From Eledone cirrhosa (lineage: Eukaryota), in NCBI GenBank assembly GCA_964016885.1, contig OZ024764.1, forward strand, positions 5,208,001 to 5,272,000: a stretch of 64,000 bases of DNA. The letters are read 5' to 3'. The notes below the pieces were generated by a model. The model worked only from the letters and a program-made list of their open reading frames with translations. It made no database searches and was not told the origin of the DNA. Below are positions 1 to 64,000 of the stretch, one piece after another; positions within the stretch are counted from its first letter, which is position 1; the number at the start of each line of letters is the position of its first letter. Both the position numbers and the translations under genes were made by a program.

Positions 1-50
1 GTTTCCCCTATCTAGGGCATCTCCTTTACCCTTGTAGCAGTTAATGATGA
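1..50 (-). mobile_element. End of a minus-strand RTE LINE fragment (continues off the window)
   Basis: Matches 20656-20705, which encodes CYKGKGDALDRGNY on the minus strand. Confidence 0.8.
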
Positions 51-180
51 TGATATATATATAAAAGAAATAGGATTTCGCTTCAAGCATATCTTTATAC
101 AATATGTATAAATATTTTGTATCTCCAAAGAAATACGGTTTTAGGAAGCCTTAGCTCTGCAAACCCTGGGGGGCAAACGT

Positions 181-345
181 CCTCTGGTGATGTCCAGCAG
201 AAGCAAGGGGGACAACCGTCTATGCATTTCAGGCTTAACTGACCATCGTCTGGACAGTCCCTCCCACTGCTTGCGACTGCTGGCCAGTTAAGCGTGAAAT
301 GCATAGACGGTTGTCCCCCTTGCTTCTGCTGGACATCACCAGAGG
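181..345. repeat. Long inverted repeat/hairpin (~65-bp arms, ~35-bp spacer)
   Basis: CCTCTGGTGATGTCCAGCAGAAGCAAGGGGGACAACCGTCTATGCATTTCA... pairs with ...TGAAATGCATAGACGGTTGTCCCCCTTGCTTCTGCTGGACATCACCAGAGG. Copies at 20836-21000, 23540-23704, 44005-44169 and 46710-46874. Confidence 0.95.
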
Positions 346-461
346 CCTTGAAACCCTAAGTCCCTTTTGCTCTGTGTATGAACAGAAATAAATAATGTAA
401 TATATATATATGTATGTGTGTGTATCTATTTATATATTTAACTATTTTTTTCTCATTACAG

Positions 462-494
462 CAACCTTCTTATGTTAGATTACAAGAAATTTAT
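462..494 (+). CDS. Candidate micro-exon type E1 (33 nt), phase-2 translation NLLMLDYKKF(M)
   Basis: tttaac...tttttttctcattacAG | CAACCTTCTTATGTTAGATTACAAGAAATTTAT | GTAAGT. Length is a multiple of 3 and the flanks are homologous to the other micro-exons. Confidence 0.6.
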
Positions 495-667
495 GTAAGT
501 GTTACCTTAACAAACTGTCTAACCATTGTTTAATCTGCTCCTCCCTCTACCTCTCCCTTTATACACACACACATATATACCCCTATATATATATGTATAC
601 ACACACACACACAAATATATACACATATATACATATATATATACACACACATATATATACATATATA

Positions 668-762
668 CAAGCGAGACACGGCCTGCTGACCAATCTCGTC
701 TTAAGTGGGACAAAACCGTCCAACCCATGCTAGCATGGAAGATGGACTTTAAATGATGATGA
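668..762 (+). mobile_element. RTE-type 3' tail fragment (LINE/SINE end)
   Basis: CCGTCCAACCCATGCTAGCATGGAAGATGGACTTTAAATGATGATGAT resembles the LINE end at 9182-9240, with a (GAT)n tail. Confidence 0.7.
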
Positions 763-833
763 TATATATACACTGACACATATATATACATATATACAAA
801 TATATATACGCATATATCTATATATATATATAT

Positions 834-943
834 GAGTTCAAGTCCACCGAGGTTAACTTTGCCTTTCATCTTTACGAGGTCGATAAAATAAAGTACCAGT
901 GGTGCACTGGGGTAATCGCTGGCCTTGTGCCATAAGTAGAAAC
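834..943 (+). mobile_element. 5'-truncated tRNA-derived SINE
   Basis: B-box-like GAGTTCAAGTCC followed by a GGTTAACTTTGCCTTTCATC...GTCGATAAAATAAAGTACCAGT core. Same family as the minus-strand copies at 6335 and 13139; other copies near 21531, 24193, 44700 and 47363. Confidence 0.75.
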
Positions 944-1054
944 TATAATTATATATATATAACCAAAGATTAATATAGTTCGTTGATTACTCAACGAATA
1001 CAGTTGTACAATAGATTAGAAGAACTCAACAGTGAAAGTTTTCCTGGACTTTTT

Positions 1055-1316
1055 AATATTAACAAATGAAAAATATTCTCATAATCAAAATATATACTTT
1101 ATTATATACATTTCAAAGGTATATGACATACCTCTACGGTCTTGATTCTTCAATTCCAGTATTGCAGTCACTGCCAATACTGGAATTGAAGAATCAAGAC
1201 CGTAGCGCTATGTCATAATCATATATTTTGTCTGATGAGGACGTACTGAAAAAACAACAATATATATAATAAAGTATATATTTTGATTATGCGAATATTT
1301 TTCATTTGTTAACATT
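1055..1316. repeat. Nested fold-back palindrome (outer ~55-bp arms; inner near-perfect palindrome 1134-1205)
   Basis: AACAAATGAAAAATATTCTCATAATCAAAATATATACTTTATTATATA pairs with 1262-1310; the inner part is CTACGGTCTTGATTCTTCAATTCCAGTATTG/CAATACTGGAATTGAAGAATCAAGACCGTAG. Copies near 21751, 24414, 44920 and 47584. Confidence 0.92.
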
Positions 1317-1323
1317 TTGAATA

Positions 1324-1369
<46 letters not shown>

Positions 1370-1435
1370 AGGTAAAATGAATAATGAAAGAGTTGCAAGC
1401 CTTTAAAACATATCTTTATAAAGCTCTTACATATG

Positions 1436-1487
<52 letters not shown>

Positions 1488-1491
<4 letters not shown>

Positions 1492-1730
1492 TCATTATCA
1501 TTTTATGTCCGCTTTTCCCTGCTTGCAAGGGTAGGGCTCTCACCACCACTGGCCATGTTTTTCGTGGTCTTCCTTTTACTGGGATTTTTTAGCACCTCTT
1601 TACCCAGCGGTCATCCTCGATGCGCATCACTTGTCCATACCATCTCAGTCTTCTCTCCTGCACACCACAACTCATCCCCAGTTTCTCTCTCAACTCATCT
1701 ATGGTCTTGTCGTTCACGCATATTGACACA
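1488..1730 (-). mobile_element. Decayed RTE LINE 3' fragment
   Basis: Minus-strand (GAT)n tail plus GCAAGCAGGGAAAAGCGGAC and a TGTGGTGTGCAGGAGAGAAGACTGAGATGGTATGGAC (QERRLRWYG-like) segment. Confidence 0.65.
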
Positions 1731-2474
1731 CACACACACACACACATATATATATTAATTCTATTGACTGATTAATAGCTCTTGTTAATTTTAAAACCAT
1801 TCTGTTGAGAGCTTAATTCGTTTTGTGATATTTTGCAATAACACACATACTGAATTCATCCGCCAAAACTAAGGGTTGCCCCCCCCCCCCCTGTGAAGCC
1901 CCACGTGGGTTTTGATAACGGTCAGTCCTTGGCTTGGCACTGAACTAAAAGCCTGTTGCAAAAGTGACTTCCTTGTTCGATCATCATACAAAAAGCTTAA
2001 CATTATTTGTCTAAGTAGACAGTACTTGATTTAGGAGTTGCAGAAACCCAATACTGGATATTACCAACCTTCCAGGGGTCCGGGTATAATTTTCCATCAT
2101 ATTTTATTTGTTTTACTCGAATTACTTGGTCGTGTCTATGGCTGTGTGGATAATTGTTTAACCATCGTCTCAGTGCGTTTGGCCTTTTAACTTACGTTGT
2201 TGCTCTAGTTCACTAGCTTCTATGGAGCGTTTCCCACACATCTCGGAAGTTGTTTTTCGTTAATTTCCAATAGCAGAAATGCAATTCTCGCTAATTTATA
2301 TATATATATATATATACACGTATAAGGGATAACAAAATATCGTTATAGGTAATCCAGTTAGAGGTTGTGAATACTCTGTATTGTGGTTAGTCTTAGTCTA
2401 CGGCGTTGTTTGACTCAACAAGAGGTTTCCGTAGGTGGCAAGTATTTGAGTTCTCTTGAATTCCTATGTAAGTT

Positions 2475-4930
2475 TTGTTGTACACCAGTTACCATAACTC
2501 TAGCAACCCATCACATTTATTTCTACTGAATCTCATATTTGTTAAGTTTAACGTAGAGATTATAGTAATATCAATGTCTTGCTGTAGCTTATAGGGTAGG
2601 TTACCATAGGGTAGGTTACTGTAGGGTAGGTTACCATAGGGTAGATAGTGTCTGGTAGGTTACCATAGGGTAGGTTACGATAGGGTAGGATAGTGTTTGG
2701 TAGGTTACCATAGGGTAGGTTACTGTAGGGTAGGTTACGATAGGGTAGGATACTGTAGGGTAAGTTACTGGAGCGTAGGTTACGATAGGGTAGGTTACCA
2801 TTGGGTAGGTTACCATTGGGTAGGTTATTATAGGGTAGGTTACCACAGGGTAGGTTACCATAGAATAGGTTACTGTAGGGTATTTTACCATAGGGTATGT
2901 TACCATAGGGTAGGTTACCATAGGTAGGTTACCTTAGGGTAGGTGACCATAGTGTAGGTTACCATAGATTAGGTTCTGTATGGTAGGTTAGGTTACTATA
3001 GGGTAGGTTACCATAGGGTAGGTTACGATAGGGTAGGTTACCATAGCGTAGGTTACTATTGGGTAGGTTACCATAGGGTAGGTTACTGTAGGTTAGGTTA
3101 CGTAGGGTTGGTTACCATAGGGTAGGTTGCCATAGAGTAGGTTATTATAGGGTAGGTTACCATAAGGTAGATTACCTCAGGGTAGGTTACTGTAGGGTAG
3201 GTTACCATGGGGTAGGTTACCATAGGGTAGGTTACCATAGTGTAGGTTACCTTAAATTAGGTTACCACAGGATAAGTTACCATATGGTAGGTTACTGTAG
3301 GTTAGGTTACCATAGGTCAGGTTACCATAGGGTAGGTTACTATAGGTTGCTACCATTGGGTAGGTTACTGTAGGGTAACATAGGTTACCATAGTGTAGGT
3401 TAATATAACATAGGTCACCATAGTGTAGGTTACTTTAGATTAGGTTACCATAGGGTAGGTTACCACAGGATAGGTTACCATAGGGTAGGTTACTATAGGT
3501 TGTTACCATAGGGTAGGTTACGATATGGTTGGTTACCATAGTGTAGGTTACTATAACATTGGTTACCATAGTGTAGGTTACCTTAATTTAGGTTACCATA
3601 GGTTAGGTTACCGTATCGTAGGTTACTGTAGGTTAGGTTACCATAGGGTAGGTTACTATAGGGTAGGCTACCAATGATAGGTTACCATAGGGTAGGTTAC
3701 CACAGGATATGTTACCATAGGGTAGGTTACTGTAGGGTAGGTTACTATAACATAGGTCACCATAGTGTAGGTTACTTTAGATTAGGTTACCATAGGGTAG
3801 GTTACCACAGGATAAGTTACCATATGGTAGGTTACTGTAGGTTGTTACCATAGGCTAGGTTACTATAACATAGGTTACCAAAGTGTAGGTTTCTATAGGT
3901 TGTTACCATAGGGTAGGTTACTGTAGGGTAGGTTACCATAGGTTAGGTTACCATAGTGTAGGTTACTGTAGGGTAGGTTACTGTAGGGTAGGATACTGTA
4001 GGGTAGAATACTGTAGGGTAGGTTACCATAGGGTAGGATACTGTAGGGTAGGTTACTGTAGGGTAGGTTACTGTAGGGTAGGATACTGTAGGGTAGGTTA
4101 CTGTAGGGTAGGATACTGTAGGGTAGGTTACCGTAGGGTAGGTTACTGTAGGGTAGGTTACCATAGGGTAGGATACTGTAGGGTAGGTTACTGTAGGGTA
4201 GGATACTGTAGGGTAGGATACTGTAGGGTAGGTTACCATAAGGTAGGATACTGTAGGGTAGGATACTGTAGGGTAGGATACTGTAGGGTAGGATACTGTA
4301 GGGTAGGTTACTGTAGGGTAGGTTACCGTAGGGTAGGTTACTGTAGGGTAGGTTACCATAGGGTAGGATACTGTAGCGTAGGTTACTGTAGTGTAGGTTA
4401 CCATAGGGTAGGTTATTATAGTATAGGTTACCGTAGGGTAGGTTTCCATGAAGTAGGTGACCATAGGGTAGGTTACTATAAGTAAGGTTACCATAGGGTA
4501 GGTTTCCATGAAGTAGGTTACCACAGGGTAGGTTAACATAAATTAGGTTACCTTAGGGTAGGTTACCATAAGTTAGGTTACCATAGGGTAGGTTTCCACA
4601 AGGTATTAACATAAAGTAGGTTACCATAAGTTAGGTTACCATAGGGTAGGTTACCATAAGTTAGGTTACCAGAGGGTAGGTTACCATAGGTTTGTTAAGG
4701 TTAGGCTAGGCTGGTCTACTCGGTGAGTTAAAACTCACTTGTGACTGTAGTGTTTTAGAATAAGTGTCTTAATCTTTCGTGCACCACTAAATTTTTTAAC
4801 TATTTCCCCTGAAACTGCCTTATTTTGGGGAGGTTATCTTATCAATCGAATAGCGTCCTAAATCTAAATTACACCTCAGAATTTTAGGGGCCACGCTATG
4901 TACCGGATAGACTTGTACACCGGCATATAT
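2475..4930 (+). mobile_element. Left-truncated pogo/Tigger-like non-autonomous DNA transposon with internal 15-bp minisatellite
   Basis: Right end GACTTGTACACCGGCATATA matches the TIR of the complete copies; the left end was lost at the junction near 2475. Confidence 0.6.
2590..4710. repeat. 15-bp minisatellite (TAGGGTAGGTTACCA / TAGGGTAGGTTACTG variants)
   Basis: Direct reading; about 140 degenerate units. Confidence 0.98.
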
Positions 4931-5269
4931 ATATATGCAAAGAGAGCGAGAGAAACAGCGGGAGTGAGAGAGATACATTAAAACAATAACAGAGGTCTGA
5001 CTGGAGAATTTACTTTAGAATTTTAAGAGAAAAGAGGAAGGTTTCAGACTTCTGGAATTCCTTCACGAAAATGTCCTATTTATCTGTAACACAAACTTCA
5101 AAAAATGAGACAACCACTTAATAACCTATAGATCATGTGAGCCCACCAGCTAGATAGATTTCCTTGTTACCATAAGACAGAGTGACTGTTATAAAAACAA
5201 AGTCCCTCCCTAGTGAAGAATGCACCTCCCAACATACCTTAGGAGACAACCTGGAAGAAAAGAGTATAG

Positions 5270-6270
5270 ATCAAAATCAAAAGGTCTTAAAGTCAATTTG
5301 GTAAAGACTAAAGTTCTAGTAAGTAGAAAGGAAAACTGGGCCCAGATCTCTTCAGGTAAACTGTCCTGCTCAGTGTGCAGAAAAGGAGTAGGTAGAAATT
5401 CCATCCTATGTCCCATATAGAAATGATGGGTACACAAAAGATGTTGTGGGATCTCAGGAAGGCTAACAAAGAATGTAGCTTCTACATGTGGCCAATGAAC
5501 AGGAGCAGGAAATATCAAGAGCTCTCGGGTTACAATCTCCTTCAAATACCCAGAAGTCTCTGTAGAGGTGGTAGATAGTTTCTGTTACCTAGGTGACTAA
5601 ATCAGCAGTGGAGTAGGGTGGTCCCAAAACTCAGTAACAAGAGTGAGATTAGATTGGAGAAAGTGCAGGGATCTACTACTACTGCTAACTACAAAAGGTT
5701 TTTCCCTCAAAATGAAGGGCAGACTGTATGATGCAGGTATACAAACAACAATGTTGCACAGCAGCGAGACCTGGGCACTGTGTGTAGAAGATCTGTAAAG
5801 ATTGGAAAGAAATGAAGCCTCCATGCTTCAATGGATGTGCCATAGTAATATAGGCAAATGGCAAAACATAAATGTACTGTGAGAGAAATTAGGCATAAGA
5901 GGGATTAGATGCAGTGTGCAGGAGAGGGATTGTTTTGGTATAGAAATGTGATGTGTATGAAGGGTGACAGCTGTATAAAAAGGTGCCAAACGCACAAAGT
6001 TGACAGAGGCCGTGGAGTGGGCAGGTCTAGGAAGACTTGGGATGAGGTAAGGAAAGCTGACTTTGCACAATTACACCTAGCTAAGGCAATGACACAGGAT
6101 GGTGACCTCTGGCGCTATGCACAATTATAGTGGACTACATCCACAATCCACCAGACATTTTCCCTACCAACACCCCACACAAGTTCCCAAACCTCACCAT
6201 AAAGTGGTCCCGCTGCAGCCATGACAAACGTGTCCAGTCCACACTGTACAGTGGTCTTGTAGGTGTCCTG
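5270..6270 (+). pseudogene. Decayed RTE-clade LINE ORF fragment (C-terminal RT region with Cys-rich insert) plus 3' region
   Basis: KGLKVNLVKTKVLV, CSVCRKGVGRNSILC, VVDSFCYLGD and GRLYDAG..TMLHSSETWAL motifs; several stops and frameshifts. Confidence 0.88.
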
Positions 6271-6334
6271 CCAAAAATTAATATTGGGCCTTAAAACCTT
6301 GAGTGCCTTTTGTTCTGTGTATGAACATAAATAA

Positions 6335-6466
6335 TTGTTTCTACTTTTGGCACAAGGCCAGCAATTATCCAGTGCATTACTGGTACTTTATTTTATCGAC
6401 CCCGTAAGGATGAAAGGCAAAGTTAACCTCGGCGGGATTTGAACTCAGATCGGAAAGGGAAGTAAC
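6335..6466 (-). mobile_element. Truncated tRNA-derived SINE in the intron upstream of E2
   Basis: Reverse complement of the 834-943 family (GATTTGAACTC B-box on the minus strand). Copies near 29710, 52865 and 60859. Confidence 0.75.
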
Positions 6467-6548
6467 TAAATAAATAATGTAATATATATATATATGTATT
6501 TGTGTGTGTATCTATTTATATATTTAACTATATTTTTTGTAATCACAG

Positions 6549-6590
6549 GACTGATACAGAGGAGAGTATCGCTCCAGAAAAGAATGACGA
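6549..6590 (+). CDS. Candidate micro-exon type E2 (42 nt), TDTEESIAPEKND(E)
   Basis: tttaactatattttttgtaatcacAG | GACTGATACAGAGGAGAGTATCGCTCCAGAAAAGAATGACGA | GTAAGT. GC-richer island in AT-rich flanks; phase 0 is closed by TGA. Confidence 0.68.
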
Positions 6591-6663
6591 GTAAGTTTTA
6601 GTTTTACATACTATCTAACCATTATTCTATCTGTTCCTTCCCATCTCTCTCTCTCTCTCTCTT

Positions 6664-6697
<34 letters not shown>

Positions 6698-6826
6698 GTA
6701 AGGTGTATTACTGGCTGTGTAAAACGGTCCAATAAATTTTTGTTAGCAATATTAAGTCCTCCACGCTTTTGTATATCTCCAATTCCATTCAAGGGAACAG
6801 CTAGATGATGTAAAACGGAGTATTTG

Positions 6827-6930
6827 TATCAAAATGAAAATCCGAAGGCAAGGTAAAATTTCCAATCATTTTAATCACGTTGTGATTAAAATGATTGGAA
6901 ATCTTACCTTCCTTTGGATTTTCATTTTGA

Positions 6931-6932
<2 letters not shown>
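6827..6932. repeat. Fold-back palindrome, ~52-bp arms, 3-nt loop
   Basis: TATCAAAATGAAAATCCGAAGGCAAGGTAAAATTTCCAATCATTTTAATCAC gtt GTGATTAAAATGATTGGAAATCTTACCTTCCTTTGGATTTTCATTTTGATA. Copies near 14068, 30200, 37247, 53355, 60267 and 61280. Confidence 0.95.
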
Positions 6933-6965
<33 letters not shown>

Positions 6966-6986
6966 GACTCTGTCTCTTATAAACCA

Positions 6987-7497
6987 CGTTGGCTATTATG
7001 ACACTCTCTCCAACATAGAGAGCTATGTTGGCTAATATGACTCTCTCTCTCCCTCTCTATGTTGGCTATTATGACTCTCTCTCTCTCCCTCTCTATGTTG
7101 GCTATTATGACTATCTCTCTCTATGTTGGCTATAATGACTCTCTCTCTCTATTTATGTTGGCTATTATGACTCTCTCTCTCTCTCTCTCTCCCTCCCTCT
7201 CTATGTTGGCTATTATGACTCTCTCTCTCCCTCTCTATGTTGGCTATTATGACTCTCTCTCTCTCTATGTTGGCTATAATGACTCTCTCTCTCTCTATGT
7301 TGGCTATTATGACTCTCCCACTCTATGTTGGCTATTATGACTCTCTCTCTCTCTATGTTGGCTATAATGACTCTCTCTCTCTCTATGTTGGCTATAATGA
7401 CTCTCCCACTCTATGTTGGCTATTATGACTCTCTCTCTCTCTATGTTGGCTATAATGACTCTCTCTCTCTCTATGTTGGCTATTATGTCTCTCTCTG
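6987..7497. repeat. ~30-bp minisatellite (CT)n-ATGTTGGCTA(T/A)TATGA
   Basis: Direct reading. Variable copy number at 14229-14417, 30357-30900, 37399-37585, 53513-54056, 60423-60580 and 61431-61656. Confidence 0.95.
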
Positions 7498-7849
7498 TTC
7501 AAGCTTTATGAAGTTAGTTGAACATCTTCAAAGTCCTCCCATATTCGCCTTGTCTAATATGCGTTCTTGTACCTGATTATTTCCCCCAAATCTCCTGGGA
7601 AGTTATAAGCCATGATGGCTACCTATCTCACAATTTCTCTCCTGCCCACCCCCTCACACCACCATAGTCTATTCGACCAATCAAACCTCAGAAACATGTC
7701 CCCACCCATTACCAACCCCAACAAACTCTGCCATTACTACTACTTCTACTTTTCTTCTAGCCCTTACCAGCCCCAACAAACCCTGACATTATTACTACTA
7801 TTGTCCTTCTAGCTATGGGCTGAGGATAAATGGGGCTACCCCAAATTAA

Positions 7850-9241
7850 TAAATGAATATGAATCCGCGAGTTACCAAGCACCCATGCAAAGCTTTAATT
7901 CAGAGACAGGAAGCATACACACCCCACTGCAAAATTCACCCTTTCCCACGAGTGGTGGCAAATGCCCAAAACTCCGAGTTGGAACCATCAATGTAAGCAC
8001 AATGAAAGGAAGAGCAGGAGAAATTGTAGAGATGCTAGAGCGAAAGAAAATTGATGTATGCTGTGTGCAAGAGACTAGATGGAGAGCAGAGTCCGCTGGA
8101 GTCCTTGCAGGCAGAAGTCAGTGCTACCAACTTGTCTGGGTAGCAAATGACAACAGGATGGGAGGTGTAGCTATCCTATTAGCTGACAAATGGGTAGATA
8201 AGGTAATCTCAGTGAACAGGGTGAATGCAAGAATAATGAAACTTGGACAAGTCCTGAATAAAACAATTGCCACAATAATATCAGCTTACGCACCCCAATT
8301 GGGGTTGCCAGCTGACTATAGCGGGGAATTTAGTTTAGAGGTCGGTGTCCACCAGGGCTCTGTTCTTAGCCCACTCCTGTTCGTTGAAGTATTGCAAGCA
8401 ATAACGGAGGTGATTATGACCGGTGCCCATGGGAACTCCTATATGCGGATCATCTCACACTTATAGCCGAATCTATGGTGGAACTATACTTGCTCAGTAT
8501 GTAGAAAAGGAGTAGGCTGGCTGCAAAAGGCTTTCCCCTCAAAATGAAAAGCAGACTGTATGATGTGGGTATACGAATAGCAATGTTACATAGTAGTGAA
8601 ACCTTGGCGCCGTCTGTGGAAGAATTGCATAGATTAGAAAGAAATGAAGCCTGCATGCTCCGATGGATGTGTAATAGTAATATACGCAAACGGCAAAGCA
8701 TAAATGAATTGAGAGAGTGACTGAGCATAAGAGGAATGAAATGCTGTGTGCAGGAGAGGAGGTTGCATTGGACATGTGATGCGTATGAAGGATGACAGCT
8801 GTATAAAAAGGTGTAGAGCAGTAGAAGTCGATGGAAGCCGTAGAGTGGGGAGACCCAAGAAGAGCTGGGATGAGGTGATAAAAGCCGACCTTACCCAGTT
8901 GCACCTCTCAAAGGCGATGACACAGGACCGTCACCTCTGGCATCAAGCAGTAATACAGAAGACCTGACTCCCCAGGGCTACAAGCGGAAGCTGAAGCGTA
9001 TGCTCCCACCCTCTCCGACTGTACAGTGGACGTATAGGCGCCACAGACAAAAAGCACCCAGGACTCACTGTAAATGAGGTTGGTGTTAGGAAGGGCATCC
9101 AGCTGTAGGAATCAAGCCAGAATCAGTTCCTGTATGAGCAAGACAAGGTCAGCTGAACAGACACTGCCCACAACAGGACAACCCGTCTAACCCATGCTAG
9201 CGTGGAAGAATGGACGTAAAACAGTGATGATGAAGATGATA
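7850..9241 (+). pseudogene. Internally deleted RTE-clade LINE (AP-endonuclease + RT fragments, 3' UTR, GAT tail)
   Basis: LRVGTINVSTM...IDVCCVQETRW (APE) and ISAYAPQ fused to GVHQGSVLSPLLF (RT); GRPKKSWDEVI; ends in GATGATGAAGATGAT. Confidence 0.92.
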
Positions 9242-11646
9242 TATCATATATGCCAGTGTACAAGTTGACATTTGGAGCCTAAAAATATCTCTCCAAAACC
9301 AGGGGTCGACTTGTCTGCTGAATATAGTATGTTACCTTTACCACTGAGGGGTAAACAGTGAAACTGCCTGCCTAACACTTGTTGTACACCACTTACCATA
9401 ACTCTAGCAACCCACCACATTTATTTCTACTGAATCTCATATTTGTTAAGTTTAACGTAGAGATTATAGTAATATCAATGTCTTGCTGTAGCTTATAGGG
9501 TAGGTTACTGTTGGGTAGGTTACTGTAGCGTAGGTTACCATAGGGTAGGATAGTGTCTGGTAGGTTACCATAGGGTAGGTTACTGTAGGGTAGGTTACTG
9601 TAGCGTAGGTTACCATAGGGTAGGATAGTGTCTGGTAGGTTACCATAGGGTAGGTTACTGTTGGGTAGGTTACTGTAGCGTAGGTTACCATAGGGTAGGA
9701 TAGTGTCTGGTAGGTTACCATAGGGTAGGTTACTGTTGGGTAGGTTACTGTAGCGTAGGTTACCATAGGGTAGGATAGTGTCTGGTAGGTTACCATAGGG
9801 TAGGTTACTGTAGGGTAGGTTACGATAGGGCAGGATACTGTAGGGTAAGTTACTGGAGGGTAGGTTACCATAGGGTAGGTTACCGTAGGGTAGGTTACCA
9901 TTGGGTAGGTTATTATAGGGTAGGTTACCACAGGGTAGGTGACCATAGAATAGGTTACTGTAGGGTATTTTACCATAGGGTATGTTACCATAGGGTAGGT
10001 TACCTTATGGTAGGTTACCTTAAGGTAGGTTACCATAGGGTAAGTTACCATAGGGTAGGTTACCTTAGGGTAGGTGACCATAGTGTAGGCTACCATAGGT
10101 TAGGTTCTGTATGGTAGGTTAGGTTACTATAGGGTAGGTTACCATAGGGTAGGTTACGATAGGGTTAGTTACCATAGGGTAGGTTACCATAGCGTAGGTT
10201 ACTATTGGGTAGGTTACCATAGGGTAGGTTACTGTAGGTTAGGTTACGTAGGGTAGGTTACCATAGGGTAGGTTGCCATAGAGTAGGTTATTATAGGGTA
10301 GGTTACCATAAGGTAGATTACCTCAGGGTATGTTACCATATGGTAGGTTACCATAGGGTAGGTTACTGTAGGGTAGGTTACCATAGTGTAGGATACCTTA
10401 AATTAGGTTACCACAGGAAAAGTTACCATATGGTAGGTTACTGTAGGTTAGGTTACCATAGGGTAGGTTATCATAGGTTAGGTTACCAAAGGGTAGGTTA
10501 CTATAGGTTGTTACCATTGGGTAGGTTACTGTAGGGTAACATAGGTTACCATAGTGTAGGTTAATATAACATAGGTCACCATAGTGTAGGTTACCTTAGA
10601 TTAGGTTACCACAGGATAGGTTACCATATGGTAGGTTACTGTAGGTTAGGTCACCATAGGGTAGGTTACTATAGGGTAGGCTACTATAGGTTGTTACTAT
10701 AGGGTAGGCTACTATAGGTTGTTACCATAGGGTAGGTTACTATAGGTTGTTACCATAGAGTAGGTTACAATATGGTTGGTTACCATAGTGTAGGTTACTA
10801 TAACATTGGTTACCATAGTGTAGGTTACCTTAATTTAGGTTACCATAGGTTAGGTTACCGTATCGTAGGTTACTGTAGGTTAGGTTACAATAGGGTAGGT
10901 TACTATAGGGTAGGCTACCAATGATAGGTTATGATGGGTTAGGTTCCATAGGGTAGGTTACCACAGTATATGTTACCATATGCTAGGTTAGGTTACCATA
11001 GGGTAGGTCACCATAGTGTAGGTTACTTTAGATTAGGTTACCATAGGGTAGGTTACCACAGGATAAGTTACCATATGGTAGGTTACTATAACATAGGTTA
11101 CCAAAGTGTAGGTTTCTATAGGTTGTTACCATAGGGTAGGTTACTGTAGGGTAGGTTACTGTAAGGTAGGTTACCATAGGGTAGGATACTGTAGGGTAGG
11201 TTACCAGAGGGTAGGTTATTATAGTATAGGTTACCGTAGGGTAGGTTTCCATGAAGTAGGTGACCATAGGGTAGGTTACTATAAGTTAGGTTACCATAGG
11301 GTAGGTTTCCATGAAGTAGGTTACCACAGGGTAGGTTAACATAAATTAGGTTACCTTAGGGTAGGTTACCATAAGTTAGGTTACCATACGGTAGGTTACC
11401 ATAGGTTTGTTAAGGTTAGGCTAGGCTGGTCTACACGGTGAGTTAAAACTCACTTGTGACTGTAGTGTTTTAGAAGAAGTGTCTTAATCTTTCGTGCACC
11501 ACTAAATTTTTTAACTATTTCCCCTGAAACTGCCTTATTTTGGGGAGGTTATCTTATCAATCGAATAGCGTCCTAAATCTAAATTACACCTCAGAATTTT
11601 AGGGGCCACGCTATGTACCGGATAGACTTGTACACCGGCATATATA
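9242..11646 (+). mobile_element. pogo/Tigger-like non-autonomous DNA transposon containing a 15-bp minisatellite (9494-11425)
   Basis: Left end TATCATATATGCCAGTGTACAAGTTGAC is an inverted repeat of the right end GACTTGTACACCGGCATATA(TGGTA); TA-flanked. Confidence 0.7.
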
Positions 11647-11984
11647 TATATGCAAAGAGAGCGAGAGAAACAGCGGGAGTGAGAGAGATACATTAAAACA
11701 ATAACAGAGGTCTGACTGGAGAATTTACTTTAGAATTTTAAGAGAAAAGAGGAAGGTTTCAGACTTCTGGAATTCCTTCACGAAAATGTCCTATTTATCT
11801 GTAACACAAACTTAAAAAATGAGACAACCACTTAATAACATATAGATCATGTGAGCCCACCAGCTAGATAGATTTCCTTGTTACCATAAGACAGAGTGAC
11901 TGTTATAAACACAAAGTCCCTCCCCAGTGAAGAATGCACCTCCCAACATACCTTAGGAGACAAACTGGAAGAAAAGATTATAGA

Positions 11985-13070
11985 TCAAAATCAAAAGGTC
12001 TTAAAGTCAATTTGGTAAAGACTAAAGTTCTAGTAAGTAGAAAGGAAAACAGGGCCCAGATCTCTTCAGGTAAACTGTCCTGCTCAGTGTGCAGAAAAGG
12101 AGTAGGTAAAAATTCCATCCTATGTCCCATATAGAAATGATGGGTACACAAAAGATGTCGTGGGATCTCAGGGAGGCTAACAAAGAACGTAGCTTCTACA
12201 TGTGGCCAATGAACAGGAGCAGGAAATATCAAGAGCTCTCGGGTTACAATCTCCTTCAAATACCCGAAAGTCTCTGTAGAGGTGGTAGATAGTTTCTGTT
12301 ACCTAGGTGACTAAATCAGCAGTGGAGTAGGGTGGTCCCAAAACTCAGTAACAAGAGTGAGATTAGATTGGAGAAAGTGCAGGGATCTACTACTACTGCT
12401 AACAACAAAAAGTTTTTCCCTCAAAATGAAGGGCAGACTGTATGATGCAGGTATACAAACAACAATGTTGCACAGCAGCGAGACCTGGGCACTGTGTGTA
12501 GAAGATCTGTAAAGATTGGAAAGAAATGAAGCCTCCATGCTTCAATGGATGTGCCATAGTAATATATGCAAATGGCAAAACATAAATGTACTGCGAGAGA
12601 AATTAGGCATAAGAGGGGTTAGATGCAGTGTGCAGGAGAGGGATTGTTTTGGTATAGACATGTGATGTGTATGAAGGGTGACAGCTGTATAAAAAGGTGC
12701 CGAACAAACAAAGTTGACAGAAACCGTGGAGTGGGCAGGTCTAGGAAGACATGGGATGAGGTAAGGAAAGCTGACTTTGCACAATTACACCTCGCTAAGG
12801 CAATGACACAGGAGGGTGACCTCTGGCGCTATGCACAATTATAGAGGACCTGCCCTCATAAATCCACGAGCTGAGGCATATATCTAGTATGTAACACCTT
12901 CCCCACCATCATCCCTCCCAAACACCTTCACCCCTATAACTACATCCACAATCCACCAGACATTTTCCCTACCAACACCCCACACAAGTTCCCAAACCTC
13001 ACCATAAAGTGGTCCTGCTGCAGCCATGACAAATGTGCCCAGTCCACACTGTACAGTGGTCTTGTAGGTG
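11985..13070 (+). pseudogene. Decayed RTE LINE fragment (paralog of 5270-6270)
   Basis: Same motifs; keeps ~90 bp of 3' region that is absent from the 6130 copy. Confidence 0.88.
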
Positions 13071-13138
13071 TCCTGCCAAAAATCAATATTGGGCCTTAAA
13101 ACCTTGAGTCCCTTTTGTTCTGTGTATGAACATAAATA

Positions 13139-13731
13139 ATTGTTTCTACTTTTGGCACAAGGCCAGCAATTATCCAGTGCATTACTGGTACTTTATTTTA
13201 TCGACCCCGTAAGGATGAAAGGCAAAGTTAACCTTGGCGGGATTTGAACTCAGATCATACAGGGAGGTAACTCTATGCTTCAAAGCATGGCGTCCGACTC
13301 TCTACCGATACTGCCAATCCACCGCCTGAACATAAATAAATAATTGTTTCTATTTTAGGCACAAGGCCAGCAATTACCCAGTACATGACTGGTACTTTAT
13401 TTTATCGACCCCGTAAGGATGAAAGGCAAAGTTAACCTCGGCGGGATTTGAACTCAGATCATAAAGGGACGTAACTCTATGCTTCAAAGCATGGCGTCCG
13501 ACTCTCTACCGATACTGCCAATCCACCGCCTGAACATAAATAAATAATTGTTTCTATTTTAGGCACAAGGCCAGCAATTACCCAGTACATGACTGGTACT
13601 TTATTTTATCGACCCCGTAAGGATGAAAGGCAAAGTTAACCTTGGCGGGATTTGAACTCAGATCATACAGGGAGGTAACTATGCTTCAAAGCATGGCGTC
13701 CGACTCTCTACCGATACTGCCAATCCACCGC
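13139..13731 (-). mobile_element. Three tandem full-length tRNA-derived SINEs (~203-bp period)
   Basis: Minus strand has an A-box-like TGGCAGTATCGG and B-box GAGTTCAAATCC; units are separated by TGAACATAAATAA(ATAAT). Also at 36318-36912 (x3) and 59519-59912 (x2). Confidence 0.82.
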
Positions 13732-13820
13732 CTGAACATAAATAAATAATGTAATATATATATATATGTATGTGTGTGTGTATCTATTTATATATTTAAC
13801 TATATTTTTTGTAATCACAG

Positions 13821-13862
13821 GACTGTTCCACTGCAGAGTTCCGCTAGAGGAAACAGTGACGA
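13821..13862 (+). CDS. Candidate micro-exon type E3 (42 nt), TVPLQSSARGNSD(E)
   Basis: aatcacAG | GACTGTTCCACTGCAGAGTTCCGCTAGAGGAAACAGTGACGA | GTAAGT. Differs from E2 at 12/42 nt with nearly identical flanks. Confidence 0.68.
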
Positions 13863-14160
13863 GTAAGTTTTAGTTTTACACACTATCTAACCATTATTCT
13901 ATCTGTTCCTTCCCGTCTCTCTCTCTCTTTATATATATATATTTATATATACTAAGGTCTATTATTGGTTGTGTAAAACGGTCCAATAAATTTTTGTTAG
14001 CAATATTAAGTTCTCCACGCTTTTGTATATCTCCAATTCCATTCAAGGGAACAGCTAGATGATGTAAAAAAATCCGAAGGCAAGGTAAAATTTCCAATCA
14101 TTTTAATCATGTCGTGATTAAAATGATTGGAAATCTTACCTTCCCTTCGGATTTTCATTT

Positions 14161-14210
<50 letters not shown>

Positions 14211-14769
14211 CTCTGTCTCTTATAAACCACGTTGGCTATTATGACACTCTCTCCAACATAGAGAGCTATGTTGGCGATTATGACTCTCTCTCTCCCTCTC
14301 TATGTTGGCTATTATGACTCTCTCTCTCTCTATGTTGGCTATTATGACTCTCTCTCTCTCTATGTTGGCTATAATGACTCTCTCTCTCTATCTATGTTGG
14401 CTATTATGTCTCTCTCTGTTCAAGGTTTATGAAGTTAGATGAACATCTTCAAAGTCCTCCCATATTCGCCTTGTCTAATATGCGTTCTTGTACCTGATTA
14501 TTTCCCCCAAATCTCCTGGGATGTTATAAACCATGATGGCTACCTATCTCACAATTTCTCTCCTGCCCACCCCCTCACACCACCATAGTCTATTCGACCA
14601 ATCAAACCTCAGAAACATGTCCCCACCCATTACCAACCCCAACAAACTCTGCCATTACTACTACTTCTACTTTTCTTCTAGCCCTTACCAGCCCCAACAA
14701 ACCCTGACATTATTACTACTATTGTCCTTCTAGCTATGGGCTGAGGATAAATGGGGCTACCCCAAATTA

Positions 14770-15987
14770 ATAAATGAATATGAATCCGCGAGTTACCAAG
14801 CACCCATGCAAAGCTTTAATTCAGAGACAGGAAGCATACACACCCCACTGCAAAAATTCACCCTTTCCCACGAGTGGTGGCAAATGCCCAAAACTCCGAG
14901 TTGGAACCATCAATGTAAGCACAATGAAAGGAAGAGCAGGAGAAATTGTAGAGATGCTAGAGCGAAAGAAAATTGATGTATGCTGTGTGCAAGAGACTAG
15001 ATGGAGAGCAGAGTCCGCTGGAGTCCTTGCAGGCAGAAGTCAGTGCTACCAATTTGTCTGGGTAGCAAATGACAACAGGATGGGAGGTGTAGCTATCCTA
15101 TTAGCTGACAAATGGGTAGATAAGGTAATCTCAGTGAACAGGGTGAATGCAAGAATAATGAAACTTGGACTAGTCCTGAATAAAACAATTGCCACAATAA
15201 TATCAGCTTACGCACCCCAATTGGGGTTGCCAGCTGACTATAGCGGGGAATTTAGTTTAGAGGTCGGTGTCCACCAGGGCTCTGTTCTTAGCCCACTCCT
15301 GTTCGTTAAAGTATTGCAAGCAATAATGGAGGTGATTATGACCGGATGCCCATGGGAACTCCTATATGCGGATCATCTCACACTTATAGCCGAATCTATG
15401 GTGGAACTATACTTGCTCAGTATGTAGGAAAGGAGTAGGCTGGCTGCAAAAGGTTTTCCCCTCAAAATGAAAAGCAGACTGTATGATGTGGGTATACGAA
15501 TAGCAATGTTACATAGTAGTGAAACCTGGGCGCCGTCTGTGGAAGACTTGCATAGATTAGAAAGAAACGAAGCCTGCATGCTCCGATGGATGTGTAATAG
15601 TAATATACGCGAACGGCAAAGCATAAATGAATTGAGAGAGTGACTGAGCATAAGAGGAATGAAATGCTGTGTGCAGGAGAGGAGGTTGCATTGGACATGT
15701 GATGCGTATGAAGGATGACAGCTGTATAAAAAGGTGTAGAGCAGTAGAAGTCGATGGAAGCCGTGGAGTGGGGAGACCCAAGAAGAGCTGGGATGAGGTG
15801 ATAAAAGCCGGACTCACTGTAAATGAGGTTGGTGTTAGGAAGGGCATCCAGCTGTAGGAATCAAGCCAGAATCAGTTCCTGTATGAGCAAGACAAGGTCA
15901 GCTGAACAGACACTGCCCACAACAGGACAACCCGTCTAACCCATGCTTGCGTGGAAGAATGGACGTAAAACAGTGATGAAGATGATA
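14770..15987 (+). pseudogene. Internally deleted RTE LINE (APE + RT, YADD degenerate as LLYADHL)
   Basis: ORF 14774-15427 has the APE motif, GVHQGSVLSPLLF and LLYADHL; additional 3' deletion near 15810. Confidence 0.92.
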
Positions 15988-17868
15988 TATCATATATGCT
16001 AGTGTACTATTTGACATTTGGAGCCTAAAAATATCTCTCCAAAACCAGGGGTCGACTTGTCTGCTGAATATAGTATGTTACCTTTACCACTGAGGGGTAA
16101 ACAGTGAAACTGCCTGCCTAACACTTGTTGTACACCACTTACCATAACTCTAACAACCCACCACATTTATTTCTACTGAATCTCATATTTGTTAAGTTTA
16201 ACGTAGAGATTATAGTAATATCAATGTCTTGCTGTAGCTTATAGGGTAGGTTACCATACGGTAGGGTACTGTAGGGTAGGTTACCATAGGGCAGGTTACT
16301 GTAGGGTAGGATACTGTCTGGTAGGTTACCATAGGGTAGGTTACTGTAGGGTAGGTTACTATAGGGTAGGTTACTGTAGGGTAGGTTACTGTAGTGTAGG
16401 TTACTGTAGAGTAGGTTACTATAGGGTAGGTTACTGTAGTGTAGATTACTCTAGGCTAGGTTACCATAGGGTAGGTTACTGTAGTGTAGATTACCATAGG
16501 GTAGGTTACCACAGAGTAGGTGACCATAGGGTATGTTATTATAGGGTAGGTAACTGTAGGTTAGGTTACTGTAGGGTAGGTTACCTTATGGTAAGTTACT
16601 ATAGGGTAGGTTACCATAGTGTAGGTTACCTTATGGTAAGTTACTATAGGGTAGGTTACCATAGGGTAGGTTACCTTATGGTAGGTTACCTTATGGTAAG
16701 TTACTATAGGGTAGGTTACCATAGTGTAGGTTACCTTATGGTAAGTTACTATAGGGTAGGTTACCATAGGGTAGGTTACCTTAGTGTAGGTTACCATAAG
16801 GTAGGTTACTGTAGGGTAGGTTACCATAGGGTAGGTTACTGTAGGGTAGGTTACCATAGGGTAGGTTACTGTAGGTAGGTTACCATAGGGTAGTTTACCG
16901 TAGGTTAGGTTACTGTAGGGTAGGTTAACATAGGGTATGTTAGCATAGGGTTGGTTACCATAGGTTAAGTTCATATAGGTTGTTACCATATGGTAGGTTA
17001 CTGTAGGGTAGGTTGCTATAGGGTAGGTTATCGTAGAGTAGATTACTATAAGGTAGGTTACCATAAGGTAGGTTACCGTAGGGTAGGTTACTATAGGGTA
17101 GGGTATCATAGGATAGGTTACCATAAGGCAGGTTACCATAGAGTAGGTTACCTTAGGGTAGTTTACTATAAGATAGGTTACCATAGTGTAGCTTACCATA
17201 GGGTAGGTTGTTACCATAGGCAAGGTTACTATAGGGTGGGTTACCATAGGGTAGTTTATGATATGGTTGGTTACCATAGTGTAGGTTACTATAACATAGG
17301 TTACCATAGTGTAGGATACCTTAGATTAGGTTACCACAGGATAGGTTACTGTAGGTTAGGTTACCATATGGTAGGTTACCATAGGTTAGGTTAGCAATGG
17401 GTAGGTTACTATAGGTTGTTACCATAAGGTAGGTTACTGTATGGTGGGTTACCATAGGGTAGGGTACCATAAAGTAGGTTATTATAGTGTAGGTTACCTT
17501 AGGATAGGTAACCATAGGGTAGGTTACTATGGGGTAAGTTACCATAGGGTAGGTTCCCATAGGGTAGGTTAATATAAGCTAGGTTACCTCAGGGTAGGTT
17601 ACCATACCATAAAGTAGGTTACCATAGGTTTGTTAAGGTTAGGCTAGGCTGGTCTACTCGGTGAGTTAAAACTCACTTGTGACTGTAGTGTTTTAGAAGT
17701 GTCTCAATCTTTCATGCACCACTAAATTTTTTAACTATTTCCCCTGAAACTGCCTTATTTTTGGGGGTCATCTTATCAATCGAATAGCGTCCTAAATCTA
17801 AATTATACTTCAGAATTTTAGGGGCCGACTTATGTACCGGATAGACTTGTACACCGGCATATATGGTA
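15988..17868 (+). mobile_element. pogo/Tigger-like non-autonomous transposon with 15-bp minisatellite (16241-17650)
   Basis: Left TATCATATATGCTAGTGTAC; right GACTTGTACACCGGCATATATGGTA (the most complete TIR). Confidence 0.72.
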
Positions 17869-17887
17869 TATATATATATATATGCAT

Positions 17888-18222
17888 GGAGGCACATGGC
17901 TTAGTGGTTAGAGCATTGGTCATGCAATCGAAAGGTTGTGAGTTCAATTCTCAGACCGGGTGATGTGTTGGTTCCTTGAGCAAGACACTTTATTTCACAT
18001 TGCTCCAGTTTACTCAGCTGTAGAAATGAGATGATAGGGACTGGGGTCCCTATCATTCCACTGCAAAGTGGTCGTGGAGGTGCCACGGCAAAAAAAGCAC
18101 CCAGCACTCACTGTAAATGAGGTTGGTGACAGGAAGGGAATACAGCTGTAGAAATCAAGCCAGAATCAGTTCCCGTCCCGCCCTTGCAAGCAGGGAAAAG
18201 TGGACGTAAAATGAAATGATGA
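17888..18222 (+). mobile_element. tRNA-derived SINE with RTE-like 3' tail
   Basis: A-box TGGCTTAGTGG, B-box GAGTTCAATTC, central CCTTGAGCAAGACACTT motif; tail matches the LINE 3' end (AAAAAGCACCCAG...GGACGTAAAATG). Copy at 41057-41391. Confidence 0.82.
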
Positions 18223-18519
18223 AAGAGAGATAGAGAGAAAGAGAGGGAGTGAGAGAGATACATTAAAACAATAACAGAAGGTCTGACTGGAGAATTTACT
18301 TTAGAATTCCTTCACGGAAATGTCTTATTTATCTGTAACACAAACTTCAAAAAACAAGACAACCACTTAATAATCGATAGATCAAGTGAGCCCTCCAGCT
18401 AGATAGATTTCCTTGTTACCAGAAGATAGAGTGACTGTTATAAACACAAAGTCCTTCCCTAGTGAAGAATGCACCTCCCAACATACCTTAGAATACAACC
18501 TGGAAGAAAAGAGTATAGA

Positions 18520-19117
18520 TCAAAATCAAAAGGTCTTAAAGTCAATTTGGTAAAGACTAAAGTTCTAGTAAGTAGAAAGGAAAACTGGGCCCAGATCTCT
18601 TCAGGTAAACTGTCCTGCTCAGTGGGCAGAAAAGGAGTAGGTAGAAATTCCATCCTATGTCCCATATAGAAATGATGGGTACACAAAAGATGTTGTGGGA
18701 TCTCAGGAAGGCTAACAAAGAACGTAGCTTCTACATGTGGCCAGTGAACAGGGGCAGGAAATATCAAGAGCTCTCGAGTTACAATCTCCTTCAAATGCCC
18801 AAATGTCTCTGCAGAGGTGGTAGATAGTTTCTGTTACTTAGGTGACTAAATCAGCAGTGGAGGAGGGTGGTCCAAAAACTCAGTAACAAGAGTGAGATTA
18901 GATTGGAGAAAGTGCAGGGATCTACTACTACTGCTAACTACAAAACATTTTTCCATCAAAATGAAGGGCAGACTGTATGATGCAGGTATACAAACAACAA
19001 TGTTGCACAGCAGCGAGACCTGGGCACTGTGTGTAGAAGATCTGTAAAGATTGGAAAGAAATGAAGCCTCCATGCTTCAATGGATGTGCCATAGTAATAT
19101 ATGCAAATGGCAAAACA
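18520..19117 (+). pseudogene. Truncated RTE LINE fragment (third paralog)
   Basis: Paralog of 5270-5870, cut at GGCAAAACATA where the minisatellite begins. Confidence 0.85.
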
Positions 19118-19759
19118 TAGGTTACCATTGGGTAGGTTACTGTAGGGTAGGGTACCATAGGGTGGGTTACCATAGCGTAGGTTACTGAATGGTAGGTTAC
19201 ATTTTGTTAGGTTACTGTAGGGTAGGTTACCATAGGGTAGGTTACCATAGGGTGGGTTACCACAGGGTAGGTTACTGTAGGGTAGGTTACCATAGGGTAG
19301 TTATGTAGGGTAGGTTACTGTAGGGTAGGTTACCATAGAGTAGGATACTGTAGGGTAGGTTACCATAGGGTAGTTATGTAGGGTAGGTTACCATAGTGTA
19401 GGTTACTGTAGGGTAGGTTACCATAGAGTAGGATACTGTAGGGTAGGTCACTGTAGGGTAGGTTACCATAGGGTAGGTTATTATAGGGTAGGTTACCATA
19501 GGTTAGGTTACTATAGGGTTGGTTGCCATAGGGTATGTTACCATAGGGTAGGTTACTATAAGGTAGGTTACCATACCATAGGCTAGGTTACCATATGTTT
19601 GTTAAGGTTAGGCTAGGCTGGTTTACTCGGTGAGTTAAAACTCACTTGCGACTGTAGTGTTTTAGAAGAAGTGTCTTAATCTTTAGTGCGCCACTAAATT
19701 TTTTAACTATTTCCCCTGAAACTGCCTTATTTTTTGGGTGTCGTCTTATGAATCGAATA
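19116..19759. repeat. Partial 15-bp minisatellite with right flank of the transposon
   Basis: Same repeat and the same GGTGAGTTAAAACTCAC flank, truncated before the TIR. Copy at 42285-42928. Confidence 0.9.
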
Positions 19760-19774
19760 ATGTCGTATAGGACT

Positions 19775-20705
19775 ATCTGGCATGTTTTCTATGGCTGGAT
19801 GCCCTTCCTAACACCAACCACGTTTACAGTGTGGGGACTGGGAGGTTTTTACCATGTTAACTACACGGCCAATTTACAGCGTGGACTGTGTGTATTATTG
19901 TCATGACACCTACACAACCTCATTTATTTAGGACTGGATGTTGTGTGACCAACATAATTTTACAGAGATGGGGGTGGGAGTAGTGGGGTGGGGGCGTATA
20001 TTTGGTTAAGAGGTGCCTACTGACTGTAGGTTTCGCTTTGTACTTAGGCAAGGGTGGTCTGCTGTATTACTGCGTAGTGCCAAAGATCTCGGTTCAGTGA
20101 CATTGTCTTGGAGAGGTGTAAGTGTGTGAGATCGGAATTTATCAATTCGTCCCAGGGTTTTCTGGGTCTGCCTACTCCGTGGCTACCATTTATTTTGATC
20201 GCCCTGCACTTTTTTATACAGCTGTCGTCTTTCTTGCGCATCACGTGACCATACCAACGTAGTCTTCTCTCGAGTAAACAACATCTGATCCCTCTTATTC
20301 CTAATTTCTCACTTAGTTCATTTATGCTTTGCCGTTCACGTATATTACTATTACACATCCAGCGGAGCATGCAAACTTCATTCCTCTCCAGTCTGCGTAT
20401 ATCCTCTGCACACAATGCCCAAGTCTCACTGCCATGTAACATTGTTGTTCGTATGCAGGCATCATACGGCCTGCCTTTCATTTTTAGAGAGAACCCTTTA
20501 GCGGCCAATCGTACAATGAAAAGAGCGTCTGTGATACTTTTACCTGACACAAACCCAAACTGCATTTCATCTAGATCAATTCTCTCTCTGATTAGTTGCG
20601 CTATTACTTTTTCTGTGACCCTCATGAACTGGTCAATTAATTTAATGCCTCTATAGTTTCCCCTATCTAGGGCATCTCCTTTACCCTTGTAGCAGTTAAT
20701 GATGA
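19775..20705 (-). pseudogene. Minus-strand internally deleted RTE LINE
   Basis: ORF 20044-20757: KGKGDALDRGNYRGIKL, LDEMQFGF, DALFIVR fused to LAAKGFSLK, RRLRWYGHV and GRPRKPW. Confidence 0.92.
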
Positions 20706-21116
20706 TGATATATATATAAAAGAAATAGGATTTCGCTTCAAGCATATCTTTATACAATATGTATAAATATTTTGTATCTCCAAAGAAATACGGTTTTAGG
20801 AAGCCTTAGCTCTGCAAACCCTGGGGGGCTAACATCCTCTGGTGATGTCCAGCAGAAGCAAAGGGGACAACCGTCTATGCATTTCAGGCTTAACTGGCCA
20901 TCGTCAGGACAGTCCCTCCCACTGCTTGCGACTGCTGGCCAGTTAAGCATGAAATGCATAGACGGTTGTCCCCCTTGCTTCTGCTGGACATCACCAGAGG
21001 CCTTGAAACCCTAAGTCCCTTTTGTTCTGTGTATGAACAGAAATAAATAATGTAATATATATATATGTATGTGTGTGTATCTATTTATATATTTAACTAT
21101 ATTTTTCTCATTACAG

Positions 21117-21173
21117 GAACACCACTAATTTCTCTAATTACAGCCCTTCACTATCCCATTGCAAGAAATTTAC
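21117..21173 (+). CDS. Candidate micro-exon type E4 (57 nt; alternative acceptor gives 30 nt, 21144-21173), NTTNFSNYSPSLSHCKKF(T); weak donor, possibly a pseudo-exon
   Basis: ctcattacAG | GAACACC...AAGAAATTTAC | GTGTTA. The donor lacks 4 nt relative to E1 (GTAAGTGTTACC vs GTGTTACC); internal second acceptor ctaattacAG. Confidence 0.4.
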
Positions 21174-22020
21174 GTGTTACCTTAACAAACTGTCTAACCA
21201 TTGTTTAATCTGCTCCTTCCTCTACCTCTCCCTTTATACACACACACACATATATACCCCTATATATATATGTATACACACACACACACAAATATATACA
21301 CATATATACATATATATATACACACATATATATATAATCACATATATATATACATATATACAAGCGAGACACGGCCTGCTGACCAATCTCGCCTTAAGTG
21401 GGACAAAACCGTCCAACCCATGCTAGCATGGAAGATGGACTTTAAATGATGATGATATATACACACTGACACATATATATATACATATATATATACACAT
21501 ATATATACGCATATATTTATATATATATATGAGTTCAAGTCCGCCGAGGTTAACTTTGCCTTTCATCTTTACGAGGTCGATAAAATAAAGTACCAGTGGT
21601 GTACTGGGGTAATCGCTGGCCTTGTGCCAAAAGTAGAAACTATAATTATATATATATAACCAAAGATTAATATAGTTCGTTGATTACTCAACGAATACAG
21701 TTGTACAATAGATTAGAAGAACTCAACAGTGAAAGTTTTCCTGGACTTTTTAATATTAACAAATGAAAAATATTCTCATAATCAAAATATATACTTTATT
21801 ATATACATTTCAAAGGTATATGACATACCTCTACGGTCTTGATTCTTCAATTCCAGTATTGCAGTCACTGCCAATACTGGAATTGAAGAATCAAGACCGT
21901 AGCGCTATGTCATAATCATATATTTTGTCTGATGAGGACGTACTGAAAAAACAACAATATATATAATATAGTATATATTTTGATTATGCGAATATTTTTC
22001 ATTTGTTAACATTTTGAATA

Positions 22021-22068
<48 letters not shown>

Positions 22069-22176
22069 AGGTAAAATTAATAATGAAAGAGTTGCAAGCC
22101 TTTAAAACATATCTTTATAAAGCTCTTACATATGTTATATATATATATATATATATCTATATATATATATATATAT

Positions 22177-22210
<34 letters not shown>

Positions 22211-23820
22211 TCATTATCATTTTATGTCCGCTTTTCCCTGCTTGCAAGGGTTGGGCTCTCACCACCACTGGCCATGTTTTTTGTGGTCTTCCTTTTACTG
22301 GGATTTTTTAGCACCTCTTTACCCAGCAGTCATCCTCGATGCGCATCACTTGTCCATACCATCTCAGTCTTCTCTCCTGCACACCACAACTTATCCCCAG
22401 TTTCTCTCTCAACTCATCTATGGTCTTGTCGTTCACGCACATTGACACACACACACATACACATATATATATTAATTCTATTGACTGATTAATAGCTCTT
22501 GTTAATTTTAAAACTATTCTGTTGAGAGCTTAATTCGTTCTGTGATATTGTGCAATTTTGCAATAACACACATACTGAATTCATACGCCAAAACTAAGGG
22601 CTGCCCCCCCCCCCCCTTGTGAAGCCCCACGTGGGTTTTGATAACGGTCAGTCCTTGACATTATTTGTCTAAGTAGACAGTACTTGATTTAGGAGTTGCA
22701 GAAACCCAATACTGGATATTACCAACCTTCCAGGGGTCCGGGTATAATTTTCCATCATATTTTATTTGTTTTACTCGAATTACTTGGTCGTGTCTATGGC
22801 TGTGCGGATAATTGTTTAACCATCGTCTCAGTGTGTTTGGCCTTTTAACTTATGTTGTTGCTCTAGTTCACTAGCTTCTATGGAGCGCTTGCCACACATC
22901 TCGGAAGTTGTTTTTCGTTAATTTCCAATAGCAGAAATGCAATTCTCGCTAATTTATATATATATATATATATACACGTATAAGGGATAACAAAATATCG
23001 TTATAGGTAATCCAGGTAGAAGTTGTGAATACTCTGTATTGTGGTTAGTCTTAGTCTACGGCGTTGTTTGACTCAACAAGAGGTTTCCGTAGGTGGCAAG
23101 TATTTGAGTTCTCTTGAATTCCTATGTAAGTTTATCTTGGAGTAATAATATTGAAAGTGTGAAGAATAACATGGTCAACAGTACAAAAGAAGGTTTTTAT
23201 TTACAGTATTAACAATTGTTTCACTGATTAAGTTGTCTAAAAATCGCTGAAAACTTAAAGCTGTGCCACTCAATCTACTATATATATTGGAAGTGGTCGG
23301 ACGTTGTATATTTAAGTAAATAAGTAGGTGTAGTCGGATAAACGTCGAAACGGCTTGGTGGAATGCAGCGAAAATTTACACAGTTATGCAGAATTGTAGC
23401 AGTTAATGATGATATATATGTAAAAGAAATAGGATTTCGCTTCAAGCATATCTTTATACAATATGTATAAATATTTTGTATCTCCAAAGAAATACGGTTT
23501 TAGGAAGCCTTAGCTCTGCAAACCCTGGGGGGCAAACGTCCTCTGGTGATGTCCAGCAGAAGCAAGGGGGACAACCGTCTATGCATTTCAGGCTTAACTG
23601 ACCATCGTCTGGACAGTCCCTCCCACTGCTTGCGACTGCTGGCCAGTTAAGCGTGAAATGCATAGACGGTTGTCCCCCTTGCTTCTGCTGGACATCACCA
23701 GAGGCCTTGAAACCCTAAGTCCCTTTTGCTCTGTGTATGAACAGAAATAAATAATGTAATATATATATATGTATGTGTGTGTATCTATTTATATATTTAA
23801 CTATTTTTTTCTCATTACAG

Positions 23821-23853
23821 CAACCTTCTTATGATAGATTACAAGAAATTTAT
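23821..23853 (+). CDS. Candidate micro-exon E1 (33 nt), NLLMIDYKKF(M)
   Basis: AG|...|GTAAGT; one substitution relative to the 462 copy (TTA>ATA, L>I). Confidence 0.6.
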
Positions 23854-24682
23854 GTAAGTGTTACCTTAACAAACTGTCTAACCATTGTTTAATCTGCTCC
23901 TCCCTCTACCTCTCCCTTTATACACACACACATATATACCCCTATATATATATGTATACACACACACACACAAATATATACACATATATACATATATATA
24001 TACACACACATATATATACATATATACAAGCGAGACACGGCCTGCTGACCAATCTCGTCTTAAGTGGGACAAAACCGTCCAACCCATGCTAGCATGGAAG
24101 ATGGACTTTAAATGATGATGATATATATACACTGACACATATATATACATATATACAAATATATATACGCATATATCTATATATATATATATGAGTTCAA
24201 GTCCACCGAGGTTAACTTTGCCTTTCATCTTTACGAGGTCGATAAAATAAAGTACCAGTGGTGCACTGGGGTAATCGCTGGCCTTGTGCCATAAGTAGAA
24301 ACTATAATTATATATATATAACCAAAGATTAATATAGTTCGTTGATTACTCAACGAATACAGTTGTACAATAGATTAGAAGAACTCAACAGTGAAAGTTT
24401 TCCTGGACTTTTTAATATTAACAAATGAAAAATATTCTCATAATCAAAATATATACTTTATTATATACATTTCAAAGGTATATGACATACCTCTACGGTC
24501 TTGATTCTTCAATTCCAGTATTGCAGTCACTGCCAATACTGGAATTGAAGAATCAAGACCGTAGCGCTATGTCATAATCATATATTTTGTCTGATGAGGA
24601 CGTACTGAAAAAACAACAATATATATAATATAGTATATATTTTGATTATGCGAATACTTTTCATTTGTTAACATTTTGAATA

Positions 24683-24728
<46 letters not shown>

Positions 24729-24794
24729 AGGTAAAATGAATAATGAAAGAGTTGCAAGCCTTTAAAACATATCTTTATAAAGCTCTTACATATG

Positions 24795-24832
<38 letters not shown>

Positions 24833-25819
24833 TCATTATCATTTTATGTCCGCTTTTCCCTGCTTGCAAGGGTAGGGCTCTCACCACCACTGGCCATGTT
24901 TTTCGTGGTCTTCCTTTTACTGGGATTTTTTAGCACCTCTTTACCCAGCGGTCATCCTCGATGCGCATCACTTGTCCATACCATCTCAGTCTTCTCTCCT
25001 GCACACCACAACTCATCCCCAGTTTCTCTCTCAACTCATCTATGGTCTTGTCGTTCACGCATATTGACACACACACACACACACACATATATATATTAAT
25101 TCTATTGACTGATTAATAGCTCTTGTTAATTTTAAAACCATTCTGTTGAGAGCTTAATTCGTTTTGTGATATTTTGCAATAACACACATACTGAATTCAT
25201 CCGCCAAAACTAAGGGTTGCCCCCCCCCCCCCCCCCCTGTGAAGCCCCACGTGGGTTTTGATAACGGTCAGTCCTTGGCTTGGCACTGAACTAAAAGCCT
25301 GTTGCAAAAGTGACTTCCTTGTTCGATCATCATACAAAAAGCTTAACATTATTTGTCTAAGTAGACAGTACTTGATTTAGGAGTTGCAGAAACCCAATAC
25401 TGGATATTACCAACCTTCCAGGGGTCCGGGTATAATTTTCCATCATATTTTATTTGTTTTACTCGAATTACTTGGTCGTGTCTATGGCTGTGTGGATAAT
25501 TGTTTAACCATCGTCTCAGTGCGTTTGGCCTTTTAACTTACGTTGTTGCTCTAGTTCACTAGCTTCTATGGAGCGTTTCCCACACATCTCGGAAGTTGTT
25601 TTTCGTTAATTTCCAATAGCAGAAATGCAATTCTCGCTAATTTATATATATATATATATATACACGTATAAGGGATAACAAAATATCGTTATAGGTAATC
25701 CAGTTAGAGGTTGTGAATACTCTGTATTGTGGTTAGTCTTAGTCTACGGCGTTGTTTGACTCAACAAGAGGTTTCCGTAGGTGGCAAGTATTTGAGTTCT
25801 CTTGAATTCCTATGTAAGT

Positions 25820-28306
25820 TTTGTTGTACACCAGTTACCATAACTCTAGCAACCCATCACATTTATTTCTACTGAATCTCATATTTGTTAAGTTTAACGT
25901 AGAGATTATAGTAATATCAATGTCTTGCTGTAGCTTATAGGGTAGGTTACCATAGGGTAGGTTACTGTAGGGTAGGTTACCATAGGGTAGATAGTGTCTG
26001 GTAGGTTACCATAGGGTAGGTTACGATAGGGTAGGATAGTGTTTGGTAGGTTACCATAGGGTAGGTTACTGTAGGGTAGGTTACGATAGGGTAGGATACT
26101 GTAGGGTAAGTTACTGGAGCGTAGGTTACGATAGGGTAGGTTACCATTGGGTAGGTTACCATTGGGTAGGTTATTATAGGGTAGGTTACCACAGGGTAGG
26201 TTACCATAGAATAGGTTACTGTAGGGTATTTTACCATAGGGTATGTTACCATAGGGTAGGTTACCTTAAGGTAGGTTACCATAGGTAGGTTACCTTAGGG
26301 TAGGTGACCATAGTGTAGGTTACCATAGATTAGGTTCTGTATGGTAGGTTAGGTTACTATAGGGTAGGTTACCATAGGGTAGGTTACGATAGGGTAGGTT
26401 ACCATAGCGTAGGTTACTATTGGGTAGGTTACCATAGGGTAGGTTACTGTAGGTTAGGTTACGTAGGGTTGGTTACCATAGGGTAGGTTGCCATAGAGTA
26501 GGTTATTATAGGGTAGGTTACCATAAGGTAGATTACCTCAGGGTAGGTTACTGTAGGGTAGGTTACCATGGGGTAGGTTACCATAGGGTAGGTTACCATA
26601 GTGTAGGTTACCTTAAATTAGGTTACCACAGGATAAGTTACCATATGGTAGGTTACTGTAGGTTAGGTTACCATAGGTCAGGTTACCATAGGGTAGGTTA
26701 CTATAGGTTGCTACCATTGGGTAGGTTACTGTAGGGTAACATAGGTTACCATAGTGTAGGTTAATATAACATAGGTCACCATAGTGTAGGTTACTTTAGA
26801 TTAGGTTACCATAGGGTAGGTTACCACAGGATAGGTTACCATAGGGTAGGTTACTATAGGTTGTTACCATAGGGTAGGTTACGATATGGTTGGTTACCAT
26901 AGTGTAGGTTACTATAACATTGGTTACCATAGTGTAGGTTACCTTAATTTAGGTTACCATAGGTTAGGTTACCGTATCGTAGGTTACTGTAGGTTAGGTT
27001 ACCATAGGGTAGGTTACTATAGGGTAGGCTACCAATGATAGGTTACCATAGGGTAGGTTACCACAGGATATGTTACCATAGGGTAGGTTACTGTAGGGTA
27101 GGTTACTATAACATAGGTCACCATAGTGTAGGTTACTTTAGATTAGGTTACCATAGGGTAGGTTACCACAGGATAAGTTACCATATGGTAGGTTACTGTA
27201 GGTTGTTACCATAGGCTAGGTTACTATAACATAGGTTACCAAAGTGTAGGTTTCTATAGGTTGTTACCATAGGGTAGGTTACTGTAGGGTAGGTTACCAT
27301 AGGTTAGGTTACCATAGTGTAGGTTACCGTAGGGTAGGTTACTGTAGGGTAGGTTACTGTAGGGTAGGATACTGTAGGGTAGGTTACCATAGGGTAGGAT
27401 ACTGTAGGGTAGGTTACTGTAGGGTAGGTTACTGTAGGGTAGGATACTGTAGGGTAGGTTACTGTAGGGTAGGATACTGTAGGGTAGGTTACCGTAGGGT
27501 AGGTTACTGTAGGGTAGGTTACCATAGGGTAGGATACTGTAGGGTAGGTTACTGTAGGGTAGGATACTGTAGGGTAGGATACTGTAGGGTAGGTTACCAT
27601 AGGGTAGGATACTGTAGGGTAGGATACTGTAGGGTAGGATACTGTAGGGTAGGATACTGTAGGGTAGGATACTGTAGGGTAGGTTACTGTAGGGTAGGTT
27701 ACCGTAGGGTAGGTTACTGTAGGGTAGGTTACCATAGGGTAGGATACTGTAGCGTAGGTTACTGTAGTGTAGGTTACCATAGGGTAGGTTATTATAGTAT
27801 AGGTTACCGTAGGGTAGGTTTCCATGAAGTAGGTGACCATAGGGTAGGTTACTATAAGTAAGGTTACCATAGGGTAGGTTTCCATGAAGTAGGTTACCAC
27901 AGGGTAGGTTAACATAAATTAGGTTACCTTAGGGTAGGTTACCATAAGTTAGGTTACCATAGGGTAGGTTTCCACAAGGTATTAACATAAAGTAGGTTAC
28001 CATAAGTTAGGTTACCATAGGGTAGGTTACCATAAGTTAGGTTACCAGAGGGTAGGTTACCATAGGTTTGTTAAGGTTAGGCTAGGCTGGTCTACTCGGT
28101 GAGTTAAAACTCACTTGTGACTGTAGTGTTTTAGAATAAGTGTCTTAATCTTTCGTGCACCACTAAATTTTTTAACTATTTCCCCTGAAACTGCCTTATT
28201 TTGGGGAGGTTATCTTATCAATCGAATAGCGTCCTAAATCTAAATTACACCTCAGAATTTTAGGGGCCACGCTATGTACCGGATAGACTTGTACACCGGC
28301 ATATAT
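25820..28306 (+). mobile_element. Left-truncated minisatellite-bearing pogo-like element (unit 2)
   Basis: Copy of 2475-4930; 15-bp array at ~25936-28085. Confidence 0.6.
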
Positions 28307-28645
28307 ATATATGCAAAGAGAGCGAGAGAAACAGCGGGAGTGAGAGAGATACATTAAAACAATAACAGAGGTCTGACTGGAGAATTTACTTTAGAATTTT
28401 AAGAGAAAAGAGGAAGGTTTCAGACTTCTGGAATTCCTTCACGAAAATGTCCTATTTATCTGTAACACAAACTTCAAAAAATGAGACAACCACTTAATAA
28501 CCTATAGATCATGTGAGCCCACCAGCTAGATAGATTTCCTTGTTACCATAAGACAGAGTGACTGTTATAAAAACAAAGTCCCTCCCTAGTGAAGAATGCA
28601 CCTCCCAACATACCTTAGGAGACAACCTGGAAGAAAAGAGTATAG

Positions 28646-29645
28646 ATCAAAATCAAAAGGTCTTAAAGTCAATTTGGTAAAGACTAAAGTTCTAGTAAGT
28701 AGAAAGGAAAACTGGGCCCAGATCTCTTCAGGTAAACTGTCCTGCTCTGTGTGCAGAAAAGGAGTAGGTAGAAATTCCATCCTATGTCCCATATAGAAAT
28801 GATGGGTACACAAAAGATGTTGTGGGATCTCAGGAAGGCTAACAAAGAATGTAGCTTCTACATGTGGCCAATGAACAGGAGCAGGAAATATCAAGAGCTC
28901 TCGGGTTACAATCTCCTTCAAATACCCAGAAGTCTCTGTAGAGGTGGTAGATAGTTTCTGTTACCTAGGTGACTAAATCAGCAGTGGAGTAGGGTGGTCC
29001 CAAAACTCAGTAACAAGAGTGAGATTAGATTGGAGAAAGTGCAGGGATCTACTACTACTGCTAACTACAAAAGGTTTTTCCCTCAAAATGAAGGGCAGAC
29101 TGTATGATGCAGGTATACAAACAACAATGTTGCACAGCAGCGAGACCTGGGCACTGTGTGTAGAAGATCTGTAAAGATTGGAAAGAAATGAAGCCTCCAT
29201 GCTTCAATGGATGTGCCATAGTAATATAGGCAAATGGCAAAACATAAATGTACTGTGAGAGAAATAGGCATAAGAGGGATTAGATGCAGTGTGCAGGAGA
29301 GGGATTGTTTTGGTATAGAAATGTGATGTGTATGAAGGGTGACAGCTGTATAAAAAGGTGCCAAACGCACAAAGTTGACAGAGGCCGTGGAGTGGGCAGG
29401 TCTAGGAAGACTTGGGATGAGGTAAGGAAAGCTGACTTTGCACAATTACACCTAGCTAAGGCAATGACACAGGATGGAGACCTCTGGCGCTATGCACAAT
29501 TATAGTGGACTACATCCACAATCCACCAGACATTTTCCCTACCAACACCCCACACAAGTTCCCAAACCTCACCATAAAGTGGTCCCGCTGCAGCCATGAC
29601 AAACGTGTCCAGTCCACACTGTACAGTGGTCTTGTAGGTGTCCTG
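28646..29645 (+). pseudogene. Decayed RTE LINE fragment (unit 2)
   Basis: Copy of 5270-6270. Confidence 0.87.
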
Positions 29646-29923
29646 CCAAAAATTAATATTGGGCCTTAAAACCTTGAGTGCCTTTTGTTCTGTGTATGAA
29701 CATAAATAATTGTTTCTACTTTTGGCACAAGGCCAGCAATTATCCAGTGCATTACTGGTACTTTATTTTATCGACCCCGTAAGGATGAAAGGCAAAGTTA
29801 ACCTCGGCGGGATTTGAACTCAGATCGGAAAGGGAAGTAACTAAATAAATAATGTAATATATATATATATGTATTTGTGTGTGTATCTATTTATATATTT
29901 AACTATATTTTTTGTAATCACAG

Positions 29924-29965
29924 GACTGATACAGAGGAGAGTATCGCTCCAGAAAAGAATGACGA
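29924..29965 (+). CDS. Candidate micro-exon E2 (42 nt)
   Basis: Identical to 6549-6590 with AG/GTAAGT boundaries. Confidence 0.68.
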
Positions 29966-30038
29966 GTAAGTTTTAGTTTTACATACTATCTAACCATTAT
30001 TCTATCTGTTCCTTCCCATCTCTCTCTCTCTCTCTCTT

Positions 30039-30070
<32 letters not shown>

Positions 30071-30302
30071 GTAAGGTGTATTACTGGCTGTGTAAAACGG
30101 TCCAATAAATTTTTGTTAGCAATATTAAGTCCTCCACGCTTTTGTATATCTCCAATTCCATTCAAGGGAACAGCTAGATGATGTAAAACGGAGTATTTGT
30201 ATCAAAATGAAAATCCGAAGGCAAGGTAAAATTTCCAATCATTTTAATCACGTTGTGATTAAAATGATTGGAAATCTTACCTTCCTTTGGATTTTCATTT
30301 TG

Positions 30303-30336
<34 letters not shown>

Positions 30337-31254
30337 GACTCTGTCTCTTATAAACCACGTTGGCTATTATGACACTCTCTCCAACATAGAGAGCTATGTT
30401 GGCTAATATGACTCTCTCTCTCCCTCTCTATGTTGGCTATTATGACTCTCTCTCTCTCCCTCTCTATGTTGGCTATTATGACTATCTCTCTCTATGTTGG
30501 CTATAATGACTCTCTCTCTCTATTTATGTTGGCTATTATGACTCTCTCTCTCTCTCTCTCTCCCTCCCTCCCTCTCTATGTTGGCTATTATGACTCTCTC
30601 TCTCCCTCTCTATGTTGGCTATTATGACTCTCTCTCTCTCTATGTTGGCTATAATGACTCTCTCTCTCTCTATGTTGGCTATTATGACTCTCTCTCTCTC
30701 TATGTTGGCTATTATGACTCTCCCACTCTATGTTGGCTATTATGACTCTCTCTCTCTCTATGTTGGCTATAATGACTCTCTCTCTCTCTATGTTGGCTAT
30801 AATGACTCTCCCACTCTATGTTGGCTATTATGACTCTCTCTCTCTCTATGTTGGCTATAATGACTCTCTCTCTCTCTATGTTGGCTATTATGTCTCTCTC
30901 TGTTCAAGCTTTATGAAGTTAGTTGAACATCTTCAAAGTCCTCCCATATTCGCCTTGTCTAATATGCGTTCTTGTACCTGATTATTTCCCCCAAATCTCC
31001 TGGGAAGTTATAAGCCATGATGGCTACCTATCTCACAATTTCTCTCCTGCCCACCCCCTCACACCACCATAGTCTATTCGACCAATCAAACCTCAGAAAC
31101 ATGTCCCCACCCATTACCAACCCCAACAAACTCTGCCATTACTACTACTTCTACTTTTCTTCTAGCCCTTACCAGCCCCAACAAACCCTGACATTATTAC
31201 TACTATTGTCCTTCTAGCTATGGGCTGAGGATAAATGGGGCTACCCCAAATTAA

Positions 31255-32644
31255 TAAATGAATATGAATCCGCGAGTTACCAAGCACCCATGCAAAGCTT
31301 TAATTCAGAGACAGGAAGCATACACACCCCACTGCAAAAATTCACCCTTTCCCACGAGTGGTGGCAAATGCCCAAAACTCCGAGTTGGAACCATCAATGT
31401 AAGCACAATGAAAGGAAGAGCAGGAGAAATTGTAGAGATGCTAGAGCGAAAGAAAATTGATGTATGCTGTGTGCAAGAGACTAGATGGAGAGCAGAGTCC
31501 GCTGGAGTCCTTGCAGGCAGAAGTCAGTGCTACCAACTTGTCTGGGTAGCAAATGACAACAGGATGGGAGGTGTAGCTATCCTATTAGCTGACAAATGGG
31601 TAGATAAGGTAATCTCAGTGAACAGGGTGAATGCAAGAATAATGAAACTTGGACAAGTCCTGAATAAAACAATTGCCACAATAATATCAGCTTACGCACC
31701 CCAATTGGGGTTGCCAGCTGACTATAGCGGGGAATTTAGTTTAGAGGTCGGTGTCCACCAGGGCTCTGTTCTTAGCCCACTCCTGTTCGTTGAAGTATTG
31801 CAAGCAATAACGGAGGTGATTATGACCGGTGCCCATGGGAACTCCTATATGCGGATCATCTCACACTTATAGCCGAATCTATGGTGGAACTATACTTGCT
31901 CAGTATGTAGAAAAGGAGTAGGCTGGCTGCAAAAGGCTTTCCCCTCAAAATGAAAAGCAGACTGTATGATGTGGGTATACGAATAGCAATGTTACATAGT
32001 AGTGAAACCTGGGCGCCGTCTGTGGAAGAATTGCATAGATTAGAAAGAAATGAAGCCTGCATGCTCCGATGGATGTGTAATAGTAATATACGCAAACGGC
32101 AAAGCATAAATGAATTGAGAGAGTGACTGAGCATAAGAGGAATGAAATGCTGTGTGCAGGAGAGGAGGTTGCATTGGACATGTGATGCGTATGAAGGATG
32201 ACAGCTGTATAAAAAGGTGTAGAGCAGTAGAAGTCGATGGAAGCCGTAGAGTGGGGAGACCCAAGAAGAGCTGGGATGAGGTGATAAAAGCCGACCTTAC
32301 CCAGTTGCACCTCTCAAAGGCGATGACACAGGACCGTCACCTCTGGCATCAAGCAGTAATACAGAAGACCTGACTCCCCAGGGCTACAAGCGGAAGCTGA
32401 AGCGTATGCTCCCACCCTCTCCGACTGTACAGTGGACGTATAGGCGCCACAGACAAAAAGCACCCAGGACTCACTGTAAATGAGGTTGGTGTTAGGAAGG
32501 GCATCCAGCTGTAGGAATCAAGCCAGAATCAGTTCCTGTATGAGCAAGACAAGGTCAGCTGAACAGACACTGCCCACAACAGGACAACCCGTCTAACCCA
32601 TGCTAGCGTGGAAGAATGGACGTAAAACAGTGATGAAGATGATA
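31255..32644 (+). pseudogene. Internally deleted RTE LINE (unit 2)
   Basis: ORF 31258-31872 with APE and RT motifs. Confidence 0.9.
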
Positions 32645-34825
32645 TATCATATATGCCAGTGTACAAGTTGACATTTGGAGCCTAAAAATATCTCTCCAAA
32701 ACCAGGGGTCGACTTGTCTGCTGAATATAGTATGTTACCTTTACCACTGAGGGGTATACAGTGAAACTGCCTGCCCAACACTTGTTGTACACCACTTACC
32801 ATAACTCTAGCAACCCACCACATTTATTTCTACTGAATCTCATATTTGTTAAGTTTAACGTAGAGATTATAGTAATATCAATGTCTTGCTGTAGCTTATA
32901 GGGTAGGTTACTGTTGGGTAGGTTACTGTAGCGTAGGTTACCATAGGGTAGGATAGTGTCTGGTAGGTTACCATAGGGTAGGTTACTGTAGGGTAGGTTA
33001 CGATAGGGCAGGATACTGTAGGGTAAGTTACTGGAGGGTAGGTTACCATAGGGTAGGTTACCGTAGGGTAGGTTACCATTGGGTAGGTTATTATAGGGTA
33101 GGTTACCACAGGGTAGGTGACCATAGAATAGGTTACTGTAGGGTATTTTACCATAGGGTATGTTACCATAGGGTAGGTTACCTTATGGTAGGTTACCTTA
33201 AGGTAGGTTACCATAGGTTAAGTTACCATAGGGTAGGTTACCTTAGGGTAGGTGACCATAGTGTAGGCTACCATAGGTTAGGTTCTGTATGGTAGGTTAG
33301 GTTACTATAGGGTAGGTTACCATAGGGTAGGTTACGATAGGGTTAGTTACCATAGGGTAGGTTACCATAGCGTAGGTTACTATTGGGTAGGTTACCATAG
33401 GGTAGGTTACTGTAGGTTAGGTTACGTAGGGTAGGTTACCATAGGGTAGGTTGCCATAGAGTAGGTTATTATAGGGTAGGTTACCATAAGGTAGATTACC
33501 TCAGGGTATGTTACCATATGGTAGGTTACCATAGGGTAGGTTACTGTAGGGTAGGTTACCATAGTGTAGGATACCTTAAATTAGGTTACCACAGGAAAAG
33601 TTACCATATGGTAGGTTACTGTAGGTTAGGTTACCATAGGGTAGGTTATCATAGGTTAGGTTACCAAAGGGTAGGTTACTATAGGTTGTTACCATTGGGT
33701 AGGTTACTGTAGGGTAACATAGGTTACCATAGTGTAGGTTAATATAACATAGGTCACCATAGTGTAGGTTACCTTAGATTAGGTTACCACAGGATAGGTT
33801 ACCATATGGTAGGTTACTGTAGGTTAGGTCACCATAGGGTAGGTTACTATAGGGTAGGCTACTATAGGTTGTTACTATAGGGTAGGCTACTATAGGTTGT
33901 TACCATAGGGTAGGTTACTATAGATTGTTACCATAGAGTAGGTTACAATATGGTTGGTTACCATAGTGTAGGTTACTATAACATTGGTTACCATAGTGTA
34001 GGTTACCTTAATTTAGGTTACCATAGGTTAGGTTACCGTATCGTAGGTTACTGTAGGTTAGGTTACAATAGGGTAGGTTACTATAGGGTAGGCTACCAAT
34101 GATAGGTTATGATGGGTTAGGTTCCATAGGGTAGGTTACCACAGTATATGTTACCATATGGTAGGTTAGGTTACCATAGGGTAGGTCACCATAGTGTAGG
34201 TTACTTTAGATTAGGTTACCATAGGGTAGGTTACCACAGGATAAGTTACCATATGGTAGGTTACTATAACATAGGTTACCAAAGTGTAGGTTTCTATAGG
34301 TTGTTACCATAGGGTAGGTTACTGTAGGGTAGGTTACTGTAAGGTAGGTTACCATAGGGTAGGATACTGTAGGGTAGGTTACCAGAGGGTAGGTTATTAT
34401 AGTATAGGTTACCGTAGGGTAGGTTTCCATGAAGTAGGTGACCATAGGGTAGGTTACTATAAGTTAGGTTACCATAGGGTAGGTTTCCATGAAGTAGGTT
34501 ACCACAGGGTAGGTTAACATAAATTAGGTTACCTTAGGGTAGGTTACCATAAGTTAGGTTACCATACGGTAGGTTACCATAGGTTTGTTAAGGTTAGGCT
34601 AGGCTGGTCTACACGGTGAGTTAAAACTCACTTGTGACTGTAGTGTTTTAGAAGAAGTGTCTTAATCTTTCGTGCACCACTAAATTTTTTAACTATTTCC
34701 CCTGAAACTGCCTTATTTTGGGGAGGTTATCTTATCAATCGAATAGCGTCCTAAATCTAAATTACACCTCAGAATTTTAGGGGCCACGCTATGTACCGGA
34801 TAGACTTGTACACCGGCATATATAT
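32645..34825 (+). mobile_element. Minisatellite-bearing pogo-like element (unit 2)
   Basis: Copy of 9242-11646 with 225 bp fewer repeat units. Confidence 0.7.
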
Positions 34826-35163
34826 ATATGCAAAGAGAGCGAGAGAAACAGCGGGAGTGAGAGAGATACATTAAAACAATAACAGAGGTCTGACTGGAGA
34901 ATTTACTTTAGAATTTTAAGAGAAAAGAGGAAGGTTTCAGACTTCTGGAATTCCTTCACGAAAATGTCCTATTTATCTGTAACACAAACTTCAAAAAATG
35001 AGACAACCACTTAATAACATATAGATCATGTGAGCCCACCAGCTAGATAGATTTCCTTGTTACCATAAGACAGAGTGACTGTTATAAACACAAAGTCCCT
35101 CCCCAGTGAAGAATGCACCTCCCAACATACCTTAGGAGACAAACTGGAAGAAAAGATTATAGA

Positions 35164-36250
35164 TCAAAATCAAAAGGTCTTAAAGTCAATTTGGTAAAGA
35201 CTAAAGTTCTAGTAAGTAGAAAGGAAAACAGGGCCCAGATCTCTTCAGGTAAACTGTCCTGCTCAGTGTGCAGAAAAGGAGTAGGTAAAAATTCCATCCT
35301 ATGTCCCATATAGAAATGATGGGTACACAAAAGATGTCGTGGGATCTCAGGGAGGCTAACAAAGAACGTAGCTTCTACATGTGGCCAATGAACAGGAGCA
35401 GGAAATATCAAGAGCTCTCGGGTTACAATCTCCTTCAAATACCCGAAAGTCTCTGTAGAGGTGGTAGATAGTTTCTGTTACCTAGGTGACTAAATCAGCA
35501 GTGGAGTAGGGTGGTCCCAAAACTCAGTAACAAGAGTGAGATTAGATTGGAGAAAGTGCAGGGATCTACTACTACTGCTAACTACAAAAAGTTTTTCCCT
35601 CAAAATGAAGGGCAGACTGTATGATGCAGGTATACAAACAACAATGTTGCACAGCAGCGAGACCTGGGCACTGTGTGTAGAAGATCTGTAAAGATTGGAA
35701 AGAAATGAAGCCTCCATGCTTCAATGGATGTGCCATAGTAATATATGCAAATGGCAAAACATAAATGTACTGCGAGAGAAATTAGGCATAAGAGGGGTTA
35801 GATGCAGTGTGCAGGAGAGGGATTGTTTTGGTATAGACATGTGATGTGTATGAAGGGTGACAGCTGTATAAAAAGGTGCCGAACAAACAAAGTTGACAGA
35901 AACCGTGGAGTGGGCAGGTCTAGGAAGACATGGGATGAGGTAAGGAAAGCTGACTTTGCACAATTACACCTCGCTAAGGCAATGACACAGGAGGGTGACC
36001 TCTGGCGCTATGCACAATTATAGAGGACCTGCCCTCATAAATCCACGAGCTGAGGCATATATCTAGTATGTAACACCTTCCCCACCATCATCCCTCCCAA
36101 ACACCTTCACCCCTATAACTACATCCACAATCCACCAGACATTTTCCCTACCAACACCCCACACAAGTTCCCAAACCTCACCATAAAGTGGTCCTGCTGC
36201 AGCCATGACAAATGTGCCCAGTCCACACTGTACAGTGGTCTTGTAGGTGT
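35164..36250 (+). pseudogene. Decayed RTE LINE fragment (unit 2)
   Basis: Copy of 11985-13070. Confidence 0.87.
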
Positions 36251-36317
36251 CCTGCCAAAAATCAATATTGGGCCTTAAAACCTTGAGTCCCTTTTGTTCT
36301 GTGTATGAACATAAATA

Positions 36318-36912
36318 ATTGTTTCTACTTTTGGCACAAGGCCAGCAATTATCCAGTGCATTACTGGTACTTTATTTTATCGACCCCGTAAGGATGAAAG
36401 GCAAAGTTAACCTTGGCGGGATTTGAACTCAGATCATACAGGGAGGTAACTCTATGCTTCAAAGCATGGCGTCCGACTCTCTACCGATACTGCCAATCCA
36501 CCGCCTGAACATAAATAAATAATTGTTTCTATTTTAGGCACAAGGCCAGCAATTACCCAGTACATGACTGGTACTTTATTTTATCGACCCCGTAAGGATG
36601 AAAGGCAAAGTTAACCTCGGCGGGATTTGAACTCAGATCATAAAGGGACGTAACTCTATGCTTCAAAGCATGGCGTCCGACTCTCTACCGATACTGCCAA
36701 TCCACCGCCTGAACATAAATAAATAATTGTTTCTATTTTAGGCACAAGGCCAGCAATTACCCAGTACATGACTGGTACTTTATTTTATCGACCCCGTAAG
36801 GATGAAAGGCAAAGTTAACCTTGGCGGGATTTGAACTCAGATCATACAGGGAGGTAACTATGCTTCAAAGCATGGCGTCCGACTCTCTACCGATACTGCC
36901 AATCCACCGCCT
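36318..36912 (-). mobile_element. Three tandem tRNA-derived SINEs (unit 2)
   Basis: Copy of 13139-13731. Confidence 0.8.
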
Positions 36913-36999
36913 GAACATAAATAAATAATGTAATATATATATATATGTATGTGTGTGTGTATCTATTTATATATTTAACTATATTTTTTGTAATCACAG

Positions 37000-37041
37000 G
37001 ACTGTTCCACTGCAGAGTTCCGCTAGAGGAAACAGTGACGA
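37000..37041 (+). CDS. Candidate micro-exon E3 (42 nt)
   Basis: Identical to 13821-13862 with AG/GTAAGT boundaries. Confidence 0.68.
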
Positions 37042-37339
37042 GTAAGTTTTAGTTTTACACACTATCTAACCATTATTCTATCTGTTCCTTCCCGTCTCTC
37101 TCTCTCTTTATATATATATATTTATATATACTAAGGTCTATTATTGGTTGTGTAAAACGGTCCAATAAATTTTTGTTAGCAATATTAAGTTCTCCACGCT
37201 TTTGTATATCTCCAATTCCATTCAAGGGAACAGCTAGATGATGTAAAAAAATCCGAAGGCAAGGTAAAATTTCCAATCATTTTAATCATGTCGTGATTAA
37301 AATGATTGGAAATCTTACCTTCCCTTCGGATTTTCATTT

Positions 37340-37379
<40 letters not shown>

Positions 37380-37939
37380 CTCTGTCTCTTATAAACCACG
37401 TTGGCTATTATGACACTCTCTCCAACATAGAGAGCTATGTTGGCGATTATGACTCTCTCTCTCCCTCTCTATGTTGGCTATTATGACTCTCTCTCTCTCT
37501 ATGTTGGCTATTATGACTCTCTCTCTCTCTATGTTGGCTATAATGACTCTCTCTCTCTATCTATGTTGGCTATTATGTCTCTCTCTGTTCAAGGTTTATG
37601 AAGTTAGATGAACATCTTCAAAGTCCTCCCATATTCGCCTTGTCTAATATGCGTTCTTGTACCTGATTATTTCCCCCAAATCTCCTGGGATGTTATAAAC
37701 CATGATGGCTACCTATCTCACAATTTCTCTCCTGCCCACCCCCTCACACCACCATAGTCTATTCGACCAATCAAACCTCAGAAACATGTCCCCACCCATT
37801 ACCAACCCCAACAAACTCTGCCATTACTACTACTTCTACTTTTCTTCTAGCCCTTACCAGCCCCAACAAACCCTGACATTATTACTACTATTGTCCTTCT
37901 AGCTATGGGCTGAGGATAAATGGGGCTACCCCAAATTAA

Positions 37940-39156
37940 TAAATGAATATGAATCCGCGAGTTACCAAGCACCCATGCAAAGCTTTAATTCAGAGACAGG
38001 AAGCATACACACCCCACTGCAAAAATTCACCCTTTCCCACGAGTGGTGGCAAATGCCCAAAACTCCGAGTTGGAACCATCAATGTAAGCACAATGAAAGG
38101 AAGAGCAGGAGAAATTGTAGAGATGCTAGAGCGAAAGAAAATTGATGTATGCTGTGTGCAAGAGACTAGATGGAGAGCAGAGTCCGCTGGAGTCCTTGCA
38201 GGCAGAAGTCAGTGCTACCAATTTGTCTGGGTAGCAAATGACAACAGGATGGGAGGTGTAGCTATCCTATTAGCTGACAAATGGGTAGATAAGGTAATCT
38301 CAGTGAACAGGGTGAATGCAAGAATAATGAAACTTGGACTAGTCCTGAATAAAACAATTGCCACAATAATATCAGCTTACGCACCCCAATTGGGGTTGCC
38401 AGCTGACTATAGCGGGGAATTTAGTTTAGAGGTCGGTGTCCACCAGGGCTCTGTTCTTAGCCCACTCCTGTTCGTTAAAGTATTGCAAGCAATAATGGAG
38501 GTGATTATGACCGGATGCCCATGGGAACTCCTATATGCGGATCATCTCACACTTATAGCCGAATCTATGGTGGAACTATACTTGCTCAGTATGTAGGAAA
38601 GGAGTAGGCTGGCTGCAAAAGGTTTTCCCCTCAAAATGAAAAGCAGACTGTATGATGTGGGTATACGAATAGCAATGTTACATAGTAGTGAAACCTGGGC
38701 GCCGTCTGTGGAAGACTTGCATAGATTAGAAAGAAACGAAGCCTGCATGCTCCGATGGATGTGTAATAGTAATATACGCGAACGGCAAAGCATAAATGAA
38801 TTGAGAGAGTGACTGAGCATAAGAGGAATGAAATGCTGTGTGCAGGAGAGGAGGTTGCATTGGACATGTGATGCGTATGAAGGATGACAGCTGTATAAAA
38901 AGGTGTAGAGCAGTAGAAGTCGATGGAAGCCGTGGAGTGGGGAGACCCAAGAAGAGCTGGGATGAGGTGATAAAAGCCGGACTCACTGTAAATGAGGTTG
39001 GTGTTAGGAAGGGCATCCAGCTGTAGGAATCAAGCCAGAATCAGTTCCTGTATGAGCAAGACAAGGTCAGCTGAACAGACACTGCCCACAACAGGACAAC
39101 CCGTCTAACCCATGCTTGCGTGGAAGAATGGACGTAAAACAGTGATGAAGATGATA
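37940..39156 (+). pseudogene. Internally deleted RTE LINE (unit 2)
   Basis: ORF 37943-38596 has the same translation as 14774-15427. Confidence 0.9.
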
Positions 39157-41037
39157 TATCATATATGCTAGTGTACTATTTGACATTTGGAGCCTAAAAA
39201 TATCTCTCCAAAACCAGGGGTCGACTTGTCTGCTGAATATAGTATGTTACCTTTACCACTGAGGGGTAAACAGTGAAACTGCCTGCCTAACACTTGTTGT
39301 ACACCACTTACCATAACTCTAACAACCCACCACATTTATTTCTACTGAATCTCATATTTGTTAAGTTTAACGTAGAGATTATAGTAATATCAATGTCTTG
39401 CTGTAGCTTATAGGGTAGGTTACCATACGGTAGGGTACTGTAGGGTAGGTTACCATAGGGCAGGTTACTGTAGGGTAGGATACTGTCTGGTAGGTTACCA
39501 TAGGGTAGGTTACTGTAGGGTAGGTTACTATAGGGTAGGTTACTGTAGGGTAGGTTACTGTAGTGTAGGTTACTGTAGAGTAGGTTACTATAGGGTAGGT
39601 TACTGTAGTGTAGATTACTCTAGGCTAGGTTACCATAGGGTAGGTTACTGTAGTGTAGATTACCATAGGGTAGGTTACCACAGAGTAGGTGACCATAGGG
39701 TATGTTATTATAGGGTAGGTAACTGTAGGTTAGGTTACTGTAGGGTAGGTTACCTTATGGTAAGTTACTATAGGGTAGGTTACCATAGTGTAGGTTACCT
39801 TATGGTAAGTTACTATAGGGTAGGTTACCATAGGGTAGGTTACCTTATGGTAGGTTACCTTATGGTAAGTTACTATAGGGTAGGTTACCATAGTGTAGGT
39901 TACCTTATGGTAAGTTACTATAGGGTAGGTTACCATAGGGTAGGTTACCTTAGTGTAGGTTACCATAAGGTAGGTTACTGTAGGGTAGGTTACCATAGGG
40001 TAGGTTACTGTAGGGTAGGTTACCATAGGGTAGGTTACTGTAGGTAGGTTACCATAGGGTAGTTTACCGTAGGTTAGGTTACTGTAGGGTAGGTTAACAT
40101 AGGGTATGTTAGCATAGGGTTGGTTACCATAGGTTAAGTTCATATAGGTTGTTACCATATGGTAGGTTACTGTAGGGTAGGTTGCTATAGGGTAGGTTAT
40201 CGTAGAGTAGATTACTATAAGGTAGGTTACCATAAGGTAGGTTACCGTAGGGTAGGTTACTATAGGGTAGGGTATCATAGGATAGGTTACCATAAGGCAG
40301 GTTACCATAGAGTAGGTTACCTTAGGGTAGTTTACTATAAGATAGGTTACCATAGTGTAGCTTACCATAGGGTAGGTTGTTACCATAGGCAAGGTTACTA
40401 TAGGGTGGGTTACCATAGGGTAGTTTATGATATGGTTGGTTACCATAGTGTAGGTTACTATAACATAGGTTACCATAGTGTAGGATACCTTAGATTAGGT
40501 TACCACAGGATAGGTTACTGTAGGTTAGGTTACCATATGGTAGGTTACCATAGGTTAGGTTAGCAATGGGTAGGTTACTATAGGTTGTTACCATAAGGTA
40601 GGTTACTGTATGGTGGGTTACCATAGGGTAGGGTACCATAAAGTAGGTTATTATAGTGTAGGTTACCTTAGGATAGGTAACCATAGGGTAGGTTACTATG
40701 GGGTAAGTTACCATAGGGTAGGTTCCCATAGGGTAGGTTAATATAAGCTAGGTTACCTCAGGGTAGGTTACCATACCATAAAGTAGGTTACCATAGGTTT
40801 GTTAAGGTTAGGCTAGGCTGGTCTACTCGGTGAGTTAAAACTCACTTGTGACTGTAGTGTTTTAGAAGTGTCTCAATCTTTCATGCACCACTAAATTTTT
40901 TAACTATTTCCCCTGAAACTGCCTTATTTTTGGGGGTCATCTTATCAATCGAATAGCGTCCTAAATCTAAATTATACTTCAGAATTTTAGGGGCCGACTT
41001 ATGTACCGGATAGACTTGTACACCGGCATATATGGTA
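39157..41037 (+). mobile_element. Minisatellite-bearing pogo-like element (unit 2)
   Basis: Copy of 15988-17868 with both TIRs. Confidence 0.72.
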
Positions 41038-41056
41038 TATATATATATATATGCAT

Positions 41057-41391
41057 GGAGGCACATGGCTTAGTGGTTAGAGCATTGGTCATGCAATCGA
41101 AAGGTTGTGAGTTCAATTCTCAGACCGGGTGATGTGTTGGTTCCTTGAGCAAGACACTTTATTTCACATTGCTCCAGTTTACTCAGCTGTAGAAATGAGA
41201 TGATAGGGACTGGGGTCCCTATCATTCCACTGCAAAGTGGTCGTGGAGGTGCCACGGCAAAAAAAGCACCCAGCACTCACTGTAAATGAGGTTGGTGACA
41301 GGAAGGGAATACAGCTGTAGAAATCAAGCCAGAATCAGTTCCCGTCCCGCCCTTGCAAGCAGGGAAAAGTGGACGTAAAATGAAATGATGA
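41057..41391 (+). mobile_element. tRNA-derived SINE with RTE tail (unit 2)
   Basis: Copy of 17888-18222. Confidence 0.8.
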
Positions 41392-41688
41392 AAGAGAGAT
41401 AGAGAGAAAGAGAGGGAGTGAGAGAGATACATTAAAACAATAACAGAAGGTCTGACTGGAGAATTTACTTTAGAATTCCTTCACGGAAATGTCTTATTTA
41501 TCTGTAACACAAACTTCAAAAAACAAGACAACCACTTAATAATCGATAGATCAAGTGAGCCCTCCAGCTAGATAGATTTCCTTGTTACCAGAAGATAGAG
41601 TGACTGTTATAAACACAAAGTCCTTCCCTAGTGAAGAATGCACCTCCCAACATACCTTAGAATACAACCTGGAAGAAAAGAGTATAGA

Positions 41689-42286
41689 TCAAAATCAAAA
41701 GGTCTTAAAGTCAATTTGGTAAAGACTAAAGTTCTAGTAAGTAGAAAGGAAAACTGGGCCCAGATCTCTTCAGGTAAACTGTCCTGCTCAGTGGGCAGAA
41801 AAGGAGTAGGTAGAAATTCCATCCTATGTCCCATATAGAAATGATGGGTACACAAAAGATGTTGTGGGATCTCAGGAAGGCTAACAAAGAACGTAGCTTC
41901 TACATGTGGCCAGTGAACAGGGGCAGGAAATATCAAGAGCTCTCGAGTTACAATCTCCTTCAAATGCCCAAATGTCTCTGCAGAGGTGGTAGATAGTTTC
42001 TGTTACTTAGGTGACTAAATCAGCAGTGGAGGAGGGTGGTCCAAAAACTCAGTAACAAGAGTGAGATTAGATTGGAGAAAGTGCAGGGATCTACTACTAC
42101 TGCTAACTACAAAACATTTTTCCATCAAAATGAAGGGCAGACTGTATGATGCAGGTATACAAACAACAATGTTGCACAGCAGCGAGACCTGGGCACTGTG
42201 TGTAGAAGATCTGTAAAGATTGGAAAGAAATGAAGCCTCCATGCTTCAATGGATGTGCCATAGTAATATATGCAAATGGCAAAACA
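41689..42286 (+). pseudogene. Truncated RTE LINE fragment (unit 2)
   Basis: Copy of 18520-19117. Confidence 0.85.
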
Positions 42287-42943
42287 TAGGTTACCATTGG
42301 GTAGGTTACTGTAGGGTAGGGTACCATAGGGTGGGTTACCATAGCGTAGGTTACTGAATGGTAGGTTACATTTTGTTAGGTTACTGTAGGGTAGGTTACC
42401 ATAGGGTAGGTTACCATAGGGTGGGTTACCACAGGGTAGGTTACTGTAGGGTAGGTTACCATAGGGTAGTTATGTAGGGTAGGTTACTGTAGGGTAGGTT
42501 ACCATAGAGTAGGATACTGTAGGGTAGGTTACCATAGGGTAGTTATGTAGGGTAGGTTACCATAGTGTAGGTTACTGTAGGGTAGGTTACCATAGAGTAG
42601 GATACTGTAGGGTAGGTCACTGTAGGGTAGGTTACCATAGGGTAGGTTATTATAGGGTAGGTTACCATAGGTTAGGTTACTATAGGGTTGGTTGCCATAG
42701 GGTATGTTACCATAGGGTAGGTTACTATAAGGTAGGTTACCATACCATAGGCTAGGTTACCATATGTTTGTTAAGGTTAGGCTAGGCTGGTTTACTCGGT
42801 GAGTTAAAACTCACTTGCGACTGTAGTGTTTTAGAAGAAGTGTCTTAATCTTTAGTGCGCCACTAAATTTTTTAACTATTTCCCCTGAAACTGCCTTATT
42901 TTTTGGGTGTCGTCTTATGAATCGAATAATGTCGTATAGGACT

Positions 42944-43874
42944 ATCTGGCATGTTTTCTATGGCTGGATGCCCTTCCTAACACCAACCACGTTTACAGTG
43001 TGGGGACTGGGAGGTTTTTACCATGTTAACTACACGGCCAATTTACAGCGTGGACTGTGTGTATTATTGTCATGACACCTACACAACCTCATTTATTTAG
43101 GACTGGATGTTGTGTGACCAACATAATTTTACAGAGATGGGGGTGGGAGTAGTGGGGTGGGGGCGTATATTTGGTTAAGAGGTGCCTACTGACTGTAGGT
43201 TTCGCTTTGTACTTAGGCAAGGGTGGTCTGCTGTATTACTGCGTAGCGCCAAAGATCTCGGTTCAGTGACATTGTCTTGGAGAGGTGTAAGTGTGTGAGA
43301 TCGGAATTTATCAATTCGTCCCAGGGTTTTCTGGGTCTGCCTACTCCGTGGCTACCATTTATTTTGATCGCCCTGCACTTTTTTATACAGCTGTCGTCTT
43401 TCTTGCGCATCACGTGACCATACCAACGTAGTCTTCTCTCGAGTAAACAACATCTGATCCCTCTTATTCCTAATTTCTCACTTAGTTCATTTATGCTTTG
43501 CCGTTCACGTATATTACTATTACACATCCAGCGGAGCATGCAAACTTCATTCCTCTCCAGTCTGCGTATATCCTCTGCACACAATGCCCAAGTCTCACTG
43601 CCATGTAACATTGTTGTTCGTATGCAGGCATCATACGGCCTGCCTTTCATTTTTAGAGAGAACCCTTTAGCGGCCAATCGTACAATGAAAAGAGCGTCTG
43701 TGATACTTTTACCTGACACAAACCCAAACTGCATTTCATCTAGATCAATTCTCTCTCTGATTAGTTGCGCTATTACTTTTTCTGTGACCCTCATGAACTG
43801 GTCAATTAATTTAATGCCTCTATAGTTTCCCCTATCTAGGGCATCTCCTTTACCCTTGTAGCAGTTAATGATGA
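42944..43874 (-). pseudogene. Minus-strand RTE LINE fragment (unit 2)
   Basis: ORF 43213-43926. Confidence 0.9.
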
Positions 43875-44285
43875 TGATATATATATAAAAGAAATAGGAT
43901 TTCGCTTCAAGCATATCTTTATACAATATGTATAAATATTTTGTATCTCCAAAGAAATACGGTTTTAGGAAGCCTTAGCTCTGCAAACCCTGGGGGGCTA
44001 ACATCCTCTGGTGATGTCCAGCAGAAGCAAAGGGGACAACCGTCTATGCATTTCAGGCTTAACTGGCCATCGTCAGGACAGTCCCTCCCACTGCTTGCGA
44101 CTGCTGGCCAGTTAAGCATGAAATGCATAGACGGTTGTCCCCCTTGCTTCTGCTGGACATCACCAGAGGCCTTGAAACCCTAAGTCCCTTTTGTTCTGTG
44201 TATGAACAGAAATAAATAATGTAATATATATATATGTATGTGTGTGTATCTATTTATATATTTAACTATATTTTTCTCATTACAG

Positions 44286-44342
44286 GAACACCACTAATTT
44301 CTCTAATTACAGCCCTTCACTATCCCATTGCAAGAAATTTAC
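44286..44342 (+). CDS. Candidate micro-exon E4 (57 nt, weak donor)
   Basis: Identical to 21117-21173. Confidence 0.4.
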
Positions 44343-45189
44343 GTGTTACCTTAACAAACTGTCTAACCATTGTTTAATCTGCTCCTTCCTCTACCTCTCC
44401 CTTTATACACACACACACATATATACCCCTATATATATATGTATACACACACACACACAAATATATACACATATATACATATATATATACACACATATAT
44501 ATATAATCACATATATATATACATATATACAAGCGAGACACGGCCTGCTGACCAATCTCGCCTTAAGTGGGACAAAACCGTCCAACCCATGCTAGCATGG
44601 AAGATGGACTTTAAATGATGATGATATATACACACTGACACATATATATATACATATATATATACACATATATATACGCATATATTTATATATATATATG
44701 AGTTCAAGTCCGCCGAGGTTAACTTTGCCTTTCATCTTTACGAGGTCGATAAAATAAAGTACCAGTGGTGTACTGGGGTAATCGCTGGCCTTGTGCCAAA
44801 AGTAGAAACTATAATTATATATATATAACCAAAGATTAATATAGTTCGTTGATTACTCAACGAATACAGTTGTACAATAGATTAGAAGAACTCAACAGTG
44901 AAAGTTTTCCTGGACTTTTTAATATTAACAAATGAAAAATATTCTCATAATCAAAATATATACTTTATTATATACATTTCAAAGATATATGACATACCTC
45001 TACGGTCTTGATTCTTCAATTCCAGTATTGCAGTCACTGCCAATACTGGAATTGAAGAATCAAGACCGTAGCGCTATGTCATAATCATATATTTTGTCTG
45101 ATGAGGACGTACTGAAAAAACAACAATATATATAATATAGTATATATTTTGATTATGCGAATATTTTTCATTTGTTAACATTTTGAATA

Positions 45190-45237
<48 letters not shown>

Positions 45238-45303
45238 AGGTAAAATTAATAATGAAAGAGTTGCAAGCCTTTAAAACATATCTTTATAAAGCTCTTACAT
45301 ATG

Positions 45304-45379
<76 letters not shown>

Positions 45380-46990
45380 TCATTATCATTTTATGTCCGC
45401 TTTTCCCTGCTTGCAAGGGTTGGGCTCTCACCACCACTGGCCATGTTTTTTGTGGTCTTCCTTTTACTGGGATTTTTTAGCACCTCTTTACCCAGCAGTC
45501 ATCCTCGATGCGCATCACTTGTCCATACCATCTCAGTCTTCTCTCCTGCACACCACAACTTATCCCCAGTTTCTCTCTCAACTCATCTATGGTCTTGTCG
45601 TTCACGCACATTGACACACACACACATACACATATATATATTAATTCTATTGACTGATTAATAGCTCTTGTTAATTTTAAAACTATTCTGTTGAGAGCTT
45701 AATTCGTTCTGTGATATTGTGCAATTTTGCAATAACACACATACTGAATTCATACGCCAAAACTAAGGGCTGCCCCCCCCCCCCCCTTGTGAAGCCCCAC
45801 GTGGGTTTTGATAACGGTCAGTCCTTGACATTATTTGTCTAAGTAGACAGTACTTGATTTAGGAGTTGCAGAAACCCAATACTGGATATTACCAACCTTC
45901 CAGGGGTCCGGGTATAATTTTCCATCATATTTTATTTGTTTTACTCGAATTACTTGGTCGTGTCTATGGCTGTGCGGATAATTGTTTAACCATCGTCTCA
46001 GTGTGTTTGGCCTTTTAACTTATGTTGTTGCTCTAGTTCACTAGCTTCTATGGAGCGCTTGCCACACATCTCGGAAGTTGTTTTTCGTTAATTTCCAATA
46101 GCAGAAATGCAATTCTCGCTAATTTATATATATATATATATATACACGTATAAGGGATAACAAAATATCGTTATAGGTAATCCAGGTAGAAGTTGTGAAT
46201 ACTCTGTATTGTGGTTAGTCTTAGTCTACGGCGTTGTTTGACTCAACAAGAGGTTTCCGTAGGTGGCAAGTATTTGAGTTCTCTTGAATTCCTATGTAAG
46301 TTTATCTTGGAGTAATAATATTGAAAGTGTGAAGAATAACATGGTCAACAGTACAAAAGAAGGTTTTTATTTACAGTATTAACAATTGTTTCACTGATTA
46401 AGTTGTCTAAAAATCGCTGAAAACTTAAAGCTGTGCCACTCAATCTACTATATATATTGGAAGTGGTCGGACGTTGTATATTTAAGTAAATAAGTAGGTG
46501 TAGTCGGATAAACGTCGAAACGGCTTGGTGGAATGCAGCGAAAATTTACACAGTTATGCAGAATTGTAGCAGTTAATGATGATATATATGTAAAAGAAAT
46601 AGGATTTCGCTTCAAGCATATCTTTATACAATATGTATAAATATTTTGTATCTCCAAAGAAATACGGTTTTAGGAAGCCTTAGCTCTGCAAACCCTGGGG
46701 GGCAAACGTCCTCTGGTGATGTCCAGCAGAAGCAAGGGGGACAACCGTCTATGCATTTCAGGCTTAACTGACCATCGTCTGGACAGTCCCTCCCACTGCT
46801 TGCGACTGCTGGCCAGTTAAGCGTGAAATGCATAGACGGTTGTCCCCCTTGCTTCTGCTGGACATCACCAGAGGCCTTGAAACCCTAAGTCCCTTTTGCT
46901 CTGTGTATGAACAGAAATAAATAATGTAATATATATATATGTATGTGTGTGTATCTATTTATATATTTAACTATTTTTTTCTCATTACAG

Positions 46991-47023
46991 CAACCTTCTT
47001 ATGATAGATTACAAGAAATTTAT
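46991..47023 (+). CDS. Candidate micro-exon E1 (33 nt), NLLMIDYKKF(M)
   Basis: Identical to 23821-23853 with AG/GTAAGT boundaries. Confidence 0.6.
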
Positions 47024-47950
47024 GTAAGTGTTACCTTAACAAACTGTCTAACCATTGTTTAATCTGCTCCTCCCTCTACCTCTCCCTTTATACACACACA
47101 CATATATACCCCTATATATATATGTATACACACACACACACAAATATATACACATATATACATATATATATACACACACATATATATACATATATACAAG
47201 CGAGACACGGCCTGCTGACCAATCTCGTCTTAAGTGGGACAAAACCGTCCAACCCATGCTAGCATGGAAGATGGACTTTAAATGATGATGATATATATAC
47301 ACTGACACATATATATACATATATACAAATATATATACGCATATATCTATATATATATATATGAGTTCAAGTCCACCGAGGTTAACTTTGCCTTTCATCT
47401 TTACGAGGTCGATAAAATAAAGTACCAGTGGTGCACTGGGGTAATCGCTGGCCTTGTGCCATAAGTAGAAACTATAATTATATATATATAACCAAAGATT
47501 AATATAGTTCGTTGATTACTCAACGAATACAGTTGTACAATAGATTAGAAGAACTCAACAGTGAAAGTTTTCCTGGACTTTTTAATATTAACAAATGAAA
47601 AATATTCTCATAATCAAAATATATACTTTATTATATACATTTCAAAGGTATATGACATACCTCTACGGTCTTGATTCTTCAATTCCAGTATTGCAGTCAC
47701 TGCCAATACTGGAATTGAAGAATCAAGACCGTAGCGCTATGTCATAATCATATATTTTGTCTGATGAGGACGTACTGAAAAAACAACAATATATATAATA
47801 TAGTATATATTTTGATTATGCGAATACTTTTCATTTGTTAACATTTTGAATAATATATATACATATATATATATATATATGTATAGGTAAAATGAATAAT
47901 GAAAGAGTTGCAAGCCTTTAAAACATATCTTTATAAAGCTCTTACATATG

Positions 47951-47990
<40 letters not shown>

Positions 47991-48974
47991 TCATTATCAT
48001 TTTATGTCCGCTTTTCCCTGCTTGCAAGGGTAGGGCTCTCACCACCACTGGCCATGTTTTTCGTGGTCTTCCTTTTACTGGGATTTTTTAGCACCTCTTT
48101 ACCCAGCGGTCATCCTCGATGCGCATCACTTGTCCATACCATCTCAGTCTTCTCTCCTGCACACCACAACTCATCCCCAGTTTCTCTCTCAACTCATCTA
48201 TGGTCTTGTCGTTCACGCATATTGACACACACACACACACACACATATATATATTAATTCTATTGACTGATTAATAGCTCTTGTTAATTTTAAAACCATT
48301 CTGTTGAGAGCTTAATTCGTTTTGTGATATTTTGCAATAACACACATACTGAATTCATCCGCCAAAACTAAGGGTTGCCCCCCCCCCCCCCTGTGAAGCC
48401 CCACGTGGGTTTTGATAACGGTCAGTCCTTGGCTTGGCACTGAACTAAAAGCCTGTTGCAAAAGTGACTTCCTTGTTCGATCATCATACAAAAAGCTTAA
48501 CATTATTTGTCTAAGTAGACAGTACTTGATTTAGGAGTTGCAGAAACCCAATACTGGATATTACCAACCTTCCAGGGGTCCGGGTATAATTTTCCATCAT
48601 ATTTTATTTGTTTTACTCGAATTACTTGGTCGTGTCTATGGCTGTGTGGATAATTGTTTAACCATCGTCTCAGTGCGTTTGGCCTTTTAACTTACGTTGT
48701 TGCTCTAGTTCACTAGCTTCTATGGAGCGTTTCCCACACATCTCGGAAGTTGTTTTTCGTTAATTTCCAATAGCAGAAATGCAATTCTCGCTAATTTATA
48801 TATATATATATATATACACGTATAAGGGATAACAAAATATCGTTATAGGTAATCCAGTTAGAGGTTGTGAATACTCTGTATTGTGGTTAGTCTTAGTCTA
48901 CGGCGTTGTTTGACTCAACAAGAGGTTTCCGTAGGTGGCAAGTATTTGAGTTCTCTTGAATTCCTATGTAAGTT

Positions 48975-51460
48975 TTGTTGTACACCAGTTACCATAACTC
49001 TAGCAACCCATCACATTTATTTCTACTGAATCTCATATTTGTTAAGTTTAACGTAGAGATTATAGTAATATCAATGTCTTGCTGTAGCTTATAGGGTAGG
49101 TTACCATAGGGTAGGTTACTGTAGGGTAGGTTACCATAGGGTAGATAGTGTCTGGTAGGTTACCATAGGGTAGGTTACGATAGGGTAGGATAGTGTTTGG
49201 TAGGTTACCATAGGGTAGGTTACTGTAGGGTAGGTTACGATAGGGTAGGATACTGTAGGGTAAGTTACTGGAGCGTAGGTTACGATAGGGTAGGTTACCA
49301 TTGGGTAGGTTACCATTGGGTAGGTTATTATAGGGTAGGTTACCACAGGGTAGGTTACCATAGAATAGGTTACTGTAGGGTATTTTACCATAGGGTATGT
49401 TACCATAGGGTAGGTTACCTTAAGGTAGGTTACCATAGGTAGGTTACCTTAGGGTAGGTGACCATAGTGTAGGTTACCATAGATTAGGTTCTGTATGGTA
49501 GGTTAGGTTACTATAGGGTAGGTTACCATAGGGTAGGTTACGATAGGGTAGGTTACCATAGCGTAGGTTACTATTGGGTAGGTTACCATAGGGTAGGTTA
49601 CTGTAGGTTAGGTTACGTAGGGTTGGTTACCATAGGGTAGGTTGCCATAGAGTAGGTTATTATAGGGTAGGTTACCATAAGGTAGATTACCTCAGGGTAG
49701 GTTACTGTAGGGTAGGTTACCATGGGGTAGGTTACCATAGGGTAGGTTACCATAGTGTAGGTTACCTTAAATTAGGTTACCACAGGATAAGTTACCATAT
49801 GGTAGGTTACTGTAGGTTAGGTTACCATAGGTCAGGTTACCATAGGGTAGGTTACTATAGGTTGCTACCATTGGGTAGGTTACTGTAGGGTAACATAGGT
49901 TACCATAGTGTAGGTTAATATAACATAGGTCACCATAGTGTAGGTTACTTTAGATTAGGTTACCATAGGGTAGGTTACCACAGGATAGGTTACCATAGGG
50001 TAGGTTACTATAGGTTGTTACCATAGGGTAGGTTACGATATGGTTGGTTACCATAGTGTAGGTTACTATAACATTGGTTACCATAGTGTAGGTTACCTTA
50101 ATTTAGGTTACCATAGGTTAGGTTACCGTATCGTAGGTTACTGTAGGTTAGGTTACCATAGGGTAGGTTACTATAGGGTAGGCTACCAATGATAGGTTAC
50201 CATAGGGTAGGTTACCACAGGATATGTTACCATAGGGTAGGTTACTGTAGGGTAGGTTACTATAACATAGGTCACCATAGTGTAGGTTACTTTAGATTAG
50301 GTTACCATAGGGTAGGTTACCACAGGATAAGTTACCATATGGTAGGTTACTGTAGGTTGTTACCATAGGCTAGGTTACTATAACATAGGTTACCAAAGTG
50401 TAGGTTTCTATAGGTTGTTACCATAGGGTAGGTTACTGTAGGGTAGGTTACCATAGGTTAGGTTACCATAGTGTAGGTTACTGTAGGGTAGGTTACTGTA
50501 GGGTAGGATACTGTAGGGTAGAATACTGTAGGGTAGGTTACCATAGGGTAGGATACTGTAGGGTAGGTTACTGTAGGGTAGGTTACTGTAGGGTAGGATA
50601 CTGTAGGGTAGGTTACTGTAGGGTAGGATACTGTAGGGTAGGTTACCGTAGGGTAGGTTACTGTAGGGTAGGTTACCATAGGGTAGGATACTGTAGGGTA
50701 GGTTACTGTAGGGTAGGATACTGTAGGGTAGGATACTGTAGGGTAGGTTACCATAGGGTAGGATACTGTAGGGTAGGATACTGTAGGGTAGGATACTGTA
50801 GGGTAGGATACTGTAGGGTAGGATACTGTAGGGTAGGTTACTGTAGGGTAGGTTACCGTAGGGTAGGTTACTGTAGGGTAGGTTACCATAGGGTAGGATA
50901 CTGTAGCGTAGGTTACTGTAGTGTAGGTTACCATAGGGTAGGTTATTATAGTATAGGTTACCGTAGGGTAGGTTTCCATGAAGTAGGTGACCATAGGGTA
51001 GGTTACTATAAGTAAGGTTACCATAGGGTAGGTTTCCATGAAGTAGGTTACCACAGGGTAGGTTAACATAAATTAGGTTACCTTAGGGTAGGTTACCATA
51101 AGTTAGGTTACCATAGGGTAGGTTTCCACAAGGTATTAACATAAAGTAGGTTACCATAAGTTAGGTTACCATAGGGTAGGTTACCATAAGTTAGGTTACC
51201 AGAGGGTAGGTTACCATAGGTTTGTTAAGGTTAGGCTAGGCTGGTCTACTCGGTGAGTTAAAACTCACTTGTGACTGTAGTGTTTTAGAATAAGTGTCTT
51301 AATCTTTCGTGCACCACTAAATTTTTTAACTATTTCCCCTGAAACTGCCTTATTTTGGGGAGGTTATCTTATCAATCGAATAGCGTCCTAAATCTAAATT
51401 ACACCTCAGAATTTTAGGGGCCACGCTATGTACCGGATAGACTTGTACACCGGCATATAT
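48975..51460 (+). mobile_element. Left-truncated minisatellite-bearing pogo-like element (unit 3)
   Basis: Copy of 2475-4930. Confidence 0.6.
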
Positions 51461-51799
51461 ATATATGCAAAGAGAGCGAGAGAAACAGCGGGAGTGAGAG
51501 AGATACATTAAAACAATAACAGAGGTCTGACTGGAGAATTTACTTTAGAATTTTAAGAGAAAAGAGGAAGGTTTCAGACTTCTGGAATTCCTTCACGAAA
51601 ATGTCCTATTTATCTGTAACACAAACTTCAAAAAATGAGACAACCACTTAATAACCTATAGATCATGTGAGCCCACCAGCTAGATAGATTTCCTTGTTAC
51701 CATAAGACAGAGTGACTGTTATAAAAACAAAGTCCCTCCCTAGTGAAGAATGCACCTCCCAACATACCTTAGGAGACAACCTGGAAGAAAAGAGTATAG

Positions 51800-52800
51800 A
51801 TCAAAATCAAAAGGTCTTAAAGTCAATTTGGTAAAGACTAAAGTTCTAGTAAGTAGAAAGGAAAACTGGGCCCAGATCTCTTCAGGTAAACTGTCCTGCT
51901 CAGTGTGCAGAAAAGGAGTAGGTAGAAATTCCATCCTATGTCCCATATAGAAATGATGGGTACACAAAAGATGTTGTGGGATCTCAGGAAGGCTAACAAA
52001 GAATGTAGCTTCTACATGTGGCCAATGAACAGGAGCAGGAAATATCAAGAGCTCTCGGGTTACAATCTCCTTCAAATACCCAGAAGTCTCTGTAGAGGTG
52101 GTAGATAGTTTCTGTTACCTAGGTGACTAAATCAGCAGTGGAGTAGGGTGGTCCCAAAACTCAGTAACAAGAGTGAGATTAGATTGGAGAAAGTGCAGGG
52201 ATCTACTACTACTGCTAACTACAAAAGGTTTTTCCCTCAAAATGAAGAGCAGACTGTATGATGCAGGTATACAAACAACAATGTTGCACAGCAGCGAGAC
52301 CTGGGCACTGTGTGTAGAAGATCTGTAAAGATTGGAAAGAAATGAAGCCTCCATGCTTCAATGGATGTGCCATAGTAATATAGGCAAATGGCAAAACATA
52401 AATGTACTGTGAGAGAAATTAGGCATAAGAGGGATTAGATGCAGTGTGCAGGAGAGGGATTGTTTTGGTATAGAAATGTGATGTGTATGAAGGGTGACAG
52501 CTGTATAAAAAGGTGCCAAACGCACAAAGTTGACAGAGGCCGTGGAGTGGGCAGGTCTAGGAAGACTTGGGATGAGGTAAGGAAAGCTGACTTTGCACAA
52601 TTACACCTAGCTAAGGCAATGACACAGGATGGAGACCTCTGGCGCTATGCACAATTATAGTGGACTACATCCACAATCCACCAGACATTTTCCCTACCAA
52701 CACCCCACACAAGTTCCCAAACCTCACCATAAAGTGGTCCCGCTGCAGCCATGACAAACGTGTCCAGTCCACACTGTACAGTGGTCTTGTAGGTGTCCTG
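51800..52800 (+). pseudogene. Decayed RTE LINE fragment (unit 3)
   Basis: Copy of 5270-6270. Confidence 0.87.
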
Positions 52801-53078
52801 CCAAAAATTAATATTGGGCCTTAAAACCTTGAGTGCCTTTTGTTCTGTGTATGAACATAAATAATTGTTTCTACTTTTGGCACAAGGCCAGCAATTATCC
52901 AGTGCATTACTGGTACTTTATTTTATCGACCCCGTAAGGATGAAAGGCAAAGTTAACCTCGGCGGGATTTGAACTCAGATCGGAAAGGGAAGTAACTAAA
53001 TAAATAATGTAATATATATATATATGTATTTGTGTGTGTATCTATTTATATATTTAACTATATTTTTTGTAATCACAG

Positions 53079-53120
53079 GACTGATACAGAGGAGAGTATC
53101 GCTCCAGAAAAGAATGACGA
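53079..53120 (+). CDS. Candidate micro-exon E2 (42 nt)
   Basis: Identical to 6549-6590 with AG/GTAAGT boundaries. Confidence 0.68.
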
Positions 53121-53193
53121 GTAAGTTTTAGTTTTACATACTATCTAACCATTATTCTATCTGTTCCTTCCCATCTCTCTCTCTCTCTCTCTT

Positions 53194-53225
<32 letters not shown>

Positions 53226-53457
53226 GTAAGGTGTATTACTGGCTGTGTAAAACGGTCCAATAAATTTTTGTTAGCAATATTAAGTCCTCCACGCTTTTGT
53301 ATATCTCCAATTCCATTCAAGGGAACAGCTAGATGATGTAAAACGGAGTATTTGTATCAAAATGAAAATCCGAAGGCAAGGTAAAATTTCCAATCATTTT
53401 AATCACGTTGTGATTAAAATGATTGGAAATCTTACCTTCCTTTGGATTTTCATTTTG

Positions 53458-53491
<34 letters not shown>

Positions 53492-54409
53492 GACTCTGTC
53501 TCTTATAAACCACGTTGGCTATTATGACACTCTCTCCAACATAGAGAGCTATGTTGGCTAATATGACTCTCTCTCTCCCTCTCTATGTTGGCTATTATGA
53601 CTCTCTCTCTCTCCCTCTCTATGTTGGCTATTATGACTATCTCTCTCTATGTTGGCTATAATGACTCTCTCTCTCTATTTATGTTGGCTATTATGACTCT
53701 CTCTCTCTCTCTCTCTCCCTCCCTCCCTCTCTATGTTGGCTATTATGACTCTCTCTCTCCCTCTCTATGTTGGCTATTATGACTCTCTCTCTCTCTATGT
53801 TGGCTATAATGACTCTCTCTCTCTCTATGTTGGCTATTATGACTCTCTCTCTCTCTATGTTGGCTATTATGACTCTCCCACTCTATGTTGGCTATTATGA
53901 CTCTCTCTCTCTCTATGTTGGCTATAATGACTCTCTCTCTCTCTATGTTGGCTATAATGACTCTCCCACTCTATGTTGGCTATTATGACTCTCTCTCTCT
54001 CTATGTTGGCTATAATGACTCTCTCTCTCTCTATGTTGGCTATTATGTCTCTCTCTGTTCAAGCTTTATGAAGTTAGTTGAACATCTTCAAAGTCCTCCC
54101 ATATTCGCCTTGTCTAATATGCGTTCTTGTACCTGATTATTTCCCCCAAATCTCCTGGGAAGTTATAAGCCATGATGGCTACCTATCTCACAATTTCTCT
54201 CCTGCCCACCCCCTCACACCACCATAGTCTATTCGACCAATCAAACCTCAGAAACATGTCCCCACCCATTACCAACCCCAACAAACTCTGCCATTACTAC
54301 TACTTCTACTTTTCTTCTAGCCCTTACCAGCCCCAACAAACCCTGACATTATTACTACTATTGTCCTTCTAGCTATGGGCTGAGGATAAATGGGGCTACC
54401 CCAAATTAA

Positions 54410-55799
54410 TAAATGAATATGAATCCGCGAGTTACCAAGCACCCATGCAAAGCTTTAATTCAGAGACAGGAAGCATACACACCCCACTGCAAAAATTCAC
54501 CCTTTCCCACGAGTGGTGGCAAATGCCCAAAACTCCGAGTTGGAACCATCAATGTAAGCACAATGAAAGGAAGAGCAGGAGAAATTGTAGAGATGCTAGA
54601 GCGAAAGAAAATTGATGTATGCTGTGTGCAAGAGACTAGATGGAGAGCAGAGTCCGCTGGAGTCCTTGCAGGCAGAAGTCAGTGCTACCAACTTGTCTGG
54701 GTAGCAAATGACAACAGGATGGGAGGTGTAGCTATCCTATTAGCTGACAAATGGGTAGATAAGGTAATCTCAGTGAACAGGGTGAATGCAAGAATAATGA
54801 AACTTGGACAAGTCCTGAATAAAACAATTGCCACAATAATATCAGCTTACGCACCCCAATTGGGGTTGCCAGCTGACTATAGCGGGGAATTTAGTTTAGA
54901 GGTCGGTGTCCACCAGGGCTCTGTTCTTAGCCCACTCCTGTTCGTTGAAGTATTGCAAGCAATAACGGAGGTGATTATGACCGGTGCCCATGGGAACTCC
55001 TATATGCGGATCATCTCACACTTATAGCCGAATCTATGGTGGAACTATACTTGCTCAGTATGTAGAAAAGGAGTAGGCTGGCTGCAAAAGGCTTTCCCCT
55101 CAAAATGAAAAGCAGACTGTATGATGTGGGTATACGAATAGCAATGTTACATAGTAGTGAAACCTTGGCGCCGTCTGTGGAAGAATTGCATAGATTAGAA
55201 AGAAATGAAGCCTGCATGCTCCGATGGATGTGTAATAGTAATATACGCAAACGGCAAAGCATAAATGAATTGAGAGAGTGACTGAGCATAAGAGGAATGA
55301 AATGCTGTGTGCAGGAGAGGAGGTTGCATTGGACATGTGATGCGTATGAAGGATGACAGCTGTATAAAAAGGTGTAGAGCAGTAGAAGTCGATGGAAGCC
55401 GTAGAGTGGGGAGACCCAAGAAGAGCTGGGATGAGGTGATAAAAGCCGACCTTACCCAGTTGCACCTCTCAAAGGCGATGACACAGGACCGTCACCTCTG
55501 GCATCAAGCAGTAATACAGAAGACCTGACTCCCCAGGGCTACAAGCGGAAGCTGAAGCGTATGCTCCCACCCTCTCCGACTGTAAAGTGGACGTATAGGC
55601 GCCACAGACAAAAAGCACCCAGGACTCACTGTAAATGAGGTTGGTGTTAGGAAGGGCATCCAGCTGTAGGAATCAAGCCAGAATCAGTTCCTGTATGAGC
55701 AAGACAAGGTCAGCTGAACAGACACTGCCCACAACAGGACAACCCGTCTAACCCATGCTAGCGTGGAAGAATGGACGTAAAACAGTGATGAAGATGATA
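54410..55799 (+). pseudogene. Internally deleted RTE LINE (unit 3)
   Basis: ORF 54413-55027 with APE and RT motifs. Confidence 0.9.
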
Positions 55800-58025
55800 T
55801 ATCATATATGCCAGTGTACAAGTTGACATTTGGAGCCTAAAAATATCTCTCCAAAACCAGGGGTCGACTTGTCTGCTGAATATAGTATGTTACCTTTACC
55901 ACTGAGGGGTATACAGTGAAACTGCCTGCCTAACACTTGTTGTACACCACTTACCATAACTCTAGCAACCCACCACATTTATTTCTACTGAATCTCATAT
56001 TTGTTAAGTTTAACGTAGAGATTATAGTAATATCAATGTCTTGCTGTAGCTTATAGGGTAGGTTACTGTTGGGTAGGTTACTGTAGCGTAGGTTACCATA
56101 GGGTAGGATAGTGTCTGGTAGGTTACCATAGGGTAGGTTACTGTAGGGTAGGTTACGATAGGGCAGGATACTGTAGGGTAAGTTACTGGAGGGTAGGTTA
56201 CCATAGGGTAGGTTACCGTAGGGTAGGTTACCATTGGGTAGGTTATTATAGGGTAGGTTACCACAGGGTAGGTGACCATAGAATAGGTTACTGTAGGGTA
56301 TTTTACCATAGGGTATGTTACCATAGGGTAGGTTACCTTATGGTAGGTTACCTTAAGGTAGGTTACCATAGGGTAAGTTACCATAGGGTAGGTTACCTTA
56401 GGGTAGGTGACCATAGTGTAGGCTACCATAGGTTAGGTTCTGTATGGTAGGTTAGGTTACTATAGGGTAGGTTACCATAGGGTAGGTTACGATAGGGTTA
56501 GTTACCATAGGGTAGGTTACCATAGCGTAGGTTACTATTGGGTAGGTTACCATAGGGTAGGTTACTGTAGGTTAGGTTACGTAGGGTAGGTTACCATAGG
56601 GTAGGTTGCCATAGAGTAGGTTATTATAGGGTAGGTTACCATAAGGTAGATTACCTCAGGGTATGTTACCATATGGTAGGTTACCATAGGGTAGGTTACT
56701 GTAGGGTAGGTTACCATAGTGTAGGATACCTTAAATTAGGTTACCACAGGAAAAGTTACCATATGGTAGGTTACTGTAGGTTAGGTTACCATAGGGTAGG
56801 TTATCATAGGTTAGGTTACCAAAGGGTAGGTTACTATAGGTTGTTACCATTGGGTAGGTTACTGTAGGGTAACAGGTTACTATAGGTTGTTACCATTGGG
56901 TAGGTTACTGTAGGGTAACATAGGTTACCATAGTGTAGGTTAATATAACATAGGTCACCATAGTGTAGGTTACCTTAGATTAGGTTACCACAGGATAGGT
57001 TACCATATGGTAGGTTACTGTAGGTTAGGTCACCATAGGGTAGGTTACTATAGGGTAGGCTACTATAGGTTGTTACTATAGGGTAGGCTACTATAGGTTG
57101 TTACCATAGGGTAGGTTACTATAGGTTGTTACCATAGAGTAGGTTACAATATGGTTGGTTACCATAGTGTAGGTTACTATAACATTGGTTACCATAGTGT
57201 AGGTTACCTTAATTTAGGTTACCATAGGTTAGGTTACCGTATCGTAGGTTACTGTAGGTTAGGTTACAATAGGGTAGGTTACTATAGGGTAGGCTACCAA
57301 TGATAGGTTATGATGGGTTAGGTTCCATAGGGTAGGTTACCACAGTATATGTTACCATATGCTAGGTTAGGTTACCATAGGGTAGGTCACCATAGTGTAG
57401 GTTACTTTAGATTAGGTTACCATAGGGTAGGTTACCACAGGATAAGTTACCATATGGTAGGTTACTATAACATAGGTTACCAAAGTGTAGGTTTCTATAG
57501 GTTGTTACCATAGGGTAGGTTACTGTAGGGTAGGTTACTGTAAGGTAGGTTACCATAGGGTAGGATACTGTAGGGTAGGTTACCAGAGGGTAGGTTATTA
57601 TAGTATAGGTTACCGTAGGGTAGGTTTCCATGAAGTAGGTGACCATAGGGTAGGTTACTATAAGTTAGGTTACCATAGGGTAGGTTTCCATGAAGTAGGT
57701 TACCACAGGGTAGGTTAACATAAATTAGGTTACCTTAGGGTAGGTTACCATAAGTTAGGTTACCATACGGTAGGTTACCATAGGTTTGTTAAGGTTAGGC
57801 TAGGCTGGTCTACTCGGTGAGTTAAAACTCACTTGTGACTGTAGTGTTTTAGAAGAAGTGTCTTAATCTTTCGTGCACCACTAAATTTTTTAACTATTTC
57901 CCCTGAAACTGCCTTATTTTGGGGAGGTTATCTTATCAATCGAATAGCGTCCTAAATCTAAATTACACCTCAGAATTTTAGGGGCCACGCTATGTACCGG
58001 ATAGACTTGTACACCGGCATATATA
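55800..58025 (+). mobile_element. Minisatellite-bearing pogo-like element (unit 3)
   Basis: Copy of 9242-11646. Confidence 0.7.
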
Positions 58026-58364
58026 TATATGCAAAGAGAGCGAGAGAAACAGCGGGAGTGAGAGAGATACATTAAAACAATAACAGAGGTCTGACTGGAG
58101 AATTTACTTTAGAATTTTAAGAGAAAAGAGGAAGGTTTCAGACTTCTGGAATTCCTTCACGAAAATGTCCTATTTATCTGTAACACAAACTTCAAAAAAT
58201 GAGACAACCACTTAATAACATATAGATCATGTGAGCCCACCAGCTAGATAGATTTCCTTGTTACCATAAGACAGAGTGACTGTTATAAACACAAAGTCCC
58301 TCCCTAGTGAAGAATGCACCTCCCAAAATACCTTAGGAGACAAACTGGAAGAAAAGATTATAGA

Positions 58365-59450
58365 TCAAAATCAAAAGGTCTTAAAGTCAATTTGGTAAAG
58401 ACTAAAGTTCTAGTAAGTAGAAAGGAAAACAGGGCCCAGATCTCTTCAGGTAAACTGTCCTGCTCAGTGTGCAGAAAAGGAGTAGGTAAAAATTCCATCC
58501 TATGTCCCATATAGAAATGATGGGTACACAAAAGATGTCGTGGGATCTCAGGGAGGCTAACAAAGAACGTAGCTTCTACATGTGGCCAGTGAACAGGAGA
58601 TGGAAATATTAAGAGCTCTCGGGTTACAATCTCCTTCAAATACCCGAAAGTCTCTGTAGAGGTGGTAGATAGTTTCTGTTACCTAGGTGACTAAATCAGC
58701 AGTGGAGGAGGGTGGTCCCAAAACTCAGTAACAAGAGTGAGATTAGATTGGAGAAAGTGCAGGGATCTACTACTACTGCTAACAACAAAAAGTTTTTCCC
58801 TCAAAATGGAGGGCAGACTGTATGATGCAGGTATACAAACAACAATGTTGCACAGCAGCGAGACCTGGGCACTGTGTGTAGAAGATCTGTAAAGATTGGA
58901 AAGAAATGAAGCCTCCATGCTTCAATGGATGTGCCATAGTAATATATGCAAATGGCAAAACATAAATGTACTGCGAGAGAAATTAGGCATAAGAGGGGTT
59001 AGATGCAGTGTGCAGGAGAGGGATTGTTTTGGTATAGACATGTGATGTGTATGAAGGGTGACAGCTGTATAAAAAGGTGCCGAACAAACAAAGTTGACAG
59101 AAACCGTGGAGTGGGCAGGTCTAGGAAGACTTGGGATGAGGTAAGGAAAGCTGACTTTGCACAATTACACCTCGCTAAGGCAATGACACAGGAGGGTGAC
59201 CTCTGGCGCTATGAACAATTATAGAGGACCTGCCCTCATAAATCCACGAGCTGAGGCATATATCTAGTATGTAACACCTTCCCCACCATCATCCCTCCCA
59301 AACACCTTCACCCCTATAACTACATCCACAATCCACCAGACATTTTCCCTACCAACACCCCACACAAGTTCCCAAACCTCACCATAAAGTGGTCCTGCTG
59401 CAGCCATGACAAATGTGCCCAGTCCACACTGTACAGTGGTCTTGTAGGTG
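58365..59450 (+). pseudogene. Decayed RTE LINE fragment (unit 3)
   Basis: Copy of 11985-13070. Confidence 0.87.
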
Positions 59451-59518
59451 TCCTGCCAAAAATCAATATTGGGCCTTAAAACCTTGAGTCCCTTTTGTTC
59501 TGTGTATGAACATAAATA

Positions 59519-59912
59519 ATTGTTTCTACTTTTGGCACAAGGCCAGCAATTATCCAGTGCATTACTGGTACTTTATTTTATCGACCCCGTAAGGATGAAA
59601 GGCAAAGTTAACCTTGGCGGGATTTGAACTCAGATCATAAAGGGACGTAACTCTATGCTTCAAAGCATGGTGTCCGACTCTCTACCGATACTGCCAATCC
59701 ACCGCCTGAACATAAATAAATAATTGTTTCTATTTTAGGCACAAGGCCAGCAATTATCCAGTACATGACTGGTACTTTATTTTATCGACCCCGTAAGGAT
59801 GAAAGGCAAAGTTAACCTCGGCGGGATTTGAACTCAGATCATAAAGGGACGTAACTCTATGCTTCAAAGCATGGTGTCCGACTCTCTACCGATACTGCCA
59901 ATCCACCACCCT
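59519..59912 (-). mobile_element. Two tandem tRNA-derived SINEs (unit 3)
   Basis: Two units here versus three in units 1 and 2. Confidence 0.8.
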
Positions 59913-59999
59913 GAACATAAATAAATAATGTAATATATATATATATGTATGTGTGTGTGTATCTATTTATATATTTAACTATATTTTTTGTAATCACAG

Positions 60000-60041
60000 G
60001 ACTGTTCCACTGCAGAGTTCCGTTAGAGGAAACAGTGACGA
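60000..60041 (+). CDS. Candidate micro-exon E3 variant (42 nt), TVPLQSSVRGNSD(E)
   Basis: AG/GTAAGT boundaries; GCT>GTT (A>V) relative to the other E3 copies. Confidence 0.66.
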
Positions 60042-60105
60042 GTAAGTTTTAGTTTTACACACTATCTAACCATTATTCTATCTGTTCCTTCCCGTCTCTC
60101 TCTCT

Positions 60106-60153
<48 letters not shown>

Positions 60154-60359
60154 AGATGTATTATTGGTTGTGTAAAACGGTCCAATAAATTTTTGTTAGC
60201 AATATTAAGTTCTCCACGCTTTTGTATATCTCCAATTCCATTCAAGGGAACAGCTAGATGATGTAAAAAAATCCGAAGGCAAGGTAAAATTTCCAATCAT
60301 TTTAATCATGTCGTGATTAAAATGATTGGAAATCTTACCTTCCCTTCGGATTTTCATTT

Positions 60360-60403
<44 letters not shown>

Positions 60404-61018
60404 CTCTGTCTCTTATAAACCACGTTGGCTATTATGACACTCTCTCCAACATAGAGAGCTATGTTGGCGATTATGACTCTCTCTCTCCCTCTCTATGTTG
60501 GCTATTATGACTCTCTCTCTCTCTATGTTGGCTATAATGACTCTCTCTCTCTATTTATGTTGGCTATTATGTCTCTCTCTGTACAAAGTTAATGAAGTTA
60601 GATGAACATCTTCAAAGTCCTCCCATATTCGCCTTGTCTAATATGCGTTCTTGTACCTGATTATTTCCCCCAAATCTCCTGGGATGTTATAAACCATGAT
60701 GGCTACCTATCTCACAATTTCTCTCCTGCCCACCCCCTCACACCACCATAGTCTATTCGACCAATCAAACCTCAGCAACATGTCCCCCACCCATTAAAAA
60801 CCCCAACAAACTCTGCCATTACTACTACTTCTACTTTTCTTCTAGCCCTTACCAGCCCTTTATTTTATCGACCCCGTAAGGATGAAAGGCAAAGTTAACC
60901 TCGGCGGGATTTGAACTCAGATCGGAAAGGGACGTAACTAAATAAATAATGTAATATATATATATGTATTTGTGTGTGTATCTATTTATATATTTAACTA
61001 TATTTTTTGTAATCACAG

Positions 61019-61060
61019 GACTGATACAGAGGAGAGTACCGCTCTAGAAAAGAATGACGA
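61019..61060 (+). CDS. Extra candidate micro-exon, E2 variant (42 nt), TDTEESTALEKND(E)
   Basis: AG/GTAAGT boundaries; ATC>ACC and CCA>CTA relative to E2. The second change creates TAG in the phase-1 frame, so only the phase-2 frame stays open. Confidence 0.66.
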
Positions 61061-61124
61061 GTAAGTTTTAGTTTTACATACTATCTAACCATTATTCTAT
61101 CTGTTCCTTCCCGTCTCTCTCTCT

Positions 61125-61172
<48 letters not shown>

Positions 61173-62009
61173 AGGTGTATTATTGGTTGTGTAAAACGGT
61201 CCAATAAATTTTTGTTAGCTTTTGTATATCTCCAATTCCATTCAAGGGAACAGCTAGATGATGTAAAACGGAGTATTTGTATCAAAATGAAAATCCAAAG
61301 GCAAGGTAAAATTTCCAATCATTTTAATCTCGCCGTGATTAAAATGATTGCAAATCTTACCTTGCCTTTGGATTTTCATTTTGATATATATATATATATG
61401 TATATATATGACTCTGTCTCTTATAAACCACGTTGGCTATTATGACACTCTCTCCAACATAGAGAGCTATGTTGGCTAATATGACTCTCTCTCTCCCTCT
61501 CTATGTTGGCTATTATGACTCTCTCTCTGTCCCACTCTATGTTGGCTATTATGACGCTCTCTCTCTCTCTATGTTGGCTATTATGACTCTCTCTCTCTCT
61601 ATGTTGGCTATTATGTCTCTCTCTCTCTATCTATGTTGGCTATTATGTCTCTCTCTGTTCAAGGTTTATGAAGTTAGTTGAACATCTTCAAAGTCCTCCC
61701 ATATTCGCCTTGTCTAATATGCGTTCTTGTACCTGATTATTTCCCCCAAATCTCCTGGGATGTTATAAACCATGATGGCTACCTATCTCACAATTTCTCT
61801 CCTGCCCACCCCCTCATACCACCATAGTCTATTCGACCAATCAAACCTCAGAAACATGTCCCCACCCATTACCAACCCCAACAAACTCTGCCATTACTAC
61901 TACTTCTACTTTTCTTCTAGCCCTTACCAGCCCCAACAAACCCTGACATTATTACTACTATTGTCCTTCTAGCCATGGGCTGAGGATAAATGGGGCTACC
62001 CCAAATTAA

Positions 62010-63225
62010 TAAATGAATATGAAATGCGAGTTACCAAGCACCCATGCAAAGCTTTAATTCAGAGACAGGAAGCATACACACCCCACTGCAAAAATTCACC
62101 CTTTCCCACGAGTGGTGGCAAATGCCCAAAACTCCGAGTTGGAACCATCAATGTAAGCACAATGAAAGGAAGAGCAGGAGAAATTGTAGAGATGCTAGAG
62201 CGAAAGAAAATTGATGTATGCTGTGTGCAAGAGACTAGATGGAGAGCAGAGTCCGCTGGAGTCCTTGCAGGCAGAAGTCAGTGCTACCAATTTGTCTGGG
62301 TAGCAAATGACAACAGGATGGGAGGTGTAGCTATCCTATTAGCTGACAAATGGGTAGATAAGGTAATCTCAGTGAACAGGGTGAATGCAAGAATAATGAA
62401 ACTTGGACTAGTCCTGAATAAAACAATTGCCACAATAATATCAGCTTACGCACCCCAATTGGGGTTGCCAGCTGACTATAGCGGGGAATTTAGTTTAGAG
62501 GTCGGTGTCCACCAGGGCTCTGTTCTTAGCCCACTCCTGTTCGTTAAAGTATTGCAAGCAATAATGGAGGTGATTATGACCGGATGCCCATGGGAACTCC
62601 TATATGCGGATCATCTCACACTTATAGCCGAATCTATGGTGGAACTATACTTGCTCAGTATGTAGGAAAGGAGTAGGCTGGCTGCAAAAGGTTTTCCCCT
62701 CAAAATGAAAAGCAGACTGTATGATGTGGGTATACGAATAGCAATGTTACATAGTAGTGAAACCTGGGCGCCGTCTGTGGAAGACTTGCATAGATTAGAA
62801 AGAAACGAAGCCTGCATGCTCCGATGGATGTGTAATAGTAATATACGCAAACGGCAAAGCATAAATGAATTGAGAGAGTGACTGAGCATAAGAGGAATGA
62901 AATGCTGTGTGCAGGAGAGGATGTTGCATTGGACATGTGATGCGTATGAAGGATGACAGCTGTATAAAAAGGTGTAGAGCAGTAGAAGTCGATGGAAGCC
63001 GTGGAGTGGGGAGACCCAAGAAGAGCTGGGATGAGGTGATAAAAGCCGGACTCACTGTAAATGAGGTTGGTGTTAGGAAGGGCATCCAGCTGTAGGAATC
63101 AAGCCAGAATCAGTTCCTGTATGAGCAAGACAAGGTCAGCTGAACAGACACTGCCCACAACAGGACAACCCGTCTAACCCATGCTTGCGTGGAAGAATGG
63201 ACGTAAAACAGTGATGAAGATGATA
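62010..63225 (+). pseudogene. Internally deleted RTE LINE (unit 3)
   Basis: ORF 62024-62665 with APE, QGSVLSP and LLYADHL. Confidence 0.9.
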
Positions 63226-64000
63226 TATCATATATGCCAGTGTACTATTTGACATTTGGAGCCTAAAAATATCTCTCCAAAACCAGGGGTCGACTTGTCT
63301 GCTGAATATAGTATGTTACCTTTACCACTGAGGGGTAAACAGTGAAACTGCCTGCCTAACACTTGTTGTACACCACTTACCATAACTCTAGCAACCCACC
63401 ACATTTATTTCTACTGAATCTCATATTTGTTAAGTTTAACGTAGAGATTATAGTAATATCAATGTCTTGCTGTAGCTTATAGGGTAGGATACTGTAGCGT
63501 AGGTTACCATAGGGCAAGTTACTGTAGGGTAGGTTACTATAGGGTAGGTTACCATAGGGTAGGTTACTGTCTGGTAGGTTACTGTAGGGTAGGTTACTGT
63601 CTGGTAGGTTACCATAGGGTAGGTTACTGTATGGTAGGTTACTGTAGGGTAGGTTACTGTATGGTAGGTTACCATAGGGTAGGTTACTGTAGGTTAGGTT
63701 ACTATAGGGTAGGTTACTATAGGGTAGGTTGCGATAGGGTATGTGACCATAGCGTAGGTTACTATAGGGTAGGTTACCATAGGGTAGGTTACTACAGTGT
63801 AGGTTATTATAGGGTAGGTTACCATAAGGTAGGTTATTATAGGGTAGGTTACCATAGGGTAGATTACTATAGTGTAGGTTACCATAGGGTAGGTTACCAT
63901 AGGGTAAGTTACCTCAGGGTAGGTTACTATAGGGTAGGTTACCATGGGGTAGGTTACCATAGGCTATATTATCATATGGTAGGTTACGGTAGGGTAGGTT
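63226..64000 (+). mobile_element. Left part of a minisatellite-bearing pogo-like element (runs off the window)
   Basis: Left TIR TATCATATATGCCAGTGTAC; 15-bp array from ~63478. Confidence 0.65.

Follow-up and report, generated by a model that had tools for sequence, protein, structure and literature searches.

Exons that outpace their introns are familiar from secreted toxins and from extracellular recognition domains. In conotoxin and snake-venom genes, exon divergence far exceeds intron divergence, and the products are secreted mature toxins encoded by separate genes. Iterated exon–intron units with nearly identical successive introns occur in the spider silk genes Flag and Argiope MaSp2, and the passages of PMC1885213 that describe them ascribe this to intragenic recombination. 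The silk exons are long structural repeats, whereas those described here measure 27–78 nt and differ at up to about half of their bases. Schistosome MEGs share with the present locus many very small symmetric (3n) exons that permit in-frame skipping; in the relevant sections of PMC4350168 they are credited with raised dN/dS and with products that bear a signal peptide and end up secreted or exposed at the surface, and the genes are described there as platyhelminth-restricted. Unlike in MEGs, the present exons derive from a single unit duplicated in tandem, share their introns, and are predicted to lie on the cytosolic side of a peptidase fold. Tetherin (BST-2) is a type II membrane protein for which passages of PMC4078312 give a dN/dS exceeding 1 for the cytoplasmic tail and the transmembrane (TM) domain, tied to viral antagonists. 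The protein is unrelated, its tail is short and it lacks an exon array; its likeness to the present locus is an analogy of pattern only. Finally, the M13 Nepl non-peptidase homologues (Drosophila Nepl, rat Kell) resemble the gene described here in having M13_N and M13 domains, a single TM segment before the ectodomain, VNAFY and ENIAD motifs, local tandem expansion and loss of a catalytic residue. Secretion is predicted for almost all Drosophila Nepl proteins (PMC8223033); unlike them, the present genes retain the TM segment and add up to ~100 hypervariable exons ahead of it.

The window, a stretch of 64,000 nucleotides from Eledone cirrhosa, carries part of an array of 103 micro-exon copies that spans 530 kb. 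We favour, with moderate confidence, a reading in which these ~100 frame-symmetric micro-exons, placed before the TM exon of a neprilysin-like (M13) gene, encode a long disordered cytoplasmic tail, the modules being likely diversified by selection and the introns likely homogenised by recombination. The exon-over-intron signature then falls on a predicted cytoplasmic tail and TM helix, with an almost frozen ectodomain and a catalytic residue lost twice, and such variation is unexpected inside the cell. A secreted toxin or extracellular recognition setting, as implied by the earlier note, is not supported by this arrangement, in which the exons are ~100 tandem exons of one neprilysin-like gene, ahead of its TM exon.

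Two of the copies, E2 (6549..6590, + strand, peptide TDTEESIAPEKND, CAG acceptor and GTAAGT donor) and E3 (13821..13862, + strand, TVPLQSSARGNSD), are 42-nt phase-2 micro-exons of class A. Alignment reproduced the counts first given for this pair, with 12 mismatches in 42 nt of exon, 1 in 80 nt upstream and 2 in 55 nt downstream, and also the nine listed amino acid changes and the lack of any synonymous codon pair. By NG86 path averaging the two exons are separated by 0.5 synonymous and 11.5 non-synonymous steps. With synonymous sites making up around 22% of the total, a count of 0 in 12 has a P near 0.05, and the ‘all non-synonymous’ character of this single pair is borderline evidence. The probability of finding 12 mismatches in 42 nt by chance is 3e-11 at 2% background and 7e-7 at 5%. 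Along the ~1.9 kb alignment of the downstream introns, which takes in dead LINE fragments, every 50-column bin holds at most 4 mismatches compared to 12 in the exon bin, so the near-identity of the flanks reaches beyond the splice signals. Divergence peaks of similar height outside exons, which had been named as grounds for refutation, were not found in the introns examined. We also weighed A-to-I editing, with the edited letters copied back into DNA, as a source of the differences and dropped it, as 9 of the 12 are transversions.

The same pattern holds across the array. Near-invariant acceptor and donor flanks (~80 nt upstream and 55 nt downstream; 6469..6645, + strand) are common to all class A units, and class B units have a flank pair of their own that is related to it. 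Class B pairs that are ~40% apart in the exon are ~99% identical over 3 kb on either side. Exon diversity starts at the first exonic base and stops at the GT, giving sharp AG/GT edges. We also see a mosaic, in that near-identical exons occur in different intron contexts and unrelated exons within one context. Each of the 100 copies whose donor sits in the usual position has a 3n length and phase 2; their phase-2 frame contains no stop codon in any copy, while the other two frames are interrupted in 81 and 36 of the 100, the latter figure being that of phase 1. It is the whole array that fixes the phase-2 frame, phases 0 and 1 being rejected by their stops, and the other ground for refutation, use of the phase-1 frame, did not arise either, that frame being closed in the 36 copies. 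There are 54 distinct exon sequences, every one in frame, and any two array exons can be joined without creating a stop.

dN/dS was estimated along a minimum spanning tree within one assembly, leaving out pairs more than 30% different or of unequal length. Class A, which includes E2 and E3, gave values of 3.3–3.8 (P 0.008) at a dS that matches the intron rate; its single-change codons comprise 2 synonymous against 35 non-synonymous cases (P 0.003). Class B gave 0.8, with a dS of 0.09 compared to 3/1687 (0.002) in the flanks, or ~50 times the intron rate. When both classes are pooled, dN/dS is 1.1–1.5 and not significant. Selection alone is thereby rejected as the cause in class B, for which recombination that homogenises introns yet spares exons is also needed. 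The two processes that the earlier note offered as alternatives are in this way divided between the classes: diversifying selection fits class A, and exon-sparing homogenisation is needed for class B.

Concerted evolution by itself would have old exons drifting under weak constraint (frame and stops only), with introns reset by conversion and unequal crossing-over and without positive selection. The class B values, the non-significant pooled ratio and the mosaic of exon and intron contexts would all suit this account, as would the near-identical iterated introns of silk genes in the description of PMC1885213. We nevertheless consider it unlikely to suffice, as class A combines a dS at the intron rate with a significant replacement excess, some force must keep conversion off exons whose diversity runs from the first base to the GT, and the single-copy TM exon peaks likewise between paralogues with nearly equal ectodomain exons. 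A mutational process aimed at exons only, whether hypermutation or templated replacement, should raise synonymous changes, non-synonymous changes and in-frame indels alike. It would explain the sharp borders at AG and GT, the 40% exon divergence within 6 kb of intron at 99% identity, and perhaps the class B exon spectrum of 23 transitions to 37 transversions compared to 3 to 0 in the flanks (Fisher P 0.07). However, class A shows neither a raised dS nor a transition/transversion ratio different from that of its flanks (P 0.8), many copies remain identical (nine of one exon sequence), and no targeting mechanism was identified. The complete freedom from stops and frameshifts in 100 of 100 copies means that selection acts whichever mutational process is at work, and we regard targeted mutation as highly improbable.

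Under the favoured reading of joint selection and recombination, a juxtamembrane exon would have been duplicated together with its introns and then amplified through unequal crossing-over. Gene conversion and crossing-over via the shared flanks would erase the differences between introns as far as the splice sites, and the same recombination would shift exons among intron contexts. Selection for distinct modules would keep and add exon differences, and the array would be spliced onto the TM exon, giving a tail with cytosolic topology. With ~100 replicate units, classes that point to selection (A) and conversion (B), and divergence bounded by splice sites, the locus makes selection, intron homogenisation and targeted mutation directly testable against each other.

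3′ of the array lie a TM exon and a full M13 (neprilysin-like) ectodomain with compatible exon phases. The TM exon runs from phase 2 to phase 1, has a mean hydropathy of 2.9 over 19 residues, and is the sole hydrophobic exon of that phase type; no hydrophobic micro-exon was found in the array. Pfam PF05649 (Peptidase_M13_N) matched one of four exons scanned, with E 0.0099, and PF01431 (Peptidase_M13) matched two of ten distinct exons (E 4e-4 and 4e-5), a third passing the cut-off as a longer frame; its E values span 2e-5 to 4e-4 overall. Of 12 ectodomain exons put through the scan, only 4 gave a Pfam M13 match, the remainder being placed by motif and order. The presence of both domains places the gene in the M13 family, and the closest PDB matches of these exons are ECE-1 and neprilysin. 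Protein searches with single ectodomain exons were blank (43-aa and 59-aa queries against longer proteins, a 35-aa query against a representative library, and Atlas at 0.9), although queries this short are weak and absence is not implied.

Four paralogues, P1 to P4, were compared, P1 being the gene with the large array. Active neprilysins carry four motifs, HExxH, ENIAD, NAY/FY and CxxW (PMC8223033). ENIAD and VNAFY are present in P1 and P2, and the C-terminal CxxW is absent, with LLFW instead in all four. The first motif reads HKIFH in P1, HQIFH in P3 and HEIFH in P2 and P4 in the assembly, from which the catalytic Glu is evidently lost in two paralogues, P1 and P3. The Lys of P1 is also the replacement given for rat Kell in PMC2259306. 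The number of tail micro-exons per paralogue is 1, 6, at least 8 and ~100, a series from 1 to ~100 tail exons within one genome; the single micro-exon of P3 lies 1.2 kb 5′ of the TM exon. The order micro-exon, TM, M13 is kept in 4 of 4 paralogues, and in each a hydrophobic exon of compatible phase stands immediately 5′ of the first M13_N exon, which suggests a type II orientation. Between paralogues the TM exon differs at 25 of 89 and 33 of 98 positions (~30%) by gapped counts, chosen because ungapped comparisons with P1 may be inflated by indels, while its flanks differ by 2–7% and ectodomain exons by 0–11%. For P3 against P4, pN is 0.44 and pS 0.26 in this exon. Judged from these assembly comparisons, the TM exon has evidently diverged at a speed like that of the tail while the ectodomain was conserved.

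Since the array is placed before the TM exon of a protein with a presumed type II topology, the tail is predicted to be cytoplasmic. The array is likely to encode a cytoplasmic tail of up to ~1,300 residues. A canonical neprilysin tail has ~30. Of 34 distinct class B peptides, 16 contain a YxxPhi motif compared to a shuffle mean of 4.4, but these are not counted as independent because most are inherited from one ancestral exon end. Such a motif is seen in the 33-nt class B micro-exon at 462..494 (+ strand, NLLMLDYKKF), and two further 33-nt class B copies encode NLLMIDYKKF (23821..23853 and 46991..47023, both + strand). A luminal or secreted array, such as a mucin-like or peptide-precursor region comparable to schistosome MEGs or venom precursors, would instead come from a transcript whose signal peptide has gone unseen, and would not form the M13 tail. 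Composition would suit it: array peptides are ~25% Ser and Thr, 16 of those 34 class B peptides contain NxS/T sequons (shuffle mean 9.9, from related and not independent copies), an enrichment better suited to a luminal location, and many class B modules end in KK, while MEG products are called secreted in the cited sections of PMC4350168. On the other hand, the candidate start exon is hydrophilic and conserved in three paralogues, the 63 kb upstream yielded no hydrophobic phase-2 exon, the TM exon that follows the array is alone in being hydrophobic with phase 2 to 1, and the order of exons is constant in all four paralogues. Neither a signal peptide nor a toxin fold nor a cysteine framework was found at the locus, the start exon being a candidate with a weak donor. 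We find a luminal array hard to credit.

For the predicted cytoplasmic tail, the most likely selective agent, by analogy with tetherin, would be an antagonist, for example an intracellular parasite or a viral protein, that engages a surface protein at its cytosolic and membrane face. The tail would then present a shifting assortment of motifs for sorting or signalling (YxxPhi, acidic clusters), or would supply decoys. A bolder and tentative extension, which we regard as possible but doubtful, is a receptor diversified inside-out. Its catalytically dead neprilysin fold would be a conserved surface binding domain, and a library of ~100 swappable micro-exons, each splice-compatible with every other, would supply tyrosine-based and acidic motifs to a cytoplasmic tail of variable make-up. 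Cassettes would be exchanged by recombination that uses the invariant intron flanks as handles, and splicing would choose the combinations, all as part of an arms race against antagonists inside the cell. The locus hints at a hitherto unrecognised intracellular conflict or modular signalling tail in Eledone cirrhosa.

Evidence of splicing comes from the public run X4, one sample of one study, whose kind is not on record and was judged only from its pattern of cover on the DNA. No run containing these sequences was listed as RNA, which counts neither for nor against splicing. Depth in X4 is 390 and 883 on two micro-exons and 0 in three adjacent intron bins. The exons are both 42-nt class A copies: one at 60000..60041 (+ strand, TVPLQSSVRGNSD), with zero cover in the flanking intron bins, and one at 61019..61060 (+ strand, TDTEESTALEKND), with zero in the subsequent bins. 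Letters specific to E2 are also found in this exon-only run. Among the joints listed, one from 61060 to 60000 has exact exon ends and a depth of 326 on two contigs, and is missing in runs X1–X3. It links the end of a TDT-type exon to the start of one of TVPLQ type, so that in one run an E2-type exon is spliced to an E3-type exon. In the genome, 5 of 5 E2-type copies have a TVPLQ-type exon next, and the joint matches consecutive inclusion among the joints listed; the contigs cannot show full-length inclusion. That the large copy is an incipient pseudogene or an over-expanded assembly is scarcely credible, despite the Glu to Lys change in HExxH, a Cys replaced by Phe, a deletion of 6 nt, a weakened donor and, in one intron of P1, ~150 kb of satellite, and damaged donors in 4 of 103 copies, given that all 54 distinct exon sequences are in frame, several variants are represented in X4, the ectodomain exons found are open, and P4 has expanded independently.

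Within the window the array forms a higher-order repeat (32..59929, + strand) with a unit of ~23 kb holding four exons in the order B-A-A-B, in ~2.6 copies that are 95.8–99.5% identical. Class A copies identical in sequence to E2 lie at 29924..29965 and 53079..53120, and one identical to E3 at 37000..37041 (all 42 nt, + strand). Two class B copies, at 21117..21173 and 44286..44342 (+ strand), have a shortened donor (residual GTGTTA at the first, the second being like it); if used, the exon is 57 nt and in frame, and otherwise it is skipped. Long-ORF scans of the flanks returned LINE remnants and simple repeats only, and the introns of the repeat contain LINE remnants and tandem repeats of 15, 30 and 204 bp. 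DNA contig depth is 232–296 on one exact intron piece compared to 5–17 on other pieces, which is consistent with many copies and is not itself a copy number.

The locus is a neprilysin-like gene whose predicted cytoplasmic tail, made up of micro-exons, is hypervariable and massively expanded. The hypervariable feature is real, and far larger than the pair of 42-nt phase-2 micro-exons, E2 (6549-6590) and E3 (13821-13862), first described. For that pair, the figures of the earlier note were reproduced: 12 of 42 nt differ in the exon, 1 of 80 upstream of it and 2 of 55 downstream. All nine amino-acid replacements are exactly those listed. The introns, reported as near-identical, do not exceed 4 mismatches in any 50-column bin over approximately 1.9 kb of alignment, and the exon–intron contrast is far from chance (P 3e-11 at 2% background). 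That all changes are non-synonymous is true of the pair, but is borderline as evidence by itself (P near 0.05).

Shared flanks were sought across 664 kb (C25:4808001-5472000) of the 3.0 Gb genome. This gave 103 copies of the acceptor flank, from 4871418 to 5399533 on contig C25 and all on the + strand: 54 are class A (42 nt) and 49 class B. Four extra class B donor anchors lack a standard acceptor. Twelve micro-exon copies fall inside the window (C25:5208001-5272000), and genome-wide sequence patterns matched contig C25 only, among the matches listed (in one case 100 of 115). Three class B copies with a shortened donor were excluded before lengths and frames were counted. The length is a multiple of three in all 100 remaining copies (27, 30, 33, 36, 42 or 78 nt); the donor is GT in 99, and 54 distinct exon sequences are represented. 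The phase-2 frame has stops in 0/100 copies, the other frames in 81/100 and 36/100. Since the last two bases of an exon are never TA or TG, any exon could be joined to any other without creating a stop. The 99 with a GT donor add up to 1,307 codons, among which T, N, S, E, K and D are frequent. At C25:5100139, 5276887, 5338386 and 5355120, class A flanks enclose a Tyr/Asp-rich 42-nt exon type that is approximately 55% different from the remaining class A exons; about 150 nt further on lies the body of a class B exon, lacking the usual acceptor. Most intron units also carry a 15-bp satellite (consensus ATAGGGTAGGTTACC) with strong G skew (window 2591-4690, 9495-11405 and copies).

Diversity starts and stops at the splice sites, with means of 0.25 (class A) and 0.47 (class B) in exons and 0.02-0.06 in flanks. 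Exon divergence without matching intron peaks, as claimed from E2 and E3, extends to the array: the exon exceeded the top 42-nt intron window in 120/120 class B and 96/120 class A sampled pairs, for which 0/1,440 and 128/5,512 intron windows, respectively, were at least 25% divergent. Two explanations had been offered, namely diversifying selection and homogenisation of flanks that spares the exon. To calculate dN/dS, distinct variants of the same length, no more than 30% apart, were linked in a minimum spanning tree. Class A shows 3.5-4 synonymous against 39-39.5 non-synonymous changes, for a dN/dS of 3.3-3.8 (P 0.008); its dS, 0.02, matches the rate in the flanks (0.018). Selection can thus be seen in this class. 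For class B, by contrast, 15.5-16 synonymous and 40 non-synonymous changes give a dN/dS of 0.8, and pooling both classes gives 1.07-1.54, which is not significant. Class B dS is 0.09, compared with 3/1,687 in flanks. Pairs with exons about 40% apart can share 3 kb per side at approximately 99%, and in 46 of 343 pairs the shared stretch is 1 kb or longer on each side. Exons that differ by a single base are found in different intron contexts, unrelated exons are found in one context, and the 78-nt exons resemble fusions of two types. This indicates that recombination homogenising introns and moving or sparing exons is required for class B.

The last micro-exon is followed by the transmembrane (TM) exon of P1, the gene carrying the array (C25:5413283; 113 nt, phase 2->1, hydrophobic helix), and downstream lie exons with M13 motifs and compatible phases, some assigned via Pfam and PDB matches and the remainder via motif and order. 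Set against the cysteine pairings of human neprilysin, the P1 ectodomain has lost cysteines mostly pairwise and retained others pairwise, consistent with a luminal domain. According to PMC2259306, M13 proteins generally have type II topology and an external active site. As the array lies upstream of the TM exon, its encoded tail is predicted to be cytoplasmic, with order and phase suggesting that it would form part of the M13 protein. The candidate start exon, 12 kb upstream of the array, is hydrophilic, has a weak donor and is conserved in three paralogues. It is preceded by a TATA-like box and by GC-rich sequence (L056:880-990 and before; C25:4857760-4858996), and in P1, unlike P3, approximately 1.1 kb immediately 5' of the candidate ATG consists of a tandemly amplified short unit. 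The first M13_N exon of P1 (L085:4317-4440; C25:5416317) has a Cys->Phe change, a donor (GTATCT) weaker than the GTATGT of P2, and lacks, like P3, 6 nt present in P2 and P4. Compared to P2, an ectodomain intron of P1 has an insertion of approximately 153 kb (C25:5458315-5611486; L089-L090, L111-L112), of which the ends were read, both being a 46-bp satellite. A 1,031-codon open tandem repeat in an ectodomain intron of P1 (L088:3008-6100; C25:5447008-5450100) is probably a minisatellite open by chance.

Four neprilysin-like copies, P1-P4, lie on C25. P2 (7.15-7.34 Mb) is inverted, has six micro-exons, and its collinear blocks are mostly 94-99% identical to P1. One micro-exon was found in the 30 kb upstream of the P3 TM exon, and P4 has at least eight, of types peculiar to it. 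Relative to the P1 TM exon, 25/89 aligned bases differ in P3 and 33/98 in P4, with flanks at 2-7%. Ectodomain exons differ from P1 at 2/111, 4/131, 3/91, 5/114, 4/105 and 2/68 positions in P3, and at 4/131, 1/91, 13/114 and 6/65 in P4 (one further exon partly covered, one uncovered); the peptide of the last exon is identical in all four. HExxH reads HKIFH in P1, HQIFH in P3 and HEIFH in P2 and P4, and CxxW is missing throughout. By the four-motif rule of PMC8223033, all are neprilysin-like and none is an active neprilysin; the P1 and P3 ectodomains are predicted to be catalytically inactive. In P2 (C25:7243360-7315000, - strand; L096-L103), the candidate start exon and first two micro-exons lie on a segment that is present twice and may provide alternative starts. 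In P3 and P4, the micro-exons nearest the TM exon terminate in basic residues and cysteines (L117:7617-7658; L118:5400-5441; L119:5803-5844), as would be expected for palmitoylated juxtamembrane tails.

Public sequencing runs X1-X4 were compared over window positions 59880-61180. X1-X3 cover both exons and the adjoining intron, and X4, a run of unrecorded kind (one sample, one study), reaches depths of 390 and 883 over these exons and falls to 0 in three adjoining intron bins. In X4, two contigs (depth 326, 42 letters on a side) join 61060, the last base of the TDT-type (E2-type) exon, to 60000, the first base of the TVPLQ-type (E3-type) exon; this joint is absent from X1-X3. X4 carries the E2-specific letter at 61039, and in genome order a TVPLQ-type exon comes next after each E2-type copy (5/5). 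A back-splice circle is a possible source of the joint, which we read as an E2-type to E3-type splice. The micro-exons are expressed, in this one run.

We lean towards a model in which a juxtamembrane tail exon would have been duplicated together with its introns and then amplified, the introns being reset by conversion and unequal crossing-over, while selection would preserve frame and favour differing modules in the tail and TM. Sequon enrichment and the pooled dN/dS stand against it. By analogy with tetherin, as described in PMC4078312, our guess for the selective agent would be an intracellular antagonist. Many class B modules, in related copies, terminate in motifs of YxxPhi type whose middle varies (YKKF, YKKV, YENI), which suggests possible sorting or SH2-type signalling. 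No account of such an array was found in the literature on octopus neprilysin and M13 expansion, cephalopod microexons, tails and selection in mollusc M13 proteins, exon–intron contrast in tandem exons, or exon duplication in neprilysin, as judged from titles and the openings of abstracts in a collection with few subscription papers. PMC12607849 and PMC6522055 mention transcripts of neprilysin from the glands and white body of octopus, which are not attributable to the array locus. Features of schistosome MEGs and silk gene introns were drawn from PMC4350168 and PMC1885213, respectively.

Several canonical M13 genes lie elsewhere in the genome, on C24 (a cluster of three, 7.50-7.83 Mb), C2 and C3, some with open frames of 466-713 codons surrounding M13 exons; additional weak M13 C-terminal matches occur at C25:24978256 and on C23.
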